Source of the DNA: Candidatus Omnitrophota bacterium | Lineage (GTDB): Bacteria > Omnitrophota > Gorgyraeia > B26-G9 | Direction: 5' to 3' | Assembly (NCBI GenBank): GCA_016213925.1 | Contig: JACQZH010000007.1 | Coordinates: 30,951 to 94,950 of the forward strand | DNA: 64,000 nucleotides | Part shown: piece after piece, positions 1-64,000 of the stretch | How positions within the stretch are numbered: the stretch's first letter is position 1 | Layout: every line of letters starts with the position of its first letter | Position numbers and translations under genes: made by a program | Notes under the pieces: generated by a model | Told to the model about the DNA's origin: nothing | The model's input: the letters and a program-made list of their open reading frames with translations, nothing else | Databases searched by the model: none

Positions 1-263
1 ACAAGTGCCAATGAGAAGCAGATGGATTTGTTTGAGACAAATAAGATCAGTGATTCTTAGTGATTGGGAAAATGCTGAGCAAATCTTCAGCCCCTGTAAT
101 GGCGCCTTTTAAAAAGCCTTCAACATCGTTGCCCAGAAAAACACGGACAATCTGAAGAAAACCTATAGTTATGTGGTGGGGGTTTTGGAGATGAGAAAAA
201 TAATCATGCTCTTCTTAGTCAAGTTGTAACTATAAACACCTGTTTAGTAAATATTGAATTAGT

Positions 264-291
264 TTGACAATACATCCTAAAACTATATAAT
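264..291 (+). promoter_or_regulatory. sigma70-like promoter: TTGACA (264-269), 16-nt spacer, TATAAT (286-291). ATG at 298 lies about 7 nt after the -10, implying a leaderless transcript.
   Basis: Hexamers and spacing read directly from the sequence; no Shine-Dalgarno is possible in the 6 nt before the ATG. Confidence 0.4.
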
Positions 292-297
292 GTTGTT

Positions 298-774
298 ATG
301 AATTCAAAAACAAAAGAATTATTAGCCTATCTTATTGAACATCATACCAAGGCTTCTGTTACAGTTCTAATGAAGTTATCTTACCTGATTGATCTAGTGA
401 GTACCAAGCGGGGTAAAGGGCAGATTTCCGACTTTACCTATAAGAGATATTTTTATGGCCCATTTGATGAACATATTTACCAAGCCCTTGCTTCATTGGT
501 AGAAGAAAATTTAGTACAAGGACAACCCGCATATAGTCCCGATGGGCAAGAGTTTATCACCTATTCTCGCGTTGGAGAAGAGAGTCCTTTACCTCTCCAG
601 CACTTGGATGATCAAGACATTGAAATCATTAATGATGTTTTAACCCAAGTCCAAGGATATGGGGCAAAAGCTCTCACCGATATTGCTTATAAAACTGTCC
701 CCATGAAGAAACTTGGCGCGACTCAAGGTGGATACGAAAATTTAAACGCCCAATTAAATTTGAACAGTGATTGA
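298..774 (+). CDS. Panacea-domain (DUF4065, SocA/GepA-like) protein, putative type II antitoxin.
   Basis: 158-aa ORF. Carries KLSYLIDLV ... YKRYFYGPFDEHIY, matching the Panacea/SocA signature (K-L-x-K-L-x-Y followed by aromatic-YGP-x-x-x-x-Y). Confidence 0.6.
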   Translation: MNSKTKELLAYLIEHHTKASVTVLMKLSYLIDLVSTKRGKGQISDFTYKRYFYGPFDEHIYQALASLVEENLVQGQPAYSPDGQEFITYSRVGEESPLPLQHLDDQDIEIINDVLTQVQGYGAKALTDIAYKTVPMKKLGATQGGYENLNAQLNLNSD

Positions 775-1276
775 CTTTCCTGACGACATATTAATTTCTA
801 TCATACAACCTCAAAACGCTCATTGCGATTTTACTTCTGTAGAACCGACAACTAATAAAAAGAAGAAGAAATATAAATTAGCCGGCAAAGTGATTCTTCA
901 GCCGTTAAATTTCTACCCGTTTTTTATTCTAACCTCGAATAAAAGTACTTGCCAAGAGTATTTAACCGTTTGCATTAAGCGAGAAGAATGGGCGGATAGA
1001 AATTCGACTCATCTTGCTGAAGAAAAGTCATATATCGATATAAAGAAAATAGAGACTTTGACCCAGGAAGAGATAATAGACAAAATGAGGGATCCTGACA
1101 ATGGGTTTCCTTGTATCGCAAAATTGTGCGATAAGAAATTTGAGGAAATAGCGGAGAAACGGAAGAACTTACATAAAGCGACCCGACTTTCATCCAAAAC
1201 ACAAGACATAATCAATGCAGCACTTTCAGAAGCAGATATAGCAAATAATATACTTAAAAATTTGTCCTTAGAATAA
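767..1276 (+). CDS. Hypothetical 169-aa protein overlapping the Panacea gene by 8 nt (ATGATTGA); candidate toxin partner (PanT-like) of unknown fold.
   Basis: ORF overlaps the upstream stop. Lys-rich, with no recognisable motif. Assignment rests on the operon arrangement with the Panacea antitoxin. Confidence 0.4.
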   Translation: MIDFPDDILISIIQPQNAHCDFTSVEPTTNKKKKKYKLAGKVILQPLNFYPFFILTSNKSTCQEYLTVCIKREEWADRNSTHLAEEKSYIDIKKIETLTQEEIIDKMRDPDNGFPCIAKLCDKKFEEIAEKRKNLHKATRLSSKTQDIINAALSEADIANNILKNLSLE

Positions 1277-1341
1277 AAATGTTTATTTTAGCAAGATTTT
1301 AAACGCAAAATTGAACAAAGAGCATAAAACAAGCTTCTGCA

Positions 1342-1536
1342 TTATTTAACTATATCTTCTCTAACATAAACCTCAAAAATCCCACTTCTTAAACGTATCT
1401 TAACTATCTGTGATTTTGGAATCCAGATTTTCCTACAATTCTCCACTAAAACAGCCTTATCTGTTTCCTTAAGTATGCGCACAGGAAACCATGCGTATTC
1501 TGATTTTCCAAACAAACGTCTAATAAGCCACGCCAT
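1342..1536 (-). CDS. Small hypothetical protein (64 aa), possibly a gene remnant.
   Basis: ORF only, adjacent to the HTH fragment on the same strand. Confidence 0.2.
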   Translation of the reverse strand: MAWLIRRLFGKSEYAWFPVRILKETDKAVLVENCRKIWIPKSQIVKIRLRSGIFEVYVREDIVK

Positions 1537-1538
1537 GG

Positions 1539-1808
1539 CTATTCCCCTCCTTTCTTTAAATAACTAAAGGCTTTTTTTACGGTTTTCTTACTAACATTCA
1601 GGCTTCTGGCTATTTGCTGGTAAGTCATGCCCAATAAGTGTAATTGGTTTGCTTTTTGAGCTATCTTTTGGTATAGAGGAATATTTTGGGCGGGTAATAT
1701 TTTGATGTGCGCGATGATTTCGGATGCACATTCGGCAGGCTCAGTGTGCCCGGCGGTCACGGTGCGAATTGGTTGCAACTGCGTCCGCCAAAAACAAAAA
1801 TCCCCCAA
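1539..1808 (-). CDS. HTH-domain protein fragment (resolvase/sigma-70 region-4-like C-terminal helix-turn-helix), likely a remnant.
   Basis: C-terminal LGMTYQQIARSLNVSKKTVKKA is a classic HTH. No catalytic domain is present, and the annotated start is buried in a terminator hairpin. Confidence 0.3.
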   Translation of the reverse strand: MGDFCFWRTQLQPIRTVTAGHTEPAECASEIIAHIKILPAQNIPLYQKIAQKANQLHLLGMTYQQIARSLNVSKKTVKKAFSYLKKGGE

Positions 1809-1831
1809 ATTCCCGGGGGATTTTTGTTTTT
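1790..1831. terminator. Bidirectional intrinsic-terminator-like hairpin (TCCCCC ... GGGGGA stem flanked by A-run and T-run).
   Basis: aaaaacaaaaaTCCCCCaaattcccGGGGGAtttttgttttt read directly from the sequence. Confidence 0.5.
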
Positions 1832-1957
1832 GAGGTGAGGTGGTGTGTTTATGATTCGGAAAGCAATTTACTTTTGAGTATAGTTTTGGTACAATTTATC
1901 GAGGTGAAGAGTGGAATATAACGCAAAGCCAAAAGCTAAAAAAGGTGGAGGCGGAAC

Positions 1958-2740
1958 ATGAATAAGCTAGGATGTATTAAGGATAAATTTGACGGCAGAG
2001 ATTATTTGATGCGGGCTTATTTGCCGGTTATGAAAATACCTAAGAAAATTGATTATACCGCTAAGTTTTCGCCGGTTAGGGATCAGGGCGATGAAGGTAC
2101 ATGTGTAGGCTTTGCCAGCACTGTCGGGATGAAGGAATACCAGGAATTGCTTGATTATGAAAAGTTGGTGGAGCTTTCGCCGCGGTTTGTTTATAGCGAA
2201 TGTAAAAAAATTGACGGTATGCCGCAAGCAGAAGGCACGACTATTCGCGCGGCAATGCAGGTGCTTGAAGATAAAGGTGTTTGCCGGGAAAATTTCTGGC
2301 CGTATCAGCCGCGTCAAAAGGACAAAGCTAAAAAAAACGCTGCTGCTGACGCTAAAAAATTTTGCATTAAAACATATGCACGAATACTTAACTTAAATGA
2401 ACTGCGTTTAAGTTTGGCAACAAAAGGGCCATGTGTTATCGGCGTTGAAGTTTTTGAAGGAATGATGGGCACTAAAACAGGGCTTGTGCCAATGCCTAAA
2501 AAAAATGAAAATACTTTGGGCGGGCACGCGATTTGCCCGGTAGGTTATGATGATACCAAGAAATTGGTTAAATTCAAGAATTCCTGGTCGGATAAATGGG
2601 GGCAAAAAGGTTATGGGTTTTTACCATATGCTTATATTGAAAACTATATGATGGATGCCTGGAGTTCTGTTGATATCGAGGACCCCAACCCGCTTACTTT
2701 GGCAAGTGTATTGAGTTACACTCAAGCGGTTAGCGTGTAG
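1958..2740 (+). CDS. Papain-family (C1) cysteine peptidase.
   Basis: VRDQGDEGTCVGFAS (catalytic Cys region), GGHAICPVGYDD (His) and NSWSDKWGQKGYGF (Asn/Trp region). Strong SD GGTGGAGG lies upstream. Confidence 0.8.
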   Translation: MNKLGCIKDKFDGRDYLMRAYLPVMKIPKKIDYTAKFSPVRDQGDEGTCVGFASTVGMKEYQELLDYEKLVELSPRFVYSECKKIDGMPQAEGTTIRAAMQVLEDKGVCRENFWPYQPRQKDKAKKNAAADAKKFCIKTYARILNLNELRLSLATKGPCVIGVEVFEGMMGTKTGLVPMPKKNENTLGGHAICPVGYDDTKKLVKFKNSWSDKWGQKGYGFLPYAYIENYMMDAWSSVDIEDPNPLTLASVLSYTQAVSV

Positions 2741-3196
2741 CGATTAGCGAATAGAAAAACAGGAGGGAAAAATTAGAAATATTTATATCGGAAATCCTGG
2801 GCTCTTTTTTAGGGTGGATATGTTTGTATCTTATTATTGTTCGCGTATCACCTAGCGCTCCAGTAGAATTGGAGACATTTGATGTGTTTCTACTAATTGG
2901 TGCATTCGTAGGAATGACGGGGTATGCCTACAAGATAGGAGAGAACATCGATAAATTAGTTGAAGCATACTCGAAGAAGATGGAAAACTTGATTTCTCCC
3001 AGCAAAAAGGATAAATAAAATGATCAATAGAATCTTTATTCACGGCATAACTTATCAAATAACAAGATATTGTAACCAGCTGTGCGGGATAAATGATGCG
3101 GCCTCAACTAAAATTTCTTGTCAAAGAAACTAAAACAAGATATTATAAACAATATCGTTCCGGAATATTTAAGAATAAAAATAAAAGGGAAAATTC

Positions 3197-4156
3197 GTGG
3201 AGAACAACGGTAAAATATTGTTAGTTGATGACGATGAGCAGCTTGTCGGGCTGATGCGGCAGAACTTGGAGCTGGAAGGTTATGAGATAATATGCGCTTA
3301 TGACGGGGATGAGGCTTTAGAAAAAGCGGAGCAAGTGCAGCCGGATATTATTTTGCTGGATGTTACCATGCCTAAAAAAACCGGTTTTGAGGTATGCCGG
3401 ATTTTGAAAGAACGGCCGCAAACACGGTTTACCCCTATAGTTCTTGTAACCGCGTTAGGCCGCAGAGAAGAAAAAATCAAGGGAATTGAATCCGGGGCAG
3501 ATGATTTTTTAAGCAAGCCGGTATCGCAGGAAGAATTGCTTGCCAGGATCAAATCATTGATAAAAGTAAAAAAGATGCACGAAGAATTAGAAGAGATAGA
3601 AAATATTCTTTATACCCTGATCAATATTATTGACGCAAAAGACGCTTATACGCGCAGCCACTGTGAACGCGTTACATCGCTTGCGGTTTTGTTGGCGCAG
3701 GAGCTTAAACTTTCAAATGAGCAGATTTCTTTGATCGAAAAAGCGGCTAAATTACATGATATCGGCAAGATAGGGATTCCTGAAAGTATTTTGAACAAAC
3801 CAGGGGCATTGACCGTAGAGGAATTTAATGTGATAAAACAGCATTCCGTTTTTGGGGAAAAAATTTGCGAGCCTTTACGTTCTTTGCGGCCTGTGCTTAA
3901 AATCATCAGGCACCATCATGAACATTTTGACGGCACGGGATATCCTGATGGGCTAAGCGGAGAAAAGATTCCGCTTGAAGCAAGAGTTATTGCCATTGCC
4001 GACGGATACGATGCCATGGCAACAAACCGTCCTTATCGCAACGCGCTGCTTCAGGCGGAAATAGTGGATATTTTACACGAAGGTTCGGGCAGCCAGTGGG
4101 ACCCGGACATTACCAAGGCTTTTCTTAAGATGATCGGGGAAAACATTTTCGAATAA
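3197..4156 (+). CDS. Response regulator with receiver (REC) + HD-GYP (c-di-GMP phosphodiesterase) domains, RpfG-like. GTG start.
   Basis: REC: LLVDDDE, IILLDVTMP, SKP. HD-GYP: HDIGKIGIP, HHHEHFDGTGYP. Confidence 0.85.
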   Translation: MENNGKILLVDDDEQLVGLMRQNLELEGYEIICAYDGDEALEKAEQVQPDIILLDVTMPKKTGFEVCRILKERPQTRFTPIVLVTALGRREEKIKGIESGADDFLSKPVSQEELLARIKSLIKVKKMHEELEEIENILYTLINIIDAKDAYTRSHCERVTSLAVLLAQELKLSNEQISLIEKAAKLHDIGKIGIPESILNKPGALTVEEFNVIKQHSVFGEKICEPLRSLRPVLKIIRHHHEHFDGTGYPDGLSGEKIPLEARVIAIADGYDAMATNRPYRNALLQAEIVDILHEGSGSQWDPDITKAFLKMIGENIFE

Positions 4157-4159
4157 CAA

Positions 4160-5632
4160 TTGATTAAAAGTATGGATAAAAGTTTCCATAAGAGGTTATG
4201 CGAACTTGCCTGTCAGCAATCAATAATTTTTCCGGTGGTGTTTTTCGTAGCGGTAGAGCTTAGCAGTGTTTATTGCCGGCCTGCTTTTTCAGAGACATGG
4301 TCTTCTGCGGCCGATTCGGGCAAATGGCGTCTTATCTGGCATGACGAATTTGATGGAGAAACTGTTGATGTTTCCAAATGGCGCATTGAGGATGCGGCGC
4401 TGATTAAAAATAATGAACTGCAATATTATACCCCGGAAGATGTTTACATAGAAAACGGAATGCTTGTCCTGCGCAGTCAAAAAAGATTTATGCGGGGCAG
4501 AGGATACACGTCTGGTTTAGTGGAAACATCCGGCAAGGTTGCTTTTAAATACGGCCGCGTTGAAGTCAGGGCAAAGCTGCCGAAGGGAAAGGGGCTCTGG
4601 CCCGCGCATTGGATGCTGCCGCAAAGCGGAAAGTGGCCTCCGGAAATAGACATCACAGAATTGATCGGACACTCGCCGAACACGGTGCATATGACTTTGC
4701 ACTGGGGGCAGCGGCCGGAGCATAAGTTGCGCGGTACTTCATTTAGCGGGCCGGATTTTTCTGGGGATTTTCATGTATTTGCCATAGAATGGCAGCCTGA
4801 TTACATCCGCTGGTTCATTGATGGAGAAGAACGTTTTTTTATCGATGAAAATATTCCGCAAGAGCCTTTTTACATAATTTTAAACACTGCCGTAGGCGGC
4901 AATTGGCCCGGCGCTCCGAATAGCGCGACAAAATTTCCGCAATTTCACCAGATAGATTATGTAAGAGTTTACGCAAAAGAGATACCCGGAAAATTTTTCC
5001 TTACGAGCGCGGCAAAAAACGGCAGCATTGAAATTTCCCCCCAACAGCAGCAATATGATTTTAACAGTAAAGTAACTTTAAAAGCAAAGCCGGCAATCGG
5101 ATATATTTTTAGCTGCTTTAGCGGAGATTGTTCCGCGGAATATGACACCGTAGAGATCGTGATGGATAAACACAAAACCATCAGCGCGGATTTTATCGCG
5201 GATCCAGATCCGCCGGAACTTCTTTCCGCGGGAAAGCCGGTTAAGGCATCATCGCAGGAAGCAGAAGATCTTGGTGCGGAAAATGCAGTGGATAGGGATA
5301 AAAACACCCGCTGGTCTTCCGCGTTTTCAGATCCGCAGTGGATACAGGTTGACTTAGGGCAGAAATACTTGATCGATTCTGTGCGTCTGAACTGGGAGGC
5401 TGCGTATGCGCGTGGGTTTGAAATACAGGTTTCTGATGACGGAAAAAAGTGGAATACCGTATATGGTGAACAGCAAGGCAAGGGGAGTACTCAGGAAATA
5501 ACACAGTTAAACGCGGCTGGCAGGTATGTTGCAATATACGGCATAGAACGCGCTACAGAATTCGGGTATTCTTTGTGGGAATTTGAGGTTTTTGGGCGGT
5601 TTATCGAAACAGCTTCTGCGCAGGAGCCTTGA
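4160..5632 (+). CDS. Glycoside hydrolase family 16 (laminarinase/beta-glucanase-like) with C-terminal F5/8 type C (discoidin/CBM32-like) domain.
   Basis: GH16 catalytic motif EIDITE within WPPEIDITELIG; WHDEFDG near the N-terminus. The C-terminus has NTRWSS ... WIQVDLG discoidin-like motifs. A signal/TM region is present. Confidence 0.85.
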   Translation: MIKSMDKSFHKRLCELACQQSIIFPVVFFVAVELSSVYCRPAFSETWSSAADSGKWRLIWHDEFDGETVDVSKWRIEDAALIKNNELQYYTPEDVYIENGMLVLRSQKRFMRGRGYTSGLVETSGKVAFKYGRVEVRAKLPKGKGLWPAHWMLPQSGKWPPEIDITELIGHSPNTVHMTLHWGQRPEHKLRGTSFSGPDFSGDFHVFAIEWQPDYIRWFIDGEERFFIDENIPQEPFYIILNTAVGGNWPGAPNSATKFPQFHQIDYVRVYAKEIPGKFFLTSAAKNGSIEISPQQQQYDFNSKVTLKAKPAIGYIFSCFSGDCSAEYDTVEIVMDKHKTISADFIADPDPPELLSAGKPVKASSQEAEDLGAENAVDRDKNTRWSSAFSDPQWIQVDLGQKYLIDSVRLNWEAAYARGFEIQVSDDGKKWNTVYGEQQGKGSTQEITQLNAAGRYVAIYGIERATEFGYSLWEFEVFGRFIETASAQEP

Positions 5633-5691
5633 CATAAAAAGAATATTTAATTAGAATGCGATATAAAAAAAGCGCGAAAGGGTTAGATTTT

Positions 5692-6114
5692 ATGATAAAG
5701 AAAACAAAGATGCATTCGCCGCGTTTACCAGAAGCAAAAGTAGCATTTTCCCGCGGAATTAAAGTGGAACTGGATAATAGAATCATGTTATTTATTTCAG
5801 GCACTGCCAGCGTAACAGCTGACGGCAGCACAGCCCATGCGGGAGATTTTCACGCCCAGGCAATACATACTTATAAAAACATAAACTCCTTACTCAAGAA
5901 AGAGAACGCTGCGTTTAAAGATATTGTTAAATTCACAATATACCTTAAAAACATGGATGACTATGAGAAGATGAATAATGCCCGCGACGAATTTTTTCAA
6001 AGCATGGGTTTGTCCCGGGAAGAATTTCCGGCAAGCACATGCGTTGAAGCGCGCCTTTGCAGGGAAGATCTTTTAGTTGAAATCGAGGCAATTGCAATAA
6101 GAAAAAAGAAGTAA
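5692..6114 (+). CDS. RidA/YjgF/TdcF family (reactive intermediate deaminase) protein. Start chosen at the internal ATG 5692, which has an SD; the longest ORF starts at 5656.
   Basis: Family-typical length. ISGTASV and the C-terminal CVEARL ... VEIEAIA pattern match RidA. Confidence 0.7.
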   Translation: MIKKTKMHSPRLPEAKVAFSRGIKVELDNRIMLFISGTASVTADGSTAHAGDFHAQAIHTYKNINSLLKKENAAFKDIVKFTIYLKNMDDYEKMNNARDEFFQSMGLSREEFPASTCVEARLCREDLLVEIEAIAIRKKK

Positions 6115-6183
6115 AAAAACTACTCCCATTCCTCCAGAGGGTTATTTCCCGCCAGAAAAGCTGAAATTTGTTCGATGTCGGTT

Positions 6184-6648
6184 TCATTGATAAGTTTCCG
6201 GGCGGCTGAATTTTTTCGCGAGAAAATCCGCGATGTCTTGAGCTTCATCCAGAGCAATCCAGGTAATTGCCTTTGCTTGTTCACGCAAGACAAGATTGTG
6301 CCATTGCGCTGCGGGTAATCTTAGAGAAGTGATTTTATCTAGAGGGTGGCATTCGGCGCATTTCTGCTTAAAAAGCTGTTCCGTATAATAAGCGTGAGTG
6401 TTGTTTATGTGAATTTTTATTTTGTCGGCATCTTTTTGGGAAAATCCATTTTTGTTTTTTCTGCGCATCCAATCTACTGTTTTATTCCAGCCGGTAGTTG
6501 TTTTTTTAATAACAAAAATTCTCTCTAATTTGTGGCATTTACCGCAAGTGTTTTCAAAGAGCGGAAAATTTTTATCCGCGTTTTTTGCTCCTGTGAGCAG
6601 GACAGAGAAGCAGAGAATGCTGATAATAAGAAGGTAAAATGGCTTCAT
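6184..6648 (-). CDS. Diheme c-type cytochrome with signal peptide.
   Basis: Two CxxCH motifs (CGKCH, CAECH) and an N-terminal hydrophobic signal. Confidence 0.6.
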   Translation of the reverse strand: MKPFYLLIISILCFSVLLTGAKNADKNFPLFENTCGKCHKLERIFVIKKTTTGWNKTVDWMRRKNKNGFSQKDADKIKIHINNTHAYYTEQLFKQKCAECHPLDKITSLRLPAAQWHNLVLREQAKAITWIALDEAQDIADFLAKKFSRPETYQ

Positions 6649-6649
6649 T

Positions 6650-9610
6650 TTAATTTAATATAAATCCTTGATTGCCGCGCAAGATAAATCTTTTTACAGC
6701 ATGCCTGGTTTTATCCGCAGTATCTGTTCCGGTTAAAAAAAACGTAAAAATTACGGTGTCTGCCATTTCTTGTGCCTGCGGATTGGTATAAGAAATAATA
6801 TCGTAATTAGGAAACTGAACCGCCGTGTCTTGCGGGGAAAAGGAGTAAGAAAATTTCTCGTTATTGACCTCTAGAATCCCCTCATCCATTATCATCCCCG
6901 GCATAATCACGGTATAATAAACCTTAGCGTGGCGTAAGGGAGTTTTTATTGCGCCCTTTATCCTTAAAATGTCAGTATAATTTATTGAGAATCGCGCGGG
7001 CAAGTTAAGTTCGAGAATGTCATTTGGCGCGGAAGGCTCAACAGCATAAACAAAATATTTTCCGTCTCTAGTGCCGGCAAAATCGCCTTTTTTGTCCTTA
7101 TAACGGCAATTTCCTTCAACAGTATAAACTCCGGGTTCTTGTATTGGTATTTCCGCGCCTTCAGCAGCGGACATTTTTGCCAGGCCTATTTTATTTGTGA
7201 TGCCTTTGAATTCATATTGTTTTCCGCCGGGTGTAGTTATTTTTTTTAAACATTTAACATTAGCGATAGGAGGAAAAATCATTGCTCCGGCGCTTAAAAT
7301 ATCGCCGGTTTCAAAAATCATTCCGGCCAAAGGCGTGCCGGCATCAAAAAGATAATGCTTGCGGCCGTTAATCTCGAAAATCGGTTCAGCTAGAGGCGCG
7401 GATACTCTATTAGCAAAAGAACCTTTTGGGATAACCACGCCCATAGAGGCATAGATTCCATATAAATTAATTCCTTTTTTTAGATCACGATAGACAACAC
7501 CGCCCAAAAATTCATAAATATCCTGCGGCAAATCCCCGTTATAACTGTTGTTGATTTGCTCTCCGGCAAAGTTTCCGCCGCTTTGCCAATACGTGTCTCC
7601 CATAGGATGAGTGTCTTGGCTGACCATAAATCTGGCAGTAAGGCCGGGGCGGATTGCGCTCATATAGGCATAGGAGTGTTTGTCTAAGAATTCAGGATAT
7701 CCTTGCGGCTGGTATCCGTTTGTTGTTGTGGAAAAAGGAGCGATTCCTTTTGTTATTCCCGGGAATAGATTTTCTTTACAGCGCATTGTCAGGATAGGAC
7801 GAATGCCATTGTCTCCGGAGAAAGTATTTGCGATATAGAGAATATCGCCGGAATAATATGGAAAAGGGAACAGGGTACAGCAGGTGTAATTATTAGACAT
7901 AGGATTGTTGACCGTCATGAGTTGCCCTTCATAATTGCTATTATCCCTTGGCCCGATATCAGCGTGTATATGGGTGGAAGGGGACGCGCCATGCACGATG
8001 AGCGGTGAGTTTTTGGGAGCAACAACAGAACCGCTTTTTTGGCTGCCCATCCAAAAATTACCCTGGCTATCCGTATAGAACGCTGTAATTGTGGAAAGAT
8101 ATTCTCCTGGGCAGTCAAAAATCATTTTTTCAAATTTTTCTTTCGGGTAAAAGTACCCGTAACGGTTAGCTGCTCCTTCGATAACAACTTTTTTTATATC
8201 CTGCTTGCTGGAATTTCTATAAAAGGCAATATCTACTTTTACCTTGGCTGGGCAAGGCGGATGGATGATGACCGACGGAGGATATCCATCGCCCACTTCA
8301 AACGGAGTGCCTGGCTTTACGCTGGTGGCAAAAGTTAAGCGGTTCGCAACCCACACTTCGTATGTTCCGCCGCCGGTATATGTATTGCCCCAAACATCAG
8401 AGATCCAGCCGGTTAATTCAATTGAGTATTTGCCTTGCAAGGAAAACTGATAGCCGAACTTATCGGAATTTGAAGAAGCCCCGGTCGTAGATTGGGATTG
8501 AAATTTTTCTGTGCCGAGAATATCTTTTGTCCCGTCAGGTTTTGTGACAACAACCGAAAGCTCGCCGGATTGATAATTTAAAGGAATAGGAGTTTGAAAA
8601 TCCCATTTTGATCCCTGCTCTAGTTTTAGAAGCGGTTTTGCGAACATAGTAGGGAAATCAGGTTCAAGGATATATTTTGTTGTTTCCTGAGGTGTTTTTA
8701 ACGGAGGAAGAATGAATTCAGCAGGGATAATATGCCGGGAATTAAATTGAAAATTATCCGCGTCTTCTTTCGCGACTACTCCTTGAGTGCCATTGCTGAA
8801 ATATTTTGTAAGCAGTGTCCAGATCATCTTTGGCATAACAGGATTGCCGACTTTGATTACCGGAAGGTACGAAGATGTCCTTAGAATTATAGATTGATCC
8901 CAGTCAGAATAAATAGACGATGTTTTAGCGTATAGAGGCAAAAAGTTTACCCGATGAAAATAGCGGTGTTTTTTACAGAGGGCGGTAATTTGAAAGCGGT
9001 AATACCCTTCGGGAAAATCGGTTTTTATAATATCCTGGAACTTAAAATTAGCCTGCAGTTCTTCAGCGTTGATTTTTAAATTTGATTTTGGCGCAAAAGC
9101 ATATTTATAAAATGGCGCAGAATTGCTGTATCCTGAAAACCGGTTTTCAGGGGCTAAAGAATCGATATATTCGACAAATTTTAAATCCTCATATTCTGTC
9201 GCGCTAAAGTCGTAGTTTTCAATGGGCAGTCCCGAGGGGGTTAATACTGTGGAATTATAGTTATTTGTGAATTGATGATAACGGCCTTGTTTATCAAAAA
9301 TTCTTTCCGCGCGTAAAAGGATATAAATGCCGTCAAGCTCCTTGATGACTTCAATGGCCTGCCTGGATTTTACTTGTAAGCGTACCTGTATTTCGATATT
9401 ATCATTAAAATTAAAATCGTTTTTGTTTATCGAGGTTTCAAAGCTTAATTCGCCATCGCCAAGAATTTTTTCCGAAAAATCAAAACAAACGGGATCAGCG
9501 AATAAGAATACAGGAGAGCTAATCAAGGCAAAACAGAGGACAGGAAAAACAAAAACCGTTAGAAAAAAGTTTTTTTTGATAAGCATGGCAATCTTTCTTA
9601 ATTTCCGCAA
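6650..9610 (-). CDS. Large (986 aa) secreted or membrane-anchored protein of unknown function, co-oriented with and abutting the diheme cytochrome c.
   Basis: Long intact ORF, N-terminal TM/signal, no recognisable catalytic motif. A 1-nt gap to the downstream cytochrome gene implies an operon. Confidence 0.55.
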   Translation of the reverse strand: MRKLRKIAMLIKKNFFLTVFVFPVLCFALISSPVFLFADPVCFDFSEKILGDGELSFETSINKNDFNFNDNIEIQVRLQVKSRQAIEVIKELDGIYILLRAERIFDKQGRYHQFTNNYNSTVLTPSGLPIENYDFSATEYEDLKFVEYIDSLAPENRFSGYSNSAPFYKYAFAPKSNLKINAEELQANFKFQDIIKTDFPEGYYRFQITALCKKHRYFHRVNFLPLYAKTSSIYSDWDQSIILRTSSYLPVIKVGNPVMPKMIWTLLTKYFSNGTQGVVAKEDADNFQFNSRHIIPAEFILPPLKTPQETTKYILEPDFPTMFAKPLLKLEQGSKWDFQTPIPLNYQSGELSVVVTKPDGTKDILGTEKFQSQSTTGASSNSDKFGYQFSLQGKYSIELTGWISDVWGNTYTGGGTYEVWVANRLTFATSVKPGTPFEVGDGYPPSVIIHPPCPAKVKVDIAFYRNSSKQDIKKVVIEGAANRYGYFYPKEKFEKMIFDCPGEYLSTITAFYTDSQGNFWMGSQKSGSVVAPKNSPLIVHGASPSTHIHADIGPRDNSNYEGQLMTVNNPMSNNYTCCTLFPFPYYSGDILYIANTFSGDNGIRPILTMRCKENLFPGITKGIAPFSTTTNGYQPQGYPEFLDKHSYAYMSAIRPGLTARFMVSQDTHPMGDTYWQSGGNFAGEQINNSYNGDLPQDIYEFLGGVVYRDLKKGINLYGIYASMGVVIPKGSFANRVSAPLAEPIFEINGRKHYLFDAGTPLAGMIFETGDILSAGAMIFPPIANVKCLKKITTPGGKQYEFKGITNKIGLAKMSAAEGAEIPIQEPGVYTVEGNCRYKDKKGDFAGTRDGKYFVYAVEPSAPNDILELNLPARFSINYTDILRIKGAIKTPLRHAKVYYTVIMPGMIMDEGILEVNNEKFSYSFSPQDTAVQFPNYDIISYTNPQAQEMADTVIFTFFLTGTDTADKTRHAVKRFILRGNQGFILN

Positions 9611-10176
9611 AATACCGGATATATGATATAATAATAAAAACTATTTTTCAACGGAGCATTTTTTTAGGGTTGAAAATAAAGAAATTCAGGCGAGAAAAGA
9701 AACTAGCGCTTATAAATAAAGGATAAAGATATCTCGCTCTAAAAACAGAGCTTGATATCCGCTCGATTTTCTACAAAAATCTCGCGGAGAGTTGGCAGAC
9801 GAAGCCCCGCAGATTTGTTCTGCGCAAGCAGAACGTTGCGGGAAAAACGGTTTATTCTTAATAAGGGTGATAAAAATTACATAACCATTTGTGGCGTAAA
9901 GTAATCGAAGAATTTTACGCTCAGCACCAATTTTTTCGCTGAAAAACAGCGCAACCGGTAAATCCATACTGTGTTTTTGGCGTGCTGGAACTCGCCCGTC
10001 GGCTTGCGCCAGATGGGCTTGAGACATCCATCGCGCCCAAAAGGGTACCCAAAAACACAGCATGTATTTACCTAAATTGGTGAATTCGCTTAAAAATTTT
10101 CGATTACTTTTGCAACTTAAATACGAAAGCGGAAAAACCGTTGGAATAAGGTGGATTGAAATGAAAGATAGTTAGC

Positions 10177-10266
10177 GGAGAGTTGGCAGAGCGGCCGAAT
10201 GCGGCGGTCTCGAAAACCGTTATCCGGGTAACTGGATCAGGGGTTCGAATCCTCTACTCTCCGCCA
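10177..10266 (+). tRNA. tRNA-Ser (anticodon CGA), class II with long variable arm, CCA encoded.
   Basis: Acceptor GGAGAGU/ACUCUCC, anticodon loop CUCGAAA, long variable arm, T-loop UUCGAAU, discriminator G + CCA. Confidence 0.85.
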
Positions 10267-10645
10267 TTTTTACCGACAAGGTAAAAATGAAGGATGCCGA
10301 GAAGGCCGAAGCGAGCCGGCAAGGCGAGCCGGCCGCAGCGGCGACGCCATAAATTTTTTGGCAAAAATGGCGTTTCAATATGCTTAACGCATATTGAAAG
10401 TATCCTTTTGCGGGGAAAACAGCTAAAAGTAAACTTTTTCCTGTTTCCCCGCAATTACGTCTACAGCGGCCGGGCAATCCGAGCTCGCAAGCAAGCTCTT
10501 CTTGTCCCTGCCTACATTACGATTACAAGCGTGCTCAAATAAGTTTCTTAGTGATTAGGTTTGAAGTGAAGTCAAAATTATCTTGAGATTGGAACAGTCT
10601 GGGAGTATTATTAATAATATAAAGACTTGTAAACAGTGAGGAAAC

Positions 10646-11506
10646 ATGAATAAAGAAATAACCGCGACTAAAATAGCAATTTTCAGAAAACGCGAAATCC
10701 GCAGGACTATTCATAAGGATGAATGGTGGTTTTCAGTGATTGATATAGTAGAAGCGCTTACGGGCACTAATAGGGGTAGAAAATATTGGAGCGATCTTAA
10801 GAAAAAGCTTATTGAAGAAGGGTATAGTGAAGTGTCCGAAAAAATCGGACAGTTGAAAATGATAGCTCCAGCTGGGAAATTAAGGCTTACGGATTGCGCT
10901 AATACAGAAACAATGTTTCGCATAGTACAGTCTATCCCATCTCCGAAAGCCGAACCTTTTAAGCGGTGGTTGGCTCGGGTCGGTTACGAGCGAATTCAGG
11001 AAATTGAGCACCCAGAGCTTGCCACAAAAAGGACAAGGGCGTTATATAAGGCTAAAGGGTATAGCGATGAATGGATCGAGAAACGAATGCGTGGAATTGC
11101 TATCCGTGAGGAGTTAACTGAGCAGTGGCAGAAGCGCGGCATTAAAGAGAAAAAGGGATACGAAATATTGACCGCTGACATATCGAAAGCGACATTTGGC
11201 ATGACCCCATTGGCTTACAAGAAACACAAGGGGCTTAAGCGTGAAAATCTGCGGGATCACATGACTGATCTTGAACTTATCTTTTCAATGCTTGGTGAGG
11301 CATCAACGAAAGAGATCGCCATTAATAAAGATGCTCAAGGGTTTGGGGAGAACAAACAGGCGGCGTTTGAAGGCGGCGCTGTGGCTGGCAACGCAAGAAA
11401 AGAGCTTGAGCGCAAAAGCGGCAAAAGAGTTATTAGCAAAGAAAATTATAAAAGATTACCGCAGAATAAGAAGCTGTTAAGAGTGGATAGTAGTTTCGAC
11501 AAGTAG
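10646..11506 (+). CDS. Bro-N domain / DinD-like (DNA-damage-inducible protein D family, phage antirepressor-like) protein.
   Basis: N-terminal IRRTIHKDEWWFSVIDIVEAL ... YWSDL resembles the Bro-N/DinD pattern; the central KHKGLKRENLRDHMTDLEL resembles DinD. Confidence 0.55.
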   Translation: MNKEITATKIAIFRKREIRRTIHKDEWWFSVIDIVEALTGTNRGRKYWSDLKKKLIEEGYSEVSEKIGQLKMIAPAGKLRLTDCANTETMFRIVQSIPSPKAEPFKRWLARVGYERIQEIEHPELATKRTRALYKAKGYSDEWIEKRMRGIAIREELTEQWQKRGIKEKKGYEILTADISKATFGMTPLAYKKHKGLKRENLRDHMTDLELIFSMLGEASTKEIAINKDAQGFGENKQAAFEGGAVAGNARKELERKSGKRVISKENYKRLPQNKKLLRVDSSFDK

Positions 11507-11586
11507 TTGAATTTCTTGGAGAGGCATGGCTCGCCTTCTGTCCGCGGCTACCTGCCATTTTATGCAAAAGGTGGACTATTTAAAGT

Positions 11587-11865
11587 ATGTTTAATGAAAA
11601 AAGAAAAATTGTCTTAATTTCAAGCGTACTGATTCTTTTTTTAAGTGGATTTTTATATTTATACAAAAACTGCTTTGATGTTATCTGTTTCTATTTCGCA
11701 ATCTTTGCCGGTGTAGGAATATTTTTAGGGGCTATTGATTATCTGAAATTTAAATTTGTGAAATTTATTCAAATCGGAATCCTGGTGGTGTTCATAATAT
11801 GGTCGATTCTATTTTTTGTTATGTTAATACTAATGGCCTCCGGAAGAATAGGCCATCCAAGTTGA
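11587..11865 (+). CDS. Small integral membrane protein (about 3 TM), hypothetical.
   Basis: Hydrophobic ORF directly upstream of and co-oriented with a larger membrane protein. Confidence 0.4.
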   Translation: MFNEKRKIVLISSVLILFLSGFLYLYKNCFDVICFYFAIFAGVGIFLGAIDYLKFKFVKFIQIGILVVFIIWSILFFVMLILMASGRIGHPS

Positions 11866-11886
11866 GAGCACAATGATGGATAATAT

Positions 11887-13167
11887 ATGAAATTTTTTAA
11901 AAAATATTTTGACAGTTATTGGATTCCTTTTGCCTTCTATATTATTGTTTTGCTGGCGGGAATGTTATGCGGCATGGTTTTTCGTTCGATGTACTTGGTA
12001 TTAGTAATGCAAGCGGTAAATATGTTCTTTTTTGCGGGAATGATCGCTGCTTCCATCTGGAACTTTAGAAAGAAACGCTGGAAAAAAGGGATTTCTAATT
12101 TAATCTTCCCTCTTTTAAACTTTGGCATGATTTTTATAGTTTTGTCTATGTTTGGGCATAGTGGAGATAAATTTGCCGATAACCTGGTAATCCCGGATAA
12201 TATAGATATAGCTGAGCCGGGAAATTGGAACAACTCACCTGAAAGCAAAGAGCAGGATGCATATCAAAAAGATATCTTGGATGCGCTTAACATTGCCGGA
12301 AGTGATGATGTATTGATTAGGGCTAATCTTCCTTCATTAATTAAACTAAACCAGAATGCTCCGGATATTTTTAAACGTTATCTTGCGGTTAGCCCTGCCT
12401 GGAGGCTATATCAGGAGCGCGGGAAATTATTCGCGACGCGAAGATGGATGATAGGTTCTCAATGGCGTTATACGTTACACGGTTATTATACGCGTTTTGA
12501 ATTATTCGATAAGGATATGCCTGATTTTCAAAATAGATTTTGTATTGGATTTTCAGGGAAACCCTGGCATGAAGCGTCAAGAACAACTTTTCTTAAAGAA
12601 GGACAATCAGCAAAATTGATATTATCAAAAGGCAATCAGATGAATGAAAGCCACTGTGTGATTAATGCCGATAGCTTATTTGTAGAAGTGTTTGAACAAT
12701 CTAAATTCAAAGAACGCCGTTTAACCAAGTCAGCTTTAGCTTATCTTGAAAAAGAATTGAACCCGTTGTTAGAACAGCCAACCTGGGGCAAAATCAAGGA
12801 GCTTATTCCCGCTAATAGCATTAAAAACTCAGAGCCGTCAATTAATCTTTGGGGCTCAGGAGGAATATATGATTCTGAGATCTGGGTTAATCCGGGAGAG
12901 CCGGGGATGATCTATCTTAAGGCATTTGAAGTTACTAAAAATACCCGTTTATCTGCTGAAGAGTTAAAGGAAAGTTCTAACGAATGGATCGGATGGTCTG
13001 AAGATTATAATGAAGTATTCTTTTCAAACACCAATTTTATGATTTATGAAGGAGACTGGAGTAAGCCTTACGCGGCGCGTTTTGAAGTATGGTTTGTTCC
13101 TGATTCCAAAGCCCCAGAAAGAAAGCTTATGGAAAGAGTATTCAAGATTGAAGGATGGCAAAGATAA
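11887..13167 (+). CDS. Membrane-anchored hypothetical protein (N-terminal TM helices + about 330-aa soluble domain).
   Basis: Intact 426-aa ORF with no recognised motifs. Confidence 0.5.
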   Translation: MKFFKKYFDSYWIPFAFYIIVLLAGMLCGMVFRSMYLVLVMQAVNMFFFAGMIAASIWNFRKKRWKKGISNLIFPLLNFGMIFIVLSMFGHSGDKFADNLVIPDNIDIAEPGNWNNSPESKEQDAYQKDILDALNIAGSDDVLIRANLPSLIKLNQNAPDIFKRYLAVSPAWRLYQERGKLFATRRWMIGSQWRYTLHGYYTRFELFDKDMPDFQNRFCIGFSGKPWHEASRTTFLKEGQSAKLILSKGNQMNESHCVINADSLFVEVFEQSKFKERRLTKSALAYLEKELNPLLEQPTWGKIKELIPANSIKNSEPSINLWGSGGIYDSEIWVNPGEPGMIYLKAFEVTKNTRLSAEELKESSNEWIGWSEDYNEVFFSNTNFMIYEGDWSKPYAARFEVWFVPDSKAPERKLMERVFKIEGWQR

Positions 13168-13605
13168 GTTTGTTTTAATTGGGATTATAAAACGCGGTAT
13201 AGTTAATGATTACGGCGGCTAACAGGCAGCCGCAGGCTGTGCCGGGCTAAAAATATCTTGACAAAATTTGTAGATATTGCAGAATAATAGTAAGCATGGA
13301 AGTTGCTGTAATTTGTTGAGATTTGGCATAAGTTAAGATAAACCCGAAATTCGCAATAGAAATTATCTATCGACTAAATCCGGCCGCACGAAAAAGTGTG
13401 GGCAGATTTAGTTATTGCAAAATCCAGGATAATTATGATGATATCAGGGGATGATTTAATCATTCTCTTTTTTTTATACCCCGCGGCCTAAACACAAAAT
13501 ATTTATTGCCTTGAGTCCAAATTATGCTATATAATGCAAAGCGTGCAAAGGAAAGCAGATTTGTCCTAAAACTACTATTCAGACATAGAGACGGAGGCGG
13601 TTTCA

Positions 13606-13794
13606 ATGAATATCATAAAGCAATTAGAACTATACCGACTCGAAAACAGGATTACGCAGGTTGATTTGGCAAATGAATTAAAAGTTGCCTTTTCAACAGT
13701 CAGCCGCTGGCTCAACGGTAAAACCACGCCGAATAAGATTCAACAGTATCATATAGAAAAGTTTTTAACTCGGCATAAAAAGGATAGCAAATGA
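13606..13794 (+). CDS. XRE-family (Cro/C1-type) helix-turn-helix transcriptional regulator, 62 aa.
   Basis: ITQVDLANELKVAFSTVSRWLNG is a canonical HTH_XRE. Its stop overlaps the start of the next gene (ATGA). Confidence 0.7.
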   Translation: MNIIKQLELYRLENRITQVDLANELKVAFSTVSRWLNGKTTPNKIQQYHIEKFLTRHKKDSK

Positions 13795-15169
13795 AATTTA
13801 CAGAAAGCGAAATCGTAGAACTCAAAACATCGACATCAGAACTCAAAGAGGCGATCATTTCTTTGGGAGCCATGTTGAACAAGCATGGCAAGGGCACAGT
13901 TTATTTCGGCATCGGTGATGATGGTGCCGTTTTGGGACAACAGATCGGCAAATCAACCTTAAAAGATGTTTCAAAAGCCATCAGTGATTGGATTGAGCCT
14001 AAGATTTATCCGGATATTCAGGCCAAGAAAATACAAGGCAAGGACTGCATTGTTGTTAAAGCCAGCGGACATGATGTCGTGTATTCGGCCCGCGGCAGTA
14101 CTATCTACGTATGGGAGAGGAAGACAAGAAGCTTTCGGTAGATGAATTGAGGCATTTGGTTGAAAAGAAAAATAACTATGCCTATTCCTGGGGTGCCGAG
14201 CTTTCTGATTTTTCGCTGTCCAAGGTTAGTGCCGCGACCGTTAAGAAGTTCGTTGAGAAAGGACGCAAAGCCGGGAGGATTGAATATTCTTATGATTCGG
14301 CGCGCAATGTCCTTAATAAAATTCACCTGTTTAAAGGCAAAAAATTGCTTAACGCGGGACGGGCGCTCTTTTGTGAAGACAGCGGTGTTGAAGTTCAAGC
14401 GGCTGTCTTTGCCGGAAAAGATAAAATGACGTTCGTCGATATTCAGAGTTTTCGCGGCCCTTTTTTTGATTTGATCGAACGGTGCGAAGTTTACGCCAAA
14501 GAGCACATTAACTGGTGCGCCGATCTTTCCGGGAGCACAAGGATCGAGATTCCGGAGGTTCCTGTCCGTGCTATGAAGGAAGCCATTACAAATTCCCTCT
14601 GCCACAGGGATTTTAACAACCCCAAAAGTAATGAAGTCGCCATCTATCGAGACAGGATCGAAATTTACAACCCCGGGCAGTTTCTTTTTGACCATGATCC
14701 GGATGAGTTCATCGCAGGCCATGGGAAAAGCTATCCTAGAAATCCACTGATTGCGGAAGCTTTTTATCTGGCTAAGGATATTGAGCGGTGAGGCTCAGGG
14801 TTGCGGCGTATCAAGGAAGAATGCGATGCCGCGGGCGTGAAAGTTGCGTTTGAGAAAGTATCTGCCGGGTTTCAGGTAACGTTTTATCGGTTGGAGGGGA
14901 AAATCGTTCCTAAAGAAGCAGAGAAAAGTAGGGAGAAAAGTAGGGAGAAAAGTAGGGAGAAAAGTAGGGAGAAAAGTAGGGAGAAAAGTAGGGAGAAAAT
15001 TCTTAAGCTTGTGATCAGTAATCCGTCGATTACCGCGCAGGAGCTTGCAGACAGCGTAGGCTTGAGCGTTAAGGGGATAGAGAAGGCGATAAGAGTACTT
15101 AAAGAACAGGGTTTATTAAAACGTGTCGGGCCCGATAAGGGCGGGCATTGGGAAGTGGCAAAAGGTTAA
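13791..15169 (+). pseudogene. Schlafen/AlbA_2 + HATPase_c_4 + C-terminal winged-HTH protein ('RecG-like putative DNA-binding' family), disrupted by a frameshift near 14100-14115 and an in-frame TGA at 14789-14791.
   Basis: Three consecutive ORFs (13791-14141, 14111-14791, 14801-15169) together reconstitute the family architecture. The TGA falls in a DIER-TGA-GSGLRRI motif where family members have a conserved Trp (IERWGSG), consistent with a TGG to TGA mutation. Confidence 0.6.
14921..15000 (+). repeat. 12-bp tandem repeat (agtagggagaaa, about 6.6 copies) encoding (SREK)n in the linker before the winged-HTH.
   Basis: Perfect tandem copies read directly from the sequence. Confidence 0.9.
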
Positions 15170-15580
15170 TCATGGGAACGACAACATTTTTTCTTAGACT
15201 TAATGATTGCGCAAAGCCGTTGCACAAAATGAGCAAGAAAGAATTGGCAGAATTAAATAATGTCACCCCTTACGCTGATAAAGCTTATAAAGGGGGCTGG
15301 CTGGTTTCACCGGAATTTACACCGATCGAGTCTCTTCTGCTAAGAGCTGAACTGTTACAACGCAAGAGAGTTTCTCATCTTGAAATATCTTCCAAGCTGT
15401 TGTAAAAGCAGTTTTGAGAAAAAAGATATAATACTTTACAATTAAAACAGTTGTAAATGCGAGCGCATTCCCAAGTTGACAACTACACGTTATTATGTTG
15501 ACAATAGACACGGATTATGTTTACATTATGTTAAGAATAAGTTGACAAAAACAAAAAAGGATATTTAAGAGAGTATTGTT

Positions 15581-16648
15581 ATGGGGCTGACAAAAGAGAC
15601 TGGACAAAAACTAAAAGAGTATATATTAAATAATGTGGATAAGTATCCTAGTCAAATTGTTGCGAAAGCTGCTAAGGAATTTGGAATATCAAGACAAGCG
15701 GTTCATCGGCATATTCGGCAGTTGAAAAATAACAGCGCGCTTGTGTCTGCGGGCAAAGGAAAAAGCGTGCAATATTCCTTGAAAATAATACAGCATACTT
15801 TCCAACTGAAGGTATTTCCTGGGATGAGTGAAGATCAGGTTTGGAAGGAAAAAATATTTCCCAGCCTGCCAAAATTAAATAAAAATATTTTAGATATTTG
15901 TCAATATGGTTTTACGGAAATATTTAATAATGTAATAGACCATTCAGAATCAGAAGAGGCTATAGTTGTTGTGACGGAAGACATAACGTCAATTCTTTTG
16001 TATGTTTCGGATAGCGGAGTGGGGATATTTAATAAAATTCAACAAGCGTTAAAATTAGAAGATCCGCAGCATGCTATTTTAGAATTGGCAAAAGGGAAAT
16101 TTACTACGGATCCGGAGCAACATAGCGGGGAGGGAATATTTTTCACCTCCAGAATTTTTGATAAGTTTGAAATTCTTTCGCAAAATTTATATTTTTATGG
16201 ATATAAGGATGAAGATTGGATTCTTGAATCAGAAAACGGTTTAAGTAAAGGCACCGCGGTATTTATGAAAATTCGCAGGGATTCAAAAACAACAATTAAG
16301 GAAATATTTGATAAATATACTTCAGGGGAAAGCGATTTTGGTTTTTCAAAAACAATTATACCGGTGAGCTTAATGCGGCATGAAGGGCAAGAGCTTGTTT
16401 CTCGTTCGCAGGCAAAACGTTTAATTACAAGATTCGATAGATTTAAAGAAGTAGTGCTGGATTTTCAGGGTGTGACAATGATTGGACAGGCTTTTGCGGA
16501 TGAACTATTCCGGGTTTTTGGAAAACAGCATCCGGAAGTCAGCATTGTCCCGATAAACACAACGGAAGATATTAAAAATATTATCCTGCATGTTAGAGCT
16601 GAATCCGGCGCAACTGATCTGCAAAAAGAGAATAGCGGCGAAAACTAA
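15581..16648 (+). CDS. Fused HTH + GHKL ATPase (RsbW-like anti-sigma kinase fold) + C-terminal STAS-like (DUF4325) protein.
   Basis: N-terminal HTH (GISRQAVHRHIRQL), GHKL N-box (FTEIFNNVIDHS) and G1 (DSGVGIF), then a C-terminal LDFQGV ... AFADELF block typical of DUF4325/STAS-like domains. Confidence 0.6.
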   Translation: MGLTKETGQKLKEYILNNVDKYPSQIVAKAAKEFGISRQAVHRHIRQLKNNSALVSAGKGKSVQYSLKIIQHTFQLKVFPGMSEDQVWKEKIFPSLPKLNKNILDICQYGFTEIFNNVIDHSESEEAIVVVTEDITSILLYVSDSGVGIFNKIQQALKLEDPQHAILELAKGKFTTDPEQHSGEGIFFTSRIFDKFEILSQNLYFYGYKDEDWILESENGLSKGTAVFMKIRRDSKTTIKEIFDKYTSGESDFGFSKTIIPVSLMRHEGQELVSRSQAKRLITRFDRFKEVVLDFQGVTMIGQAFADELFRVFGKQHPEVSIVPINTTEDIKNIILHVRAESGATDLQKENSGEN

Positions 16649-16708
16649 CTTTTCTTTGCCGGCATATAAGATGAACTTTAAATTTAAAATATCGGAACAG
16701 GTTTTTAA

Positions 16709-17014
16709 TTGGAGCGTATTCATAAATTTTCAAGAAGGAGAAGGAGGATAGTCGTGAAACCGTTAAAAAAAAAGAAAGAAAAAGCAAAAAGAAAAATCAC
16801 TTCGGAGCAAGCTTTCGCTTCTTTGATTGGGCTGCTTCTGACGCTGATTATAATTGCGGTACTTTTATACTCGCTGGCGAATAATAATAAAAACACGGGC
16901 TCTCAACAGGCAGAAGACGCGCCTGCTAATCCAAAAGCAACGCTGGACAAGGCAAAAGAGGCAGTGGGAAACATCAATAAACAGCAGCAAAAGCGTATGC
17001 AAGAGTTGGAATAA
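16709..17014 (+). CDS. Small basic membrane protein, hypothetical.
   Basis: Lys/Arg-rich N-terminus followed by one TM helix. Confidence 0.3.
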   Translation: MERIHKFSRRRRRIVVKPLKKKKEKAKRKITSEQAFASLIGLLLTLIIIAVLLYSLANNNKNTGSQQAEDAPANPKATLDKAKEAVGNINKQQQKRMQELE

Positions 17015-17157
17015 GGCAATAAATTTATTGACCAGGGGGCAGAAAAGGAGTAAGCTATCATTGTGCTTCAGGGATGAATAACGCGATGAGGCAAAAAGCA
17101 GATGCTTTAACATGGTATTAAAACAACCGGATTTTTGCGGTTGTTTTTTCTTTTTTC

Positions 17158-19533
17158 GTGGGGAGTTCAATGTCAAAACAAAAAAATAAAGACCAAAGTT
17201 TTTTACTGTGTGAAAAGATAAAGAAACTGACAACACTGCTTACGCAGGAAAAACAAACGGAACAGGCATTAAGAAGCGGGATTAAGGCCTATATTCAAAG
17301 AGAGAAAGTTTTTCGGCAGTTGTTTGATAATATTAAAACAGCTGTTGCTGTTTATAAGGTTGTTGATAACGGCAAGGATTTTGTTTTTGCGGATTTTAAT
17401 CATGCGGCGGAAAAAATTGATAAAATAAAAAAAGAACAGCTTATCGGGAAAAAAGTCAGCAGGGTTTTTCCCGGGGTAAAGGAATTCGGGTTGTTCGATG
17501 TGTTTAAAAGAGTATGGAAAACCGGTAAGCCAGAGCATCACCCTGTGGGTATTTATAAAGATAAAAGAATCCAGGGGTGGAGGGAAAACTATGTGTATAA
17601 AATCCCTTCCGGAGAAATAATCGCTGTATACGAAGACGCTACCGCGCGCAAACAAGCGGAACAGCAGATGAAAGAGCTAGCAAGATTCCCTAAAGAAAAT
17701 CCGAACTTGGTTTTAAGGGTAACCTTTCAAGGCGAGGTTATTTTTAAGAATAAAGCAGTAGACAGTGTTTTAAAGAGTTTAAGGGTCAATCAAAAAGATA
17801 TTAAAGAAATTCTTCCTAAGAATCTAGCCGCGATAATACGCAAAGCGCGAAAAAATAAAAGGCAATCAGTGAATTCAGAGGTTTCGATAAAAGGCAAAAC
17901 ATATTTTTACGCGATATCTGTGGGAGCGCAAGATGCCAATATCTACGGGTTTGATATTACAGAGCGCAAAAAGACAGAAAAAGAATTATATCACAACTCA
18001 AAACAATTACAGGTCCTCAATGAAAATCTGGCAGAGGGCATGGTGTACCAGATCAACAGCGGCAAAGACGGTTTATCGAGAAAATTTTCCTATTTGAGCC
18101 CGGCAGTGAAAAAGCTTCACGGGTTAGAGCCTAGAGAAGTTATTGCAAATCCGCGTATATTATATGAGCAGGTAATAGAACCAGACCGTTCGTTTCTAGC
18201 AAAAAAAGAAAAGCATGCGTTTGAAACGATGAGTAAGCTTGAAGCTGAAGTTAGGATGCGGCTGCCTTCCGGAGATATCCGCTGGCGTCAATTTGTATCA
18301 ACGCCCAGGATTATGGAGGGTGTTGTTTTATGGGATGGGATTGAACTGGACATCACAGAGCGCAAGCAGGCGGAATTAAAATATAAAACTATTTTAGATA
18401 CCGCGATTGATTGTTTTTATATTATTAACGCGCGGCAAGGCAACATCTTGGAGGTTAATGATGCCTACTGTTCTTTGATTGGATATAGCCGTGACGAATT
18501 GCTTAAGATGAGCTTAAAAGATATTGAATATAAAGAAAACCCTAAGAAAATAGCGCGGCATATGCGGTACATAATCAAGAAAGGCGCGGATCATTTTGAA
18601 ACTCGTCACAGGGCCAAAGAAGGAAGGATTATTGATCTTGAAACGAGTGTTAATTATATGAAAGAAAACAAAAAGTTTTTTGTGTTTATGCATGATATTA
18701 CCGAGCGCAAGAAATATGAGAATGACCTTAAAAAAGCTAAGGAAGAGATAGAAAAATGGAATAAAGAGCTGGAAAAAAGAGTGCGAGAAAAAGCGTGTGC
18801 TTTAAAAGAGGCGCAGGAACAGCTTTTTCAGGCGGATAAACTTAGCAGTATCGGGCAGTTGGGCGCGGGTATCGCGCATGAGTTAAACAGCCCGCTTGCC
18901 GGTTTGCTAAGCTTAATCAGGGCTTATAAAAAGAAAAAAAATCCGGATACGGATGAATACGCGGAATTAGCGGAAATGGAATCAGCCTGCGAATACATGG
19001 CAAGAATAGTTAGAGACTTAAATTTATTTTCCCGGCAAACTGTTGGAGAAACGGAAAAAGCGAACTTAAACGAGCTTATTGAGGCTACAATGTCTTTTAG
19101 CATGCATCAGCTTAAAGCTAAAAATATCATAATAATAAAAAACTATAGCCAAGAACTGGCTGTTTTCTTGGCGGACAAGCGCCGTGTTCAGCAGGTAATT
19201 ATTAACCTGTTGGCAAATGCCTGCGATGCTTTATCCGAGCGCGGTATTTTAACAATTACTACCGGAAATATTAATTTAAATGGGCAAGTGTTTGTTGAAT
19301 TGGAGGTTGCGGATAATGGCTGCGGCATAAAAAAAACGGATATAAAGAAAATTTTTGAGCCTTTTTTTACTACAAAACGCCCGGGGAAAGGCGTGGGGCT
19401 TGGATTAGCTGTTGTTTACAGCATTGTTGAGAAGCACAAGGGCAGGATTTTTGTCAAAAGCAAGGAAGGCGCGGGAACAACATTTACGGTGCAGCTTCCG
19501 GCGCTAGTAGAAACAAGGACTGCTGAAAAATAA
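17158..19533 (+). CDS. PAS/PAC-domain sensor histidine kinase.
   Basis: H-box AGIAHELNSPL, N-box NLLANACDAL, G-boxes DNGCGI and GVGLGLAVV. Multiple PAS-like segments upstream. Confidence 0.85.
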   Translation: MGSSMSKQKNKDQSFLLCEKIKKLTTLLTQEKQTEQALRSGIKAYIQREKVFRQLFDNIKTAVAVYKVVDNGKDFVFADFNHAAEKIDKIKKEQLIGKKVSRVFPGVKEFGLFDVFKRVWKTGKPEHHPVGIYKDKRIQGWRENYVYKIPSGEIIAVYEDATARKQAEQQMKELARFPKENPNLVLRVTFQGEVIFKNKAVDSVLKSLRVNQKDIKEILPKNLAAIIRKARKNKRQSVNSEVSIKGKTYFYAISVGAQDANIYGFDITERKKTEKELYHNSKQLQVLNENLAEGMVYQINSGKDGLSRKFSYLSPAVKKLHGLEPREVIANPRILYEQVIEPDRSFLAKKEKHAFETMSKLEAEVRMRLPSGDIRWRQFVSTPRIMEGVVLWDGIELDITERKQAELKYKTILDTAIDCFYIINARQGNILEVNDAYCSLIGYSRDELLKMSLKDIEYKENPKKIARHMRYIIKKGADHFETRHRAKEGRIIDLETSVNYMKENKKFFVFMHDITERKKYENDLKKAKEEIEKWNKELEKRVREKACALKEAQEQLFQADKLSSIGQLGAGIAHELNSPLAGLLSLIRAYKKKKNPDTDEYAELAEMESACEYMARIVRDLNLFSRQTVGETEKANLNELIEATMSFSMHQLKAKNIIIIKNYSQELAVFLADKRRVQQVIINLLANACDALSERGILTITTGNINLNGQVFVELEVADNGCGIKKTDIKKIFEPFFTTKRPGKGVGLGLAVVYSIVEKHKGRIFVKSKEGAGTTFTVQLPALVETRTAEK

Positions 19534-19549
19534 GCTGGGGCGGAAAAAG

Positions 19550-19918
19550 ATGAATAAAATACTTGTTGTAGATGATGAAAAATTGATTTGCATAAGTATA
19601 AAAAGAGAACTGGAGGATCTAGGGTATAAAGTGCAGATTGCTCTGAACGGAGCAGATGCTATTGATTGCGTGGAAAATAACGAGATTGAGATGGCATTTG
19701 TTGATTTGATTCTGCCGGATATAAACGGGATGAATGTGTGTAAAAGGATAAAACAATTAAACAGCAATATAAAAGTTGTGCTTATGTCCGGTTATACGGA
19801 TAAACTTATGGATTTAAAAAAAGAATTCAGCCTTTTGAAAGGAGCAAAGGATATGCTGGAAAAGCCGTTTGGCGGTGACGATATTTTAAAGCAGGTAACC
19901 AGTTTTTTTGTTAGTTGA
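19550..19918 (+). CDS. Single-domain response regulator (CheY-like receiver).
   Basis: VVDDE, VDLILPD and KPF motifs. Sits 17 nt downstream of the kinase. Confidence 0.8.
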   Translation: MNKILVVDDEKLICISIKRELEDLGYKVQIALNGADAIDCVENNEIEMAFVDLILPDINGMNVCKRIKQLNSNIKVVLMSGYTDKLMDLKKEFSLLKGAKDMLEKPFGGDDILKQVTSFFVS

Positions 19919-20038
19919 AAACGCAAGAAATTAAAAAAGCAAAAGCCTGATAATCGCTTGACAGTAAAGCGGTTAGCAGGTAAAATAATATTCAATATTT
20001 AAACAAGGAATTCGCTAACGGATAGATGGAGAGGTTAT

Positions 20039-20395
20039 ATGAGCCCGGAAATAAAAAAAGCGGAAGATGTGCTGGCAGATATTATTGAAAAGATCAGTAT
20101 TTTGAAAATTTATGAAAAGCGCGCTAAGCGGGAAGATTACTGTGAAATCGTAATCTATAATAAAGACAATGACCAATGGAAGTCTTTGCTGGCTGAAATG
20201 CTTGGTGAAGAAATAACCGCCGCTAAAAGAAATATTACAGAGGAAGATTTCCTTGTGACAAAAATTTACGGCGGAATCGGAGGTAATCAGTCTTTATTCA
20301 GAAAAAAATTCGAAAATCAAACGTTAATCGCGATGTTCTGGCCATGGCAGGACAATGAGCACACGACTTTGAAGATGATCGTTGTGAAAAGATAG
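20039..20395 (+). CDS. Hypothetical protein (118 aa).
   Basis: ORF with plausible spacing to neighbours; no motif recognised. Confidence 0.35.
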   Translation: MSPEIKKAEDVLADIIEKISILKIYEKRAKREDYCEIVIYNKDNDQWKSLLAEMLGEEITAAKRNITEEDFLVTKIYGGIGGNQSLFRKKFENQTLIAMFWPWQDNEHTTLKMIVVKR

Positions 20396-20529
20396 GGCAT
20401 TGGGCGCGCGTTGTCCGGCGCTTACCGGAAAGAAATTAACTTCCCGCAAAAGATTAATTCAGGAGTAATTTTAGACTGCTGCCGAAGATTTTTTTTAAAT
20501 TCCAACAGTTGATATAACGAGTAAAAAAA

Positions 20530-21033
20530 ATGAACGAAAAAACCATCGGTAGAATTTTATATTGCCTGCTTGCCGGGGCGATCTTGGCAGGATTTTTCAA
20601 ATGGAATAAGAGTTATGAAGCTGCTTTTGAGCAGGGTAAACAGGATATCTTGCTTGAAAGCAAAAGAGCATATGTTAAGCCGGAAATATATGAATATCTG
20701 ACAAATATCGAAAAAACCGCGCAATATCACGGCTACAATAACGGACGGAATATGTTCCTGGTCCGGCAAAAGATAGAAGAGGCGCAGCAAAAACGCAAAG
20801 GGCAGCAGGTGAAAAATATTTCTGAAAAGGAAGTATCCGGGGCAAGTGATTTAGATATTGAGCGGATTATGAAAATAGTTATTCCTGAAAAGTATTTTAC
20901 TGTGCGTCAAATGAGCGTTTCCAAAGAAAAAGCAGAAGTATTATTACAGGCGTCATCAAATAAAAATATCGATAGATATAACCTGCGTGCGGCAAAGCCA
21001 GCTATTTACAGAAGTGCATTCAGCGATGTTTAA
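20530..21033 (+). CDS. Hypothetical membrane-anchored protein (167 aa).
   Basis: N-terminal TM helix; no motif recognised. Confidence 0.4.
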   Translation: MNEKTIGRILYCLLAGAILAGFFKWNKSYEAAFEQGKQDILLESKRAYVKPEIYEYLTNIEKTAQYHGYNNGRNMFLVRQKIEEAQQKRKGQQVKNISEKEVSGASDLDIERIMKIVIPEKYFTVRQMSVSKEKAEVLLQASSNKNIDRYNLRAAKPAIYRSAFSDV

Positions 21034-21330
21034 GCACAGTCCCGGCAACAAAGAAATTACCGCGGCATTGATATTCAAGTTCTCCAAATTGTTTGATTCT
21101 TCGAAAGAAGCGTTTATAGAAGCGGAAACGCTGCGGAAAACATTAAGCAGCATTCTGTTTGAATAGTTTTTAAAAATTATCTTGTTTTTAATACTAAAGT
21201 AAAGCAAGCAGAATCCTTGTTCTTATCGCACCGGTTATTTGGTTAATAAATCTTACCCAAGGAAATACATAGAGTTATTGAAAAACAACTTTAACTTAGG
21301 TATACTAGTTATAGGTGGGTTTGTTATAAA

Positions 21331-21744
21331 ATGGGAAAAAAAGGGTTTACTATAATTGAATTAATGGTCGCAGTGATGATAACTGTGGTTGTTTTAACAG
21401 GGTTGCTGCATATACATACACAAACATTTAGCTTGTATGAAGTATCCAGGAATAAGACGATTGCCGTAAATGCCGCCCGCCAGCAATTAGAAAGAATCCG
21501 TAGCCTGCCGTATGATGATGCCAGCTCTACCAATGATGTTTTAGGCCAAAATGGAATCACATTCCCTGTTGTGCTCTTATCCGGTCCTTTGGGAGCGAAT
21601 CCAGGGAGTATCAGCATTGTAGACGACCCGGATTATCCCGGCGATACTAATATAAGGGAAATTATTGTTGCTGTCAGCTGGATAGCGCAAGGAAAAGTTC
21701 CTGGCGGCAGTATTCAGCTGGTTACTCGAAGGGCGAGATATTAA
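21331..21744 (+). CDS. Prepilin-type N-terminal cleavage/methylation domain protein (PilV/GspI-like minor pilin).
   Basis: MGKKGFTIIELMVAVMI: class III signal peptide with G-F-T-I-I-E. Confidence 0.7.
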   Translation: MGKKGFTIIELMVAVMITVVVLTGLLHIHTQTFSLYEVSRNKTIAVNAARQQLERIRSLPYDDASSTNDVLGQNGITFPVVLLSGPLGANPGSISIVDDPDYPGDTNIREIIVAVSWIAQGKVPGGSIQLVTRRARY

Positions 21745-21750
21745 AAAACC

Positions 21751-22434
21751 ATGAAAAAAAAAGATGCGCGGATTCAAGGGTTTTCCCTGGTTGAAACCGT
21801 TGTGGTGATGGCAATTAGCACGGTTGTTGTATATGGAGTTTATATTATTTTATTCTCTTGTTCAGACGCGGTTCAGTTATCAGCGGCGCAGGTAGAATTG
21901 CAAAATAACGCGCAAAGGGCGGTCAGTCGAATAATCCCGGAATTAAGAGAAAGCAATTTGGATAATATTACCGGGTTTCCTGCCTGGGCAGCAACAGCAA
22001 CAGGAACAGCGATTGACCTTATTGATGATCAGGCTGTTGTTTTTAGTTCAGCGCGCGATACTTTAGGAGATTTTCAGATGGATGGGACGGAACATACCGC
22101 GGATTGGCAAGGCGTGGTGGCGTTCTGTCCGTTCGCGGATAATGATGTGCGCCAGCTTAGGCAGTATAGGGTTTTTGGAGCATATGATTTTCCGGTAACT
22201 GTTACTAATGTGGACAGCACGCAGATAACGCTTAATGATAATAGCGGAACCGCAATAATAATAGACAGGGATACGGGCGCGCCGGGAATATATAATGTCT
22301 TAGCGAATAATTTTAACCGGCTGACTTTTATCGCGGGTAACCCGGTAACTATAATTGTTATAACGGATAAAACCACGGTAAAAAACCGAAACGTGTCATT
22401 TAGTTTAACGACTAACGCGGTAATAAAAAATTGA
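21751..22434 (+). CDS. Prepilin-type minor pilin (PilW-like).
   Basis: QGFSLVETVVVMAI prepilin motif. Confidence 0.65.
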   Translation: MKKKDARIQGFSLVETVVVMAISTVVVYGVYIILFSCSDAVQLSAAQVELQNNAQRAVSRIIPELRESNLDNITGFPAWAATATGTAIDLIDDQAVVFSSARDTLGDFQMDGTEHTADWQGVVAFCPFADNDVRQLRQYRVFGAYDFPVTVTNVDSTQITLNDNSGTAIIIDRDTGAPGIYNVLANNFNRLTFIAGNPVTIIVITDKTTVKNRNVSFSLTTNAVIKN

Positions 22435-22486
22435 TAAATCTAAATTTTGGGATAAAAACAGCATCAAGGCAAAAAGGGGTTTAATA

Positions 22487-24184
22487 GTGAAAGCGAAAAA
22501 GAATGGGTCGGTATTAATTTCCGCGCTGATTGTTGCCATAGTTGTTTCAATTGCCGCGGCAAGCATGCTGACGCAGGGGATTGCTTCTAACCGGGTTTCC
22601 GAGCGGGCCGTGGATTCGGCGCAAACATATTATTTAACTGAAGCGGCTATTGAAAGGGCAATCTATGAGCTTAAGTATGGACAAGACATCATTGATGATG
22701 ACGGTAATTCCGGCTCAAACGGCATTCCGGATATATATGAGCAATTGCAGGGGATTAATTCTTTTAATACCGCGGAAGGCGGAGCCGGGCCAATAACCGC
22801 GCCGCCTTTAGCAATGAACTTTACCATTAACGGCCAGGCTGTTAATGTTGAGCTTAGCACAATACTTGTGCCGCATTCTAATTTACTTGAAACGTTTAAC
22901 CCTGCTACTGCTTCCGGCGGTTTTGTCCAGTTTACAGGCGGATGTTACGGAAAACCGCTGTTTTTAGATATCAACGGAGACGGCAACCATGAAATACTTT
23001 TAGGAACGGATGACGGCAATGTGCACTATTATAAATATTATTATGATGAAATAAATAAGCAGTATACGATAGAAGAAGTTTTAGACGCGTTCGGCGATCC
23101 GTTTATCAACGGTTTGGAAGGAAAGATTGTAGGCAGTTTAATCGCGCAGGATATTGATAATGACGGTAATATAAATGTGCTGATAAATACAGACAAAGGG
23201 CATGTATATTGTTATGAAGTAGGCGCTGCTCCGCTTGAACTTCGCTGGGATTATGATGTTCCCGGGGCAAACTCCACTTATTGGGAATTGGCAGTAGGGA
23301 ATTTAGACGGGGATGCTGACCTTGAAATAGTTATGCCTTCAGCTAATAAAGGGCTTACTTTTTTGGATACCAACGGCTCTGTAATCAGAAATATTGCCCC
23401 GACGGGGTTTGGGTATACAGCTCCGCCTTTGATAGGCGATTTTGATAAAGACGGAGTAAACGAGGTTATTGCTGACGACGGAGTAGAGCTGAATTGTTAT
23501 GAGCTGTCCGGAACAAAAAAATGGACATACCGCGTAGGTTTAAAAACCAGTGAAGCTACCGGGGCATTATCGATCGACGGCAGCGGTAAGCATATCGAAG
23601 ATCAAACTTCCAATGGTTTTTGGGTTCCGAGTTCTTCGGCAGGAGATGTGGATGGCGACGGGTTCCCGGAGATCGTGGCTACATCTTTGGGCAACGCTAA
23701 TAACCGCAATACGCATACAGTTATTTTAAGAGATAATAACCGGACTATTGTCGATGCAAAAGATATAAATAAAAACGGTAATAGCACAGAGGTAATTGCC
23801 GTGCCGGATGATATACGCGTAAATTTAACCCCGAGCGCGCTTGCAAACGGCTTTACCGGCGCTGACCTTAGGGGGTTGGTTTCACAGCGTCAGCCTGCGA
23901 TCGGCGACTTAGAAGCGGACGGAAAAGTGGAAATTGCGCATGGAGCGCGCATAGACCAGATTTTTTTATTTAATGTGGATTTTGACAATACTGACGGCGC
24001 GTTTTTAGGAACTGCGGCAACAGAAACTGATGTTGGATGGAATAAGGGCACCTGGGAGATGGTTGATTATACCGGCGATGGGGCAGTAGATTTTCCGGCA
24101 GGGCTTGGCGGCGCCGGCGACATCGCGGCTTCTCCGGTTTTTGCCAATGTTGATAAAGATCAGATCTTAATCAGGACGGCATAG
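22487..24184 (+). CDS. PilX-N-like minor pilin fused to FG-GAP/VCBS beta-propeller repeats, putative pilus-tip adhesin. The reading frame appears to continue in ORF 24196-24402 after a frameshift.
   Basis: N-terminal SVLISALIVAIVVSIAAASMLT (PilX_N-like). Repeated D-x-D/N-x-DG ... E(I/V) FG-GAP motifs (DINGDGNHEIL, DIDNDGNINVL, GDFDKDGVNEVI, GDVDGDGFPEIV, GDLEADGKVEIA). Confidence 0.65.
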   Translation: MKAKKNGSVLISALIVAIVVSIAAASMLTQGIASNRVSERAVDSAQTYYLTEAAIERAIYELKYGQDIIDDDGNSGSNGIPDIYEQLQGINSFNTAEGGAGPITAPPLAMNFTINGQAVNVELSTILVPHSNLLETFNPATASGGFVQFTGGCYGKPLFLDINGDGNHEILLGTDDGNVHYYKYYYDEINKQYTIEEVLDAFGDPFINGLEGKIVGSLIAQDIDNDGNINVLINTDKGHVYCYEVGAAPLELRWDYDVPGANSTYWELAVGNLDGDADLEIVMPSANKGLTFLDTNGSVIRNIAPTGFGYTAPPLIGDFDKDGVNEVIADDGVELNCYELSGTKKWTYRVGLKTSEATGALSIDGSGKHIEDQTSNGFWVPSSSAGDVDGDGFPEIVATSLGNANNRNTHTVILRDNNRTIVDAKDINKNGNSTEVIAVPDDIRVNLTPSALANGFTGADLRGLVSQRQPAIGDLEADGKVEIAHGARIDQIFLFNVDFDNTDGAFLGTAATETDVGWNKGTWEMVDYTGDGAVDFPAGLGGAGDIAASPVFANVDKDQILIRTA

Positions 24185-24389
24185 AAGAAATTGCAATGGC
24201 GTCTTCGAAAGGTACCGGAGGCTTCGGCGGAAACCATTATTTGTATGTATTAAGCTTAAGCGGGGTGAAATTTTCCCGGATAATGATCCAAGCTAACGCT
24301 GTCGGGTATTTTGGCGTAAACCAGCAGTCAAGCATGGTTGTGGATTTAGGAGATCCTTCGACTCCGAATTCGATTGTTGAAATGCAGTC

Positions 24390-25031
24390 TTGGCAGGAAT
24401 GACGATGAAAAATTATTTTAATGCGCTGGTTATTGTTAATACGGCAAGCCTGTTCATTTTTGTTATAGTGCTTGCGGTTTTATTTAAAAATTGTCAGACA
24501 ACTATACGGTTAGGCCAAAATGTCCTTAAAAAAGATGAACCCAGAACTATGATTAAACAAAAACAGGACAGTGTTATATCAAAAGAACAGGGGATATTTA
24601 GTAAGGCAATGATGCTTAAAAATAGCGCCCGTTATAAAGAGGCGATAGCTGCATTTAAAGAAGCGGCAGAAGAATATCCGCAAAGTGTTTTAGCGGACAA
24701 TGCCTATTATCAAATCGCGCAAATTCTAATAGCTGATCCGGTTAAAAAGCCCCGAGAAGCAGCAGCGGTATACCATTTTATTGTCGAGGCTTATCCGAAA
24801 AGCGAAATCGCTGATGATGCGCAATATCAGCTGGCTAAAATAGCCGGCTTGTATTTTAAAGAACCTTTACTCGCCTTAGATGAATACAGAAAGCTTATCG
24901 CGCTTTTTCCGCAAAGCAAATATGTTAAAGAAGCTCAAAGCGCTATTGATTTTTTGACCAGCGACCCAAACGGTGACGGTATCCCGCTTGCTGAAAGTAT
25001 GGGAATAGGCATACCTGACGAGGCTTTTTAA
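24390..25031 (+). CDS. Membrane-anchored TPR-repeat protein (BamD/YbgF-like).
   Basis: TPR-like AYYQIAQ / AQYQLAKI repeats and an N-terminal TM helix. Confidence 0.55.
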   Translation: MAGMTMKNYFNALVIVNTASLFIFVIVLAVLFKNCQTTIRLGQNVLKKDEPRTMIKQKQDSVISKEQGIFSKAMMLKNSARYKEAIAAFKEAAEEYPQSVLADNAYYQIAQILIADPVKKPREAAAVYHFIVEAYPKSEIADDAQYQLAKIAGLYFKEPLLALDEYRKLIALFPQSKYVKEAQSAIDFLTSDPNGDGIPLAESMGIGIPDEAF

Positions 25032-25216
25032 ATGGATAAAGATAATACGTAATAGCAGATATCTTTATGGATAGGCATACATATAGGAGGCATATTGAGG
25101 GTGTTTATTAAGTAAGAAAGAGTAACCAGCAACCAGAGTACAGAAACCAGGAATTAGAAACTAAAAACTGGAGACACTAAAAGTAAATAACTAGTTCAAA
25201 GGAAAAGGAGCGATAA

Positions 25217-25420
25217 ATGAATAAAAAAGTAAAATGCCCGGAGTGCAAAAGCGAGATCGAAGTTGATTCCAGCGTTTCAGTGGGAGATATCGAACAGTGT
25301 TTAAACTGCGACATAGAATTAAAAGTAGTGAGCGTGATTCCGTTAAAGCTTGAAATAATGACTTGCAATTTTTCTGATGATGACGAAATGGATGAGGATG
25401 ACGAGGAAAATATGGATTAA
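25217..25420 (+). CDS. LysW-like zinc-ribbon amino-group-carrier-type protein with acidic C-terminal tail (67 aa).
   Basis: KCPECKSEIEVDSSVSVGDIEQCLNCDIELKVVSVIPLKLE matches the LysW pattern CPECG-x-ELELENPELGELV-x-C-x-DCGAELEVVGLDPLRLE. Followed by DDDEMDEDDEENMD. Confidence 0.55.
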   Translation: MNKKVKCPECKSEIEVDSSVSVGDIEQCLNCDIELKVVSVIPLKLEIMTCNFSDDDEMDEDDEENMD

Positions 25421-25482
25421 TTTTTCTTTGAACAATTAAGTGCAGCGGCCAGGATAAGCGTTAAAGAATAAAGCTGTTTTCT

Positions 25483-25524
25483 AAGAACTCTTTAAATTTT
25501 CAGTTGAAGAGTTCTTGTTTTTTT
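25483..25524 (+). terminator. Rho-independent terminator downstream of the LysW-like gene.
   Basis: aagaactctt ... aagagttctt 10-bp stem followed by a T7 run. Confidence 0.6.
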
Positions 25525-25672
25525 GGTATTTTTTTGGGTTGACGCTTAGGGCAGAATGGGGTAGTATAGGTGTCTATAAGATCAAAAAAGCAGCAACCAG
25601 AAACCAGTAACCAGAGATTAAAGCAAGTTTTTACGTATAGGCGGTAAAATTCAGGAAAGGGAAAGCAGCTAA

Positions 25673-27187
25673 ATGAAAGTTTTTTTAGCAGGATTTAATA
25701 TTGATACAGATGTTTTACGGCAGATGCAAGAAAAATCAGGGCGGCGCCAGGACATAACTCCGGAGGTTATTTGCGCTGCGTACGCGCGTATCAGCCGGGA
25801 TCCGCGTCCGGTTAATGAAATACGCCAGGATGCAAGAAACGAAGTTGAACGTTCCCGCAAATCAAATTCAACGATAATATTTAAAATGGGCCACCACTCT
25901 GTTGCCGAGCACGCGGTATTTAATCTGGATATTTTAGAGGTTTCCCGTTTCGCGATGGAAGAGCTTGAAAAGTTCAGGCTGTGTTCTTATACGGAAAAAT
26001 CGCAGCGCTATATTACGCTGGATAATGATTTTGTTGTTCCAGAGGAGATTAAAAACACTTGTTTTGAAGAGATGTTTATTTCCATGATTGAACAGCAGAA
26101 CAAAGCTTATTTTAAATTATTTGAACGGCTTAAAGAATATATTTTCGAAAAACACGCTCAATTGGCAAAGGACCCCAAAAATCATAATCTGCTGGAAGGA
26201 TGGGCAAAAGAAGATGCCCGTTATGTTACGGCACTGGCAACACATTCGCAAGTTGGGCAGACAATTAACGCGCGTAACCTGGAGCTTTTGCTGCGCAGAT
26301 TTGCTTCGCATCCTTTATCCGAAATAAAACAACTGGGAATTTCTATATATAATCAGATAGCAAGCATTGCTCCTTCTATTGTTATCTTCAATGAGGCGAA
26401 CGAACGTGACCTGAAAACGTATCCGGGTTTAAAAAAAGCGGCAAAAGAGCTGCTTGCAAAGGTGCCGCTTAAGCTTGCGCCGGGCACGCAGCAGAATGTA
26501 CAGCTGGTAGAATTTACGAAAAACGGAGATCTGGCAGTTGCGGCCGCGCTACTGCATGCGGCAACCGAGCTTACCTATGAAGATTGCCGCGTTGTTGCGG
26601 AAAAATTATCGCAAGAAGAGCAGAAAATGCTTTTTAAAAACGTATGGGAAAATATGCAGTTTTATGATTCCATGCTGCGCGAATTTGAATATACGAATCT
26701 CACTTTTAATATTGTTTTATCCGCGGCTTGTTTTGGACAGCTTAAACGCCACCGCATGTCAACAATATCAGCTCAAGAATATGATCCGAACCTGGGTGTT
26801 ACTGTGCCTGAATCGGTTAAAGAAACCGGCATGGAAAAATATTTTCAGGAAATTATTGATAAAACAAATGCTGTCTATAATAATATCAGCCGCGAAATTC
26901 CGATAGCCGCGCCATATATTTTAACTAACGCGCATCGTAAGAGAGTATTATTGCGCCTTAATGCGCGGGAACTTTACCACATATCCAGGTTAAGGGAAGA
27001 TACGCATTCTCAATGGGATATTCGTAATATTGCCGCGGGCATGAGCCAGAAAGCTAAACAGGTAATGCCGCTTACATTCGCTTGCATTGGAGGCAAAGAT
27101 AAGTATAGCGAGATTTACAAAAATCTTTATGGCCGGCTGCCAAAGGTAACTCAAGCTGTACTACCGCAGCCGCGGTCAATTACATAA
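25673..27187 (+). CDS. thyX: Flavin-dependent thymidylate synthase ThyX, tandem-duplicated (two ThyX domains in one 504-aa chain).
   Basis: Domain 1 has the SQRY end of the ThyX motif (RLCSYTEKSQRY). Domain 2 has the RHR beginning (RHRMSTISAQEY). Confidence 0.7.
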   Translation: MKVFLAGFNIDTDVLRQMQEKSGRRQDITPEVICAAYARISRDPRPVNEIRQDARNEVERSRKSNSTIIFKMGHHSVAEHAVFNLDILEVSRFAMEELEKFRLCSYTEKSQRYITLDNDFVVPEEIKNTCFEEMFISMIEQQNKAYFKLFERLKEYIFEKHAQLAKDPKNHNLLEGWAKEDARYVTALATHSQVGQTINARNLELLLRRFASHPLSEIKQLGISIYNQIASIAPSIVIFNEANERDLKTYPGLKKAAKELLAKVPLKLAPGTQQNVQLVEFTKNGDLAVAAALLHAATELTYEDCRVVAEKLSQEEQKMLFKNVWENMQFYDSMLREFEYTNLTFNIVLSAACFGQLKRHRMSTISAQEYDPNLGVTVPESVKETGMEKYFQEIIDKTNAVYNNISREIPIAAPYILTNAHRKRVLLRLNARELYHISRLREDTHSQWDIRNIAAGMSQKAKQVMPLTFACIGGKDKYSEIYKNLYGRLPKVTQAVLPQPRSIT

Positions 27188-27236
27188 CCTCAAAGTTTGA
27201 AATACGCCTGATTTTTAGGATAAAGCAATTAGCAGG

Positions 27237-27635
27237 TTATTCAGGAAGAGTCTTTTTACTTAGCCTTCCGTTTATATCCTCAACAATTTTATCAGCAAGC
27301 GATAAGCTGGGAAATCCTTTTTTCCTTGCAGTGACGTCTATGGATGCCGGCCTATCCTTCATCTGGCGGATATTAATGGTTATTTTCGCGCCGTCAACTT
27401 CTGCTTCAATTATGCCGCTTAACTGGTTTTCCGTTGCTATTTGGGCGTTCATTTCTTCCATTGTTGCCAATGCGGCATTCCACGCAGCCGAGTATTCCAC
27501 AAAACGTTCAAGGCGTATAGTGTCTACTCCCATCCCTACGCTTCCGGCTGTGGTTGCTCCAATCAATAAAGCGGAACAGCCGCATAAACAGCATAATGTC
27601 AGCATCCCTAAAATTGCGGTTAATATTTTTTTCAT
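27237..27635 (-). CDS. Lipoprotein, hypothetical.
   Basis: Signal peptide with lipobox (LCGCSA). Confidence 0.5.
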   Translation of the reverse strand: MKKILTAILGMLTLCCLCGCSALLIGATTAGSVGMGVDTIRLERFVEYSAAWNAALATMEEMNAQIATENQLSGIIEAEVDGAKITINIRQMKDRPASIDVTARKKGFPSLSLADKIVEDINGRLSKKTLPE

Positions 27636-28071
27636 GCTTTAATCCCTTCAACTTAAAAGTTATTAGAATTTAATAGGGCATCCCGAATGAAGCAGCTATA
27701 TTTAAAGATTCTTTGGGATCCATCTATTGCGGAATAATCAATAATCCGTAATATAAATCATATTATACCACAGATAGTAAAATTAAAAATAATTTTTTCA
27801 TCTTAGGACTTGCTAATAAATAGGGAGCATGGTATACTTATTTTCCTTTTTTATAAACCCGGGTTTTGCAATCGGCCATACCTGCTTTTGTTAAATGTTT
27901 TATGCAGGGCAAAGATTAGATTGTTTTCTAATGCCAATAAGCCGCTAGGCAATTTTGCGTGAGGGATAAAAAGCCGAAAGAAGAAATATGCTTTAATTTT
28001 TTGAAATTTGATGTATTATTTAGTCGTAAGAATAATAGTGGGAAAATGGATAATTAAAAGAGAGGTTTGAA

Positions 28072-30168
28072 ATGGCGAGAATTATTGACTTAAACAAAGT
28101 GCGCAATATCGGCATAATGGCGCATATCGACGCAGGAAAAACTACGGTTACGGAACGTATCCTGTTTTATACAGGGCGTTCACATAAGATTGGAGAGGTC
28201 CATGACGGCAAAGCCCAGATGGACTGGATGAAACAAGAGCAGGAAAGAGGGATTACAATTACTTCCGCGGCAACTACTTGTTATTGGAAAAATCATCGCG
28301 TAAACATTATTGATACTCCGGGGCACGTTGATTTTACAGTGGAAGTTGAACGGTCATTGCGGGTGCTTGACGGTGCGGTTGCTGTTTTCTGCGCTGTTGG
28401 CGGCGTAGAACCGCAAAGCGAAACAGTATGGAGGCAGTCGGATAAGTATAGTGTTCCGAAGCTGGCGTTTATTAATAAAATGGACCGTATCGGTTCGGAT
28501 TTTTTCAGCGTGGTTAAAAATATAGAAGAGGAGCTGGGAGCAAATGTTATTCCGCTGCAGATACCGGTCGGCGCCGAAGATAATTTCCGGGGAATTGTTG
28601 ATCTGATGGAGATGCAGGCTTATATATATGATGATAATTCCCAGGGAAAGAATTTTCATATAGAAGAAGTACCAGAAGAGTTAAAAGAACTTGCGAAAAA
28701 ATACCATCATATTATGGTCGAGAAAGCAATCGAACTTGACGATTCTCTAATGGAAAAATATCTTGAATCAGAAGAGTCTATCAGCAAGGAAGAGCTTATG
28801 GCAGCAATCCGCAAGGGTACAATCGCCAATAAGATTGTGCCGGCATTGTGCGGGTCCGCGTTTAAAAATAAAGGGGTGCAGCAATTACTTGATGCGGTTA
28901 ATCATTATTTGCCTTCGCCGGTGGATATCGCGGCAGTAGAAGGCCATGATCCGGATAGCCCGGAGAAAAAGTTTGTCCGTAAACCACTTGACGATGAGCC
29001 TTTTTCCGCGCTGGCATTCAAGGTGCAGTCTGATCCGCACATGGGCAAACTGATATATTTCAGGGTTTATTCCGGGTCGCTTAAAGCCGGTTCGTACGTA
29101 TACAACGCGACTAAAGGCCGCAGGGAGCGCATAGGCAGAATTTTGCAGATGCACGCGAACGAACGCGAAGTAAAAGAAGATGTTTTTGCCGGAGATATTG
29201 CGGCGGCTGTCGGTTTAGACCATACTGTTACCGGAGATACTCTCTGCGATGAAGATAATCTGATTGTTCTTGAGGCAATGGAGTTTCCGGCGCCGGTAAT
29301 GGCTTTGAGCATAAAACCGCAAAGCCGCGCTGACCAGGATAAGCTGGGCAAGGGGCTGATGCGTTTGGCAGAAGAGGACCCTACTTTTACCGTAAGCTCC
29401 GATAAAGAAACCGAAGAAACGATACTTTCCGGTATGGGAGAACTTCATCTGGAGATTATTGTGGATCGTTTAAAGCACGAGTTTAATGTTGAGGCAATAG
29501 TCGGCCAGCCGAAAGTGGCGTACCGCGAAACAATTGTTAAAAGCGCGGAAGAAAATTACAAACATGTGAAACAAACCGGCGGCAAAGGCCAATATGCGCA
29601 TGTAAAAATAGAGATTTTCCCAACCGAACCAGGGCATGGTTTCGAGTTCAATAATGAGATTGTCGGCGGATCTATTCCCAAGGAATATATTCCCGCGGTA
29701 GAAAAAGGAATTATCAGCGTTATGCAAAGAGGTATCTTTGCCGGATTTCCCATTGTTGACGTGCGTGTTGATTTAATCGACGGTTCTTACCATGAAGTTG
29801 ATTCATCGGAAATGGCTTTTAAAATTGCTGCTGGAGATTGTTTTAAACGCGCGTTTATGAAAGCGGCTCCGATATTGCTTGAACCGTATATGTCGATTGA
29901 AGCGACAACTCCCGAGGAGCATGTCGGAAGCGTTGTCGGAGATATCTGTTCGCGACGGGGAAAAGTGCTGGGCATGGAAGCTAAAAATAATTTACAGATT
30001 ATTTCAGCTGAAGCGCCGCTTTCCGAGATGTTCGGGTACGCGAGCGCCTTGCGTTCTTTAACAAGCGGCAGGGCGACTTATTCGATGCATTTTGAAAAAT
30101 ATGTCGAAGTGCCGTTTGCTATATCAGAAAAGATTGTCGAGGAAAAGAAAAAAGCGTCACAAAAATGA
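28072..30168 (+). CDS. fusA: Translation elongation factor G.
   Basis: [17 protein letters not shown] and NKMD G-motifs; full five-domain length of 698 aa. Confidence 0.95.
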
Positions 30169-30199
30169 TCCAAGGCAAAAGCTTAAAAAATACAGCTGC

Positions 30200-30228
30200 T
30201 TGACATTAATGCCGCTAGGCAGTATGAT
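30200..30228 (+). promoter_or_regulatory. sigma70-like promoter TTGACA-17-TATGAT upstream of the receiver gene.
   Basis: Hexamers read directly; positioned about 60 nt before ATG 30288. Confidence 0.4.
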
Positions 30229-30287
30229 TAAAAATGGTCAGCGCAAATGTTTTTTTGCGTTTTATCCGATCAGGGGGACGGAAGCGT

Positions 30288-30674
30288 ATGCCGGTTTTAA
30301 GAAGGGTTTTAATCATAGATGATGAAGAGCAGTTCTGCGTTATTCTTAAGAATAATTTAGAGCAGACAGGGCAATTCAGCGTGGATATCGCTTTTAACGC
30401 GCAACAGGGGCAGCTTTTAGCTAAGCAAAAACACCCGGATATTATTTTGCTTGATGTGCTTATGCCTGAAACACACGGCCCAAAACTAGCTGAAAATTTA
30501 AAAGAAGATCCGCAAACCGCAGACATTCCAATTATATTTCTTACGGCAGTGATCGCTAAAGAAGAATTAGGCGTAGATGTGATAAGAAAAATGGGGCGTT
30601 TTCACTGCATTGCTAAGCCTGTTGAAACCGAAGAACTTATCCAGTGTATCAATAAAATTAAGCCGGGCTGTTAA
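30288..30674 (+). CDS. Single-domain response regulator receiver. Start set at ATG 30288, which has an SD AGGGGGA; the longest ORF starts at 30234.
   Basis: LIIDDEE, LLDVLMP, FLTA and AKP receiver motifs. Confidence 0.75.
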   Translation: MPVLRRVLIIDDEEQFCVILKNNLEQTGQFSVDIAFNAQQGQLLAKQKHPDIILLDVLMPETHGPKLAENLKEDPQTADIPIIFLTAVIAKEELGVDVIRKMGRFHCIAKPVETEELIQCINKIKPGC

Positions 30675-30860
30675 TAGTCAAAATTAATTTACTGCCAGAT
30701 ATTTCTTAGGAATCCGTAAAATATAACCTAATTTGACATTGCGTAATAAAAAGATGTGATTTATAATATAAGACGGAACGTTACCGAGTTTCAAAAGGAA
30801 ATATTACTCAACAAGATTAATTCGGCCAGATAAGTTATGGCCTCACTAAGGAGCGCGTAT

Positions 30861-33422
30861 ATGAGCCAAGAGTTTACCGGTAATGAAGCCCGGCAGAATG
30901 ACGGCGATTCCGGGCAGAATAAAGCGGATCAAACGCAGTGGATAAGCATAAAACGCCCGATGACAAAAGACGGGGTAATAAGCTCGTTTAAGGATAACCG
31001 CCAGTATTTTCTGGCGAAGGACCAATATTCCGCGACAAAATACGATAATTTTATGGCTATGGCCATGTCTATTCGCGATCGGCTCGTAGAACGGTGGATT
31101 CTTACCCAGCAGCGTTACCACCGGGAAAATTTAAAAAGAGTTTATTATCTTTCCATGGAGTTTTTAATCGGCCGCCTCTTGGCAAATAATATCTTAAACC
31201 TGGGGATTTGGGATGAATCGCTTCAGGCGCTTGAAGAAATTGGTTTTGATGCGGATACGCTATTAAACCAAGAACCGGACGCGGGATTGGGAAACGGCGG
31301 ATTAGGAAGGCTGGCTGCCTGTTTTCTTGATTCAATGGCAACGCTTGGAATTCCGGCGTACGGCTACGGTATAAGGTATGATTACGGGATTTTTCATCAA
31401 AAGATTATCGACGGATACCAGGTAGAATTGCCGGATGAGTGGCTTAAGCGCGGTAACCCCTGGGAATTTGCCAGGCCTGAATATACGGTCAAGGTACGTT
31501 TTTACGGGAAGACCCGCTCATTTCATGACCGCAACGGCAGATTAAGGGTTGTCTGGGCTGATACAAAAGATGTTCTTGCCGTCCCCTATGATTTTCCGGT
31601 GCCCGGATATAAAAATGATGTTGTAAATACCTTGCGCTTATGGTCAGCGCGCAGCGCAGAAGAGTTCGATTTTGAATATTTCAATGACGGGGATTATGAG
31701 CGCGCGGTGTATGACCAGGTTTTTTCAGAGAATATTTCAAAGGTGTTATATCCGAATGATATTATTATCCAGGGTAAAGAATTACGATTAAAACAGGAAT
31801 ATTTTTTTACGGCAGCCGCGATTTCGGATATTATCCGCAGGTTCAAGGCGGATAACTCTGATTTGCGCGTTTTTCCTGAAAAAGCGGTTATTCAGCTTAA
31901 TGATACTCATCCGTCTCTGGCCATTGTTGAGCTGATGCGTATTTTAATCGATGAAGAAGATATGGAATGGGACAGCGCCTGGAATATTGTATCCAGGTCA
32001 TTTGCTTATACAAACCATACAATTATGCCGGAAGCGCTGGAATCCTGGCCGGTTCCGTTGTTTGAGAAAATTTTGCCCAGGCATCTGCAATTGATTTATG
32101 AAATAAACCACCGGTTTTTAAGAGAGGTTGCCAACCGCTATCCCTGGGACCAGTTTAGGCTGGGGAGGATGTCTATAATAGAAGAAGGAGATCCTAAATA
32201 TATAAGAATGGCCTATCTTAGTATTGTCGCCAGTTATTCCATTAACGGGGTTTCTGCGCTGCATTCAAAGTTGATAAAAGAAACGCTTTTTAAGGATTTT
32301 CATGATTTATGGCCGGAAAAGTTCAATAATAAAACTAACGGAGTTACCCAGCGGCGCTGGTTAAGAAAAGCCAATACCGGCTTAGCGGGTTTGATAAGCA
32401 AAACAATTTCCGATAAATGGATAACGAACCTTAATGAACTGGAAAACCTGATGCAGCATATCGAAGACCCTTCCTTTAGAGAACAATGGCGGCAGGTTAA
32501 AGCGGAGAACAAAAAAAAGCTTTCCAATTATATCTTCCAAACACTGCATATACAGGTTAATCCAGAAGCGTTGTTTGATGTGCAGGTTAAAAGAATCCAT
32601 GAATATAAACGCCAGCTTTTGTTCGGGCTTTATATCATTTCCCAGTATTTGAAATTAAAAGATAACCCCAATGCCGGGATTCTGCCGCGGACATTTATTT
32701 TCGGCGGAAAATCAGCGCCGGGATATTTTATGGCAAAGCTGGCGATTAAATTTATCAGCCGGATTGCCGATATCATAAATAATGACAAGGGAGTAAAAGA
32801 TATTTTGCGGGTAGCTTTCCTGGAAAATTACAGTGTTTCTTTAGCGGAAAACATATTCCCTGGCAGCGATCTTTCCGAGCAGATATCAACAGCCGGAACC
32901 GAGGCGTCCGGGACGGGATGCATGAAGTTTATGCTTAACGGAGCGTTGACGATCGGTACCTTAGACGGGGCTAACATTGAAATAAAAGAAGCGGTTGGAA
33001 ATGAGAATCTTTTTATTTTCGGGTTAAGAGAATCGGAAGTGCAGGCGCTTAAACATGGAGGATATGACCCGAAACAATACATTAGCCGTTCACCGATGTT
33101 AAAAGAAGTGTTTTCTTTGATTCAGAGCCACTTCTTTTCACCGCTTGACCCGGATCTTTTTGACCCGATAATAGACAACTTGCTTCTAAAGGATCCGTTT
33201 ATGATTTGTGCGGATTTTGATTCTTACTGTCAGGCGCAGGATAGGGTTTCTTCGGAATACCGCAACTTGGATGTCTGGACAAAGAAATCGATTGTTAATA
33301 CCGCTAAGTCAGGAAAATTTTCCAGCGACCGCACAATTGCCGAATACGCCAAACAGATATGGGGCGTGCCGGTTAATCAAAAGCTTTGCGGGGAATTTTT
33401 GGGGTCGGGTCAAAACTATTGA
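30861..33422 (+). CDS. glgP: Glycogen/alpha-glucan phosphorylase. Start at 30861 preferred because of the SD AAGGAG.
   Basis: EASGTGCMKFMLNGALTIGTLDGANIE (PLP-Lys region); about 850 aa and family-typical throughout. Confidence 0.9.
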   Translation: MSQEFTGNEARQNDGDSGQNKADQTQWISIKRPMTKDGVISSFKDNRQYFLAKDQYSATKYDNFMAMAMSIRDRLVERWILTQQRYHRENLKRVYYLSMEFLIGRLLANNILNLGIWDESLQALEEIGFDADTLLNQEPDAGLGNGGLGRLAACFLDSMATLGIPAYGYGIRYDYGIFHQKIIDGYQVELPDEWLKRGNPWEFARPEYTVKVRFYGKTRSFHDRNGRLRVVWADTKDVLAVPYDFPVPGYKNDVVNTLRLWSARSAEEFDFEYFNDGDYERAVYDQVFSENISKVLYPNDIIIQGKELRLKQEYFFTAAAISDIIRRFKADNSDLRVFPEKAVIQLNDTHPSLAIVELMRILIDEEDMEWDSAWNIVSRSFAYTNHTIMPEALESWPVPLFEKILPRHLQLIYEINHRFLREVANRYPWDQFRLGRMSIIEEGDPKYIRMAYLSIVASYSINGVSALHSKLIKETLFKDFHDLWPEKFNNKTNGVTQRRWLRKANTGLAGLISKTISDKWITNLNELENLMQHIEDPSFREQWRQVKAENKKKLSNYIFQTLHIQVNPEALFDVQVKRIHEYKRQLLFGLYIISQYLKLKDNPNAGILPRTFIFGGKSAPGYFMAKLAIKFISRIADIINNDKGVKDILRVAFLENYSVSLAENIFPGSDLSEQISTAGTEASGTGCMKFMLNGALTIGTLDGANIEIKEAVGNENLFIFGLRESEVQALKHGGYDPKQYISRSPMLKEVFSLIQSHFFSPLDPDLFDPIIDNLLLKDPFMICADFDSYCQAQDRVSSEYRNLDVWTKKSIVNTAKSGKFSSDRTIAEYAKQIWGVPVNQKLCGEFLGSGQNY

Positions 33423-33517
33423 CAAAATTGCCATTTTTTATCCGCTTCTCTCTGCCCTGCTTTAATACCTACGCATTGAGGGACATTAACTTGATATTTT
33501 CTACTGCAATTTTTCAG
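33408..33517. repeat. 110-bp dispersed repeat R1, copy 1 (overlaps the glgP stop); about 96% identical to 35680-35789.
   Basis: Direct comparison of ggtcaaaactattgacaaaattgccatttttta ... caatttttcag between the two loci. Confidence 0.85.
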
Positions 33518-33538
33518 ATAATATGATAATATTACACT

Positions 33539-33787
33539 ATGAAATACACTATTGAGTTTAAACCTCGTGCTGTTAAAGATTGCCGGCGTATTGATAAAAA
33601 ATTAGCAAGAATTATTTTTTTTAAAATTGAATCATTATCAAATAACTTACAGGGTGACGTGAAAAAGTTGGCAGATTTTACGCCTGAATACCGCCTGCGT
33701 GTCGGTGACTATCGGGTTTTATTTGAAATTGAAGAAGATAAAATTATTATTTATAGAATAAGGCACAGAAAAGAAGCCTACATTTAA
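33539..33787 (+). CDS. RelE/ParE-family type II toxin.
   Basis: 82 aa; C-terminal YRVLFEIEEDKIIIYRIRHRKEAY is a typical RelE/ParE fold signature. Confidence 0.7.
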   Translation: MKYTIEFKPRAVKDCRRIDKKLARIIFFKIESLSNNLQGDVKKLADFTPEYRLRVGDYRVLFEIEEDKIIIYRIRHRKEAYI

Positions 33788-33799
33788 GGAGGTTTTATA

Positions 33800-33997
33800 A
33801 TGACTATTCATGCTCAAATCTTAAAAAGAAACGGTAAAAATGAATTTGCTGTCCTGTCCTATGAAGAATTCCTAAAAATACAAGAAATACTGGATAACTA
33901 TGCGGATTTAAAAGCGTTACGTTTGGCAAAAGCTAAAGAAAAAAATGCTAAAACCGTTTCTTTAAAAGAAGCAAAAAAAATTATCCGCTTTAATTAA
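33800..33997 (+). CDS. Putative antitoxin (65 aa, non-HTH, Phd/RelB-like) downstream of the toxin.
   Basis: Small ORF 12 nt after the toxin with a helical Lys-rich C-terminus. The toxin-first gene order is read directly. Confidence 0.45.
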   Translation: MTIHAQILKRNGKNEFAVLSYEEFLKIQEILDNYADLKALRLAKAKEKNAKTVSLKEAKKIIRFN

Positions 33998-34070
33998 CCC
34001 TCTATCAACTCGCTTCAGCTAACTGGTGGGCATGCCCAGGAGCTCACCCCAGTAGCTGAGTTCACGCGTT

Positions 34071-34323
34071 GAGTTATGGGACATATTAGTTAATTAGATA
34101 TTGCCCATGGAATAAGTGTATTGCAACGAAAGGGAACGATGCCTGTTCCCTCCTTAGGGCGCTCCGACATCCTGTCTTCGCCCATTCACCTGAATTAAAG
34201 AACATCAGCTGAAAATTCCAAATGGGGAAATTCCATGCAGAAGCAAAAAATGATTGCCGCGGTAAAAGATAAGGATTAAAATAGAAACACGTATAAAAAT
34301 CACAAAAACAAAAGAAAAAGTCT
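34071..34323. repeat. About 250-bp dispersed repeat R2, copy A, with internal hairpin (gggaac ... gttccc).
   Basis: About 95% identical to 35885-35966 plus 36188-36357. Confidence 0.85.
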
Positions 34324-34434
34324 GTGGTTTGACTTTTTCTACAGGCTCGTTAGACAAAAATGAAAGGAGGATTTTAAAATAAATATTTAAAATAAATGTT
34401 AAATAAAATTTAATTTTAAAGAGGAGGTTATTCT

Positions 34435-35565
34435 ATGAAATGGGGAGGAATTGTTTTATTCATAATAGTCTTGGGCATAATAAATGTTTCTTTAGCTCAT
34501 GCCGTTGATTCTTCTGATATTATTGCTATGTGGCGTATGGATGAGGGCAATGGAAGCGTATTATATAATAGTTCAAATGCAGGATCGGCGTATGACGGGG
34601 ATATATACGGGGCAACTTGGACGGACGGGATCTCAGGCAAAGCGTTACAATTCGATGGTACTAGTGCATATGTGAAAATTCGCAGTAATGTTCCGACTCC
34701 AGTATCAGGATATACAATAGAAGCATGGGCATATCTTGATAGAACCCCTGATAACCTTTCAGGAATAATCCTTGAAAAGTGGTTGTCCGGACAAGGCCCT
34801 GCCTGGATATTAAGTGTACTTAATCAGCTTAACGGCATTTCCTTAAATCCAAATTTTGATTGGGGAGTATCCGGATCCGGACTGGGAACCCCGGCAAATT
34901 TTTCGGTAACATTAAATGAATGGCATTATATAGCAGGAACTGTCGCTTATAATCCTGCGACGAATATTGCCACAAGCAGAATCTATGTTGATGGCACGTT
35001 GAAAAATACAGTTATTGCCTCACATTCAGGCACCCCATCGGATTGCAATACTGATGTCGCTATCGGCGTGGGTGATTTTGCTAATTTAGAAAAAAGGCAT
35101 TATTTCCCGGGTAAAATAGATGAAATAACTATTTATAATCGAGCTTTATCCGATGAGGAGATTCAGCAAAACTATTATTCAATACTGGCATATGAAATCG
35201 GCTTAGATATTGATCCTAATTCATTAAATTTAAAAAGTAATGGAGAATATATTACTGGATATTTATGTTTAGACAAAAACATATCTTATTCTCAGGTAAA
35301 TATTAATACCATAAGAATAACCATGCTCAGCATTGAGAATGGAGAAAAAATAACAACTAATATTCCTGCTGTGCCTGGTCTTGAGGGATATTCTGATTAT
35401 GACGGTGATGAAATTATAGATATCATGGTAAAATTTGACCGGGATTCTTTAATTTCTTTACTCTTGTCAAAAGTAACCGAAAAAACAAAATTAGAAATTA
35501 CAGTTGAAGTAGAAACAATTTCCGGCAAGAAACTTATAGGTAAAGATACTATTATTGCAAAATAA
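34435..35565 (+). CDS. Secreted LamG-like (concanavalin A-like lectin/glucanase superfamily) domain protein.
   Basis: Signal peptide. ALQFDGTSAYVKI ... YTIEAWAYL and GKIDEITIYNRALS resemble the LamG_3 pattern. Confidence 0.55.
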   Translation: MKWGGIVLFIIVLGIINVSLAHAVDSSDIIAMWRMDEGNGSVLYNSSNAGSAYDGDIYGATWTDGISGKALQFDGTSAYVKIRSNVPTPVSGYTIEAWAYLDRTPDNLSGIILEKWLSGQGPAWILSVLNQLNGISLNPNFDWGVSGSGLGTPANFSVTLNEWHYIAGTVAYNPATNIATSRIYVDGTLKNTVIASHSGTPSDCNTDVAIGVGDFANLEKRHYFPGKIDEITIYNRALSDEEIQQNYYSILAYEIGLDIDPNSLNLKSNGEYITGYLCLDKNISYSQVNINTIRITMLSIENGEKITTNIPAVPGLEGYSDYDGDEIIDIMVKFDRDSLISLLLSKVTEKTKLEITVEVETISGKKLIGKDTIIAK

Positions 35566-35580
35566 GCATCAGAGAACTAG

Positions 35581-35625
35581 GGGGCAGCGGGTCACAAAAT
35601 TAACGCTCCCCCCCTGCCTTATTAT
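35581..35625 (+). terminator. Possible intrinsic terminator after the LamG gene (imperfect GC stem).
   Basis: ggggcagcg ... cgctccccc followed by ttattatt. Confidence 0.3.
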
Positions 35626-35679
35626 TCGGAAAGCGCGCTGTGGGACTTAGATAAAAGTATAAAAGATTGACCGAGGTCA

Positions 35680-35789
35680 GGTCCAAACTATTGACAAAAT
35701 TGCCATTTTTTATCCGCTTCTCTCTGCCCTGCTTCAATACCTACTCATTGAGGGACATTAACTTGATATTTTCTGCTGCAATTTTTCAG
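35680..35789. repeat. R1 copy 2.
   Basis: See 33408-33517. Confidence 0.85.
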
Positions 35790-35884
35790 GACGCTGAGGG
35801 ACGCGCAGGACGCTGAGGACGTAGATAAAAGTATAAAAGAGTAACCTGGTTCAAGTCTCGACTTGACTACATGTTAATTTGTAC

Positions 35885-36357
35885 GAGTTATGGGACATAC
35901 TAGTTAATTAGATATTGCCCATGGAATAAGTGTATTGCAACGAAAGGGAACGATGCCTGTTCCCTTAGACCCTTAGCCCATATTTCTTTTGTCCGCATAA
36001 AAGAAATATGGAAAAGAAAAAGCGCCCCAGTGGAATTTTTTTGCGATGTTCTTCTTTTTCTGGTTTAGCAGGCAAGATAATTCAGGTGAATGGATTCAGG
36101 CACGCATAAAAACTGCGTGCCTTCACGCCAATAAGGCAGTCCTGTCCGCCTGTGAAGCGGCGGGACCTCGATGTACTCTGTAGCGGGCCTTAGGGCGCTC
36201 CGACATCCTGTCTTCGCCCATTCACCAGAATTAAAGAACATCCGCTGAAAATTCCAAATGGGGAAATTCCATGCAGAAGCAAAAAAATTATTGCCGCGGT
36301 AAAAGATAAGGATTAAAATAGAAACACGTATAAAAATCACAAAAACAAAAGCAAAAG
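35885..36357. repeat. R2 copy B, interrupted by an insertion of about 220 bp (35967-36187). The insertion carries its own 13-bp-arm palindrome ccatatttctttt ... aaaagaaatatgg.
   Basis: Alignment with copy A. A further partial copy of the R2 5' end lies at 36388-36425. Confidence 0.8.
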
Positions 36358-36989
36358 TTAAACAAGGACGAGACCATAATTTAAGGAGCTGGGGATATAC
36401 TAGTTAGATAATTAGATATTGGAAGCCACCCGGGTAGACCTCGAAAGCAGAAAATAGCATCATCCGCTTCCTTCTAATCCAATATTTTTATCGACAAATA
36501 AAACAAAAAATAAATTTAACCAGGCTAAATACAGAGAAAACCAAGAAAATCTCTGTGTCCTCTGTGGTGGAAAATAGCGGCGAAAAATAAAGGGTTGCGG
36601 AGATTTAGTGTTGAGCCTGTAGGAAAAGCCCCAAAAACCGCTTATTTCGGGTATCAGGCGCATACAAATTTAAAAAATATGGTATAATGAAAATATGAAA
36701 ATGTTAAGGGGCAAGGCTAAGCTAATTAAAATGCCTAAAAGTGACGACCCTTTTATCGCTGAACCGCCACAACTATGTATTAGTTTTATATGGGAACTTA
36801 CGGCGGAATTGTGGTCATTGAAAGGAGCAGCATATGTTGAACGAAGATTACAAAGAAATGTTACAAATCTTATTAAACAATGAGGTAAAATTTTTTAAAA
36901 AAATTATCAGAAATAAAAAAGCTAAAGGAAGATAAAAAGATAAACGGGATGTTAAATATTAAAAGAGGAATAGGAATGTTAATCTTAAA

Positions 36990-37607
36990 ATGAGCGGACT
37001 TTTTTCCCGTGTGTATAGAAAAAACAATAACCAAAACGTTTATGTTGCCGGCATCCTGGGCAGCCCGCGTATCCAGGGTAATTGCGATATACTGCTGGAT
37101 AAAGCGCTGGAAGGCGCTTCGGCAACAGGAGCGAGGATAGAAAAAATCATTTTAAATAATTTTAATTTTTCCGGCTGCCTTTCCTGTGAAGATGTCCGCG
37201 ATGACGGCAATTGTAAAGTTAAAGACGATTTTCAGCAAATATACCGAAAGCTGTTTACGGCGGATATAATTATTATCGCCAGCCCGATTTACTTCGGGAG
37301 CCTGACTGCCCAGACAAAAACAATGATTGACCGTTTTCAGTGTTTTTGGCGCGCGGTAAATATCACCAAAACAATTGCTCTGGATAAGGAAAAACGCGGA
37401 GGGTTTATTTGCGTGCAGGCGGATAACCGGGAGGATTTTTTTAAGAACGCGCAGTTTGTCGTAAAGCAGTTTTTTGCCGCGATCGGGGTCAGGTATTGCG
37501 AGGAACTTTTTTGCCAGCAAGTTGAAGAAAAAGCGAGTATAAAAAACCGCCCGGAATGTTTAAAGGATGCGTTTGCTCTTGGAGAACTCTTAGTTAACAG
37601 GGAATAA
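36990..37607 (+). CDS. NADPH-dependent FMN reductase / flavodoxin-like fold protein with a Cys cluster (iron-sulfur flavoprotein-like).
   Basis: VYVAGILGSPRIQGN ... IIIASPIYFGSL is typical of the FMN_red family. A CLSCEDVRDDGNC cysteine cluster is present. Confidence 0.6.
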   Translation: MSGLFSRVYRKNNNQNVYVAGILGSPRIQGNCDILLDKALEGASATGARIEKIILNNFNFSGCLSCEDVRDDGNCKVKDDFQQIYRKLFTADIIIIASPIYFGSLTAQTKTMIDRFQCFWRAVNITKTIALDKEKRGGFICVQADNREDFFKNAQFVVKQFFAAIGVRYCEELFCQQVEEKASIKNRPECLKDAFALGELLVNRE

Positions 37608-37998
37608 AAGATGCGTATGACGTAAGATATAAGACGCAAGACATAAGACAAAGAACAGGCATACCCCAGAAACCGAAACCCCCTTATTTTTACTATTATC
37701 CCAAAAATTGCAATGGAAAATAAAAATCATGGTAACTTATTTCGAAAAAACCAGTTGCAAAATAAGGTCTCGCATAAAAAGGTATGTGCAATTTCCGGGA
37801 TACCTCGATGGCAAGTCTAAATCCTACTCGGATTTAGACTATCGACCCTATCGGGCGGATTTTCCCCATTGCAAAATCCGGGATTATTACGAAAAACAAT
37901 AAAATTACGTTTAGCAGATAAATAATTGTAAAAACACTGGGATTCATTTATAATAAAAACACTATTATTTCGATGTTTTTACCATTTTAAGGGATAGA

Positions 37999-40740
37999 GT
38001 GATTATGCAGACTGTTTCCGGCGATTTTAACCCGTTAGAGAAAATTAGCGAGGCTGTTAGTTTAGGGATGGAAAAATCATCCGACGGGGATGAAGGAAAA
38101 AATTCTTTAGCTGGGTTAACTCCGATGATGAATCAGTATTTGCGCATAAAGCAGGAGCATCAGGACGCTATCCTCTTTTTCCGCCTAGGAGATTTCTATG
38201 AAATGTTTTTTGACGACGCGAAAACAGCGTCCGCAATCTTAAGCCTTACGCTTACGTCCCGTGAAGCGGGGAAGAATAACCGTGTCCCGATGTGCGGGAT
38301 TCCCTTTCATGCCGGTGAAAACTATATCAGCCGCCTTTTGGCAGCAGGCCATAAAGTCGCTATTTGCGAGCAGACAGAAGACCCTAAGCAGGCTAAAGGG
38401 ATAGTTAAGCGGGAGATTGTCCGTATCATAACTGCCGGTACAATGATCAGTCAGAATCTGCTTTCAAAAACGCACAATAATTATTTAATCAGCGTTTACC
38501 GCAAGTCTAATCAGGAATACGGGTTATCCGCGGTAGACCTTTCAACAGGAGAGTTCATGGTAACTGAACTTAAGAGCATGGAAACATTTTTAAGCGAACT
38601 TACCAGGCTTGCTCCGGCAGAAGTGCTGTTTTCGCAATCTGTCATGGCTGATGCGGTTTTTATCGATAAAATCAAACAGCGTTTTAATGCGGCGCTTAGC
38701 GCAATTGAGGATTGGACATTTGATTTTACTTATGGATATGAAAAATTAACTGCGCATTTTAAAGTAAAAAACTTAAACGGATTTGGCTGTGACAATATGC
38801 CTTTGGCAGTTAGCTCTGCTGGCGCGCTGCTAAGGTATCTGGAACAAACCCAGAAAACCCAGATAAGCCACATTACTAAATTGCAGCCGTATTCGCTGAA
38901 TAAATTTATGGTTCTTGACAGCATTGCCCAGCGGACATTAGAACTTGTGCGTTCAGTGCGTAATGATAAGAAATCGACTCTTTTGAACGAACTTGACTTT
39001 ACGCATACTCCGATGGGAGCGAGGCTTATTATTCAGTGGATCCAGCAGCCGCTTTTGGATATCGCGCAGATAAATCAGCGCTTGGATGCTGTGGCGGAAC
39101 TTTTTGATAATCAATCTCTGCGCAATACGTTAAAAGATACGTTTAAGCTGATCGTTGATATTGAAAGATTACTTAGCCGGATAAGCTTAAATGCTGCGAA
39201 TGCCAGGGATGTTTTTACTTTAAATGAGTCTTTGAAAATAATCCCGCGATTGAAAGCGCTTTTAACAGGCAAAAAAAGCCGGTTGTTGGTTGAGATTAAG
39301 GAAAACTTGGTTGATCAAGGCCGGTTATGCGAGTTTTTGGATAAGTCTGTCCGTGACGACGCGCCTTTATCCGTGCGCGAGGGAAGGATGATCCGCGAGG
39401 GAGTTAATGCCGAGCTTGATGAATTGATTAAGCTTACTAAAGGAGGCAGGGACTGGATTGCCAGGCAGCAGCAGAAAGAAATTGAACGCACCGGAATCAA
39501 TTCGCTTAAAATTAAATACAATAGCGTATTTGGTTATTATATTGAAGTGACAAAAACCAACCTGCATTTGGTTCCGGCTGATTATATCCGCAAGCAAACG
39601 CTGGTTAACGCGGAACGGTTTATTACTCCGGAACTGAAAGAGCAGGAGGAAAAAATCCTTTCCGCGCAGGAAAGAATGATTGAGCTTGAATATAAAGTGT
39701 TTATGGATATTTGCCGTAAAATTATGGACAGCCTTGAGCCTATACAGGCAAGCGCGGGAAGCATCGCGCTGCTAGATGTCTTAAACAGCTTTGCTGAAGC
39801 GGCGGCGCGCAATAGATATGCGAGGCCGCAGCTTTACAATGATTCGACAATTAATATTAAGGAAGGCCGACATCCTGTATTGGAAAATCTGCTTAGCGCG
39901 CGGAAGTTTATTCCTAATGATACAGTGCTTGATTCAAGCGGTAACCAGATATTGATTATAACCGGGCCGAATATGGCCGGTAAATCCACTTATATCCGCC
40001 AGGTTGCCTTAACCATTCTTATGGCGCAGATGGGCAGTTTTGTTCCAGCTAAGGAGGCGCATATAGGGATAGTGGACAGGATTTTTACCCGCGTAGGCGC
40101 TGCTGATGATATCAGTGCTGGTATGAGCACGTTTATGATGGAGATGAGTGAAACGGCAAATATATTGAATAACGCGACGTCAAAAAGCATGATAATCCTG
40201 GATGAAATAGGCCGCGGTACAAGTACCTTTGACGGCTTGAGCATTGCCTGGGCAACGGCTGAATTTTTGCATAATAACAAATCGGCAAAACCAAAAACTT
40301 TATTTGCCACACATTATCATGAATTAGCGGAAATGGAAATGCTATTTAACGGAATAAAAAATTATAACATTGCTGTGCGCGAGTGGAACGACGAAGTGGT
40401 GTTTCTTTATAAGCTTATGCCGGGCCAGGCGGACCATTCTTACGGTATCCATGTGGCCCGTTTAGCCGGAATGCCGAAAGAGGTTATTTCGCGCGCGCGT
40501 GAAATTTTAAGCAATCTTGAGATAAACAGCATAACGAATGACGGGATCCCCAGCCTTGTGAAATCAAGCAAAGATAAGAATAAAACAAAAGAGACACAGA
40601 AAGAATTATTCGGCCGGAAGGAAAATCCGCTTTTAAATGAAATAAAAACTTTGGATATCAGCAGGCTTAGCCCGCTTAACGCGTTAAACCTGATCAACGG
40701 CTGGCAGGAGGACTTAAAGGAGCAGGATGGGAAAGATTAA
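37999..40740 (+). CDS. mutS: DNA mismatch repair protein MutS.
   Basis: TPMMNQYLRIK, Walker A GPNMAGKST, and a C-terminal HTH region. Confidence 0.95.
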   Translation: MIMQTVSGDFNPLEKISEAVSLGMEKSSDGDEGKNSLAGLTPMMNQYLRIKQEHQDAILFFRLGDFYEMFFDDAKTASAILSLTLTSREAGKNNRVPMCGIPFHAGENYISRLLAAGHKVAICEQTEDPKQAKGIVKREIVRIITAGTMISQNLLSKTHNNYLISVYRKSNQEYGLSAVDLSTGEFMVTELKSMETFLSELTRLAPAEVLFSQSVMADAVFIDKIKQRFNAALSAIEDWTFDFTYGYEKLTAHFKVKNLNGFGCDNMPLAVSSAGALLRYLEQTQKTQISHITKLQPYSLNKFMVLDSIAQRTLELVRSVRNDKKSTLLNELDFTHTPMGARLIIQWIQQPLLDIAQINQRLDAVAELFDNQSLRNTLKDTFKLIVDIERLLSRISLNAANARDVFTLNESLKIIPRLKALLTGKKSRLLVEIKENLVDQGRLCEFLDKSVRDDAPLSVREGRMIREGVNAELDELIKLTKGGRDWIARQQQKEIERTGINSLKIKYNSVFGYYIEVTKTNLHLVPADYIRKQTLVNAERFITPELKEQEEKILSAQERMIELEYKVFMDICRKIMDSLEPIQASAGSIALLDVLNSFAEAAARNRYARPQLYNDSTINIKEGRHPVLENLLSARKFIPNDTVLDSSGNQILIITGPNMAGKSTYIRQVALTILMAQMGSFVPAKEAHIGIVDRIFTRVGAADDISAGMSTFMMEMSETANILNNATSKSMIILDEIGRGTSTFDGLSIAWATAEFLHNNKSAKPKTLFATHYHELAEMEMLFNGIKNYNIAVREWNDEVVFLYKLMPGQADHSYGIHVARLAGMPKEVISRAREILSNLEINSITNDGIPSLVKSSKDKNKTKETQKELFGRKENPLLNEIKTLDISRLSPLNALNLINGWQEDLKEQDGKD

Positions 40741-42478
40741 GATATTGGCGCAAAATTTAGCTGATAAGATTGCCGCCGGCGAAGTAGTGGAACGGCCGGC
40801 TTCTGTAGTCAAAGAACTGCTTGAGAACGCGCTGGATGCCGGCAGTACGGGCATTGAAATAATCGTGGAAAATGCTGGCTGTACTTTAATTAAAATTATC
40901 GATGACGGCCAGGGCATGGATGCGGAAGATTTGCAAAAAGCGGTACTGCGGCACGCGACAAGCAAAATAAGCGAGGAAAAAGACCTGTTTGGGATTAAAA
41001 CTCTGGGGTTTCGCGGCGAAGCTTTGGCAAGCATTGCCGCGGTAAGTTTTCTTACGATTAATTCCTGCGCTGTTAATGAAAATACCGGATGGCAGATTAG
41101 CATTGAGGGCGGCGCGGTTAAAAAATTTTCCCAAACCGCGCGGACTCAAGGCACAACGGTTGAAGTCAGGAACTTATTTTTTAATACTCCGGCCAGGCTG
41201 AAATTTTTAAAAAGCGACGCTACGGAGATGATTAATATTGTCCGTCAAGTAAGCGAATTAGCTTTAGCCTATCCGGGAGTGTCGTTTAAGCTAGTGCATA
41301 ACAGGGAAGAACTGATAAATTGCGATAGGACGGGTAATTTATTGGAACGGATCAGGGTTTTACTTCCGGAAAAAGTTACCGAGCAGCTTATTCCGGCCGA
41401 ATTTTCCGCGGCCGCTTTAAAAATCAGAGGATTTATTTCTAAAGCCGGAAGCGGTTCGCAAAACCGTAAAAACCAGTATATCTTTGTGAATAACCGCCCG
41501 GTAACCGATAAGACCGTGACGCATGCGCTGATCCAGGGGTATCATGGATTTATTATGGAGAAGCAGTTTCCCTGCGTATTTATTTTTATCAATATTCCGC
41601 TGGATATGGTGGATGTTAATGTGCATCCGAACAAGCGGGAAGTGCGTTTTCGGCAGGCAGCTGCGCTGCACGATATTATTGTAAAGGTTGTGCGGGATGT
41701 TTTGACGGATAAGAATATCCTGCCGCGTTTAGGAAAAGAAAGCGACAACGGACCGGAACAGTTAACTCAAGACGGCATATATAAAAACAATAAACCGTTT
41801 GGCGGGGGATATACGTTTATGTCAGCGCCGCAAAACTCCGGTTATGCGGCAGAAAAAACCGCGCAGCCTTTATTTTGGGGAAAAGATGATTTTTCCGCCA
41901 AAGCGCAAAGCCCGGCATTTCAACAGGCAAATAATACTTATATTATTATTCCGGATGAAAAAGGAGTTTTATTTATAGATCAGCATGCGGCGCATGAACG
42001 GATTATTTTTGATGAGATAAAAAAACAATTTGACCGAAAAAAAGTTGAAAAACAAAAATTACTACTTCCGGTTACGCTGCATCTGGACAGGGAACAAAGC
42101 CTGGTTTTGGAAGAATACAAGGACTTTTTCCAAGCGGCGGGTTTTGAGGTTGAAAATTTCGGCGAGAATACTTATATCGTCAATACTTATCCAAGCGTGC
42201 TGGATAAAGCTGATATTTCCGAACAGCTTGAAAAAATTATTTCCCAGATAGCGGAACTGGAGATCAACCCTAAGGATCAAGCGCAATTTTCCTGGTTTCT
42301 TGCTTCGGTTGCTTGTCATTGCGCTGTACGCGCAAATGAGAAATTATCCCAAGAAAAGGCTGCCGCGCTGATTTCGCGGCTGTGGCAGACAGACGCGCCT
42401 TATACCTGCCCGCACGGCCGTCCTACAATGATAAATATTACCTGGCCTGAACTGGAAAAAAGGTTTAAAAGAAAATGA
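40727..42478 (+). CDS. mutL: DNA mismatch repair protein MutL.
   Basis: GHKL N-terminus (ELLENALDAG, GFRGEAL). Overlaps the mutS stop. Confidence 0.95.
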   Translation: MGKIKILAQNLADKIAAGEVVERPASVVKELLENALDAGSTGIEIIVENAGCTLIKIIDDGQGMDAEDLQKAVLRHATSKISEEKDLFGIKTLGFRGEALASIAAVSFLTINSCAVNENTGWQISIEGGAVKKFSQTARTQGTTVEVRNLFFNTPARLKFLKSDATEMINIVRQVSELALAYPGVSFKLVHNREELINCDRTGNLLERIRVLLPEKVTEQLIPAEFSAAALKIRGFISKAGSGSQNRKNQYIFVNNRPVTDKTVTHALIQGYHGFIMEKQFPCVFIFINIPLDMVDVNVHPNKREVRFRQAAALHDIIVKVVRDVLTDKNILPRLGKESDNGPEQLTQDGIYKNNKPFGGGYTFMSAPQNSGYAAEKTAQPLFWGKDDFSAKAQSPAFQQANNTYIIIPDEKGVLFIDQHAAHERIIFDEIKKQFDRKKVEKQKLLLPVTLHLDREQSLVLEEYKDFFQAAGFEVENFGENTYIVNTYPSVLDKADISEQLEKIISQIAELEINPKDQAQFSWFLASVACHCAVRANEKLSQEKAAALISRLWQTDAPYTCPHGRPTMINITWPELEKRFKRK

Positions 42479-42494
42479 AAGAAGAAGGCCGGTT

Positions 42495-43940
42495 ATGAAA
42501 ATAAAAAAAGAGCTGGCAGTTAACGCGCTGTTTTTAGTAATGGTTATTTTCGGCGGATTTTTTATAACAAAAAAAACAGCATTTTTTTTTGCGCGGCAGG
42601 CCCTAAAAAAACAAAATCAGGGGGATTTTTCCGCGGCAGAGCCGTTATATCTAAGGTCACTCAAACTTTTTCCAATCGCAGAGGCGTATTTTAATTTAGG
42701 GTGTATTTATAAAGACCGCGGAGACTTTGATCAGGCAGTAGCGCAATATAAGCAAGCGTTAAAAATGGCTCCGGGTAATGAAGGGGCTTATGAGGAGTTA
42801 ATTTCAATTTATGAGGAAAACGGCGACGCGCAAACAGCCCAAGCGTACCGGCAAATGCAGGAGCGCAACTGCAAAATAACTTTTGACAACGGGACAAACA
42901 GCGGCGAGGCAGACAAGCAGGAACAGGCAATTATTTTATATAACGAAGCTGTAAAGTTTTTGGAAGCCGGAATAGTTGAGCAAGCGCTGGATAATCTTAA
43001 TAAGGCAATTGCATTACAAAGCTTATTTTGGCAGGCATATTCTTTATCGGCAGATTGTTATATCCGGCAAAATAGGCTCAAAGAAGCGCTTAACAGTTAC
43101 AATAATATTTTACGTTTATCGCCGCAGGACGCGGATATGGCGCGTATTTATAGTAATATGGGTTTTATTTGCATGTGTTTTGAACAGTATGGACGGGCAA
43201 TTCAGTATTTTCAGGCCGCGTATGATTTAGAGCCGGATAATATTGATATTGCTTATAGCCTGGCATCAGTCTTAAGAGATAATCAGCAGGCCGGGCTGGC
43301 TTTAGAGTTTTTTAAACGAATAGAGGTAAAAGCGCCGGATTATCCGGGTCTGCATAATGATTTGGGAGAGATTTATCTATTATCAGGAGAAACTGAATCG
43401 GCGCAGTATGAGTTTCATAAAGAGATAGAACAAGTTAATAAAGATATTTCTGAGAAGAAAGAAAATCCGCTTAACCGGCTGCGGATGGCAAAAGCTTATA
43501 GCGGATTGGGAGAGGATGAAAAAGCGCTGGAGTATATTAATGCCGTGATTCAAGAAAGGCCGAATTATCAGCAGGCGTATTATGTGCGCGCCCAGATAAA
43601 GCGTAAATTGGGATTGCAGAAAGAGGCAGAGGATGATTTGGAAAACGCAAAAACTATTCCTGCTACGCAGCGAATAATACCAGCCGGGGGAAAAATTATA
43701 CGCAGGGCAGATATTAAAAAAATTGTTTCTGAAAATATAAAACAAGTAAGGCAAACAGCCAAGCCTTTGTTTTTGGATAAAGAAGATATAATTATTTATT
43801 TGAAAAATGGGTATACGGTACGCGGTAAGCTTAAAAAAGAAACGGATACGGTTATTACCATAGATATTCCAACAGGAGGTTCTTACGGAACGGTTTCTTT
43901 TAGCAAGAAAAAGATAGAAAAAATTCAAAAAATAAACTAA
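42495..43940 (+). CDS. Membrane-anchored TPR-repeat protein with a distinct C-terminal domain of about 50 aa, also found in the esterase at 48706.
   Basis: Multiple TPR motifs (AYFNLGCIY, AYEELISIYE and others). The C-terminus reads IIYLKNGYTVRGKLKKETD. Confidence 0.7.
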   Translation: MKIKKELAVNALFLVMVIFGGFFITKKTAFFFARQALKKQNQGDFSAAEPLYLRSLKLFPIAEAYFNLGCIYKDRGDFDQAVAQYKQALKMAPGNEGAYEELISIYEENGDAQTAQAYRQMQERNCKITFDNGTNSGEADKQEQAIILYNEAVKFLEAGIVEQALDNLNKAIALQSLFWQAYSLSADCYIRQNRLKEALNSYNNILRLSPQDADMARIYSNMGFICMCFEQYGRAIQYFQAAYDLEPDNIDIAYSLASVLRDNQQAGLALEFFKRIEVKAPDYPGLHNDLGEIYLLSGETESAQYEFHKEIEQVNKDISEKKENPLNRLRMAKAYSGLGEDEKALEYINAVIQERPNYQQAYYVRAQIKRKLGLQKEAEDDLENAKTIPATQRIIPAGGKIIRRADIKKIVSENIKQVRQTAKPLFLDKEDIIIYLKNGYTVRGKLKKETDTVITIDIPTGGSYGTVSFSKKKIEKIQKIN

Positions 43941-44063
43941 GTTTTTCTTTGACTATTGGATACTTGCTGCGGTAAGATTAAAATATTGAGGGAGACCGGA
44001 TTATTAGTTATTTTTGTTTGAATATGCAGTTTTAAAAAGGCCGGATTTATAACGAAAGGAGAG

Positions 44064-44486
44064 TTGATGGAAAACAAGAGAATAGCGTGTGTGGTTTTAT
44101 TTGCTTTGATCGTGTTTTGTCCTGTGCGGGTAGTTGCCGGGGTTATCGGACAAAACGATGATGAAGTACGTTTAGTATGCGACCCGCTTTTAGATAATAT
44201 TTTCACCGGCCTCGACGAGGATAACTATTTCCAGTATTCCCGCGATTTTGATATGTCGCTTAAACAAACACTTTCTACAGGGCGCTTTGAAGAAGTAAGA
44301 ACACAGATTATGAATTGGGCGGGAAATTGTTTATACAGGGAGTATCTAGGTTTTATCAATAGAAAAGCGATAACGATTGTTTTTTGGAAAGGGGTATTTG
44401 ATAAGACTAACGATGATATTTTGATTAAAATGGTTGTTAGCGAAAAAGACGGCAGGTATTTAATTACAGGGCTGTGGTTTCAGTGA
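44064..44486 (+). CDS. Small secreted protein, conserved family (paralog of 48185-48598).
   Basis: Signal peptide. The C-terminal block WKGVFDKTNDDILIKMVVSEKDGRYLITGLWFQ is shared with the paralog. Confidence 0.5.
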   Translation: MMENKRIACVVLFALIVFCPVRVVAGVIGQNDDEVRLVCDPLLDNIFTGLDEDNYFQYSRDFDMSLKQTLSTGRFEEVRTQIMNWAGNCLYREYLGFINRKAITIVFWKGVFDKTNDDILIKMVVSEKDGRYLITGLWFQ

Positions 44487-44643
44487 TAGATGAGTAACCG
44501 GTTGCCAGTAACCAGGCCTCTCAAAAATTTACTTTGGAGTAAATTTTTGAGTTGGAGTCCCCGAAGGGGAAACCAGAGAACAGAAGAAATAGTATTTGAG
44601 AGATATGTTGATTTCCGCAGCGTAGGATAAAACGTAATTTCGC

Positions 44644-45189
44644 ATGAAGAAACAGATTTATGGCATAATAATAGAGTGCAGGGAAGGCAACATTGTTCAA
44701 CAGCCGGATATTAGTGTCATTGTCAATGCCGCTAATGCGCAGCTTGTCCCGGGAGGAGGGGTTGACGGGGCAATTCACAGAGCCGCAGGCTCGGAGCTTG
44801 CTTATGAGAGCAGTAAATTTGCCCCGATTAAACCGGGTGAAGCGGTTATTACTTCAGCGTATAAGTTACCAAATAAATATGTAATTCATTGTTTAGGCCC
44901 TGTATATGGCAAGGATTATCCGGCTGATATTCTGCTTGGGAATTGCTACCGCAATGCATTAGAGTTTGCCGAAACGTATTGCGTAGAGTCGATTGCGTTC
45001 CCTGCGATTTCGACAGGAGCGTTTGCTTATCCAATGGAAGATGCGGCCCGCGTAGCCCTTGGCGCGGTTATTGAAGCGGCAGGGAAATTTCAAAAAGTAA
45101 AATTAGTGCGTTTTGTGCTTTATAAGAGAGAACATCTTAAGGTGCATGAAAAAGTCTTTAGTGAATTGACGAAAAAAATTAAGGCGTGA
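44644..45189 (+). CDS. Macro domain protein (O-acetyl-ADP-ribose deacetylase, YmdB-like).
   Basis: IVNAANAQLVPGGGVDGAIHRAAG macro-domain signature. Confidence 0.85.
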   Translation: MKKQIYGIIIECREGNIVQQPDISVIVNAANAQLVPGGGVDGAIHRAAGSELAYESSKFAPIKPGEAVITSAYKLPNKYVIHCLGPVYGKDYPADILLGNCYRNALEFAETYCVESIAFPAISTGAFAYPMEDAARVALGAVIEAAGKFQKVKLVRFVLYKREHLKVHEKVFSELTKKIKA

Positions 45190-45229
45190 TTTTTAGCTGA
45201 TGGGGCTTAATAAATATTAAGGGAGTAGC

Positions 45230-45763
45230 ATGAAAGTAAATAAAGCGGTTTTTGCCGGGATGTTGTTTGTGATGATATTATCTAATGTTGCGGGCCTAAA
45301 CGCGCAGGAAGACGCGGTTTTATATAATCATGCCAGGCAGGCGGTTTTAAGCGGGGAAATAGATTTTGCGTTCAATTATTTTTATTCGCTGCTGCAGTAT
45401 TCAGCATCGTCAAGATATTATCAAGATGCGGTTTTTGCCTGCGGAGAATATTATTTTTTAAATAATGATTACTATGTCTCCTCAAAGATGTTTACGGATT
45501 TTATTAAGGCTTGCCCGCAATCAGAAGCATTTCCTTTTGCGATTGTTTATTTGAAGAAAATGGCCGCTTCTTTAGAAGAAGCAAACGCGGCATATGATTT
45601 TAAAAAAAACATCATCAAATTTAAACAGTTAAGCCTGCTTTTTAGCGAGTTTAAGGAATATGAATATGTTTCTCCGTTAGGGTTAAAGTACAAAGCGTTA
45701 TATTATATCGACAGAGCGGAATTTTATATAAATGGGGAGCTGTTTGAAAAAGTATATTTCTAA
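45230..45763 (+). CDS. Secreted hypothetical protein.
   Basis: Signal peptide; Tyr/Phe-rich; no motif recognised. Confidence 0.45.
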   Translation: MKVNKAVFAGMLFVMILSNVAGLNAQEDAVLYNHARQAVLSGEIDFAFNYFYSLLQYSASSRYYQDAVFACGEYYFLNNDYYVSSKMFTDFIKACPQSEAFPFAIVYLKKMAASLEEANAAYDFKKNIIKFKQLSLLFSEFKEYEYVSPLGLKYKALYYIDRAEFYINGELFEKVYF

Positions 45764-47837
45764 GCATTTTTTTGTCCGAACGGCAATTGTTATTCTGCTT
45801 GCGCTGGTTATATCAGGTTATTTTTTCGTCAAGGTTTTCTTTTCGGAAAACAAAGCGAAGATAGAATATCTTTCAAGCAGTTATTTAAATAAAAAAATTT
45901 CAATAGGCAGTATTCAATATGTTTTGCCCGCATTCATTGTTATAAAAGACATCAGGATCGGCGAATTCGCAGAACAGGCTGAAGCCATCCCGCTTTCTAT
46001 AAAAAAAATCACCTTGGTTTTTTCATTAGAGAAGTTGTTTGCGGAAAAAGAATTGGTGATCAGCCGTATCGGCCTCTCCGAGCCAGAATTTGATTTGGTT
46101 AGATATCCGCTTTTTTTAAAGGAAAGCATTGCGGGATTTATTAAGTTAATAAATTTTCTTACCCAGGGCAACCCCTTAAAAATAGAATTGGAAAATGCCG
46201 CTTTTATTGCCGGCCACCGAGGGAATAAGCGCACGACGATAATAGCAAATTCAAAAATAGGCATAGGGCCGGACGACCGTTTTTCCAGCCGCGGAATAAT
46301 TAGCGTGCAGCAGGCAGGATGGAACTTTCCCGTCAAAGGGCATAAAATATTTGCGGCTTTTCAGCCTGGCACGTTTAGGTATTCTGTTTATGCTGCGGTT
46401 ATCCCCGAAGGAGTGGTTATTGAGGACATAGCGGTTGAGAAGGATAATCTACAGGCCAAATTTCAGGGCCGGCTTGAGAACAATGTGCTGCGGGTTACAG
46501 GGAATGTTTATTCAGATGATACGCCGGTAAAAACTCAAGAATGGTTAGCTCAAAAAAATAAACTTATAAGGCAGCTTTACGCATTATTTAAATATGGGAA
46601 ATTACCGCAAAAAATCGGACAAAGAGATGCCGGGGTTAACTGCACGGATATTGATTGCGTCCTCGAATTTGCGTCGCGGGCTGTAAATTTAAAAAAAGCT
46701 ACTTTTAATCTTAACGGAATCCCCGTGCTGGTAAATGGAGATTTTAATTTTCAGCAGGGCATGCAGCTTAAGGCCGTAGTTACGACTTTTCCGGAGCAGC
46801 CTTTTTTTGGCGCCGGTACTGATCCGCGCAAACTAGGGTTGGATATTTTTTTAAATGGCAAAGAGGGCAAAAGCACCGGGGACATCACGCTTGATTTTTT
46901 CAAAATGATGGGTAAAAATCTTTCGAAGCAGAAACTGCGGGCTGATTTTAATAACGCGGCTTTTGGCATTTCTCCGGATATGCGGATAAAATTGCTCTTT
47001 GATGAGGCGGTGGTTTTTTATGAATTCGATAAAAATGAGCATGTTTTTAAGCTGCGAAACTGGGAATTGTTATGTAATTTTCTTGACGAAAAACTTAAAT
47101 TCGTAAAATTCAACGCGGGAATTTTTGACGGGCTATTAAAAGGATATATTGTTGTAGATGCTTCAGAGCCCGGGTGGAAAACTAAACAGAATTTAACGGT
47201 AAAAGATGTTAACGCGAGCGAGCTGGATGCGCTGCTTTTATCTTTATTCGGCATGTACCGCACTTTACCGGGAAAATTTCAAGAAAAAATAAGCGGTAAG
47301 TTTACCTGCGATGTTAATTATACAGGGTTTCGCAGCTCAATATTAAACGGGAACCTGGAAATCAGTCAAGGTGTTTTGGAGAATATGCAGTTTTTTTTAT
47401 GGATATCCGGTTTTTTTAATATTCCTTCATTAGCCAGCGTAAGCTTTGATTCTCTTTCTGCAGATTTTCTTGTAACAGACAGGATTGCCCGGCTGGATAA
47501 CGTATGTTTGAGCGGAAAGGATATTTCGCTGAAAGGCCAGCTGGATGTTAGGGATAATGAGCTGATCAGCGGTAGGCTTGCTTTACGGCTTTCGCGCCAG
47601 ATACTTAAAGAATCATCAAAATTTCAGCTGCTTTTGGGGTTGATAAGCCATGATATAAAAGAATTTGATTTTAATTTTCAATTTTCCGGATTATATCAAT
47701 CAATAAATTTTCAATGGCTGGAATCCGAATTTAAGCACAAAGTACAAAAAATGCTTCCCGGGTTTATAGAACAGGGCTTGGAGCGAAAAGTTGAAAGTGC
47801 AATAAAAGAAATTTCCGGGCCGCTTGTTGAAAAATAA
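45732..47837 (+). CDS. Membrane-anchored AsmA-like protein (701 aa).
   Basis: N-terminal signal anchor followed by a long beta-rich region in AsmA/TamB style; low-specificity call. Confidence 0.45.
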   Translation: MGSCLKKYISKHFFVRTAIVILLALVISGYFFVKVFFSENKAKIEYLSSSYLNKKISIGSIQYVLPAFIVIKDIRIGEFAEQAEAIPLSIKKITLVFSLEKLFAEKELVISRIGLSEPEFDLVRYPLFLKESIAGFIKLINFLTQGNPLKIELENAAFIAGHRGNKRTTIIANSKIGIGPDDRFSSRGIISVQQAGWNFPVKGHKIFAAFQPGTFRYSVYAAVIPEGVVIEDIAVEKDNLQAKFQGRLENNVLRVTGNVYSDDTPVKTQEWLAQKNKLIRQLYALFKYGKLPQKIGQRDAGVNCTDIDCVLEFASRAVNLKKATFNLNGIPVLVNGDFNFQQGMQLKAVVTTFPEQPFFGAGTDPRKLGLDIFLNGKEGKSTGDITLDFFKMMGKNLSKQKLRADFNNAAFGISPDMRIKLLFDEAVVFYEFDKNEHVFKLRNWELLCNFLDEKLKFVKFNAGIFDGLLKGYIVVDASEPGWKTKQNLTVKDVNASELDALLLSLFGMYRTLPGKFQEKISGKFTCDVNYTGFRSSILNGNLEISQGVLENMQFFLWISGFFNIPSLASVSFDSLSADFLVTDRIARLDNVCLSGKDISLKGQLDVRDNELISGRLALRLSRQILKESSKFQLLLGLISHDIKEFDFNFQFSGLYQSINFQWLESEFKHKVQKMLPGFIEQGLERKVESAIKEISGPLVEK

Positions 47838-47893
47838 AAATAGCCTGGAATATTTCTTTTTATTTGAAAAAAAAGGTAAATGCGGTGTAAATT

Positions 47894-47939
47894 ATCCCAA
47901 AATTTGCCTGTCTGCCGCCAGGCAGGCAAAATTTGGGAT
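47894..47939. repeat. Palindromic REP-like hairpin element (cccaaaatttgcctg ... caggcaaaatttggg), intact copy.
   Basis: About 15-bp perfect stem read directly; related copies at 49715-49908. Confidence 0.8.
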
Positions 47940-47961
47940 TATGCATGTAAATAGATGAAGA

Positions 47962-48171
47962 ATCCCTTGCTTAAACACCGGTTTACTCGGCAAGCTGCGG
48001 GATTAATTCGCGCAGTAATTTATGTCGCTTATGCTCCATAAAATATGTGCTTGATGTAGGTACTCCGCTTCGTAGCAACGGGCAAATTATCTGTGATAAT
48101 TCGCTCCGTACTCAGCGGAGTTAATTCGTCCCGGCGCTTCGCTTTGCGAAGCAAACGGTCGGGACTCATTA
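47962..48171. repeat. Composite intergenic repeat: module A (47962-48014) and module B (48115-48171) abutting the RBS of 48185. Both modules recur at 51427-51553.
   Basis: Module B is 57 bp and identical at both loci; it contains nested hairpins (gtcccg gc gcttcgc tttgc gcgaagc ... cgggac). Confidence 0.85.
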
Positions 48172-48184
48172 AAAGGAGGAGAGA

Positions 48185-48598
48185 ATGAGGTATTGGAAAG
48201 TATTTATTGTCGGAGTGCTTTTATTAATCAGCCCGGGATTGGTTTTTGCCGGCCAGCGGATTAAGAGAGGAAGAAGCTCGGAAATAAAAGCAGAAAAGAT
48301 ACTCGATAATATTTTATTCGGCTTTAAGTTAGACGATTATAACATTTATGCCCGCGATTTTGATCCGGCTTTAAAAATAAGCGGCGCGCGTACTAAGTTT
48401 TATCATGTAAACAGATATATCAATAGAGTTTTGGGAAGTTATGTTACCCGTGAATACATGGGAAGTTTGCGTAAGGGAGATATTATAATCGTATTGTGGA
48501 AAGGAATATTTGATAAGTCAGAGGAAGATGTTTTGATCAAACTTGTGATGCAGAAGAAAAACAGCCGTTATTATGTCACAGGGCTCTTGCTGCAGTGA
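48185..48598 (+). CDS. Small secreted protein, paralog of 44064-44486.
   Basis: Shared C-terminal block WKGIFDKSEEDVLIKLVMQKKNSRYYVTGLLLQ. Confidence 0.5.
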   Translation: MRYWKVFIVGVLLLISPGLVFAGQRIKRGRSSEIKAEKILDNILFGFKLDDYNIYARDFDPALKISGARTKFYHVNRYINRVLGSYVTREYMGSLRKGDIIIVLWKGIFDKSEEDVLIKLVMQKKNSRYYVTGLLLQ

Positions 48599-48705
48599 GA
48601 ACAGGCAACATGTAAACGCAGAATTTTTTGATATAAAATTACCTAATCAGTTGGCTCTTTTTTGGAAGGATATTTTTAAGGGAGGCTTTCTTTTAATATT
48701 AATCC

Positions 48706-49671
48706 ATGCGAAATAATAAAAAAAATTTAGCAATAACGGCTTTGTCAGTATTGCTAATTTTTTTAGCAGCAAATAAAGGGTTAGGACAAATCAAAGAAGG
48801 CTGCGATAGTATTAGTACGGAGAATTACGCCAATAAAACGCTTGAATACTATTACTATATACCTGAAGCTGTGGCGGGAAATAAAAATGCTTCATATCCC
48901 TTGCTAATAATGGTTCCGGGGCTCTCCGGAAAAGGCGAGTGGTTGGTTAATAATGAAGTTAAAGAATTCGCAGAACGGGAAAAGTTTGTTGTTATCGCGC
49001 CGTCGTTTGTTTTTGATGAGAGAAACTGGGATACGCTAGAAAGCTACCACTATCCGTCAGTTTGGTCCGGCAAGGCGCTTCTTGAGATAATAAGGCAGTT
49101 TGAAGATAAAAATAATCTTTTTTTGTCGAAGTTTTGTCTTTTTGGGCACTCTGCCGGAGCGCAGTTTGTATTGCGGTTTGCGTTATGGAAACCGCAATTA
49201 TGCGAGGCTTGCGCGGCTCATGCAAGCGGAGGAAGCATAAAGCCGATAGAATATGTAAGCGTTAAATTTTTTGTTACGATAGGCAAACAGGATACTTCTT
49301 TAAGAAAAAAAGTCGCCGAAGAATTTTTTGATACTGCAAAGAAAAATATCATCAAAGTTACATATAAGGAATATGATACCGGCCATGACATGATAAAGGA
49401 GCAATTTAGCGATAGTTTGGACTTTTTCACGCAGGGTAAAATGCCTTTTAACGAAAATAGCGGAGTTTTTGAAAGTATTAATCAAAAGGCGGTTTGTGAA
49501 GGTTTTATTGGAGATACTGTGGTTTATTTAAAAAACGGATGCAAGACAGAAGGCAGGTTTAAGAGCGAAACGGATAAAAAAATTATTTTGGAAATCGCTC
49601 TCGGCAGCACAACCGGGCAAATAGCAATTTCTAAAAACCGGGTTAAATCCATAAAAAGATTAGATAAGTGA
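48706..49671 (+). CDS. Secreted alpha/beta-hydrolase (esterase/lipase) carrying the same C-terminal module of about 50 aa as the TPR protein at 42495.
   Basis: Nucleophile elbow GHSAGAQ, signal peptide, and C-terminal VVYLKNGCKTEGRFKSETD. Confidence 0.7.
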   Translation: MRNNKKNLAITALSVLLIFLAANKGLGQIKEGCDSISTENYANKTLEYYYYIPEAVAGNKNASYPLLIMVPGLSGKGEWLVNNEVKEFAEREKFVVIAPSFVFDERNWDTLESYHYPSVWSGKALLEIIRQFEDKNNLFLSKFCLFGHSAGAQFVLRFALWKPQLCEACAAHASGGSIKPIEYVSVKFFVTIGKQDTSLRKKVAEEFFDTAKKNIIKVTYKEYDTGHDMIKEQFSDSLDFFTQGKMPFNENSGVFESINQKAVCEGFIGDTVVYLKNGCKTEGRFKSETDKKIILEIALGSTTGQIAISKNRVKSIKRLDK

Positions 49672-49714
49672 TACGCTGGCATCTAAAACAATTTTGGAAG
49701 ATGGTTAGTTATTT

Positions 49715-49908
49715 ATCCCAAAATTTGCCTGTCTGCCGCCAGGCAGGCAGTAGGAATCATTTTGCGACGAAAGCTATCTGCACGAAAAAGTGCGAGCAAA
49801 TTTCGGGATTACCTCGACAAACACGAGAAAGTCTCGTCGAGATTTTCTCGGTCGACCCTACGGGCAAATTTTGCTATTGCCTGTCTGCCAGCCAGGCAAA
49901 ATTTGGGT
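49715..49908. repeat. Second locus of the palindromic element: a left half (49715-49749) and a right half (49879-49907) separated by an insert of about 125 bp that has its own hairpins.
   Basis: Direct comparison with 47894-47939. Confidence 0.7.
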
Positions 49909-49925
49909 TTATGCGGTGATTTGAT

Positions 49926-51179
49926 ATGGAGAAACTCAAAAGATTTTTTTTGATTATATCATGGGCCATGTACGACGCGGCAAACCAGTTTTTCGCGTTA
50001 AATATTGTTTCTTTATATTTTGTGCGTTGGATAACTCTGGTAAAAGGAGCTCCGGAGTTTGTCTATGGAATTACCTTCGGGCTTTCCAGTATTTGCGTAG
50101 CTGTGCTTTCTCCTTTACTGGGAACAACGGCGGATGTGCGCGGAAAACATAGATTTTTTCTAATAATGTTTACGTTATTAAGCGTAATATTTACCATGTT
50201 TTTATCGGTTGTGAATAATGTGTTGCTTGCGTTAATTTTTTTCGCGATTGCCAATATCGGCTGCCAGGAAGCGGGAATATTTTATAATGCCTTGATGCCG
50301 GATATTTCTTCTAAATATAAAATCGGCATTATTTCCGGAGTGGGGAAAATGTTCGGGTATTTTGGGGCAATACTGGCTTTATTTTTTACAAGTCCATTGA
50401 TAGAGACTCAGGGATATCAGCGGGTATTTTTAATTACCGGAATATTGTTTTTGCTGTTTGCGTTGCCGTGCCTTATTTTTATTAAGGACAGGCCGCATAA
50501 CTTAAGTAACGAACAGATAATAACTGACAAGATCTTTGACCGCAGGAAGATTAAAGTTGTTTTTGAGCGCCTGCGCATTACGCTTTTTACTAATCATGAC
50601 CAAAGCGGACTGCGAGAATTTTTAAAAGCCGGGTTTTTTGGTTTATGCGTTGTGCAGGCTGTGATGCTGTTTATGGCAGTGTATGTAACTAAAGTGCTTG
50701 GGTTACAGGAGGCGCAAGTGCTGAAGCTAATAATATTAGGCACATTTTTTGCGATTTTCGGAAGCATTGGCTCAGGTATTATCAGCGACTATATCGGGCA
50801 TAAGAAAACAATGCTGCTGGTTTTTGCTTTGTGGATTGTTTGTCTTGTCGCGGGAGCTTTGGTTATTGCGCCTTTTCAATATGTTATCAGCGCATTGGCC
50901 GGAATCAGCCTGGGGGCTACCTGGGTTGTTTCGCGCGCTTTGGTTATCAGCATGGTCCCGCGTGAACAAGCTGGGGAGGCTTTTGGATTGTTTAGCCTTA
51001 TAGGATATCTTTCCGGCATAGTTGGCCCGGCAGTTTGGGGGATTTTGATTATTCTGATGCGGCCTTTTGGTGTTATGGGAACCCGCATGGTCCTTCTATG
51101 TTTTATTCCTTTTATGATAATCGGTTGTTTATTTTTAATGCGCATTCCCGAGATTAACAGCAAATTGCCGGAGGTATAA
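49926..51179 (+). CDS. Major facilitator superfamily transporter.
   Basis: 12 predicted hydrophobic helices; TADVRGKHRFF MFS loop motif. Confidence 0.8.
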   Translation: MEKLKRFFLIISWAMYDAANQFFALNIVSLYFVRWITLVKGAPEFVYGITFGLSSICVAVLSPLLGTTADVRGKHRFFLIMFTLLSVIFTMFLSVVNNVLLALIFFAIANIGCQEAGIFYNALMPDISSKYKIGIISGVGKMFGYFGAILALFFTSPLIETQGYQRVFLITGILFLLFALPCLIFIKDRPHNLSNEQIITDKIFDRRKIKVVFERLRITLFTNHDQSGLREFLKAGFFGLCVVQAVMLFMAVYVTKVLGLQEAQVLKLIILGTFFAIFGSIGSGIISDYIGHKKTMLLVFALWIVCLVAGALVIAPFQYVISALAGISLGATWVVSRALVISMVPREQAGEAFGLFSLIGYLSGIVGPAVWGILIILMRPFGVMGTRMVLLCFIPFMIIGCLFLMRIPEINSKLPEV

Positions 51180-51181
51180 AA

Positions 51182-51219
51182 AGAGGCTAGAAGATAACTT
51201 CTAGCCTCTTTGCCTTTTG
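51182..51219 (+). terminator. Rho-independent terminator after the MFS gene.
   Basis: agaggctagaag-ataa-cttctagcctct followed by a T-rich tail. Confidence 0.55.
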
Positions 51220-51426
51220 CCCGTGGGGTGGGAGAAATACGAGCAAAAGGCGGTGAAAACAGAATAAAAACAACTCTGCTTTCACATATTCCCTTATATA
51301 GTTTAGATGCTCAAGCAAGGTAAAAGTTGCAATATTTTAAAACAAAATCGCTAAAAAAGCTAGAAGAATTTTTTTAATGCGGTATAATGTATTTTAAAGT
51401 TTTGCCGTATGAAGGCTGTTTTAAAA

Positions 51427-51553
51427 GCGGAGTTAATTCGTCCCGGCGCTTCGCTTTGCGAAGCAAACGGTCGGGACTCATTATCCCTTGCTTAAACGCC
51501 GGTAAAATACCTGTCGGTATTTCACTCGGCAAGTTGCGGGATTAATTCGCGCA
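51427..51553. repeat. Module B (51427-51483) directly followed by module A' (51483-51553), upstream of def. The module order is swapped relative to the 47962-48171 locus.
   Basis: Sequence identity read directly. Confidence 0.85.
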
Positions 51554-51600
51554 AATCACTTAGTTCGCGTTGCTCTCTAAGTGATGCGCTCATTAAAAGG

Positions 51601-52119
51601 ATGGAAATGGCGGTTAGGAAAATTCTTTCGATTCTGGAAGCTAATGAGCTTTTAAGCACAAAGTCAGCGGCAATAAGGCTGGATGATCCGCAGTTGGATG
51701 AGATAATTACGGATTTAAAGGATACCTTACTGGTTACGCCTAACGGGGTGGGGCTGGCCGCGGTACAAATTGGATATTTTAAAAGGGTATTTGTGTTAAA
51801 CGGGGATTATGTGGAAAAAGATTTGGATAAAAGTTCAATTTTTAAAGGCAGCAAGAATAAAATAATTACGTTTATTAATCCAAAAGTTATTTCCGGCAAG
51901 GGAACTGTGCGCGAGGAAGAGGGGTGTTTAAGCGTTCCGGGCTCATATGTAAGTGTTGAACGGCAAAAACTGGTAAAAGTAAAAGCTTTTAATGAAGCCA
52001 AAGAGCAGTTTTATGAGCGTTTTAGCGGATTAGCGGCAAGGGCAATACAGCAGGAAATCGATCATCTTAACGGTATTTTGATTATTGATTATATACGGAA
52101 GAAAGAGGCAGCCAAATGA
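51601..52119 (+). CDS. def: Peptide deformylase family protein with a non-canonical metal-binding motif (QEIDH in place of HEIDH).
   Basis: GLAAVQIG, EGCLSVPG and AIQQEIDHLNG motifs. Confidence 0.8.
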   Translation: MEMAVRKILSILEANELLSTKSAAIRLDDPQLDEIITDLKDTLLVTPNGVGLAAVQIGYFKRVFVLNGDYVEKDLDKSSIFKGSKNKIITFINPKVISGKGTVREEEGCLSVPGSYVSVERQKLVKVKAFNEAKEQFYERFSGLAARAIQQEIDHLNGILIIDYIRKKEAAK

Positions 52120-52922
52120 ATTTAATGAAAAAAAGATATGATTTTGAAGAGTTGTTTAATTTATATAAGAACAGAATTTACCGTTTAGGGTTGAGCGTTA
52201 GCCGTAACGAAAAAGACGCTGAAGATATCCTGCAGAACACATTTTTAAAAATTATACAGCATATTGAGGCATTTAAAAATAAAGCGCATTTATCCACCTG
52301 GATTTACAAAATAGCTTATAACGAAGCGTTGATGCTTTTACGCAAAAAACGCAGGCATTTGAGTCTTGAGGATTCCATTGATTATCAGGCTAAAGCAATC
52401 CCTTCGGGCCTGCTTGTTAATTGGGCGGCTTTTCCGGATCAGCGGTTATTAGAGGAGGAAATGAAAGCAAGGATTGACCGGGCAATTAAACACATGCCGA
52501 TAAAATACAGAATGCCGTTATTGCTGCAGCGAGTTGAAGGCCAGTCCTTAAAAAGCACCGCGGAAATTTTAGGGCTGAAGGAAAATTCCTTAAAGACAAG
52601 ATTGCACCGGGCGAACATGTTTGTTAAAGCGGAGATGGCGCAGTATTTTGAAGGAAAAAAACAATCCGAGGAAGAGCATCACGATGAGCGTTGCCGCGTT
52701 ATAACGGATTTCATTTATGATTATGCGGAAGGAACGCTTAAAAAAGGGAAGAAAATTGCTTTTGAAAAACACATAAATGACTGCGAACCATGCAAAATAT
52801 TTTTAAATGCTTATCAGCGGGCGATTTGCTTTACCAAGGCATTGTATTGCAGAGATTTACCGGAAGAACTACAGGCAAAAATTGAATCATTTATCATGGA
52901 AAAGAAAAAAATATCAATATAG
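52116..52922 (+). CDS. ECF-type sigma-70 factor with a fused C-terminal zf-HC2-like (anti-sigma-type) Cys/His domain.
   Basis: Sigma region 2 (ILQNTFLKI, WIYKIAYN) and region 4 (LKSTAEILGLKENSLKTRLHRA). The C-terminal H-x3-C-x2-C cluster reads HINDCEPCK ... C. Confidence 0.7.
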   Translation: MNLMKKRYDFEELFNLYKNRIYRLGLSVSRNEKDAEDILQNTFLKIIQHIEAFKNKAHLSTWIYKIAYNEALMLLRKKRRHLSLEDSIDYQAKAIPSGLLVNWAAFPDQRLLEEEMKARIDRAIKHMPIKYRMPLLLQRVEGQSLKSTAEILGLKENSLKTRLHRANMFVKAEMAQYFEGKKQSEEEHHDERCRVITDFIYDYAEGTLKKGKKIAFEKHINDCEPCKIFLNAYQRAICFTKALYCRDLPEELQAKIESFIMEKKKISI

Positions 52923-53061
52923 AGTTGTTTTTTAAGCAGGCATTGCTAGGATAATTAAAAACTTGAACAAAGTAACGTATTGGTATATATTAAAGTTAAT
53001 AATTATTTTTACTTCAGCTGTTTAAAAATTAGTTTGGTTTTACGCCAAAGGAGTGAAACAT

Positions 53062-53742
53062 ATGGACCAACGCAGAAAATTTGTACGGCTTGAAACAACA
53101 GGTAAAGTAATATATTCTCTGAAACCAGGCACAACAGAACGAAAAGAAGCAATCCTGCAGGATATAAGTATTTCCGGCGCAAGGGTAATAAGCGATGAAA
53201 TAATCACAACAGACAGAGAGTTCAGCATTATCCTGCAGATTCCCGGAATTAACCACGGGCTTAGCGGAAAGGCAACAGTCAAGTGGCAAAGAAGAATTAC
53301 GGAGCAAATGTTTGATACCGGCATTGAGTTTGTCCATATGCAGGAGGCAGACAGGAAGGCGCTGGTGAGTTTTGTCAGAGAAAGCGCCGGACGAATTGAT
53401 GATCAGAGAAAATACGTGCGTTGTCCGCTGGAAGCGGAGATTAAATACAAATTGTTAAGTCAAGGGAAAGATGTGACAAAAAATTGTAACTCTATTGATA
53501 TAAGTGTTTCAGGCTTGAAATTGTTTATGAAGGAAAAATTGGAAAAAGGCACTCAAATGCGTATTGAATTTAATCTTCCGGGAGAGAAGAATTTAATTGT
53601 CGCGGATTGCGTTGTGGTTGCCTGGTCAAAATCAGCTCCGGAAGAGATGTTTGTTACAGGCGCGGAATTTATTGATATCTCCGAAGAAAACGTTGAGAAA
53701 ATCAGCAAGTATGTAAAAGCTAAACTTGCGATAATTGAGTAA
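53062..53742 (+). CDS. Tandem PilZ-domain protein (two c-di-GMP-binding PilZ domains). Start at ATG 53062, which has an SD AAAGGAG.
   Basis: QRRKFVRLE ... DISISGARV and DQRKYVRCP ... DISVSGLKL (RxxxR + D-x-S-x-GG patterns). Confidence 0.7.
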   Translation: MDQRRKFVRLETTGKVIYSLKPGTTERKEAILQDISISGARVISDEIITTDREFSIILQIPGINHGLSGKATVKWQRRITEQMFDTGIEFVHMQEADRKALVSFVRESAGRIDDQRKYVRCPLEAEIKYKLLSQGKDVTKNCNSIDISVSGLKLFMKEKLEKGTQMRIEFNLPGEKNLIVADCVVVAWSKSAPEEMFVTGAEFIDISEENVEKISKYVKAKLAIIE

Positions 53743-53808
53743 AAAAGTTGTTCTAATTACCTGCTGTAAAGCTGCTGACTTAACAGTAGATTTGCCTAAG
53801 GAAATGCC

Positions 53809-54084
53809 ATGATAACTAAAATTGCTTTAATCGCGGCTGTTATTTTGCCGTTATGGAATATTCCGTTGATATTACGTATAATAAAAAGAAAGTCCGCGGA
53901 AGACATCAGCCTTTATTGGGCGTTTGGCGTATGGATATGTTTGATGCTGATGTTTCCGCAGGCATTAACGTCAAAGGATATTGTTTGGAAAACATTCAGC
54001 ATTGCGAATCTTATTTTATTCAGCGCGGTGGTGGCTACAACAGTGGTTTTTCGTAAGCCGCAAAAAACAAATGATAAAGCATAA
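53809..54084 (+). CDS. Small membrane protein, hypothetical.
   Basis: About 3 TM helices. Confidence 0.35.
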   Translation: MITKIALIAAVILPLWNIPLILRIIKRKSAEDISLYWAFGVWICLMLMFPQALTSKDIVWKTFSIANLILFSAVVATTVVFRKPQKTNDKA

Positions 54085-54096
54085 TAGGTCTATGCG

Positions 54097-54609
54097 ATGG
54101 AATTAACGGTTATTATAAATAAAAGAGCAAGCATCAGGAAGTTTAAAAACGAAAGCATCAGCAAAGAAGTGCTGAAGAGCCTAGTTGACGCGGGCAGGCG
54201 GGCTCCTTCGGCGCGCGCTGTTGAACCTTGGGAATTTATTGTTGTTTGCCGGCGCCAAACCCTGGAAAAAATAGCGCAGCTTGCCAGCGCAAACGCGGGG
54301 TTTCTCGCGGAATCTGCGGCAGCAATCGTTATATTCAGCCGCCAAACCAAATATTATTTGGAAGACGGATGCGCTGCTTGTGAAAATATTTTGCTTGCGG
54401 CGGTGAATGCCGGATTAGGCGCCTGCTGGATAGCCGGAGATAAAAAAGATTACGCTTCTGATGTAGTTAAGCTGCTTGGAGCGCCTTTAGCGATTAAGCT
54501 GGTGGCTATTATCGCGTTGGGAGTTCCTGCGGAAGAATTCCGGCAGTCCAAAAAACGCGGTTTGGATGATGTTTTACACTGGGAAAGCTATCAGCAGAAA
54601 GGGGCATAA
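54097..54609 (+). CDS. Nitroreductase-family protein.
   Basis: KRASIRKF, PSARAVEPWEF and ACENILLAAV motifs. Confidence 0.8.
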   Translation: MELTVIINKRASIRKFKNESISKEVLKSLVDAGRRAPSARAVEPWEFIVVCRRQTLEKIAQLASANAGFLAESAAAIVIFSRQTKYYLEDGCAACENILLAAVNAGLGACWIAGDKKDYASDVVKLLGAPLAIKLVAIIALGVPAEEFRQSKKRGLDDVLHWESYQQKGA

Positions 54610-54611
54610 AA

Positions 54612-54977
54612 ATGGAACAAGCTTTAGATAAGTTCAGTAAGGCTGCGGGCATTTTTTTGCTGGTTTTGAATGTAGTTATATTAGTTGTGTTAATTTTTAT
54701 TTTTTCCCGTCAGCCAAAGGAAAACCGCTACGACTTTAAGATACAGGAACGCAGTAACGAAATATATGTTTTTGATAAACAGGCGGGAAAACTTTATATA
54801 ACCGCTCCCCAGGTAATCGGAGAGTATTCTGATGAGGTTTGGACAGAGCTTGACCCTACGCAGGAAGGCAGGACTCTTTCATTCAAAGAGTTTTTACGCA
54901 GCAAGGCAAAGATGGATTTAAGGAATAAATTTATACAGGATAAAAAACAATTAGAAAACCTTGAACCACAGGGCTAG
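54612..54977 (+). CDS. Hypothetical membrane-anchored protein.
   Basis: Single N-terminal TM helix. Confidence 0.4.
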   Translation: MEQALDKFSKAAGIFLLVLNVVILVVLIFIFSRQPKENRYDFKIQERSNEIYVFDKQAGKLYITAPQVIGEYSDEVWTELDPTQEGRTLSFKEFLRSKAKMDLRNKFIQDKKQLENLEPQG

Positions 54978-55185
54978 AAAGAAAGGAAAACTCTGGACAT
55001 GGGAATGACAAGCGCGGTAAAAATACTTGTAGTGATTTGGACTCTTGTGGGCGTGGGGCTTTGTTTTTATCTGATAGGTTTTCCTGTTTTTATGAAAAAA
55101 AATATCGCGGTTATAGTTAGCCTGCTTGAGCGCATACTGGAAAATTTGGAAAAAAATAAATAAAATAGAAAAAAGAGATAGGACA

Positions 55186-55875
55186 ATGGAAGAAAAGAGA
55201 AAATTTACCCGTATTCAAGCTCTAAAAGAAGTGCGTTATAAGCACAAGGAGAGTAAAGACCTTATGGCTACTGTTCCGGTAAGAGATCTTAGCCTTATCG
55301 GGATCAGCATATACGCGCAGCGTAAATTTGATAGGGGGGAAAAACTGGAACTGGACATAACATTCCCCGGAGAGTCATTGCCGACGAGAGTAAGCGGAGA
55401 AGTCAGGTGGCAGTTAACCGATGAAGATAATAACTTTATAACCGGAGTGAGGTTTTTTGGCGTTGATGATGACGCGCAAAAACGGCTGACTAATTTTATA
55501 GACAAACATATATCCAGCAATGTTGAGCACAGGACTGCTGTGCGGTGCAAGCTGGAAGTTGAGGTTCAGTACGCTTTGCTTGAGAGCCCGGGAAAAACAT
55601 ATACAGCAAAAGCTGTGGACATAAGTAAGGGCGGAATGCGTATCAGGGTAAAGGAAAGAATTGAAAAAGGGCAATATTTAAAATTAAACCTTAGGCTCCC
55701 GAGTTATACTGATATAATGCAGATTGAAGGCAAAATTGTCTGGCTGCGCCCAGGCGATAGCGTTTACAAACAGGAAGCGGGAATAATTTTTTCGCAAATT
55801 TCCGATTTGGATAAAAAACTGATTTTGAGGTTTGTTGAAAGACAGTGCGAAAAAGAATTAAAAAGGAGCAATTAG
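55186..55875 (+). CDS. Tandem PilZ-domain protein (paralog of 53062). Start set at the internal ATG 55186.
   Basis: EKRKFTRIQ ... DLSLIGISI and EHRTAVRCK ... DISKGGMRI. Confidence 0.7.
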   Translation: MEEKRKFTRIQALKEVRYKHKESKDLMATVPVRDLSLIGISIYAQRKFDRGEKLELDITFPGESLPTRVSGEVRWQLTDEDNNFITGVRFFGVDDDAQKRLTNFIDKHISSNVEHRTAVRCKLEVEVQYALLESPGKTYTAKAVDISKGGMRIRVKERIEKGQYLKLNLRLPSYTDIMQIEGKIVWLRPGDSVYKQEAGIIFSQISDLDKKLILRFVERQCEKELKRSN

Positions 55876-55879
55876 GCAG

Positions 55880-56377
55880 ATGCGTAAGGTGTTTCTGGGG
55901 GTATTATTAGTTTTCTTGACGGGAGGGCTTGGTGTGGCAGAAGATATTACTAAAAAAGATATGATTGTTGTTTTAGAGACAACTCAGGGAAATATTGAAC
56001 TTAAGCTTATGCCTGAGATTGCTCCAAAAACTTGCGAAAATTTTATTAAGTTAGTAGAGAAAGGGTATTATAACGGTATAATCTTTGGTTTTAGCGGCCA
56101 GTCATTTTGGGGCAAGCCTTTTGCAGATGAATTTTCGCCAAAAGCAAGCTTTAACCGCAAGGGAATTTTGGCAATGGCCAATGCCGGGCCGAATACCAAT
56201 GGAAGCCAATTTTTTATTACGACAACAGAAACTCCCTGGCTTAATTCTAAACATACTATTTTCGGGGAAGTGAGCAATGGCTATGAAATTGTTAAGGCTA
56301 TTGAGAATACGCAAACAGACGCTGCGGATAAACCGGTCATAGAACAAAAAATCATCAAAGCGCATCTTAAAGAATAA
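55880..56377 (+). CDS. Cyclophilin-type peptidyl-prolyl isomerase homolog with signal peptide, lacking the segment that normally carries the catalytic Arg (about 18 aa missing in frame).
   Basis: ILAMANAGPNTNGSQFFITT is canonical. However, YNGIIF is followed directly by GFSGQSFWGKPFADEF, so the FHRVIPGFMIQGGD block is absent. Confidence 0.8.
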   Translation: MRKVFLGVLLVFLTGGLGVAEDITKKDMIVVLETTQGNIELKLMPEIAPKTCENFIKLVEKGYYNGIIFGFSGQSFWGKPFADEFSPKASFNRKGILAMANAGPNTNGSQFFITTTETPWLNSKHTIFGEVSNGYEIVKAIENTQTDAADKPVIEQKIIKAHLKE

Positions 56378-56382
56378 GTTTT

Positions 56383-58809
56383 TTAGATGCTTTGTCCAAT
56401 CAGGGTTTGCTGAGTATTCAAATGCTGTTTAGTTATAGTAATATTAGCTGGAACGGCTTTTTGCAAAACAGCTGCGGGATTAGGCTGTTCAGCGGCAAAA
56501 GGTAAATAAATCGTAAAACATGACCCTTTCCCTTCTCCCTCGCTTGTTACTTCCATATATCCGTTCATTTTTTCAAGCAAAGGAAGCACTGAAGCTAAGC
56601 CGATTGCAGAGCCTTCGATCTGGGGGTTAGTTTCGGATTGGCCTAAACGGTCAAAGCGTTGCCCGACGCGGTAGAGATTTTCTTTGGCAATGCCAATACC
56701 GGTATCGGAAATACTGACGCTGATTACTTGATTATTATTCCGTGTTGAGGCCTCAAGCGCGGCTTTAACAGTGATTGTTCCTCCTTGAGGAGAATATTTA
56801 ACCGCGTTGCTTAACAGATTAAAAATAATGCGCCTAAACGCGTCTTCGTTAACAAAACCGGTTAGAGATTGTTTGATGTCAATATCCAAACTGAAATTTT
56901 TGGCAGACGCATATTCGATATGAGGCCGGTTCTGTTCGACGCATTCACTAAGCAACTGTGAAATATTTCCGGATTTTACGTTAAGCTGTGAAGTTGAGGC
57001 GTCCGGGGTATTTAATTTGCTGAAAAACGCATCATTAAGCTTTGATATCTTTGGCGATTCGTTTACTATGATCGTAATGTATTGTTTGATAGTTTCCGGC
57101 AGGGAGCTTGAAATAGATTCATCGCTTATAAGCGCTTCAAAAGCATTCACCGCATCTTGAAATTCAATAAAGGCTTTTTTGTATTCCGCGGCAAAATCAT
57201 AGAATATGCTTGAAGTTTGCCTGATCAGAAATTCTAATTTTTCTTCGCTGATTATCCTTAAAAGGTTTTCAAGTTGAGCGGTTGAAGTGAGGTATTCTTT
57301 TGCCGCGTGATATAAAGCTTCTTCCAAGAGCCCGATATTACGGTTTGTTTTAAAAAACGGCTTAGTTTGCGCGTGCAGCGCTTCAAGGATACGAAATGAG
57401 GATGCCTTAAGCAGATTTTTTTGCAATATCTGCCATACGGATAAAATTTCTTCTTCCGAAGCTGATTCGTTTTGCAGGTGCTCCGGAAGCAGTGCGATTG
57501 TTTCCTGCGCAGCAGCGGATTCTTTTAATTCAGGAGAATCTTTTGCCGGAGATTCTTCAGAAAGCTCCTTAAGTTTTTGTTCGAAATCATGGATCAACTG
57601 TTTAAGATTTAATAAAAAAGAACGCTCCTGTTTGGCAGCGTGAAATAGCCCGAACATCGGCAGTAAGATACTGATTTTTTTTTCAAAGCTTTTAATGGAG
57701 TTTTCTAAAATAACAGCTTTTTCCTTGATTAAAACGCAGGCAGTTTTGACTTTTTCAAGTTCAGGATTTTCCGCGAGGTTTTCGGTGGTAATTTTTCTAT
57801 TTGTCCTGTCGGCAAACCCGGCAGTAACAATTAACGGGTTTTTTGTATCATGCAGGAACGCTTCTGCTTCAAATAATGTGCTGATAGCGTGCAGTTGTCT
57901 TAATTTATCGTCTAAGCCCATAGTTGAATAAGCAAGCTCCTTTTTTGCGCGTAAAAGCTGAAGCGCAAGGCCGGTTTGATCGGAAATTGCCTGCAAGAGA
58001 ATAAGTTTTTCTTTCTTTGCCTGTTCGTTTTCAAACAAGGCTTCTCCTGTTTTCCAATTGTTAATAAGTATTTGCGCTATGGGGGAGTCGTTTTTATCCA
58101 GAACCGCAAAATGAAGAGATTCGTTTACGCGGTTAAGCCAGTCCGGGCGTATTTTCCCGACAAGCCAGATCCCCAATTTTGCGGGATAAACGCAGAAGGG
58201 AATAGAAAAATCGATAAAAGAAAAAATCGCTTTGCGGAAAAATGAGGATGACTCAAACCGGTATAAAAATATGTCCTTAAAAAGCCAGGGAGTGTATACA
58301 TCGGTGCTTTCGCTTCTTTTTTTAATGTGAAGATAAGGCGATTCTCTGCGGGCATTTTTTAAGTTATTAATTTTTTCGTCATTATCCGGCAAAGGGCTCC
58401 AGCTTACCTGCCAGCGCCTTCCTCCTTTCATGCCGTGGCGCAGAACTGTGCGTAAAGAAAATCCATTCCCCATGGGTTCGTGTTTTTTTACGATATAAAA
58501 GGCAACTCCCTTAAAACCTAATATCCGTGTGATATAATCTTTAACCAGGTCGGCAACCTGTTCTTCATTCTCAGCCTGAAGCAGCCAACCGCTTAATTGG
58601 GAAAGATGTTCATACTGGTTTTTTGACGATGGAATCCTACTGCTGTAAATAGAGGCAAAGGTATCTTTATACGTATTTGTCTTCAGGTTTAATTCCGGGG
58701 AAAGGCAGTATTTTTGCCAAGAGGCGTTTGCTCCGGCAAAACAATCCGCTGCGATTGACTGAACAATAAAGGCGCTGACAACAAATAAAGTTAAAATTTT
58801 TATTTTCAT
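56383..58809 (-). CDS. Sensor histidine kinase with a large N-terminal extracytoplasmic/sensor region.
   Basis: H-box LHDTKNPL, N-box FNLLSNAVKYS, G1 ISDTGIGI, and a signal peptide. Confidence 0.8.
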   Translation of the reverse strand: MKIKILTLFVVSAFIVQSIAADCFAGANASWQKYCLSPELNLKTNTYKDTFASIYSSRIPSSKNQYEHLSQLSGWLLQAENEEQVADLVKDYITRILGFKGVAFYIVKKHEPMGNGFSLRTVLRHGMKGGRRWQVSWSPLPDNDEKINNLKNARRESPYLHIKKRSESTDVYTPWLFKDIFLYRFESSSFFRKAIFSFIDFSIPFCVYPAKLGIWLVGKIRPDWLNRVNESLHFAVLDKNDSPIAQILINNWKTGEALFENEQAKKEKLILLQAISDQTGLALQLLRAKKELAYSTMGLDDKLRQLHAISTLFEAEAFLHDTKNPLIVTAGFADRTNRKITTENLAENPELEKVKTACVLIKEKAVILENSIKSFEKKISILLPMFGLFHAAKQERSFLLNLKQLIHDFEQKLKELSEESPAKDSPELKESAAAQETIALLPEHLQNESASEEEILSVWQILQKNLLKASSFRILEALHAQTKPFFKTNRNIGLLEEALYHAAKEYLTSTAQLENLLRIISEEKLEFLIRQTSSIFYDFAAEYKKAFIEFQDAVNAFEALISDESISSSLPETIKQYITIIVNESPKISKLNDAFFSKLNTPDASTSQLNVKSGNISQLLSECVEQNRPHIEYASAKNFSLDIDIKQSLTGFVNEDAFRRIIFNLLSNAVKYSPQGGTITVKAALEASTRNNNQVISVSISDTGIGIAKENLYRVGQRFDRLGQSETNPQIEGSAIGLASVLPLLEKMNGYMEVTSEGEGKGSCFTIYLPFAAEQPNPAAVLQKAVPANITITKQHLNTQQTLIGQSI

Positions 58810-59087
58810 GTATTTACCTTAAAAAAACAATGGGTATAATAATATATTTATTATACTAAAAAATATGTAAAGTGTGTAAGTTTACCATATCTTTTGGTAT
58901 TTTGCAAACCAGAAGAGGTGTGTTATAATCAAGAAGGCTGTCCTTTGGCGTAAGGCAGCGGCAAAATCATATAAATAAATAGGATACAACGCGGGTTACT
59001 TGATAGCCGCAAGGCCGGTGACTTTCCGTTATAATCAAGGCAGATAGGCAGTCCGCGGGGTTCCGCTTTAAAAGGGGTGAAGATATT

Positions 59088-59480
59088 TTGACAGACGAAC
59101 GCAGGAAAAATCGTAGAGTAATTCAAGGCCATGAGATAAGCTTTCTGATTATTGACAAAACAAACCCGGGAAAACTTTCCGCTAAAGATGTGTTGGTTTT
59201 TCGCCAGGCGCTGCTTTTGGATGTTTCTTCGACAGGCTTGAGCATAGAGACAGAAGAATTAAACGAACAATGGATCCCTTTTTTTGAGTCAGGGGAGTTT
59301 CTTGTCGGGGTTTGTATTCAGCTTGTAAGCGGCGCGGAACCGGTTTGCGCGCTTACCAAAACAATGTGGATAAAAGATTCTGCTTCAAAAAGAAGGACGC
59401 AAATACTGGGTTTGAAGCTTATTAACATCAGCAGCGTAGATATGATAAAAATCAGGAATATTATAATCAGACATGGCTAA
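59088..59480 (+). CDS. Single PilZ-domain protein.
   Basis: RRKNRRV ... DVSSTGLSI. Confidence 0.55.
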   Translation: MTDERRKNRRVIQGHEISFLIIDKTNPGKLSAKDVLVFRQALLLDVSSTGLSIETEELNEQWIPFFESGEFLVGVCIQLVSGAEPVCALTKTMWIKDSASKRRTQILGLKLINISSVDMIKIRNIIIRHG

Positions 59481-59506
59481 ATCGAAGAAAAAAAGGCAAG
59501 CAGGGT

Positions 59507-60163
59507 ATGGATAGTACCAATGGTACAAAAGAGCTGTTTATTTTTGATTTAGACGGCACGCTGGTTGACGCGTATAAAGCGATAGAGCAGAGCTTGAATT
59601 TTACGAGGAAAAAACTTGGTTATAGTAAAGTTAGTTATGCGGCGGTAAAAAAAAATATCGGCAACGGAGACAGGAATTTTATCGCGGTTTTTTTTCCTCC
59701 GCAGGATGTGGAAAATGCCCTAGCGCTCTACCGCAGGCATCATAAAGGAGCGCTTAAAAAATATTCCTATTTAAAACCGTATGCTAAAGTGCTGCTTTTA
59801 CGCTTAAAACAAGGAAAAAAAATCACAGCGATTGCTTCTAACCGGCCCGCGGCTTATACAAAAGTCATTATCAAGGCAGTAGGCATCGATAAATATCTGG
59901 ATTATGTCCTTTGCGCTGACCAGATTAACAGCCTTAAGCCCAAACCAAAAATTTTATACGAGATTTTAAAAAAATTTAAAATAAAAAAACATCAGGCAGT
60001 TTATGTTGGAGACATGGATGTTGATATGCAAACCGCGGAGCGCGCGAAAATAGAGGCCTTATTTATTGCCGGAGGCTCAAGCTCGATAAAAGATGTTAAA
60101 AAATATAAAAATAAAAAAGTTATCTATTCGTTAAAAGATGTTTTAAAATATTGCCGGAATTAA
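59507..60163 (+). CDS. HAD-superfamily hydrolase (phosphoglycolate phosphatase-like).
   Basis: FIFDLDGTLVD motif I, and GD-x-x-D motif near the C-terminus (VGDMDVDM). Confidence 0.8.
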   Translation: MDSTNGTKELFIFDLDGTLVDAYKAIEQSLNFTRKKLGYSKVSYAAVKKNIGNGDRNFIAVFFPPQDVENALALYRRHHKGALKKYSYLKPYAKVLLLRLKQGKKITAIASNRPAAYTKVIIKAVGIDKYLDYVLCADQINSLKPKPKILYEILKKFKIKKHQAVYVGDMDVDMQTAERAKIEALFIAGGSSSIKDVKKYKNKKVIYSLKDVLKYCRN

Positions 60164-60179
60164 CCAAAAGAACCGCGAT

Positions 60180-60932
60180 ATGCGTATTGTAAAAATCGTC
60201 CATAAAACTAAGCCAAGCTGGGGCATTGTCAAAGCGGACAGGGTTATACTGCTCAAAGGCGATCCTTTTGAGCGGATATCATGCGCCGGAGAATCAATTG
60301 CTTTGGCGCAGGCAAGGTTTTTGGCGCCTGCCGCTGCCAGTAAGATTGTTCTGGCCGGATTGAATTATAAAGGCCATGCCGGAGAGCTGGGCATGAAAAT
60401 TCCTAAAGAGCCGGTAATCTTTTTAAAGCCGGTGACTTCTTTGATTGCGCACAAAGATAATATTATTTACCCAAAAGGGGTAATCAGGCTGGATTATGAA
60501 GCGGAACTTGCCGCGGTTATAAGAAAAAAAGCGAAAAACATCGCCGAAAAAAAGGTAAAGGAGTATATTTTAGGGTATACTTGCTTAAATGATGTTACTG
60601 CGCGTGATTTACAGAAAAAAGACGCTCAATGGACAAGAGCAAAATCCTTTGACACCTTTTGTCCGTGCGGCCCATGGCTTGAAACAGAAATAGATCCAGC
60701 TTCTTTGGCGGTAAAATCATATCTTAATGGTAAATTAAAGCAGGATTCAAATACTTCTAATTTTATCTTTTCTTTGGAATGTCTGGTTGCTTTTATTTCC
60801 CGGATTATGACGCTTCTCCCCGGTGATATTATCTCTACCGGTACTCCTCCGGGAGTCGGGAAGATGAAGCCTGGTGATTGCATAGAAGTATGCATTGAAG
60901 GCATTGGCACATTAAGCAACCGGGTTGCGTAG
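60180..60932 (+). CDS. Fumarylacetoacetate hydrolase (FAH) family protein.
   Basis: DYEAELAAVI, TCLNDVTARDLQ and PPGVG motifs. Confidence 0.85.
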   Translation: MRIVKIVHKTKPSWGIVKADRVILLKGDPFERISCAGESIALAQARFLAPAAASKIVLAGLNYKGHAGELGMKIPKEPVIFLKPVTSLIAHKDNIIYPKGVIRLDYEAELAAVIRKKAKNIAEKKVKEYILGYTCLNDVTARDLQKKDAQWTRAKSFDTFCPCGPWLETEIDPASLAVKSYLNGKLKQDSNTSNFIFSLECLVAFISRIMTLLPGDIISTGTPPGVGKMKPGDCIEVCIEGIGTLSNRVA

Positions 60933-61045
60933 GGGGATAAAGGGAATAGAAAAAATCAATGAACTATGAGTCAATAACTATGAACTAAGCGGCCTGCGCG
61001 CAACACTTCAATTGACAGCAAAAAATCTTAGCAGTATACTATTGA

Positions 61046-61084
61046 ATACCTCCATGGATGGGTTATCTGTGGAGGTATTTTTTA
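61046..61084 (+). terminator. Rho-independent terminator (atacctcca ... tggaggtat + T6).
   Basis: Read directly. A TTGACA-17-TATACT promoter-like pair (61011-61039) sits immediately upstream. Confidence 0.55.
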
Positions 61085-61102
61085 ACCAAAAAATAGGAGG
61101 TT

Positions 61103-61936
61103 GTGATGATCAAGAAAATTTTAATTGGGATATTTGTTTTTATAGCGGCGCTTGTGTTTATTTTGGCTGTGGGTAAAAATATTATCATAAAAAAAACCGT
61201 GACATCAGGGGTCAAGGTTGTCACTGGATTAGATATGAAGATTGACAAGATTAATGTCGGGGTAATGAATTCTTTGCTGAATATTGAAGGGCTGAAGCTG
61301 TTTAACCCTGAAGGTTTTGAAGATAAGCTGATGGTTGATTTGCCGGAAATTTTCGTTGACTATGATCTGGAGGCTTTTTTTAAGGAAAAGGCTGTGCATC
61401 TTCAGGAGGTCCGCCTTAATCTGAATGAATTTACGGTTATAAAAAACAAAGAAGGTGTTTTAAACCTTGATTCGCTTAAACCTGTACAAAGCGCAAAAAA
61501 AGAGCAGGAAGAGCCTAATCTGGCGGAAGAAGAACCTAAGCAAAAACAAGATATGCCGAAAATTAAGATCGATAAGCTAAAACTTAAGATAGGCAAGGTA
61601 ATAACAAAAGATTACAGCGCTAAAGGAGAGCCGGTAATTAATGAATTTAATATTAATATTGACGAAACTTTTGAAAACATTACCGATCCGAATGAAATAG
61701 TTAAGATTATCTTAAAAAAAGTATTACCGAAACTTTCCGCCCAGTTTTTAAAGAATGCTGTTTCCGGCGGCGTTGAAAGTATGCTTAAAGAATCAAAAGA
61801 GTTAGTAGGAGATGCCGCGGAAGATGTTTTGGGGCTGGGAAAGGATGCCGGAGGAAAAACACTGGGTATGACAAAAGAAGCGGCGAAGAATTTGAATAAA
61901 AGCCTGAAAAATCTTTTACCTATAGGCAAACGATAA
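61103..61936 (+). CDS. Membrane-anchored Lys-rich protein with an AsmA-like N-terminal region.
   Basis: Signal anchor and AsmA-like N-terminal pattern; low specificity. Confidence 0.4.
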   Translation: MMIKKILIGIFVFIAALVFILAVGKNIIIKKTVTSGVKVVTGLDMKIDKINVGVMNSLLNIEGLKLFNPEGFEDKLMVDLPEIFVDYDLEAFFKEKAVHLQEVRLNLNEFTVIKNKEGVLNLDSLKPVQSAKKEQEEPNLAEEEPKQKQDMPKIKIDKLKLKIGKVITKDYSAKGEPVINEFNINIDETFENITDPNEIVKIILKKVLPKLSAQFLKNAVSGGVESMLKESKELVGDAAEDVLGLGKDAGGKTLGMTKEAAKNLNKSLKNLLPIGKR

Positions 61937-61995
61937 ACGCGGCGGGGATAATCCCAAATTTTGGGATAATTGAAAAAAGCAAATTTTAACAAAGG

Positions 61996-63330
61996 ATGAT
62001 TCTTATGTTTTCTAAATTGGTTAATTTTATAACTACGGATATTTGGCGTATAAGAGTAAGAACGTTGCCCAGAAGAAAATCATTTGTGCTTAAGCCGCTG
62101 ATGATTCTTATCCTTGCCTTCAAAAATTTTACCGATGATAAATGCCAGCTGCGCGCCGCATCGCTGACGTTTTATTCCTTGCTTTCCATTGTTCCGGTTG
62201 TGGCCATGGCGTTTGGCATTGCCAAAGGTTTTGGTTTTGAAAAAATGCTTGAGCAGACATTGATCCAGAGGCTTCCCGGGCAGGAAGAGGTTATAACGCA
62301 GATCATTGGGTTCGCGCATTCCTTGCTTGAGAATACAAAAGGAGGTTTAATTGCCGGCATTGGCGTTGCGGTGTTGTTTTGGACAGTGATTAAGGTTTTG
62401 GGAAACATCGAGAAATCGTTCAATGATATCTGGGGCATAAAAAAATCAAGGGACATGGGAAGAAGGTTCAGCGATTACCTTTCAATCATGCTGATTTGCC
62501 CTTTGTTGTTTATCATTTCAAGCAGCGCGACGGTTTTGATTGCGTCGCAAGTACAGCTGATAATGGGAAAAATCGCTTTGCTGGGAGTATTCAGCCCGAT
62601 GATTTTGCTGTCGTTGAAAGTGCTTCCGTTTGTCGTGATTTGGATACTGTTTAGTTTTATTTATGTCTTTATGCCGAATACAAAAGTGTATTTGAAGTCC
62701 GGAATTATCGGCGGGGTCATTGCCGGGACAGTTTATCAATTTGTGCAGGCAGCTTATATCACTTTTCAGGTTGGCGTGGCAAAACATAACGCGATTTACG
62801 GCAGTTTTGCCGCTTTGCCGTTATTCCTTGCCTGGCTGCAGACAAGCTGGCTGATCGTGCTCTTCGGCGCGGAAATCTCTTTTGCGCGCCAGAATTTAGA
62901 GACCTATGAGTTTGAACCGGACTGCCTTAGAGTAAGCAATCGTTTTAAGACATTGTTGAGCATTGAGATAGTTAACGTGATTTTTAAGAATTTTTGTAAA
63001 GGAGAAAAACCCTGGACAGCAAGTAAAATTTCCCATGAGCTTGAGGTTCCGATCCGGCTTGCGCGGCAGGTGATTTTTGAATTGGTTGAGGTAGGGATAT
63101 TATCGGAAATAAAAGAAGCAAACGCGGAAGGCATAGCTTACCAGCCTGCGCGTTCCACGAAAGATGTTACCATAAAAGATGTTATTACGCAGTTAGAGCA
63201 AAAAGGCACGGACAATATTCCAATACGCAAATCTAAATCCTGGCAAAACATTGTTGAGGCTGTGCAGGTATTTGATAAGACAGCGGCAAAGTCCGCGGCA
63301 AACATCCGCATAGAAGATATCAGCGGATAA
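61996..63330 (+). CDS. YihY/BrkB-family (virulence factor BrkB / tRNA-processing RNase BN-like) integral membrane protein with a C-terminal soluble extension.
   Basis: CQLRAASLTFYSLLSIVP family N-terminal signature; 6 TM helices. Confidence 0.75.
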   Translation: MILMFSKLVNFITTDIWRIRVRTLPRRKSFVLKPLMILILAFKNFTDDKCQLRAASLTFYSLLSIVPVVAMAFGIAKGFGFEKMLEQTLIQRLPGQEEVITQIIGFAHSLLENTKGGLIAGIGVAVLFWTVIKVLGNIEKSFNDIWGIKKSRDMGRRFSDYLSIMLICPLLFIISSSATVLIASQVQLIMGKIALLGVFSPMILLSLKVLPFVVIWILFSFIYVFMPNTKVYLKSGIIGGVIAGTVYQFVQAAYITFQVGVAKHNAIYGSFAALPLFLAWLQTSWLIVLFGAEISFARQNLETYEFEPDCLRVSNRFKTLLSIEIVNVIFKNFCKGEKPWTASKISHELEVPIRLARQVIFELVEVGILSEIKEANAEGIAYQPARSTKDVTIKDVITQLEQKGTDNIPIRKSKSWQNIVEAVQVFDKTAAKSAANIRIEDISG

Positions 63331-63345
63331 AATTTATAATACTCA

Positions 63346-63864
63346 ATGAATGCCTGCAAAAAAAGATTAAACGATAAGTTAACCCGCCTTAAAAGATGCC
63401 TTGCTGATATGGGCAGCGCGCTTATTGCTTTTTCAGGAGGTGTAGACAGCGCTTTTTTGCTTAAAGTTGCTAAAGATGTTTTGCGGGAGAATGTTTTAGC
63501 GGTAACCGCAACTTCTTCGACTTATCCTTTGCATGAATTTAGCCAGGCGAAAAAACTGGCAAAGAAGTTAAATACCGAACATTTGATCGTTATTTCAGAG
63601 GAGCTTGAAAGCCGCCAGTTTCGTAAAAATGACAAAGACCGCTGTTATTGGTGTAAGAAAGAGTTATTTTCTAAATTACTAAAAATCGCGAAGAAACACC
63701 GGATGGCATATGTGCTTGATGGCGCGACATTTGAGGACACCAAAGATTACCGCCCCGGTATGCGAGCTGCAAGCGAGCTGGGAGTGAGAAGCCCGTTAAA
63801 AGAGCTAAAATTCAATAAAACAGAAATCCGCCTGCAGAGTTCCGTATGGGGCGAAGATAACTAG
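63346..63864 (+). pseudogene. PP-loop ATPase of the LarE/TIGR00268 family, apparently disrupted near 63815-63865. The C-terminal homology continues in the +1 frame to the window end.
   Basis: SGGVDS PP-loop. After the TAG at 63862, the +1 frame reads KSACRVPYGAKITSAELERIDKAE ... LRLRHHGAIARIEV, which matches the family C-terminus. A linker of about 15 aa expected between the two parts is missing. Confidence 0.5.
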
Positions 63865-64000
63865 CGCAGAACTGGAGAGGATTGATAAGGCTGAAAGCAT
63901 ATTACGTTCTTTTGGTTTAAAGCAGCTGCGCTTAAGGCACCATGGCGCAATAGCCAGGATAGAGGTTAATCCGGAGGATATTAGTAAATTAACAGAACCA

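Follow-up and report, generated by a model that had tools for sequence, protein, structure and literature searches.

A minor-pilin operon of an Omnitrophota bacterium and the probable pseudogene of its pilin/FG-GAP propeller fusion

The minor-pilin cluster and its neighbours

The window, i.e., the whole 64 kb stretch of DNA that was analysed, holds three co-oriented ORFs (ORF1 to ORF3; Table 1) where an initial annotation had placed a minor-pilin cluster, and that assignment was borne out by the ORF coordinates, by N_methyl matches in ORF1 and ORF2, and by FG-GAP repeats in ORF3. The putative promoter ahead of ORF1, a consensus match, was the top-scoring plus-strand site within 20000-25800 (10/12 matches). 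Downstream, the TPR gene, whose start was read from the sequence as ATG 24399, overlaps the stop codon of the preceding +2 frame as ATGA and probably belongs to the same operon as the pilin cluster. Its product exceeded the Pfam cut-offs of TPR_6 and YfiO, and the NCBIfam models for YbgF (5.9e-13) and BamD (2.3e-12) matched it under their cut-offs.

Table 1. Features of the minor-pilin cluster, in window coordinates
Feature	Position	Strand	Evidence or remark
Sigma-70-like promoter candidate, TTGAAA-17-TATACT	21278..21306	+	25 nt upstream of ORF1
ORF1, PilV/GspI-like minor (pseudo)pilin, 137 aa	21331..21744	+	N_methyl, weak PilV/ComGE/GspI
ORF2, prepilin-type minor pilin, 227 aa	21751..22434	+	N_methyl; PilW/GspJ position
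ORF3, 5' part of disrupted PilX_N-type pilin/FG-GAP propeller gene, 565 codons	22487..24184	+	Pfam, alignment
Break zone, AGATCAGATC, frame 0 to frame +2	24157..24166	+	Bracketing stops, alignment gap
3' part of propeller gene, frame +2	24163..24402	+	hhalign, BLASTP to family C-terminus
Membrane-anchored TPR protein gene, YbgF/BamD-like	24399..25031	+	Pfam TPR_6, YfiO

ORF1 and ORF2 both encode type IV pilins or pseudopilins with class III signal peptides. Their leaders, MGKKG/FTIIE and MKKKDARIQG/FSLVE, carry the canonical G/F-x-x-x-E prepilin motif, which occurred nowhere else in the six-frame translation of the window (n = 2). N_methyl (PF07963) scored 24.6 bits in ORF1 and 25.8 bits in ORF2 against a Pfam cut-off of 21.2, and TIGR02532 scored 21.0 and 18.0 bits, over its cut-off of 16.3. 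Among the NCBIfam models, ORF1 was most like PilV (E 1.4e-6), ComGE (8.9e-6) and GspI (7.3e-5), each match falling under its family cut-off, while those of ORF2 were confined to the N-terminus; gene order and size suggest that ORF2 is the PilW/GspJ counterpart. The initial annotation had given prepilin signals to all three genes, which holds for ORF1 and ORF2, by motif and by N_methyl, whereas the leader of ORF3 (VKAKKNG/SVLIS) is pilin-like but has no Glu at +5.

As had been stated for the window, a scan of its ORFs produced no pilus assembly ATPase or secretin, nor a platform protein or prepilin peptidase; the scan took in all ORFs of at least 300 aa except a 791-aa ORF at 17158-19533, and most of those of 165-300 aa. 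That 791-aa ORF reads, from its translation, as a PAS histidine kinase. Neither a major pilin nor a GspH-like gene is present in the window, and its genes do not decide between a type IV pilus and a T2SS-like pseudopilus.

The propeller pilin and its rare relatives

The 565-aa product of ORF3, identical to NCBI MBI4845073.1 (HY810_01130, annotated as a hypothetical protein), combines its pilin-like N-terminus with a long series of propeller repeats. Both Pfam repeat models were over their cut-offs, FG-GAP_3 (PF13517) at 46.4 bits against 26.9 and FG-GAP (PF01839) at 32.3 against 22.1, and the scores rose to 51.9 and 36.7 bits when the two parts of the gene were fused into one rejoined protein. 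Six complete D-x-[DN]-x-D-G loops are followed in ORF3 by the start of repeat 7 (FANVDKD) and a premature TAG, in keeping with the earlier count of at least five FG-GAP repeats; the rejoined gene has seven complete calcium loops and one remnant. The PilC/PilY1 propeller family (IPR008707) was absent from the Pfam results for the window protein and eight relatives.

Relatives were sought by an exhaustive HMMER search of 1.84 billion representatives, in which five 50%-identity clusters matched along the whole length; the family is rare. Four intact relatives of 673-805 aa (P0018, P0021, P0034 and P0099) have the same architecture and are colinear and full-length, and the family alignment comprises nine sequences, i.e., the window protein, one fragment and seven full-length relatives. 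No relative that spans the junction of the two parts exceeds 34% identity, the only closer one being P0017, a 196-aa N-terminal fragment (52%). Searches of genome contigs with the window/P0017 N-terminal alignment, and of metagenome contigs with the A3 and A2 alignments, found no closer relatives; with A3 the genome contigs gave a Gemmatimonadota MAG only, plus helix-only matches in Viridibacillus. Word-indexed homolog searches returned generic FG-GAP proteins only; one with the C-terminal 204 aa had no match, the protein itself included. The Gemmatimonadota contig has two paralogs, each the last gene of a cluster made up of GspH-like, PilV-like, giant N_methyl and PilX_N-propeller genes, with a PAS kinase and a sigma-54 regulator between the two clusters, a setting in line with a tip complex.

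The family alignment also bears on the N-terminus of ORF3, for which a PilX-type identity had been proposed. PilX_N (PF14341) did not match the window protein even at E<=1, but it matched four of the nine aligned sequences (best E-value 6.9e-9), with P0018 (31.3 bits), P0021 (27.7) and P0034 (37.6) exceeding its cut-off of 25.5. The window N-terminus is colinear with these homologs, and no family member departs from Gly7 (the -1 position) or Leu14. The proposed fusion of a PilX-type N-terminus with FG-GAP repeats is upheld for the repeats by the FG-GAP models, and its PilX-type half is probable through the homologs. GspK (NCBIfam NF037980) matched residues 6-63 weakly (E 1.2e-4, 21.7 bits against a cut-off of 130); in position and N-terminus ORF3 is GspK-like, yet it is not a member of GspK. 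The comparisons support the third gene as one for a predicted PilX/GspK-type modular tip pilin fused to an FG-GAP propeller.

Each of the intact homologs has eight calcium loops in the alignment. The AF2 model of P0021, of moderate confidence (pLDDT 67.6, pTM 0.69), has eight groups of four strands and its best matches are 8-bladed propellers, generic ones only when Foldseek was run against the PDB. In the intact relatives, a pilin helix of ~60 residues is followed by a propeller of eight predicted blades and, at the C-terminus, by a short beta segment that is conserved. Neither the full protein nor a 'mini-pilin' profile stripped of the propeller had a meaningful match in PDB sequence searches, so that a role of the C-terminal strands in completing a pilin fold like that of PilX/GspK can only be inferred. 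A structure prediction of the fused window protein, as the initial annotation had proposed, was run with AF2 on the single sequence of 636 aa and was uninformative (pLDDT 33).

The break in the third gene and its origin

The frame does change next to the AAA at 24155-24160 to which a shift had originally been assigned. Stops in frame +2 (TGA at 24151-53 and TAA at 24154-56) and the start of the DLNQDG loop at 24163 confine the switch to 24157-24166, adjoining that AAA, and ORF3, in frame 0, runs on to its TAG at 24182-84. At the break, the remnant of the repeat-7 calcium loop (NVDKD) is joined out of frame to the repeat-8 loop DLNQDG, and 54-67 residues of blade 7 are absent exactly there by comparison with the four intact homologs (58, 60, 67 and 54 residues against P0018, P0021, P0034 and P0099 in alignment A1), so that the window gene does not encode a closed 8-bladed propeller. 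Outside this gap the window protein is colinear with its homologs, beginning at the N-terminal helix and running to the final residues of ORF 24196-24402, and tblastn did not find the missing segment elsewhere in the window (best E 0.13). The "apparent 1-nt shift" of the initial annotation was therefore mistaken, about one whole repeat (54-67 codons) being gone from the junction.

Beyond the break, the frame +2 part holds the repeat-8 loop DLNQDGIEEIA, the GNHYLYVL sequence, the final blade and the conserved strands of the C-terminus up to ...EMQSWQE. The 81-aa +2 frame aligned with the family profile over 80 columns, up to its last residue but one (hhalign E 4.5e-6), and with P0018 (BLASTP E 1e-8). 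These matches to the family C-terminus agree with the original observation that the FG-GAP pattern continues there in another frame, and they support ORF 24196-24402 as the displaced 3' end of the ORF3 gene; in the NCBI annotation it is a separate 68-aa CDS, HY810_01135.

We think it probable that the three genes form a type IV filament minor-pilin operon, the third having lost about one repeat internally and hence being, most likely, an inactive pseudogene. An internal deletion of roughly 54-67 codons, of a length not divisible by three, would have fused the repeat 7 loop to the repeat 8 loop out of frame. With translation stopping after 565 codons, the product would lack its last two blades (7 and 8) as well as the conserved strands of the C-terminus, on which account the gene is most likely inactive. 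The lesion looks recent, since the frame beyond it has stayed open and its overlap with the start of the next gene persists. As for its mechanism, a microhomology deletion between two AGATC copies is ruled out, as it would leave one copy and two are present, and the perfect AGATCAGATC at the junction is not explained by a simple deletion.

The initial annotation had left the gene as phase-variable, pseudogenised or mis-assembled, and it is the second of these that the data support best. Its first option, phase variation or a simple 1-nt frameshift acting as a reversible on/off switch of an adhesin, drew on the change of frame near an AAA, and phase variation is a classic trait of loci for pilus adhesins and pilin-associated genes. 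Yet neither a multi-copy repeat nor a homopolymer of more than 3 nt occurs at the site: Tandem Repeats Finder gave 0 rows, only the two AGATC copies were seen and the longest homopolymer was AAA. Slippage cannot restore a lost blade of 54-67 residues, and this reading is effectively refuted. Just as improbable is a gene that functions despite the break, whether through a programmed -1 ribosomal frameshift, which the passage from frame 0 to frame +2 formally is, or as a two-piece protein of 565 aa and 68 aa, the shorter ORF having its own ATG at 24196. A -1 programmed frameshift is discounted for want of a slippery heptamer, there being no X XXY YYZ in the only permissive interval, 24157-24181, as read from the sequence; moreover, no intact relative shifts frame there, and the frameshifted product would still be one blade short. 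The two-piece protein is opposed by the want of a convincing ribosome-binding site ahead of the ATG in the same reading.

Two explanations that suppose a gene whole until recently, or whole still, fare better. Mis-assembly is less likely than a genuine deletion, and we hold it to be an unlikely, if sizeable, alternative that the true genome carries an intact 8-blade gene and that 24157-24166 records a chimeric join or a deletion allele present in a minority. In its favour, the sequence is a short-read-style NCBI MAG contig of 95 kb, the break is flanked by two copies of one repeated protein motif, and the frame beyond it is conserved, uninterrupted and still coupled to the next gene, as would be expected of a functional gene. 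Against it, the DNA repeats inside the gene are of at most 25 nt at 68-92% identity, too little for the collapse of a k-mer graph, and the junction has no Ns and no low-complexity tract. Should the gene prove continuous, it would be restored by about 170-200 nt rather than by 1 nt. Improbable, albeit less so than any reversible or programmed frameshift, is a native 7-blade form in the Omnitrophota lineage (636 aa, ...FANVDKDLNQDG...), its sole lesion being a recent 5-nt tandem duplication that turned AGATC into AGATCAGATC. Deleting one AGATC does give a single 636-aa frame, slippage typically leaves perfect tandem duplications such as this one of 5 nt, and seven blades are the norm for the FG-GAP propeller of integrins. 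Under this scheme, however, the loss of a blade and an indel must have happened independently, at one spot and within a few bases of each other in a 1.9-kb gene; the intact relatives have eight loops in four of four cases, and the restored junction has remnants of two adjacent calcium loops (NVDK and DLNQDG) instead of one clean loop. A pseudogene made by internal deletion is accordingly the most likely state of the third gene.

Comparison with known pilins and biological meaning

The operon would encode a PilV/GspI-like pilin, a second prepilin that takes the PilW/GspJ position, and a pilin of PilX/GspK type with a large calcium-loop FG-GAP beta-propeller. By analogy to GspI-J-K and FimU-PilVWX-PilY1, the three products would cap a filament, prime its assembly and expose the propeller at its tip, where it would act as an adhesin dependent on Ca2+; adhesion, calcium binding and placement at the tip are all predictions. 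With PilX and GspK the third gene shares an N-terminal Gly(-1), a hydrophobic helix, the want of Glu5 and a place last after PilV/GspI-like and PilW/GspJ-like genes, although the window copy is truncated and below both models. A foreign domain also interrupts the pilin beta-sheet of GspK (PMC8179133), but there the extra module is an alpha-domain and here an 8-bladed FG-GAP propeller of ~500 residues. PilY1/PilC is a calcium-dependent beta-propeller at the pilus tip with the minor pilins, its gene directly after pilX (PMC8179133; PMC7541494). The window gene sits in the combined pilX and pilY1 position; PilY1, however, is not a pilin and has a propeller of another family (IPR008707), whereas the window gene places pilin and propeller in one covalent chain.

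Filament-displayed adhesive modules grafted onto pilins are also known from the modular type IV pilins (S. sanguinis PilB-vWA and PilC-lectin, CofB and ComZ). In their catalogue, Raynaud et al. 2021 list pilin plus FG-GAP (IPR012902-IPR013517) as a simple architecture of five proteins, and IPR013517 occurs 13 times in Dataset S1; none of these FG-GAP pilins has been characterised. That catalogue is keyed on N_methyl (IPR012902), whereas the window family has a PilX_N-type N-terminus without Glu5. The 8-bladed beta-propeller biofilm adhesins Bap1/RbmC of Vibrio cholerae are alike in fold only, Bap1 being a secreted matrix protein without a pilin helix.

For annotation, the consequence is that the hypothetical-protein CDSs HY810_01130 and HY810_01135 are one disrupted gene and merit a pseudogene flag or a check against reads. 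The intact relatives suggest, from their sequences, how a pilin of the pilus tip may bring a propeller adhesin with it. The wider significance is modest, as the function is predicted and fusions of pilin and FG-GAP are already catalogued. Type IVa pilus genes are common across Omnitrophota, and a propeller pilin is a simple candidate for the cell attachment that has been proposed for these pili (PMC10066038). We suggest tentatively, at somewhat less than even confidence, that the intact relatives and the broken copy constitute an undescribed and very rare family, scattered across distant phyla (Omnitrophota and Gemmatimonadota), whose members incorporate an 8-bladed FG-GAP propeller in a tip pilin of PilX type and unite the roles of PilX (priming) and PilY1 (adhesin) in one polypeptide. 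If so, the window would show the ongoing loss of a host-attachment adhesin from a possibly host-dependent nanobacterium.

The cluster and its neighbours

Three successive genes and a short ORF in another frame form the cluster (see table), in a region of ~40-44% G+C where the + strand carries nearly all genes. The stop of the short ORF overlaps the ATG of the following TPR gene (ATGA). The 565-aa ORF3 and the 68-aa short ORF are identical to MBI4845073.1 (HY810_01130) and MBI4845074.1 (HY810_01135), both labelled 'hypothetical protein' at NCBI and derived from a 95,232-bp contig of a Candidatus Omnitrophica/Omnitrophota MAG.

Coordinates of features in the window
Feature	Position	Strand	Remarks
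986-aa ORF	6650-9610	-	no Pfam match at E<=1e-3
Bro-N domain protein	10646-11506	+	
426-aa ORF	11887-13167	+	no Pfam match at E<=1e-3
HATPase_c_4 (RecG C-terminal-like) protein	14111-14791	+	
sigma-70-like site TTGAAA-17-TATACT	21278-21306	+	consensus match upstream of ORF1
ORF1	21331-21744	+	
ORF2	21751-22434	+	
ORF3	22487-24184	+	
Short ORF	24196-24402	+	frame other than that of ORF3
TPR gene	start ATG 24399	+	
LysW-like zinc-ribbon protein	25217-25420	+	67 aa; PF21344, E 7.2e-10
Terminator-like hairpin	25482-25517		14-bp stem, after LysW-like gene
ThyX	25673-27187	+	504 aa; Pfam Thy1 in two stretches, E 3.7e-58
Laminin_G_3 (concanavalin-like lectin) protein	34435-35565	+	376 aa
701-aa ORF	45732-47837	+	no Pfam match at E<=1e-3
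321-aa ORF	48706-49671	+	no Pfam match at E<=1e-3
Fused ECF sigma factor / zf-HC2 anti-sigma-like ORF	52116-52922		near PilZ pair
PilZ proteins (two)	53053-53742; 55126-55875	+	two PilZ matches each, c-di-GMP receptor type; E 1e-24, 5.6e-29

The initial annotation had ascribed prepilin signals to the cluster, and ORF1 (MGKKG/FTIIE, 24.6 bits) and ORF2 (...RIQG/FSLVE, 25.8 bits) do pass both Pfam N_methyl (cut-off 21.2 bits) and TIGR02532; a six-frame regular-expression scan of the whole 64 kb found no third N_methyl-type motif. ORF1 resembles PilV, ComGE and GspI, every score falling under the family cut-off. Since the pilin-family matches of ORF2 are confined to its N-terminus, it is by position and size that we infer it to be PilW/GspJ-like. 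ORF3 starts VKAKKNG/SVLISALIV, with Gly at -1 and no Glu at +5, and has weak matches to GspK (E 1.2e-4, residues 6-63) and ComGG, while its body passes FG-GAP_3 and FG-GAP (Pfam) and carries D-x-[DN]-x-D-G-x-x-E-[IV] loops at residues 161, 222, 272, 318, 387 and 474.

Elsewhere, the LysW-like protein, with its strongly acidic tail (DDDEMDEDDEENMD), has its gene by itself in the interval from the TPR gene to thyX, lysine/arginine biosynthesis partners being absent nearby. A usual ThyX is about half as long as the window's, which, with its two Thy1 matches, looks like a flavin-dependent thymidylate synthase that has been fused or duplicated. The Bro-N and HATPase_c_4 genes lie among unannotatable ORFs, and their region may be a mobile element or phage remnant. 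LamG-pilin fusions occur in related phyla and have a prepilin motif, unlike the Laminin_G_3 protein here.

The frame break and the intact form

Stops at 24151-53 and 24154-56 interrupt frame +2, whose DLNQDGIEEIA loop begins at 24163, so the frame switch is confined to 24157-24166 (AGATCAGATC), beside the AAA at which a 1-nt shift near 24155 had been suspected; ORF3 itself terminates at TAG 24182-84. To this extent the initial annotation is borne out. A HMMER search with the rejoined sequence (ORF3 plus its frame +2 continuation) against 1.84 billion representative proteins (E<=0.001) gave 2,284 matches, almost all generic FG-GAP proteins, and among the best 150, the window's own two pieces excluded, five matched from the N-terminal helix onward: the fragment P0017 (196 aa, 52% identity) and the full-length P0018 (763 aa), P0021 (673 aa), P0034 (805 aa) and P0099 (709 aa). 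The window protein aligns colinearly with these four over the whole span between Gly7 and the ...SW-x-E motif at the C-terminus. Both flanks of the break pair unambiguously (left, DFPAGLGGAGDIAASPVFANVDKD with homolog DFPAGIPGTGDVHGPPNFVNVDDD; right, LNQDGIEEIAMASSKGTGGFGGNHYLYVLSL with homolog LNNDGFMEIVGASDRHHGVGGSANQYMYSYSL), and the stretch between them, wholly missing from the window, is 58, 60, 67 and 54 residues long in the homologs. Judged by this alignment, the lesion is no 1-nt slip: about one repeat has been lost, leaving a junction that is out of frame; the missing segment was not found elsewhere in the window. The 81 aa of frame +2 align with the final 80 columns of the family profile (hhalign E 4.5e-6), and also with P0018 (BLASTP E 1e-8), which by homology identifies the short ORF as ORF3's displaced 3' end, in line with the initial annotation.

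The homologs carry eight Ca-type loops, and an AF2 model of P0021 from a nine-sequence family alignment (pLDDT 67.6, pTM 0.69) has a helix (residues 7-66), two strands (~102-119), eight groups of four strands and three C-terminal strands (631-672). On this layout the window product would end within blade 7, without blade 8 and the conserved C-terminal strands. By analogy with GspK, in which a foreign domain is inserted in the pilin sheet (PMC8179133), the C-terminal strands may pair with the N-terminal ones and complete the pilin head. A 'mini-pilin' profile found no relative in the PDB. Propeller folding needs ring closure and, as the C-terminal strands are also lost, the truncated product is unlikely to fold in this genome.

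Readings of the lesion

A real deletion in the window gene is probable, and the copy is most likely a pseudogene. That frame +2 is open for 82 codons (a ~0.5% chance by our base-composition estimate), conserved and coupled to the next gene would suit an assembly artefact as well as a very recent event, but an artefact is unlikely: DNA repeats inside the gene (<=25 nt, 68-92% identity) are too short for k-mer collapse, and there are no Ns or tandem arrays at the junction. A native seven-bladed form that later acquired a 5-nt AGATC duplication would account for the perfect tandem repeat, removal of one copy restoring a 636-aa frame, but we consider it highly improbable because two events must coincide within a few bases. 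The phase variation offered as an option by the initial annotation fails, there being no repeat tract and no slippage that could restore the missing blade; programmed frameshifting, which could not restore it either, lacks a slippery heptamer in the permissive interval.

The family among pilins

A single Gemmatimonadota MAG (GCA_003697105.1) encodes P0034 and the P0099 cluster (P0205, P0206) as paralogs. On a 59-kb contig each comes last in a cluster of the same order: first a GspH-like protein with N_methyl (198 or 170 aa), then a PilV-like one (196 or 147 aa), next a giant N_methyl protein (1798 or 1157 aa) and finally the PilX_N-propeller protein. Between the two clusters lie genes for a PAS histidine kinase and for a sigma-54 response regulator. 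The order within each cluster is that of fimU-pilV-pilW-pilX(-pilY1) and, as three homologs pass the PilX_N cut-off, the family occupies the PilX + PilY1 position. The PilX-type N-terminus claimed for ORF3 is seen at the level of the family; the window protein itself gave no PilX_N match even at E<=1. In the window the cluster is shorter and lacks the GspH-like gene. The giant protein in the PilW/GspJ position (locus L003, 4523-9919 and 19376-22418; locus L006, 2079-5516; 1798 aa and 1145-1157 aa) starts with N_methyl, matches Big_7 faintly and would give the putative tip complex a second very large module. In three Viridibacillus spp. genomes (L010-L012, 10001-10180) a match to the family helix only (residues 5-64, 37% identity) is probably a ComGG/PilX_N-type competence pseudopilin.

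ORF scans of the window found no pilus ATPase, platform protein, secretin or prepilin peptidase, as the initial annotation had said of the ATPase and the secretin; the machinery may be elsewhere in the genome, since every Omnitrophota class is reported to have type IVa pilus genes commonly (PMC10066038).

What is observed are the prepilin signals of ORF1 and ORF2, the PilX-type N-terminus of the family, the FG-GAP propeller with its Ca-type loops, the gene order and the disruption. That a pilin can carry a grafted functional module is already an established concept, the modular pilin. Architectures already catalogued include N_methyl + FG-GAP (IPR012902-IPR013517), FG-GAP + PilY1 and one PilX_N-PilY1 fusion (PMC8179133, Datasets S1/S2), from which this very rare family differs in its PilX_N-type N-terminus, eight-bladed propeller and, probably, insertion topology. 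Nothing in it requires a new principle. By analogy with GspI-J-K and FimU-PilVWX-PilY1, the three proteins would form a filament-capping, assembly-priming complex, and the propeller would be a Ca2+-dependent adhesin presented at the tip.

What the first reader, a model, noticed from the sequence alone, without database searches (positions are those of the whole stretch)
25217..25420. Orphan LysW-like zinc-ribbon carrier protein with an acidic tail that ends in Asp
The 67-aa protein aligns motif-for-motif with the LysW/ArgW amino-group carrier proteins (CPECxxEIE ... CxNCxxELxVVSxxPLxLE plus an acidic C-terminus). However, no LysX/LysZ/LysY/LysJ/LysK-like genes are nearby; it has its own terminator, and thyX follows. 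The tail ends ...EENMD rather than the canonical C-terminal Glu used for substrate ligation. It could be a carrier for an uncharacterised pathway, or a repurposed zinc-ribbon protein.
Basis: partly seen in the sequence, partly recalled or inferred. Interest (0 to 1): 0.55.

Follow-up and report, generated by a model that had tools for sequence, protein, structure and literature searches.

The report
LysW-fold zinc ribbon, non-carrier acidic tail
This is a real 67-residue zinc-ribbon protein with the fold of the lysine-pathway carrier LysW, but it lacks the carrier's defining tail and partner genes and belongs to a widespread, unstudied group with variable acidic tails that databases often mislabel as LysW.

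Summary
ORF 25217-25420 (+) encodes a 67-aa protein with four zinc-ligand Cys, a LysW-type ribbon and a 20-residue acidic tail ending ...EENMD. It has a Shine-Dalgarno site and its own terminator, and a tandem thyX follows. The ribbon is a genuine LysW homologue: Pfam PF21344 scores 38.8 bits (cut-off 27), and the six best PDB fold matches are all LysW (rmsd 0.8 A).

It is not a canonical amino-group carrier. It scores 31.1 bits on TIGR01206 (cut-off 53.2), whereas control proteins ending EDWGE score 69-89. It has no EDWGE motif and no C-terminal Glu. No ATP-grasp or LysX/Z/Y/J/K gene lies in the 64 kb.

It groups with at least 141 single-ribbon relatives whose acidic tails vary in length (12-66 aa) and in last residue, which argues against a fixed covalent loading site. 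In other Omnitrophota these genes often follow an ArsR-type regulator and sit beside a small exported acidic protein. That context is absent here.

My best reading is a non-covalent, electrostatic binding or regulatory protein. This is inferred, not shown. Interest is moderate to low: a new variant of a known fold, and an annotation caveat.

The parts
25217..25420 (+). CDS of the 67-aa LysW-fold protein (stop codon included)
   Evidence: ORF list. An identical protein is on record as HY810_01145, MAG Candidatus Omnitrophica.
25205..25210 (+). Shine-Dalgarno AAGGAG, 6 nt before the ATG
   Evidence: Read from the sequence. Homologues in other loci also carry GGAGG-type sites.
25229..25357 (+). 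Zinc-ribbon globular domain (residues 5-47). Ligand Cys: C7 at 25235-25237, C10 at 25244-25246, C28 at 25298-25300, C31 at 25307-25309.
   Evidence: PF21344 covers residues 5-46. The four Cys are invariant across 32 relatives. AF2 pLDDT >90, five beta strands. The best PDB matches are LysW.
25358..25417 (+). Disordered polyacidic tail MTCNFSDDDEMDEDDEENMD (residues 48-67): 11 D/E, 0 K/R, ends in Asp, no EDWGE
   Evidence: Composition. pLDDT 51-64 with no secondary structure. Compared with canonical tails.
25482..25527 (+). Intrinsic terminator-like hairpin (14 pairs, 3 G-C) followed by a T-run, 62 nt after the stop
   Evidence: Consensus scan; inverted repeat I4. Weak sub-threshold Rfam hits to 3'UTR hairpin families only.
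25124..25150 (+). Three AACCAG repeats in the upstream leader (25124, 25131, 25145). They are paralogous to a block upstream of thyX at 25595-25614. Membership in the gene's regulation is inferred.
   Evidence: These are the only two clusters of at least 3 AACCAG within 50 nt on either strand of the window. Only 1 of 300 shuffles gives even one such cluster. A 44-nt direct repeat is 73% identical; alignment.

Best explanation
The gene encodes a small cytoplasmic zinc-binding protein. Its first ~47 residues fold like LysW. Its last 20 residues form a flexible, strongly negative arm.

It belongs to a large, uncharacterised branch of the LysW-fold family (PF21344). This branch has kept the ribbon but replaced the short, invariant carrier tail (...APxEEDWGE) with longer acidic tails of variable length, sequence and terminus.

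I propose that it does not carry a covalently attached amino acid. Instead the ribbon plus polyanionic arm docks non-covalently onto a positively charged surface of a partner protein. This is the same electrostatic recognition LysW uses with its enzymes, but here it would serve a binding or regulatory role.

In related Omnitrophota the most likely partner is the ArsR/SmtB-type DNA-binding regulator encoded immediately upstream, with the acidic arm competing with or modulating DNA binding. The same module also contains a small exported acidic protein. In this genome the gene has been separated from that module and is expressed on its own, with its own Shine-Dalgarno site, leader and terminator.

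Shown: the fold, the tail chemistry, the absence of carrier hallmarks, and the gene-neighbourhood statistics. Inferred: non-covalent binding, the identity of the partner, and the regulatory outcome.
For: Fold: PF21344 at 38.8 bits; AF2 plus Foldseek give six LysW chains as the best matches.

Not a carrier:
- TIGR01206 31.1 against 53.2 and NF041070 22.4 against 75.
- Controls: three EDWGE-ending proteins score 69-89 bits on TIGR01206, and seven acidic-tail relatives score 18-38.
- No EDWGE and no terminal Glu. These are the loading site and the LysX recognition element (PMC10433800).

Family behaviour, from 141 single-ribbon acidic-tail relatives:
- Tail length is 12-66 aa (median 23).
- The last residue is E27, Y18, D13, F12, S11, W10, H9, A8 and others, so charge is conserved but no attachment residue is.
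- All 12 canonical sequences in the same search end EDWG[E/Q] or EDWAE.

Context:
- No ATP-grasp or LysZ/Y/J/K in the window.
- No GSWGR-like LysX motif in any ORF of the window or of the 65 ArsR-anchored loci.
- 5 of 7 other Omnitrophota lineages looked up have an ArsR gene directly upstream, in one case with overlapping stop and start codons.
- Starting from the ArsR side, 16 of 42 species-representative loci carry a LysW-like gene within 600 bp downstream on the same strand.
- One locus (L053) reads in frame from ArsR into the LysW-like domain.
- The small exported protein co-occurs in 14/16 loci with a LysW-like gene against 8/26 without (Fisher p=4e-4).

The window protein is as similar to the ArsR-linked proteins (mean 41.6% in the ribbon) as they are to each other (40.2%). 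AmCPs are known to bind basic patches of their enzymes electrostatically (PMC11726168).
Against: - No partner is identified in this window. tblastn finds no ArsR-subfamily gene and no exported-protein homologue within 64 kb.
- The ArsR association is partial: 5 of 7 lineages from the LysW-like side and 16 of 42 from the ArsR side. It could reflect co-regulation rather than physical interaction.
- The single in-frame fusion (L053) sits in a MAG whose ArsR part has an internal TAG, so it may be an assembly error or a pseudogene.
- The ribbon alone cannot separate this protein from true carriers. It is 53.5% identical to a canonical LysW, P0063, so the non-carrier call rests on the tail and the context.
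- In acidic-tail relatives from other phyla the context varies and contains no ArsR.
- There are no experimental data on any member.
Confidence: 0.45

Rival explanations
1. It is a true amino-group carrier protein for an uncharacterised pathway. A ligase encoded elsewhere in the genome would attach a substrate to the C-terminal Asp or another tail carboxylate, and downstream enzymes would work on the tethered intermediate.
For: - The ribbon is a genuine LysW homologue, up to 53.5% identical to a canonical LysW.
- AmCPs are known outside lysine and arginine synthesis, in secondary-metabolite clusters (PMC11726168; bioRxiv 10.1101/2021.03.18.436031).
- In three Omnitrophota lineages (P0155, P0156, P0090) the homologue lies two genes upstream of a KamA-type 2,3-aminomutase and ATP-grasp ligases. 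One such cluster also has a faint RimK/LysX-like protein (27 bits).
Against: - It is below both curated LysW cut-offs (controls), with no EDWGE and no terminal Glu.
- The terminus is not conserved across 141 relatives. In the three KamA-linked lineages themselves the proteins end in W, S and Y.
- The neighbouring ATP-grasps are D-Ala-D-Ala-ligase-like, not LysX-like, and carry no GSWGR motif.
- The KamA/ATP-grasp cluster tracks the ArsR gene, not the LysW-like gene: 3/16 loci with it against 8/26 without, p=0.49.
- Nothing of the kind lies in this 64-kb window.
Confidence: 0.12
2. It is a metal-handling protein. The Cys4 site and the carboxylate-rich tail would buffer or deliver zinc or other divalent cations, as part of a metal or ion-stress response governed in relatives by the ArsR/SmtB-type metalloregulator.
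For: - The neighbouring regulator in relatives matches the ArsR/SmtB metalloregulator subfamily model NF033788 (79 bits against a cut-off of 55).
- The protein has a Cys4 site and 11 carboxylates in 20 residues.
- The co-occurring exported protein also has an acidic tail.
- Mechanosensitive channels, a Na+/H+ exchanger and FeoAB appear in some neighbourhoods.
Against: - The Cys4 site is the structural zinc site of the LysW fold, not evidence of metal trafficking.
- In these regulators I saw only one invariant Cys and none of the ArsR/SmtB metal-site motifs I know. That reading is from the alignment and from memory; it was not tested.
- The aromatic residues that are frequent in relatives' tails suit protein-protein contacts better than metal chelation.
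- No metal transporter is adjacent in this window.
Confidence: 0.15
3. It is a chance ORF or a decaying remnant of a LysW gene with no present function.
For: - Only one identical sequence and no relative above 50% identity exists among about 15 billion proteins.
- It is isolated from any conserved partner gene.
Against: - Four invariant Cys, a Pfam hit above the gathering score, and a confident fold prediction.
- A good Shine-Dalgarno site and a terminator.
- The acidic-tail architecture is kept in more than 140 diverse relatives.
Confidence: 0.03

Closest known systems
LysW / ArgW amino-group carrier proteins (T. thermophilus 3WWL/5EIO, T. kodakarensis 5K2M, S. tokodaii 3VPB; TIGR01206, NF041070)
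   Same: Same Cys4 zinc-ribbon fold (rmsd 0.8 A), 33-44% identity over about 45 residues, an overall acidic protein, and an acidic C-terminal extension.
   Different: The tail is 20 rather than about 10 residues. It has no EDWGE motif and ends in Asp, not Glu. The protein is below both curated HMM cut-offs. No LysX/Z/Y/J/K genes are nearby.
AmCPs of secondary-metabolite clusters (vazabitide/ficellomycin/azinomycin type; Serratia Ser2)
   Same: A LysW-like acidic carrier used outside primary metabolism, recognised through basic patches on partner enzymes (PMC11726168).
   Different: Those sit inside biosynthetic clusters with LysX/Z/Y/J-like enzymes. This gene has no such cluster. I did not have their tail sequences to compare.
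Omnitrophota ArsR-linked LysW-like proteins (e.g. P0155/L021, P0029/L028, P0059/L065); uncharacterised, defined here
   Same: Same architecture (ribbon plus variable acidic tail), same phylum, and ribbon identity within the family's own range (41.6% against 40.2%).
   Different: The window gene lacks the upstream ArsR-type regulator and the adjacent exported DUF5666-like acidic protein. Instead it lies between a TPR/YfiO-like gene and thyX.
Small archaeal zinc-finger regulators (Brz, HVO_0758/HVO_2142-type micro-proteins)
   Same: Single CxxC...CxxC ribbon proteins of 50-70 aa. Weak cross-hits of LysW-type sequences to these models.
   Different: The hits are far below cut-off (about 11-19 bits against 28-100). 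There is no evidence of homology beyond the generic ribbon. I use them only as a functional analogy for regulatory micro-proteins.

Membership tests
PF21344 Zn_ribbon_LysW (LysW-like globular domain) | Profile match above Pfam's gathering score | tested here: met
   38.8 bits against 27, E=7.2e-10, residues 5-46 on profile positions 1-42 of 46.
PF21344 Zn_ribbon_LysW (LysW-like globular domain) | LysW three-dimensional fold with a Cys4 zinc site | tested here: met
   AF2 pLDDT >90 for the ribbon. The top six Foldseek PDB hits are all LysW; 5eio_C has rmsd 0.8 A. C7, C10, C28 and C31 are invariant in 32 relatives. Zinc binding itself was not measured.
LysW/ArgW amino-group carrier protein (AmCP) | Score above the curated equivalog/domain cut-offs (TIGR01206 53.2; NF041070 75) | tested here: not met
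   31.1 and 22.4 bits. EDWGE-ending controls score 68.7-89.1 on TIGR01206, and seven acidic-tail relatives score 17.7-38.0.
LysW/ArgW amino-group carrier protein (AmCP) | C-terminal EDWGE motif recognised by the GSWGR motif of LysX/ArgX | tested here: not met
   The tail is ...DEDDEENMD and has no Trp or Gly. The motif definition comes from PMC10433800.
LysW/ArgW amino-group carrier protein (AmCP) | C-terminal Glu whose gamma-carboxyl is amide-linked to the substrate | tested here: not met
   The last residue is Asp67. Relatives show no conserved last residue. Whether Asp could be loaded cannot be tested in silico.
LysW/ArgW amino-group carrier protein (AmCP) | Co-occurrence with a LysX-type ATP-grasp ligase and LysZ/LysY/LysJ/LysK | tested here: inconclusive
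   None is present in the 64-kb window, and there is no GSWGR motif. The rest of the MAG was not available.
LysW/ArgW amino-group carrier protein (AmCP) | Covalent substrate adduct on the protein | not testable with these tools
   Requires mass spectrometry.
Omnitrophota ArsR-linked LysW-like module (provisional, defined here) | Ribbon plus variable polyacidic tail matching the family profile | tested here: met
   75.9 bits on the A1 profile, but the protein is itself a row of A1. Independent measure: ribbon identity of 41.6% to ArsR-linked members, against 40.2% among those members.
Omnitrophota ArsR-linked LysW-like module (provisional, defined here) | ArsR/SmtB-subfamily regulator immediately upstream on the same strand | tested here: not met
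   The upstream gene is a TPR/YfiO-like protein. tblastn finds no ArsR-subfamily gene in the window.
Omnitrophota ArsR-linked LysW-like module (provisional, defined here) | Adjacent small exported DUF5666-like acidic protein | tested here: not met
   No blastp or tblastn hit in the window.

The most novel reading that the evidence does not exclude
The acidic-tailed LysW-fold proteins, including this one, would be a distinct functional class that nobody has described: small polyanionic partners of DNA-binding or other basic proteins. In Omnitrophota they would work with an ArsR-type repressor and an exported acidic protein in an envelope or ion-stress module. In that case the amino-group carriers of lysine and arginine synthesis would be only one specialised offshoot of a broader protein-binding fold. 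A less likely version is that they are carriers loaded at non-Glu termini by a ligase type not yet recognised.
Probability: 0.25. Interest if true: 0.6.

Novelty: new variant of a known kind. Interest (0 to 1): 0.35.

Why it matters
There is a practical point. Public annotation calls many of these proteins 'lysine biosynthesis protein LysW' or 'alpha-aminoadipate carrier protein' (names, e.g. P0029 and P0175). Yet they fail the curated cut-offs and lack the loading motif. Metabolic reconstructions of Omnitrophota, Acidobacteriota and other phyla could therefore wrongly infer an aminoadipate pathway.

There is also a biological point. In one phylum there is a statistically supported link to an ArsR-type regulator and an exported acidic protein. 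If that link is a physical interaction, it would be a new type of small regulatory partner.

For this particular gene the gain is modest, because no partner is visible in the window.

Tried and rejected
- The word-indexed homologue search with the single protein found only the protein itself. The exhaustive phmmer search and a profile search were needed.
I anchored on the neighbouring ArsR gene instead.
- Is the KamA aminomutase/ATP-grasp cluster the missing 'LysX' partner? Rejected. It occurs in 3/16 ArsR loci with a LysW-like gene and 8/26 without (p=0.49). The ligases are Ddl-like and there is no GSWGR motif.
- A link to glycogen metabolism. Glycogen genes lie near the LysW-like gene in the window, L002 and L003, but not in the other loci. 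I treat this as coincidence.
- A conserved adjacency to thyX. None of the homologue loci shows it.
- A known RNA element in the leader. There is no Rfam match; only sub-threshold terminator-hairpin hits.
- The AACCAG leader motif is not present upstream of homologues in other loci.
- Ribbon sequence alone does not separate this protein from canonical LysW, so no clade assignment from the 44-residue domain was attempted.
- Literature searches for LysW-like proteins with acidic tails or for PF21344 found nothing on this class.

Full report
**1. The observation**

AAGGAG lies 6 nt upstream of the ATG. A 14-pair hairpin followed by a T-run lies at 25482-25517. An identical protein is on record as a hypothetical protein (HY810_01145) of a Candidatus Omnitrophica MAG.

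The next gene (25673-27187) is a 504-aa ThyX with two Thy1 stretches. Upstream lie two pseudopilin-like genes, an FG-GAP protein and a TPR/YfiO-like protein.

I scanned 40 of the window's ORFs of at least 120 aa against Pfam. The 21 not scanned are under 210 aa or lie inside larger genes. None scanned is an ATP-grasp ligase, an amino-acid kinase, a semialdehyde dehydrogenase, an acetylornithine-type aminotransferase or a deacylase. A family HMM finds only this one LysW-like ORF in the window.

**2. Homology to LysW**

The relationship is real.
- Pfam PF21344 (LysW-like globular domain) matches residues 5-46 at 38.8 bits against a gathering score of 27.
- phmmer against PDB sequences finds only LysW chains with meaningful E-values: 5k2m_E at 3.4e-5 and 3wwl_A at 5.5e-5.
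- An AlphaFold model built on 32 relatives is confident for the ribbon (pLDDT >90 to about residue 40, five strands) and low for residues 51-67.
- The six best Foldseek matches in the PDB are all LysW chains. The best, 5eio_C, has rmsd 0.8 A over 45 columns.
- The four Cys are invariant in the 32-sequence alignment.

**3. Is it a LysW/ArgW carrier?**

The literature defines these carriers by three or four zinc-binding Cys plus a C-terminal EDWGE motif. The last Glu of that motif is amide-linked to aminoadipate or glutamate. The motif is recognised by a GSWGR motif in LysX/ArgX, and an E54A change abolishes function (PMC10433800).

The window protein has the Cys but fails the rest:
- Its tail, MTCNFSDDDEMDEDDEENMD, has no Trp or Gly and ends in Asp. 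It is 20 residues long rather than about 10.
- It scores 31.1 bits on TIGR01206 (cut-off 53.2) and 22.4 on NF041070 (cut-off 75).
- As a control, three EDWGE-ending proteins from my own searches score 68.7-89.1 bits on TIGR01206. Seven acidic-tail relatives score 17.7-38.0. The cut-off separates the two kinds cleanly, and the window protein falls with the second.

I therefore do not file it as a LysW/ArgW carrier.

**4. What it groups with**

An exhaustive phmmer search of 1.84 billion cluster representatives gave 172 hits at E<=1e-3. A profile search added named sequences, the closest of them from Omnitrophota. Sorting the single-ribbon proteins gives three kinds:
- 12 canonical sequences, all ending EDWG[E/Q] or EDWAE.
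- 4 short sequences ending EEEK/EEK.
- 141 sequences with long acidic tails.

In the acidic-tail group the tail is 12-66 residues (median 23). The last residue is E in 27, Y in 18, D in 13, F in 12, S in 11, W in 10 and H in 9, with others rarer. Negative charge is conserved, often mixed with aromatic residues, but length, sequence and terminus are not. That pattern suits an electrostatic arm and argues against a precise covalent attachment site.

The ribbon alone does not separate the groups. The window protein's ribbon is on average 34% identical to canonical LysW (maximum 53.5%) and 39% identical to acidic-tail proteins (maximum 52%). The distinction rests on the tail and on context.

**5. 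Context in relatives**

I looked up seven other Omnitrophota-type homologues.
- Five have an ArsR/SmtB-family HTH gene directly upstream on the same strand. In L010 the stop and start codons overlap.
- Six have a small unannotated gene directly beside the LysW-like gene. Translation shows a signal peptide and an acidic tail, with weak DUF5666 similarity in two.
- Three have, further downstream, a KamA-family 2,3-aminomutase fused or adjacent to D-Ala-D-Ala-ligase-like ATP-grasp enzymes.

To get numbers, I used the ArsR alignment to fetch 65 loci from species-representative genomes. Of these, 45 match the ArsR query at 41% identity or more, and 42 of those have at least 700 bp downstream.
- 16 of the 42 carry a LysW-like gene within 600 bp downstream on the same strand.
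- The exported protein is present in 14/16 loci with a LysW-like gene against 8/26 without (Fisher p=4.4e-4).
- The KamA/ATP-grasp cluster is present in 3/16 against 8/26 (p=0.49).

The aminomutase cluster therefore goes with the regulator, not with the LysW-like gene. It is not the missing 'LysX' system. No GSWGR-like motif occurs in any ORF of these loci or of the window.

In one locus (L053) the ArsR reading frame runs straight into the LysW-like domain. That ArsR carries an internal TAG, so the fusion needs confirmation.

In two acidic-tail relatives from other lineages, a Bryobacteraceae genome and a second set of contigs, the neighbourhoods differ and contain neither an ArsR gene nor an ATP-grasp.

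**6. Where the window gene stands**

Its ribbon is as similar to the ArsR-linked proteins (mean 41.6%) as they are to one another (40.2%). It is an ordinary member by sequence. But none of the module's other genes is in the window: no ArsR subfamily, exported protein, KamA, ATP-grasp or recurrent 333-aa protein. It has no relative above 50% identity anywhere, so synteny in close relatives cannot be examined. It appears to be expressed alone.

**7. Mechanism**

Shown: a LysW-fold Cys4 ribbon; a disordered 20-residue tail with 11 acidic and no basic residues; absence of the carrier motif and of carrier-pathway genes in 64 kb; and membership of a large clade whose only conserved tail property is negative charge.

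Established knowledge: LysW-type proteins bind positively charged patches on their partner enzymes by electrostatics (PMC11726168).

Inference: this protein uses the same docking principle without covalent loading. It would act as a small polyanionic binding or regulatory partner of a basic protein. In relatives the best candidate partner is the co-operonic ArsR-type regulator. I give this 0.45.

Rivals:
- A true carrier with an unknown ligase elsewhere (0.12).
- A metal-buffering role (0.15).
- A functionless remnant (0.03).
The remaining probability is for functions I cannot name.

**8. Novelty and score**

The fold is known. The gene is not a new kind of system, and this instance carries no informative context. 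What is new is modest: a non-carrier variant of the LysW fold that is numerous, unstudied as far as the searchable literature shows, and often annotated as LysW by automated pipelines. I rate it a new variant of a known kind, with interest 0.35.

Noticed in passing
window 25113-25156 and 25577-25620: The leaders of the LysW-like gene and of thyX share a 44-nt block (73% identical). Each block contains three AACCAG repeats. These are the only two such clusters on either strand of the 64 kb, and only 1 of 300 shuffles gives even one. This may be a shared regulatory or translational element. There is no Rfam match, and the motif is not seen upstream of homologues elsewhere.
   Followed up: partly
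window 25673-27187: ThyX is 504 aa with two Thy1 stretches, about twice the single Thy1 domain (Pfam profile 191 positions), so it looks like a tandem-duplicated form.
   Followed up: no
L003 2060-7018; L006 7454-12944; L011 2060-5329; 11 of 42 ArsR loci: A recurrent Omnitrophota cluster lies behind an ArsR-type regulator. It contains a KamA-family 2,3-aminomutase (below the lysine, glutamate and arginine equivalog cut-offs), fused or adjacent to Ddl-like ATP-grasp ligases, with variously a GNAT, an S66 peptidase and a faint RimK/LysX-like protein. It may make a beta-amino-acid product such as a compatible solute or a peptide.
   Followed up: partly
L003 2709-3116; L006 8188-8592; L010 3420-3800; L011 2647-3051; L009 7676-7999; L002 7484-7945: A small exported protein is strongly linked to the LysW-like gene (14/16 against 8/26 loci). 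It has a signal peptide, a short beta-rich domain with weak DUF5666 similarity, and an acidic tail. No Pfam family matches above threshold.
   Followed up: partly
L053 1617-2162: The ArsR reading frame continues without a stop into the LysW-like domain, a possible gene fusion. The ArsR part has an internal TAG at an otherwise invariant Gln codon, so this may be an error or a pseudogene.
   Followed up: partly
L009 8252-8449: A 65-aa extremely basic Ala/Lys-rich protein (histone-H1-like composition) is encoded right after the acidic-tailed LysW-like gene. Only this locus and its duplicate L065 show it.
   Followed up: no
proteins P0002-P0010 and many others; P0052, P0064, P0085, P0146; L043 6928-7101: Other LysW-fold architectures turned up. 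There are tandem two- and three-ribbon proteins of 115-212 aa, many with basic tails. There is a short class ending EEEK/EEK. In L043, a second ribbon gene without an acidic tail lies directly after the acidic-tailed one.
   Followed up: no
P0029, P0175, P0219 and others: Source annotations name acidic-tail proteins 'lysine biosynthesis protein LysW' or 'alpha-aminoadipate carrier protein LysW'. The members I tested score 18-38 bits on TIGR01206 (cut-off 53.2) and lack EDWGE, so this is probably over-annotation.
   Followed up: yes
window 10177-10263 and 10646-11506: A tRNA gene is followed about 400 bp later by a BRO-N domain protein. This could mark an integrated mobile element.
   Followed up: no
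window 30837-33422; L002 5170-7302 and 8518-14661; L003 7021-9489: Glycogen or glucan genes lie within a few kb of the LysW-like gene in three loci: a phosphorylase, a CBM48 alpha-amylase, and a 2047-aa glucan-water-dikinase-like protein. They are absent from the other loci, so I judge this coincidental.
   Followed up: partly

Follow-up and report, generated by a model that had tools for sequence, protein, structure and literature searches.

A recombination-prone islet between glgP and an FMN-reductase gene in an Omnitrophota genome, with repeated copies of a predicted structured non-coding element

The DNA analysed here (the window) is a 64-kb stretch of an Omnitrophota metagenome-assembled genome (MAG). 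In it the + strand gene glgP (30837-33422), which encodes glycogen phosphorylase (Pfam Phosphorylase, E=0; 100% identity to NCBI MBI4845081.1), is separated by 3,567 nt from a + strand gene for an FMN reductase/flavodoxin-like protein (36990-37607; PF03358, E=1e-19). In five related lineages (L001, L002-7, L008, L009 and L096-98) the same gap measures only ~40-120 nt. Because the junction is tight in these relatives, the comparison of gene order shows the interval 33423-36989 to be a lineage-specific accessory islet. Judged by synteny in L001-L009 and L096-L098, the FMN-reductase gene is the right edge of this islet and the ancestral neighbour of glgP. The GC content is 0.30-0.39 across much of the islet versus about 0.42-0.45 in the flanks. 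In a further relative (L094/95) the same junction is occupied by an unrelated porin-like gene.

The islet carries three small cassettes, and two kinds of non-coding module, R1 and R2, lie between them. The first cassette is the toxin-antitoxin (TA) pair that had been proposed in an earlier note on this DNA. Its toxin gene (33539-33787, + strand; NCBI MBI4845082.1) is well supported as a member of the ParE/RelE family by Pfam (ParE_toxin PF05016, E 4e-13), whereas the NCBIfam RelE/ParE matches are weak. It precedes a 65-aa ORF (33800-33997, + strand) that is a putative antitoxin gene: the RelB-like and PhdYeFM Pfam matches are weak (E about 3e-4, below cut-off), and the placement directly 3' of the toxin gene adds support. 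The cassette ends in an imperfect palindrome (34016-34059, + strand; TCAGCTAACTGGTGGG ... CCCCAGTAGCTGA, read from the sequence), which is probably a terminator-like hairpin. The second cassette is an orphan gene for a secreted LamG-domain protein (34435-35565, + strand), for which the earlier assignment was borne out by Laminin_G_3 (E=2e-23) and of which the closest non-self homologue is only 31% identical. By eye, a signal-peptide-like segment was seen at the N-terminus of this protein. The third cassette starts with a conserved 62-aa ORF (HY810_01190, 36695-36883, + strand) that opens a module of two genes and has 118 homologues that reach 84% identity; it is 79% identical to a 61-aa gene in L088. 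Its decayed partner (36834-36980, + strand), detected by tblastn and blastn against L088 4140-4592, is a pseudogene of a 150-aa DUF6036-like nucleotidyltransferase that keeps residues 1-20 and 125-150, contains stop codons and has lost about 305 nt internally. The intact L088 protein, partner of the 61-aa gene, gives a weak DUF6036 match.

Self-alignment by BLAST confirmed that R1 and R2 are present where they had been described, with E-values of 1e-34 to 1e-76 that are far beyond chance. R1 occurs as R1a (33403-33517, + strand) and, as noted earlier, again ~2.2 kb downstream as R1b (35675-35789). Both are 115 nt long and 95.7% identical (E about 1e-47), with five mismatches scattered along the repeat and a 50-nt identical stretch; R1 showed no palindrome and no significant RNA fold (z=+1.3). 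R1a indeed begins within the last codons of glgP. The stop codon is at 33420-33422, and R1a provides the final 20 nt of the gene. Roughly nine terminal codons of glgP form an extension that is absent from relatives, the C-terminus reading ..VPVNQKLCGEFLGSGQNY* in the window versus ..VPYKNNF* and ..VPSHPFK* in relatives. The 5' side of R1a is truncated through fusion with the end of glgP, which received its last six codons and stop from the repeat. R1b, with the preceding stretch (pre-R1, 35633-35674; together 35633-35789, + strand), is the fuller copy that has retained its upstream context, because this context is common to a third, older partial copy. The latter was recognized through an additional 41-nt repeat that the earlier note had missed (35643-35683 vs 35817-35857, 83%, blastn) and that continues into an incomplete copy of R1 spanning 35811-35873 (E 0.006 with nhmmer). 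Pre-R1 reads ..DLDKSIKD* in frame, similar to ..DVDKSIKE* at 35823-35849, and it may be the remnant of some gene's 3' end.

R2 is present as R2a (34071-34321, + strand) and R2b (35885-36358, tentatively assigned to the - strand). Their left parts (34071-34151 vs 35885-35965) are 98.8% identical over 81 nt and their right parts (34152-34321 vs 36188-36358) 97.1% identical over 171 nt with one indel; in R2b they are split by 222 nt (35966-36187, no strand assigned). The GGGAAC/GTTCCC hairpin reported earlier was found at 34131-34151 in R2a and at 35945-35965 in R2b. A third fragment, corresponding to the 5' end of R2, had also been reported; it is present at 36392-36421 (+ strand) and is weak, with an E of 0.1-0.3 in a local search. 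The gap between R1 and R2 measures 553 nt in copy 1, where it houses the TA pair, and 95 nt in copy 2. This 95-nt spacer (35790-35884, + strand) contains GGACGCTGAGG twice, as short GC-rich direct repeats, and the partial pre-R1/R1 5' end mentioned above. As the two spacers have nothing in common, the idea that the TA cassette was inserted into, or deleted from, an R1-R2 unit was abandoned in favour of a replacement. The boundaries of R1 and R2 are sharp and mutually independent, no microhomology was visible at the four repeat junctions, and further R1 or R2 copies were found neither elsewhere in the window nor, as matches, in GTDB representative genomes or JGI metagenomes, collections in which the source genome itself is not represented.

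The position of R1a raises the question whether the R1 copies are attL/attR-type scars at the 3' end of glgP, left by integrase-less elements that accreted in tandem and were mobilised in trans. That the first R1 overlaps a conserved gene at its 3' end and provides it with a new stop codon, that a direct repeat 2.27 kb downstream brackets accessory cargo with a TA pair, and that the same junction varies in another lineage would all fit, and hypervariable loci rich in recombinases have been reported for Omnitrophota genomes (10.64898/2026.06.07.730766). We nevertheless consider this unlikely. No integrase or transposase domain was detected among the scanned window ORFs, a set that comprised those of at least 120 aa apart from shadow ORFs that overlap others and a few backbone genes whose synteny with relatives is kept. 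The ancestral glgP end is not the origin of R1, which is absent in relatives, and the right edge of the islet has no significant R1 copy, just a 14-nt match of 86% at 36462-36475. In addition, the five R1 mismatches are dispersed instead of flanking an identical core, the 50-nt stretch notwithstanding, and duplication of an att site leaves the parallel duplication of R2 unexplained.

The 222 nt had been taken for an insertion inside one R2 copy. The description of this stretch was accurate: it contains a palindrome with 13-15-bp arms (35978-36011) and an inverted partial copy of the right part of R2, 36078-36093 being 100% complementary to 34182-34197 and 36031-36053 being 78% complementary to 34198-34220. 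The conclusion was not, since R2b positions 61-420 are collinear with L009 17011-17281 (nhmmer E=4e-10), a homology that crosses both junctions of the presumed insert and in which the 222 nt correspond to L009 17024-17089 onward. The L009 element is non-coding and lies in a 459-nt mutL-TPR spacer that is only 6-33 nt long in the window, L001, L094 and L096. In comparison with shuffled sequences both elements fold significantly (R2b z=-6.3 on the + and -5.3 on the - strand; L009 z=-5.8 and -6.7, respectively). The R2 element is modelled as a hairpin-rich non-coding element of roughly 360-470 nt, consisting of HP1, HP2 and a long helix P1 that encloses small hairpins. In R2b (+ coordinates) these map to 35945-35965 (HP1), 35978-36011 (HP2), 36022-36093 (P1 5' arm), 36099-36121 and 36139-36166 (inner hairpins), 36202-36212 (GACA/TGTC hairpin) and 36218-36265 (P1 3' arm). 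The order of the helices is identical in L009. When aligned by sequence alone, 52 of the 64 window pairs remain canonical in L009, versus 24-32 in shifted-partner controls. Of the 40 hand-registered pairs in five helices, 28 are unchanged and 8 show compensatory change, whereas 2 are broken and 1 has changed on one side only; RNAalifold gave 6 compensatory changes for HP1-HP2; as the family has only two independent sequences, window and L009, this covariation comes from one pairwise comparison that is partly hand-registered.

The P1 5' arm is located in the 222 nt and the 3' arm in the right part of R2. This distribution, together with the collinearity, argues that the 222 nt are integral to the element and that R2a is a deletion derivative. 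It retains HP1 and the 3' arm of P1 without HP2, the P1 5' arm and the inner hairpins. Thus, the earlier suggestion that R2 is structured holds only with the 222 nt included; the 250-nt form folds no better than expected by chance (z=-0.6 and z=-1.2), and R2a is probably inert. The 16-mer 36078-36093 of the P1 5' arm is a perfect complement to the 3' arm of R2a and has one mismatch to that of R2b, which suggests that R2a was copied from a full-length element. That R2 is instead a 250-nt unit, of which copy 2 was struck by a separate 220-nt MITE-like mobile insert with its own palindrome, would agree with the uninterrupted state of R2a, with the good fold of the 222 nt alone (z=-3.3) and with a short CCTTAG motif close to both junctions. 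It is improbable and is largely refuted by the collinear element in L009 and by the compensatory changes between the genomes in a helix whose arms are split between insert and R2-right. Besides, the 222 nt lack terminal inverted repeats, R2a is not rebuilt exactly by the candidate target duplication (TAGAC, 5 nt, is surplus), and neither the window nor viral contigs yielded a second copy.

The explanation that accounts best for the locus as a whole, and in which we have moderate confidence, is an islet with a structured R2 element, local copying of R1...R2, loss of 222 nt and replacement of the spacer. An R1...R2 block would have been duplicated inside the islet, over a distance of about 2.2 kb, by unequal or non-allelic recombination or by template switching during replication. 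The 222-nt deletion would have followed, and the inter-repeat spacer would have been replaced by the TA cassette, or the reverse. A single block duplication requires such an extra, precise replacement because the boundaries are sharp and the inter-repeat DNA is entirely different. The R2 family itself could be a small repeat, either mobile and non-autonomous or structured, or else an sRNA transcribed from the minus strand. The most likely reading is local duplication and decay in a plastic islet with a structured and possibly mobile element. The earlier proposal of a recombination hotspot is supported in the form of a plastic, recombination-prone non-coding scaffold surrounding accessory genes, and the interpretation given in that note is, as a whole, partly supported. 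Most of what is seen at the locus is the usual plasticity of genomes, and a single structured element is of modest interest. The direct repeats would be expected to leave the islet prone to deletion: recombination between R1a and R1b would delete the TA pair and LamG, that between R2a and R2b LamG alone, and the TA pair could counter-select the former.

The source is a MAG and the copies differ by 1-4%, as strains do, so that a metagenome assembler might have concatenated the strain variants R1-TA-R2 and R1-95 nt-R2+222. Such a chimera is quite improbable. The sequence 5' of R1b is that downstream of LamG and not glgP, and R2a is followed by LamG, unlike R2b; since these contexts differ from those of the other copies, the join would need real bridging sequence. 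Moreover, partial copies that are older and more diverged (83% and about 75%) point to a longer history of duplication at the locus.

Each R2 copy lies upstream of a + strand gene, at a distance of 113 nt from LamG and of 336 nt from the 62-aa ORF, as would be expected of a promoter module or 5' leader that acts in cis and was duplicated along with these genes. This is highly improbable: the two genes are unrelated, the broken copy (R2a) is the one upstream of the intact LamG gene, a promoter scan revealed nothing above shuffled expectation, the near-threshold Rfam match and the G-U pair counts point to the opposite strand, and the TPR gene that follows the L009 element is without it in four other compared lineages. 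Sites of the attC type are 57-141 nt long, far below the 250-470 nt of R2; R1 has no palindrome, no IntI or tyrosine recombinase occurs among the scanned ORFs, the TA cassette lacks a GTTRRRY box on its left side, and GTAC GAGT instead of GTT GAGT precedes R2b, which places this boundary away from the canonical crossover. We hence give almost no credence to a CALIN, an array of integron-like cassettes that has no integrase, in which R2 or the palindrome of the TA tail would serve as attC-like folded sites, in spite of the co-oriented ORFs with hairpin-rich DNA after each, the 44-nt imperfect palindrome with bulged bases at the TA tail, the GTTGAGT (GTTRRRY-like) box at the R2a boundary, and the TA cassette, a cargo that chromosomal integrons carry (PMC13108822).

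The Rfam comparison suggested earlier for R2 was carried out, and no family reached threshold. Below threshold, L009 17091-17245 (minus strand) matched the whole TwoAYGGAY model with 37.8 bits (gathering score 43), whereas R2b gave no match to it at E<=10. Together with the G-U pair counts, this hint from L009 leads us to favour, tentatively, the minus strand as the RNA strand of R2b. The description of TwoAYGGAY (PMC2864571 supplement) includes two AYGGAY loops and a P1 of very large size. The R2 family resembles this motif, to which it may be distantly related.

The glgP protein of the window matches NCBI MBI4845081.1, encoded in a Candidatus Omnitrophica/Omnitrophota MAG, at 100% identity, and the next-closest glgP proteins are 77-80% identical. 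The gene order in those relatives is EF-G, response regulator(s), glgP, FMN reductase, mutS, mutL and a TPR protein. Among the loci fetched from other genomes, glgP lies 40 nt from the FMN reductase gene in L001, 110 nt in L002-7, ~50 nt in L008, 74 nt in L096-98 and ~120 nt in L009, against 3,567 nt in the window. This implies that the entire 33423-36989 interval is a lineage-specific insertion. No homology to any part of this islet was found in the corresponding spacers of the relatives. At the same junction, one further relative (L094, 10865-12100; L095, 5912-7147) carries an unrelated 411-aa porin-like gene with a weak Porin_O_P match and the C-terminus ..YYNF. The glgP / FMN-reductase site is therefore a recurrent insertion spot. 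In the relative GCA_043806135.1 the contig (L099, 12476-12598) stops 123 nt past glgP, just beyond a GGGGCCATTCTT...AAGAATGGCCC hairpin; here, too, the assembly may have broken because the sequence downstream of glgP is variable or repeated.

The calls for a ParE/RelE toxin, a LamG gene and glgP made in an earlier note from the sequence alone were borne out. Its toxin-antitoxin (TA) pair at 33539-33997 stands as far as the toxin is concerned (ParE_toxin, 50.1 bits versus a cut-off of 23), whereas the antitoxin has sub-threshold RelB and Phd matches. By domain and adjacency, the ParE_toxin domain and the adjoining 65-aa ORF as putative antitoxin point to a type II TA module. The LamG gene is an orphan, with a best homologue of 31% identity, and the GC content is below that of the flanks over much of the islet. 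No Pfam match to an integrase, transposase, resolvase or reverse transcriptase was present in the ORFs scanned across the window, which were at least 120 aa long. Distant-mode blastn for a plasmid or phage origin returned only a 66-nt match of the antitoxin to Stanieria plasmids and no phage matches; promoter and terminator predictions were not enriched over shuffled sequences.

A further cassette lies to the right of the interval covered by the earlier note. It consists of the 62-aa ORF HY810_01190 (36695-36883), whose product has a place in a family of 118 small proteins. A 79%-identical homologue in a second Omnitrophota MAG (L088/L089) overlaps a 150-aa gene with weak similarity to DUF6036 nucleotidyltransferases, and this module is situated directly downstream of an rve-family transposase, amid BrnT and DUF4160/DUF2442 modules. 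Just residues 1-20 and 125-150 of the partner, with stop codons present, are left in the window, so ~305 nt have been deleted. The islet is made up of three small accessory modules, one of which has decayed. Judged by its domains at least one is a TA pair, and another resembles a two-gene module of the TA type by context only. At the DNA level the 62-aa module (window 36667-36980; L088 3973-4586; L091/L092 4061-4204; L093 4091-4179) is 83-86% identical across this MAG, the other Omnitrophota MAG and Planctomycetes MAGs. Many homologues are found on contigs of 400-1000 nt, and in the Planctomycetes loci the partner gene is internally deleted in a layout resembling that of the window. The unusually high conservation of this DNA across phyla suggests that the module may be mobile or subject to an unrecognised RNA-level constraint.

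Self-comparison of the region and of the entire 64-kb window recovered all repeats that the earlier note had listed, with E-values of 1e-34 to 1e-76, by which chance is excluded. R1 (115 nt) occurs at 33403-33517 (R1a) and 35675-35789 (R1b) with 95.7% identity, R1a starting 20 nt upstream of the glgP stop codon. R2 comprises a left part of 81 nt (34071-34151 in the first copy, R2a, and 35885-35965 in the second, R2b; 98.8% identity) and a right part of 171 nt (34152-34321 and 36188-36358; 97.1%). In R2b the two parts are separated by 222 nt (35966-36187) that contain a palindrome with arms of 13-15 bp (35978-36011) and inverted partial copies of the right part. A third, weak 5' fragment of R2 is located at 36392-36421. 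In addition, 35811-35873 matches 35630-35700 and represents an older, partial duplicate of the R1 5' end together with the sequence upstream of it. R1 and R2 agree in that the second copy is the fuller one and the first is derived. The 64-kb window holds no further copies of R1 or R2. In collections that do not include the source MAG, exact-pattern scans gave no match for the left part of R2 (GTDB representative genomes), for the right part or R1 (JGI metagenomes), or for the consensus of the R2 hairpins HP1 and HP2 (viral contigs), so that these negatives bear little on copy number in the source genome.

R1 is unstructured (fold z=+1.3) and has no relatives in any fetched locus. A TTG-start ORF of 46/49 aa in both copies was rejected as a gene, having no ATG and a ratio of 3 non-synonymous to 2 synonymous changes; there is no convincing coding signal in R1. 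A diversity-generating retroelement was likewise rejected, because there is no reverse transcriptase among the scanned ORFs, because the R1 mismatches (G/A, A/C, T/C, G/T, A/G) are not adenine-confined and because just 20 nt of R1a are coding. R1b retains ~40 nt of upstream context that recurs in the older partial copy, and in both places this context reads in frame as ..D[LV]DKSIK[DE]-stop; it may be the leftover 3' end of a lost gene. R1a is devoid of this context and is joined to glgP. The window glgP has a C-terminal tail of ~9 residues beyond that of the relatives, and its final six codons and stop codon are supplied by R1a. R1 invaded the glgP end rather than arising from it.

In the earlier note the 222 nt were regarded as an insertion inside one copy of R2. 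This reading does not hold. Unexpectedly, comparison of the islet with all fetched loci by blastn revealed that window 35962-36028 matches positions 17024-17089 of L009 (78%), a relative whose glgP is 78% identical. With the 222 nt included, positions 61-420 of R2b are collinear with L009 17011-17281 (nhmmer, E=4e-10). The L009 element lies in a mutL-TPR spacer of 459 nt (16925-17383), which measures just 6-33 nt in the window, L001, L094 and L096. The element thus sits at different intergenic sites, each otherwise compact, in two related genomes. Against shuffled controls, R2b folds with z=-6.3 on the plus strand and -5.3 on the minus strand, and the L009 element with -5.8 and -6.7, respectively. 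The earlier suggestion that R2 is structured therefore holds for the element with the 222 nt, but not for R2 as it was first delimited (z -0.6, -1.2). R2b and L009 share a GC-rich HP1, a 15-bp HP2 and a long imperfect closing stem, P1, the 5' arm of which (36022-36093) is within the 222 nt and the 3' arm (36218-36265) within the right part of R2. P1 encloses small hairpins, among them a conserved GACA...TGTC hairpin. In a sequence-only alignment 52 of the 64 window pairs are canonical in L009, against 24-32 in shifted-partner controls. Over five hand-registered helices, 28 pairs are unchanged, 8 compensatory, 1 one-sided, 2 broken and 1 deleted, and RNAalifold on HP1-HP2 alone yielded 6 compensatory pairs; this covariation represents one pairwise comparison, window versus L009, part of it hand-registered. 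Because the P1 arms straddle the supposed junction and co-vary, the 222 nt are original and integral to R2, and R2a is the copy that lost them. A 16-mer at 36078-36093 is the perfect complement of the R2a 3' arm and has one mismatch to that of R2b itself, which implies a full-length ancestor for R2a.

The predicted folds weakly favour the minus strand as that of the RNA. Base pairs in total and G-U pairs are both more numerous on it, and in L009 its fold is the more stable by 17 kcal/mol; HP1 would on this strand be 3'-terminal and followed by a modest U-rich tract. R2 was rejected as a coding remnant, since no frame is conserved and a 1-nt indel shifts the sole small ORFs; a minus-strand 91-aa ORF has no Pfam match. 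No Rfam family reached its gathering score for R1, R2a or R2b, and window-wide only tRNA-Ser passed. Permissive thresholds gave only chance microRNA-like matches on the HP2 palindrome, and known RNAs were rejected on this basis. Single- and two-sequence nhmmer profiles (up to 1.34 Mb of fetched loci) and an HP1-HP2 covariance model (294 kb, the window and 19 loci) detected no members besides the window and L009, so that the family has two independent members so far.

Of the histories considered, the following is the best supported. An accessory islet would have formed at the variable glgP / FMN-reductase junction, holding the structured non-coding and possibly mobile element R2. The R1...R2 block would then have been duplicated ~2.2 kb away inside the islet, by unequal or non-allelic recombination or by template switching, after which R2a would have lost the 222 nt and the spacer between the repeats would have been replaced. 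No sequence is common to the 553-nt spacer, which holds the TA pair, and the 95-nt spacer. The direct repeats may now predispose the islet to RecA-type deletions: recombination of R1a with R1b would excise 2,272 bp, taking out both LamG and the TA pair, and that of R2a with R2b ~2.0 kb, taking out LamG. The TA pair, being within the R1 interval, could counter-select the former deletion. Most of this is ordinary islet plasticity, and R2 is the one modestly novel item. The annotation value is mostly corrective: a small accessory islet fills the interval from glgP to the FMN reductase gene, the 222 nt are the core of R2, and R2a is a broken derivative of this element. Interest beyond annotation is confined to R2.

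Several other features of the window were noted. A second, unrelated intergenic repeat set at 47890-51560 frames the genes 48185-48598, 48706-49671 and 49926-51179. It includes a 46-nt perfect palindrome, ATCCCAAAATTTGCCTG...CAGGCAAAATTTGGGAT (47894-47939), with partial copies at 49713-49749 (100% over 37 nt) and 49862-49914, a 58-nt hairpin unit at 48114-48171 and 51426-51483 (100% identity), and a 94% match between 47982-48014 and 51521-51553. From their sequence these repeats look REP/MITE-like and would form a family separate from R1/R2, which suggests that the genome is generally rich in palindromic intergenic repeats. A tRNA-Ser(CGA) at 10177-10266 is followed, up to 16650, by genes for a Bro-N domain protein (10646-11506), a 426-aa ORF devoid of Pfam matches (11887-13167), a RecG C-terminal ATPase-like fragment (14111-14791) and a HATPase_c_2/DUF4325 protein (15581-16648). 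This region, in which no integrase domain was detected, looks like a small defence or mobile islet beside the tRNA. At the left edge (298-774) an ORF with a SocA/Panacea antitoxin domain precedes a 169-aa ORF that has no Pfam match, and the two may be another TA-like module. The small ORFs 44064-44486 (140 aa) and 48185-48598 (137 aa) are paralogues, as their last 112 nt are 71% identical; the relatives have a DUF3887 gene at the position of the former.

Genomic islets and islands at the 3' end of a conserved gene, flanked by direct repeats, are a known class. The islet resembles them in being inserted between a pair of genes with conserved synteny in relatives, in the overlap of R1a with the glgP end, where it rebuilds the stop codon, in its cargo of TA modules and a surface or secreted protein, and in a base composition below that of the flanks. 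It differs in that no integrase is present among the scanned ORFs and in that the repeats are internal, do not bracket the whole islet and do not come from the target gene. Integration at an att site is less well supported than the history set out here. The same holds for the other rivals, namely an assembly chimera, a cis-acting leader, an integron-like array and the insertion of a MITE into R2b. For an att-site island, the scanned ORFs of 120 aa or more contain no site-specific recombinase, the R1 copies bracket only 2.27 kb of the 3.57-kb islet, and R1 is absent from the glgP ends of the relatives, so that it is not target-site-derived.

Structured intergenic repeats and MITE-like elements (Correia/NEMIS, ERIC, RUP, BOX, REP/BIME) are small non-autonomous mobile repeats. 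R2 is similar to these in being non-coding, hairpin-forming and a few hundred nt long, in its occurrence at different intergenic sites of related genomes within otherwise compact spacers, and in having full, deleted and fragmentary copies. The orthologous sites of both the window and the L009 locus are empty in relatives, and only local copies were seen (the source MAG is outside the searched DNA). In contrast to such elements, R2 has no definable terminal inverted repeats or target duplication, only three R2 loci are known and no cognate transposase is known. The same applies to a MITE inserted into R2b: the boundaries of R1, R2 and the 222 nt show neither terminal inverted repeats nor a target-site duplication, and the long inverted repeat P1 is internal, not terminal. 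An integron is recognised by IntI or by at least two attC sites with R''/R' boxes (RYYYAAC ... GTTRRRY). Against an integron-like array or CALIN stand the absence of IntI or another recombinase among the scanned ORFs of at least 120 aa, a single GTTRRRY-like box, and repeat boundaries that are not at G|TT. TA modules have been described to stabilise integron cassette arrays and plasmids (PMC13108822, PMC6354349). The internally duplicated islet proposed here likewise has a RelE/ParE-family TA pair between direct repeats whose recombination would delete this pair and its neighbours, but it has no integron machinery; the antitoxin is putative, and a stabilising role is purely inferred.

Among RNA families, R2 is closest in architecture to TwoAYGGAY, an RNA of unknown function that combines two AYGGAY loops with a very large P1 (Weinberg et al., 2010; PMC2864571 and supplement) and has been found in human gut, Clostridiales and gamma-Proteobacteria. 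On the minus strand of L009, 17091-17245 in the P1 domain matches RF01731 (TwoAYGGAY) across all model positions, 1-168, with 37.8 bits, the gathering score being 43; the corresponding E-values are 1e-4 for 301 nt and 0.02 for 65 kb. R2b and R2a of the window gave no match at E<=10. Both R2b and L009 have a large imperfect P1 closing at least two short hairpins, and R2, like TwoAYGGAY, is tied to no particular downstream gene. Instead of two AYGGAY loops, L009 has one exact AUGGAU and one near-AYGGAY loop (AUGAU). The window minus strand has a single degenerate loop, GACA-GGA-UGUC, two unrelated hairpins replacing the second AYGGAY hairpin. HP1 and HP2 are two extra conserved hairpins outside the motif, and the host phylum is Omnitrophota. 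Because one of the two L009 loops is degenerate, the window copy has different inner hairpins and goes undetected, and the L009 score is below gathering, R2 is regarded as TwoAYGGAY-like in architecture and not as a member; it is possibly a distant relative. It seems rather unlikely, though worth stating, that full-length R2 (HP1, HP2 and the P1 domain) represents a new Omnitrophota ncRNA class of ~300-450 nt, distantly akin to TwoAYGGAY, that is mobile or travels with, and perhaps guides or stabilises, small accessory cassettes at hypervariable intergenic sites. If so, mobile DNA would be the first functional context for TwoAYGGAY-type RNAs, which have been without a known function since 2010. 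That a structure-conserving, TwoAYGGAY-related element is present in lineage-specific insertions beside TA cassettes, in a phylum that has received little study, is a hint that motifs of this kind may be part of mobile DNA.

Follow-up and report, generated by a model that had tools for sequence, protein, structure and literature searches.

The stretch of DNA analysed here (the window) comprises 64,000 nt of contig JACQZH010000007.1 from a Candidatus Omnitrophota bacterium, and all coordinates below are window positions. On its forward strand lie a peptide deformylase gene (def), in which glutamine stands in for the first histidine of motif 3, and directly after it the gene for an ECF sigma factor that carries an anti-sigma domain at its C-terminus (Table 1). 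The def open reading frame at 51601-52119 (+) matches Pfam Pep_deformylase (PF01327) at 1.3e-39 with 135.7 bits, and its score of 116.1 bits against TIGR00079 (EC 3.5.1.88) exceeds the equivalog cutoff of 103.95. As the def homologues begin MAVRKIL and the database copy (P0001) has a length of 170 amino acids, translation probably starts at ATG 51607 and not at the in-frame ATG 5' of it at 51601, which the first-pass annotation had used. The AlphaFold2 model has a pLDDT of 93 overall and of 96-98 around the motif, and a Foldseek search matched it to solved deformylases, type 1B among them, at probability 1.0; the modelled fold is type-1B-like.

Table 1. Features of the def-sigma locus, in window coordinates
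Feature	Position	Strand	Basis
Peptide deformylase gene def	51607..52119	+	Pfam/NCBIfam matches, AlphaFold2, Foldseek; start inferred from homologues
Motif 1, GVGLAAVQ, intact; contains the catalytic Gln (E. coli Gln50)	51745..51768	+	Motif scan, homologue alignment
Motif 2, EGCLS (EEGCLSVPG), intact; contains the Cys metal ligand (E. coli Cys90)	51919..51933	+	Motif scan, homologue alignment
Motif 3, QEIDH in place of HExxH	52051..52065	+	DNA reading, alignment to solved deformylases
Ile161 codon (position of E. coli Phe142)	52081..52083	+	Alignment of Q-type and H-type sequences
MFS-def spacer, unusually long	51180..51606	+	Conserved block, hairpin, comparison with relatives
ECF sigma factor with fused C-terminal ZAS anti-sigma domain	52116..52922	+	Pfam/NCBIfam, homologues; alternative start ATG 52125 possible
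Sigma-70 region 2 (Sigma70_r2, residues 13-80)	52152..52355	+	Pfam
Sigma-70 region 4 (Sigma70_r4_2, residues 119-166)	52470..52613	+	Pfam
RsrA-like four-helix anti-sigma domain (residues 191-267)	52686..52916	+	Pfam zf-HC2, conservation, RsrA match, AlphaFold2
ZAS ligands C193, H219, C223, C226	52692-52694, 52770-52772, 52782-52784, 52791-52793	+	Homologue conservation
Further invariant Cys, C245	52848-52850	+	Homologue conservation

Glutamine in deformylase motif 3

The first-pass annotation had described def motifs 1 and 2 as intact and the first histidine of motif 3 as replaced by glutamine, and this was borne out by both the motif scan and the DNA. Motif 3 is encoded by CAG CAG GAA ATC GAT CAT, which translates to QQEIDH. 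The codon of Gln151, at 52051-52053 and standing where E. coli has the ligand His132, was re-read for a histidine codon (CAT or CAC) and is CAG, so the glutamine is genuine. In an alignment to solved deformylases, every one of which reads QHExDH, the window glutamine falls on the first histidine of HExxH, and the catalytic glutamate and the second histidine are retained. The window protein therefore has motifs I (GxGxAAxQ) and II of the family and departs from motif III, HExxH with both histidines as metal ligands.

All 52 clade members have the glutamine; they are the closest homologues of the query, belong to Omnitrophota, share 49-63% identity with it and without exception read QQE[IM]DH. 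Sequences with histidine (H-type) begin at 43% identity to the query or below, the sole exception (P0089) being Q-type. Positions that do not vary within the clade are, in E. coli numbering, G45, Q50, E88, G89, C90, L91, R102, E133, D135, H136 and G139. Among the best 150 cluster representatives of the family (50% identity), glutamine occurs only in the query's own cluster and in one other sequence (P0353). To judge by these alignments, glutamine at this position is commoner in the query clade than chance would give.

Q-type deformylases were also detected in other lineages. A metagenome scan yielded 51 Q-type deformylase ORFs, only about 11 of them from the query clade, and when the variant column was masked, a tree built by neighbour joining had 14 groups made up of Q-type sequences alone and at least 12 changes of state. 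We found that Q-type deformylases occur in what appear to be about 10-14 separate lineages; one Q-type sequence (L160) shares 61% identity with an H-type sequence, compared with 45% with its nearest Q-type. A def gene directly upstream of fmt occupies the classic housekeeping position, and fmt lies directly downstream of a Q-type def in five contigs (L096, L108, L113, L128 and L149), with Fmt domains confirmed in three of the five. Further Q-type def genes are placed among yceG, uppP and fabG.

At the position of E. coli Phe142, isoleucine is found in 97 of 105 Q-type sequences (92%) compared with 57 of 331 H-type sequences (17%), and the nearest H-type relatives also have isoleucine there. 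No new histidine, cysteine or aspartate is enriched in the Q-type sequences, and a compensating new ligand residue was rejected on this ground. A literature search on deformylases with QEXXH, or on deformylase in Omnitrophota, found no paper combining them, and the supplements of the 2025 survey of accessory deformylases do not mention the Gln-for-His variant.

The def locus and its pairing with the sigma gene

In relatives, the gene order around def is MFS-def-(PilZ)-nitroreductase-PPIase-HAD-FAA hydrolase, with mutS-mutL upstream in one locus (L004), and the def locus is a conserved core-genome block. Motif scans of the 64-kb window found neither a second def nor fmt, and a scan of genome contigs with a generic motif-1 pattern gave one Omnitrophota locus among the matches listed. 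The contexts of the nearest H-type representative (P0241) and of a second sequence (P0083) had no synteny with the Omnitrophota locus, and no orthologous H-type sister was found.

The spacer between the MFS gene and def contains a terminator-like hairpin at 51182-51209 and a conserved non-coding block at about 51213-51345, with the core CCGTGGGGTGGGAGA at 51221-51235. It measures 336 bp in L006, where the sigma gene is present, and 536 bp in L095, where there was no sigma match in the roughly 1.1 kb downstream of def, compared with 0-45 bp in L001 and L003-L005, all of which are without the sigma gene. An Rfam scan of 49.5-54.2 kb returned nothing above chance, a promoter and terminator scan gave no more matches than in shuffled sequence, and no recognisable ECF-type promoter was found upstream of def or of the sigma gene.

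The overlap of the def stop with the sigma start (ATGA) on which the first-pass annotation had remarked can be read in the DNA, but translation could in fact begin so as to leave a gap of 5 nt instead, most sigma homologues starting at a methionine aligned with window Met4 (ATG 52125). With either start the two genes are tightly packed, and they are probably co-transcribed. To speak of a def-sigma operon, as was done initially, nonetheless overstates the association: the sigma gene stands next after def in just 3 of some 18 related contexts, and other members of its family are found elsewhere. The side-by-side placement would go back to an insertion, specific to the lineage, that put the sigma gene downstream of def, and the two do not make up a conserved functional unit.

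The sigma factor and its ZAS tail

The sigma protein scores 81.4 bits against TIGR02937 (cutoff 42.9) and contains Sigma70_r2 and Sigma70_r4_2 only, with no region 3 or 1.1, which is the domain content of ECF (group 4) sigma factors. In its tail, residues 193-226 match zf-HC2 with 27.3 bits against a cutoff of 22.2, and the spacing C193-x25-H219-x3-C223-x2-C226 is that of the ZAS ligand motif (C/H-x23-26-H-x3-C-x2-C). A tail domain with C-x25-H-x3-C-x2-C is conserved in at least 120 Omnitrophota homologues. Pfam marks a zinc finger in only 12 of 120 sigma homologues among the matches listed. In 119 full-length homologues C193, C223, C226 and C245 never vary, and at least 90% of these sequences retain H219.

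The best solved match of the tail is the redox anti-sigma factor RsrA (5frf, E = 1.2e-3), with the cysteine and histidine ligands aligned. AlphaFold2 places helices at residues 191-205, 210-219, 224-240 and 250-267 with pLDDT of 90-97, a predicted arrangement that corresponds to the four-helix fold of class I anti-sigma proteins. The chain ends 42 residues past the last ZAS cysteine, its last helix is amphipathic, and no transmembrane helix or hydrophobic segment was found in the tail. No separate anti-sigma gene adjoins the sigma gene, here or in three related loci (L006, L007 and L008). The initial suggestion of an anti-sigma element built into this sigma factor is thus upheld, by the complete ZAS motif in the homologues, by RsrA as the best match and by the lack of a separate adjoining anti-sigma gene.

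In the mechanism that we propose, the RsrA-like zinc domain probably bends back onto regions 2 and 4 and holds the sigma factor away from RNA polymerase; oxidation of the cysteine ligands would release the zinc, free the sigma factor and turn on thiol and oxidative-stress genes. In the AlphaFold2 model of the full protein the domains are confident and the inter-domain arrangement is uncertain (pTM 0.54), and a Foldseek search for intramolecular docking returned only ordinary ECF chains at high rmsd, with no docked template. One sigma homologue lies within a cluster encoding desulfoferrodoxin, rubrerythrin, rubredoxin, AhpC, a flavodiiron protein, glutaredoxin and a thioredoxin-reductase-like protein; a rhodanese gene is directly downstream of the sigma homologue in two other loci, and rhodanese is fused to the sigma factor in P0139. 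On this evidence from motifs and gene neighbourhoods, the sigma factor is probably a one-chain thiol-redox switch, which is an already known kind of regulator.

The closest parallel to the tail is SigR-RsrA (ECF12, Streptomyces): the alignment covers RsrA residues 8-79, including C11, H37, C41 and C44, and thiol and oxidative-stress genes surround members of the query sigma family. Unlike SigR and RsrA, the query sigma and anti-sigma elements form one polypeptide, and the models nearest to the sigma core are SigW-like and PRK11922-like ones rather than SigR. Redox sensing is not a property of every ZAS domain. The tail could instead be a metal sensor or a positively acting extension of the CorE or ECF41/42 type, as the C-terminal extension of an ECF factor, Cys-rich or otherwise, can turn the factor on when it binds metal or can be needed for activity (PMC8999054, PMC7826278), and the fifth invariant cysteine, C245, would fit such a role. 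We regard this as unlikely. The tail is about 80 residues long with the full ZAS spacing and architecture, in contrast to the short Cys-rich tail of about 20 residues in CorE-like (ECF238) factors; it has in common with RsrA a DxP-x-[ED]-L-x-A-K helix; and the genes beside it in other loci belong to oxidative-stress and thiol functions rather than to metal efflux.

An ECF core followed on the same chain by a zinc-finger domain of anti-sigma type is also seen in ECF48, ECF52, ECF53 and some ECF270 members (PMC8999054). ECF48, ECF52 and ECF53 are actinobacterial, carry transmembrane helices in extensions that reach up to 400 residues, and are predicted to be activated by proteolysis (PMC8999054), whereas the query tail is soluble, comes from Omnitrophota, and has neither a transmembrane helix nor a long extracytoplasmic extension. 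The comparison with ECF270 (soluble ZAS anti-sigma domains, some of them fused) is one of description only (PMC8999054).

Activity and metal site of the Q-type deformylase

We assign a probability of roughly 55% to a joint explanation in which def encodes a working deformylase with a Cys/Gln/His site, the sigma factor is self-inhibited and released by redox change, and the two came to be paired by lineage-specific insertion. We think that the Q-type def encodes a working deformylase and not an inactive paralogue. The catalytic metal would be held by Cys109, Gln151, His155 and a water molecule, replacing the Cys/His/His set. Because a glutamine amide is a harder and weaker donor than imidazole, metals are expected to bind the Q-type site differently, and its metal preference is probably altered. 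Such a site would hold Zn less strongly and accept Fe(II) or Mn(II) relatively more readily, and its response to oxidants or metal-chelating inhibitors may differ. The change from histidine to glutamine would take one third-base substitution, CAY to CAR, and is apparently tolerated only on a background with isoleucine at the E. coli Phe142 position; it would have been fixed once at the base of the Omnitrophota clade, with independent origins in other lineages.

The query protein resembles E. coli Def (type 1B) in fold, in motifs 1 and 2, in the catalytic glutamate and second histidine, and in passing the equivalog cutoff. It differs in having glutamine for the first histidine ligand and alanine for Leu126, and in the deformylase of its clade about 15 residues are inserted behind the strand next after motif 1, the C-terminal helix is so truncated that it is almost wholly absent, and the gene has no linkage to fmt. 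It is by this helix that E. coli deformylase docks on the ribosome (PMC12690207), and since most of it is missing, the cellular role of the clade deformylase could differ. A natural and active hydrolase with a QEXXH site is Volvox carteri VMP3, in which, according to the passage of PMC7717551 that cites Heitzer and Hallmann 2002, the metal preference is shifted and copper is preferred. VMP3 is matrix-metalloproteinase-like, secreted and eukaryotic, with an unrelated zincin fold and a third histidine ligand, and its copper preference need not apply to a cytoplasmic, Cys-containing deformylase site.

The first-pass annotation had expected metal binding to be altered or abolished, and had seen in the protein a possible regulatory or divergent paralogue. 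An altered metal site is plausible. A dead or weak accessory paralogue (for example a formyl-peptide-binding or ribosome-binding regulator), with a canonical def elsewhere doing the real work, is improbable, although the first histidine is a direct metal ligand, substitutions of His132 in the E. coli enzyme are said to have cost it metal and activity in the work of Meinnel et al. in 1995, and fmt does not adjoin the query def. Inactive paralogues usually lose several catalytic residues, whereas here the glutamine is clade-wide and all other catalytic residues are invariant across the 49-63% identity range. In addition, def sits in the conserved core block and not in a mobile context, and Q-type genes hold the slot before fmt in the five contigs from other lineages. 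No H-type match among the 120 listed bears an Omnitrophota name, which is a weak point against a paralogue as most entries are without a name. Type 3 and accessory deformylases, including the inactive S. aureus and S. pneumoniae copies and the trypanosome PDFs, likewise depart from the canonical motifs (PMC12690207), but the substitutions reported for them fall in motifs I and II, often several at once, whereas the query differs in one motif III ligand and has the look of a core copy.

Selection of the glutamine ligand mainly for lower sensitivity to natural chelating inhibitors (actinonin-like hydroxamates), and not for metal choice, appears less probable still. Accessory deformylases with few substitutions close to the active site give actinonin resistance, deformylase inhibitors are thought to exist in nature (PMC12690207), and a change of metal ligand would plausibly alter chelator binding; against this, no inhibitor gene cluster or mobile element was found near def in any context examined, and the glutamine is fixed in the core-locus copy of a whole clade, not in an add-on copy. 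Although one base separates CAG from CAY, a sequencing or assembly error or a pseudogene is so improbable that we rejected it, since the 52 clade members represent independent clusters and were drawn from assemblies of NCBI, JGI, ENA and Logan, seven further clade loci read as DNA use both glutamine codons (CAG in seven and CAA in one of the eight sequences including the window), and the ORF is intact with a confident predicted fold.

The working Cys/Gln/His enzyme can be extended, tentatively and with more doubt than conviction, to the proposal that QExxH deformylases form an unrecognised natural class. Its members would use glutamine as a true ligand, would have arisen many times by single-base changes on the Ile142 background, would be the sole deformylase of entire lineages, among them this Omnitrophota clade and several groups with minimal genomes, and would differ in metal or in resistance to zinc poisoning, oxidants or hydroxamates.

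Peptide deformylase is an essential enzyme, an antibiotic target and among the best-studied mononuclear metalloenzymes, and to our knowledge its Cys/His/His site has been treated as invariant. Debate continues over the metal that it works with in vivo and over the reasons for its poisoning by zinc and its great sensitivity to oxidants. The sigma factor matters less in this respect; it adds an Omnitrophota-wide family to the ECF factors with their own regulator, a class already known. For annotation, motif rules that require HExxH would wrongly drop real deformylases of uncultivated lineages. The apparent dependence on Ile142 would be a clear example of a ligand swap made possible by a permissive background, and a natural, clade-wide and recurrent Cys/Gln/His site would offer an experiment already set up by nature on the way in which metal choice and robustness are governed by the first coordination shell of deformylase.

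Glutamine in motif 3 of the Omnitrophota deformylase

The first-pass annotation described a peptide deformylase gene (def) with motifs 1 and 2 intact and glutamine in place of the first metal-ligand histidine of motif 3. The DNA bears this out, as the codon encodes glutamine and not histidine, and alignment to solved deformylases places the residue (Gln151) at the first histidine of HExxH, equivalent to E. coli His132. Homologues indicate translation initiation at ATG 51607 over the in-frame position 51601. The AlphaFold2 model of the protein (pLDDT 93; 96-98 near motif 3) superposes on type 1B deformylases.

Features of the window and of compared loci (window positions unless a locus is named)
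Feature	Position	Strand	Description
def ORF	51601/51607-52119	+	Pfam Pep_deformylase 1.3e-39; TIGR00079 116.1 bits (cutoff 103.95)
def motif 1			GVGLAAVQ; intact
def motif 2			EGCLS; intact
def motif 3	52051-52053 (Gln codon)		AIQQEIDHLNG; Gln codon CAG
Sigma ORF	52116-52922	+	Sigma70_r2, Sigma70_r4_2, zf-HC2
Non-coding block	51182-51345 (core 51221-51235); L006 6789-6915; partly L095 1534-1640		MFS-def spacer
PilZ genes	53053-53742; 55126-55875		Tandem PilZ domains (c-di-GMP receptors)
Rhodanese genes	L006 8848-9192; L007 8857-9228		Directly 3' of sigma gene
Peptidase_M50 gene	L007 7330-7962		Site-2-protease-like; immediately 5' of ZAS-fused sigma gene

The sequences compared indicate that this glutamine is a fixed, selected state in the Omnitrophota clade. 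All 52 of the closest database proteins (49-63% identity; those named are Omnitrophica, Omnitrophota or PVC group) carry QQE[IM]DH, and from hit 53 onward (at most 43% identity) the matches listed carry QHExDH, with P0089 as the sole exception. A profile search against 1.84 billion cluster representatives placed the entire clade in one 50%-identity cluster at 252 bits; the runner-up scored 164 bits, and among the best 150 representatives only P0353 carried glutamine outside this cluster. Among eight sequences read as DNA (the window and seven loci of the clade), the codon was CAG in seven and CAA in one. E. coli positions G45, Q50, E88, G89, C90, L91, R102, E133, D135, H136 and G139 are invariant in the clade, whose specific substitutions are H132Q (100%) and L126A (90%); its deformylases also have a ~15-residue insertion C-terminal to motif 1 and lack nearly all of the C-terminal helix.

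The surrounding block of MFS transporter, def, (PilZ), nitroreductase, (PilZ), PPIase, HAD hydrolase and FAA hydrolase is common to loci L001/L002, L003, L004, L005 and L009, with mutS and mutL upstream in L004; it is a vertically inherited core region that is not mobile. Two PilZ proteins are encoded on either side of the nitroreductase gene in the window, an arrangement conserved among Omnitrophota relatives and the usual downstream neighbour of def when the sigma gene is absent.

Compared with canonical (H-type) sequences, the glutamine (Q-type) groups have gained no replacement histidine, cysteine or aspartate, and a compensating new ligand was rejected on this ground. One position does co-vary, E. 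coli Phe142 (window Ile161), which is isoleucine in 97 of 105 Q-type versus 57 of 331 H-type sequences, where phenylalanine and tyrosine predominate. Isoleucine is also present in the H-type sequences most closely related to the Q-type groups, so the histidine-to-glutamine swap seems to arise on this background and not to be compensated afterwards.

Q-type deformylases in other lineages

Beyond the clade, Q-type deformylases recur across lineages. A degenerate DNA pattern for QQE[IM]DHL[ND]G matched 77 stretches in JGI metagenomes, 51 of which are deformylases that also carry motif 2; about 11 of these belong to the Omnitrophota clade, and the remainder share 28-44% identity with the window protein. 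A rough neighbour-joining tree, built from 240 sequences after masking the variant column, contained 14 all-Q groups, corresponding to at least 12 changes by parsimony. Pairwise identities agree with this tree, as L160 shares 61% identity with an H-type protein versus 45% with its nearest Q-type, and the largest non-Omnitrophota Q-type group shares 55-65% identity with P0101, an H-type protein.

In five contigs (L096, L108, L113, L128 and L149) a Q-type def lies immediately 5' of fmt on the same strand, with Formyl_trans_N and Formyl_trans_C confirmed in three, and further Q-type defs are located among yceG, uppP and fabG; Q-type genes thus fill the housekeeping slot in these lineages. This position is the strongest argument, if an indirect one, that a Cys/Gln/His site works. 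With the glutamine fixed clade-wide, other key residues invariant and def-fmt slots elsewhere, the reading as an inactive paralogue is unsupported. Counting against activity, a second canonical def may be present in clade genomes, although a motif scan of the 64-kb window detected none; fmt is not adjacent to the window def, and the scan found none in the 64 kb.

Eight metagenome loci (L091, L111, L117, L120, L126, L129, L130 and L140) encode minimal deformylases ending 5-6 residues past a Q-type motif 3, with non-canonical motif 2 (e.g. IEGCFSLE, SCFSLKG, MCASIPG); they appear to form a divergent family of their own, with glutamine common among its members. The QQEMDHLDG string (QIRQQEMDHLDGFAL) also occurs in ~240-290 aa ORFs without deformylase motifs (L105, L114, L133, L134 and L152), which could be coincidental or represent an unrelated family.

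The adjacent sigma factor and its pairing with def

The ECF sigma factor beside def does carry its own zinc-finger tail, with the zf-HC2 match following both sigma domains. This C-terminal extension is shared by at least 120 homologues of full length (46-64% identity, ~250-290 aa; those named are Omnitrophota). Among 119 of the homologues, C193, C223, C226 and C245 do not vary and conservation of H219 reaches at least 90%; the resulting C-x25-H-x3-C-x2-C motif has the spacing of a zinc anti-sigma (ZAS) domain. Among solved structures the tail matches best to RsrA, a redox-sensing anti-sigma factor (5frf, E = 1.2e-3), with ligands aligned and a last helix, DxP-x-[ED]-L-x-A-K, in common. In the AlphaFold2 model the tail has four confidently predicted helices and lacks a membrane segment; its placement with respect to regions 2 and 4 remains uncertain (pTM 0.54), and a fold search with the model added nothing on this placement.

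No separate anti-sigma gene adjoins the sigma gene. In L008 a homologue lies within a cluster of desulfoferrodoxin, ferritin/rubrerythrin, rubredoxin, AhpC, DJ-1, flavodiiron protein, rubrerythrin, glutaredoxin and thioredoxin-reductase-like genes; rhodanese genes follow the sigma gene in L006 and L007, and P0139 (392 aa) is a rhodanese fusion. Together with the RsrA-like tail, these neighbours support reading the sigma factor as a single-chain thiol or oxidative-stress switch. The rhodanese (sulfurtransferase) associations hint at a place for persulfide or thiol chemistry in its signal or regulon. The Peptidase_M50 neighbour in L007 is odd, as a soluble anti-sigma domain should not need regulated intramembrane proteolysis.

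The proposed union of sigma and anti-sigma elements in one chain is thus supported, though ordinary, since fused ZAS extensions are known from ECF48, ECF52, ECF53 and some ECF270 members (PMC8999054); those of ECF48, ECF52 and ECF53 have membrane helices, unlike the Omnitrophota tail. The fused domain is largely invisible to routine annotation, as the precomputed Pfam column flags zf-HC2 (PF13490) in 12 of the 120 homologues listed (11 besides the window's own copy), while all 120 have the invariant C...HxxxCxxC.

The ATGA overlap between def and the sigma gene is present in the DNA, but the start used may leave a 5-nt gap, because most homologues begin at a methionine aligned to window Met4 (ATG 52125). 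The two genes are closely spaced and probably co-transcribed. The sigma gene also follows def in L103 and, with a 129-aa ORF between, in L006, but not in the remaining ~15 clade contexts. The MFS-def spacer is 421 bp in the window and 336 bp in L006, versus 0-45 bp in L001 and L003-L005, and both long spacers contain a conserved non-coding block 3' of an MFS terminator-like hairpin, including the exact 15-mer CCGTGGGGTGGGAGA. Conservation of the block is high across two genomes that share only ~53-63% identity in the flanking proteins. The block has no Rfam match, contains in both a possible GTG-initiated 14-codon ORF with the same TAA end, and could be a small RNA, leader or regulatory site. 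Its association with the sigma gene is not strict, as L095 has a 536-bp spacer and part of the block with no sigma match in ~1.1 kb downstream of def, and L103 has the sigma gene without the block core. With so few pairings and so loose an association, the arrangement is a subclade-level rearrangement. A functional link, placing an oxidant-sensitive metalloenzyme beside an oxidative-stress regulator, is conceivable but unproven.

Predicted metal use by the Cys/Gln/His site

Most likely, the window enzyme retains deformylase activity on nascent peptides, and Gln151 serves as the third protein ligand of the metal. In support, carbonic anhydrase II with His-to-Gln changes remains active while binding zinc much more weakly, and a Gln/His ligand difference between human and E. 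coli glyoxalase I goes together with metal preference. As a counterpoint, in work by Meinnel and colleagues in 1995, E. coli His132 mutants were reportedly inactive. A reasonable prediction is that zinc would be bound more weakly, and zinc poisoning thereby lessened, with Fe(II) or Mn(II) used relatively better; alternatively, sensitivity to oxidants or hydroxamate inhibitors may be changed. Two published points further support a working site: for mononuclear enzymes including deformylase, the ligands present are expected to sharpen or dampen the Zn > Fe > Mn order of affinities (PMC11127058), and the natural QEXXH site of Volvox VMP3 is described as functional with preference shifted to copper (Heitzer and Hallmann 2002, as cited in PMC7717551).

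The literature searched yielded no description of a QExxH deformylase, and a 2025 motif survey (PMC12690207), in which HEXXH is conserved in >95% of single-copy genomes, leaves it unmentioned, supplements included. The result is broader than the original observation, as it points to an essential enzyme that recurrently takes a Cys/Gln/His form in nature.
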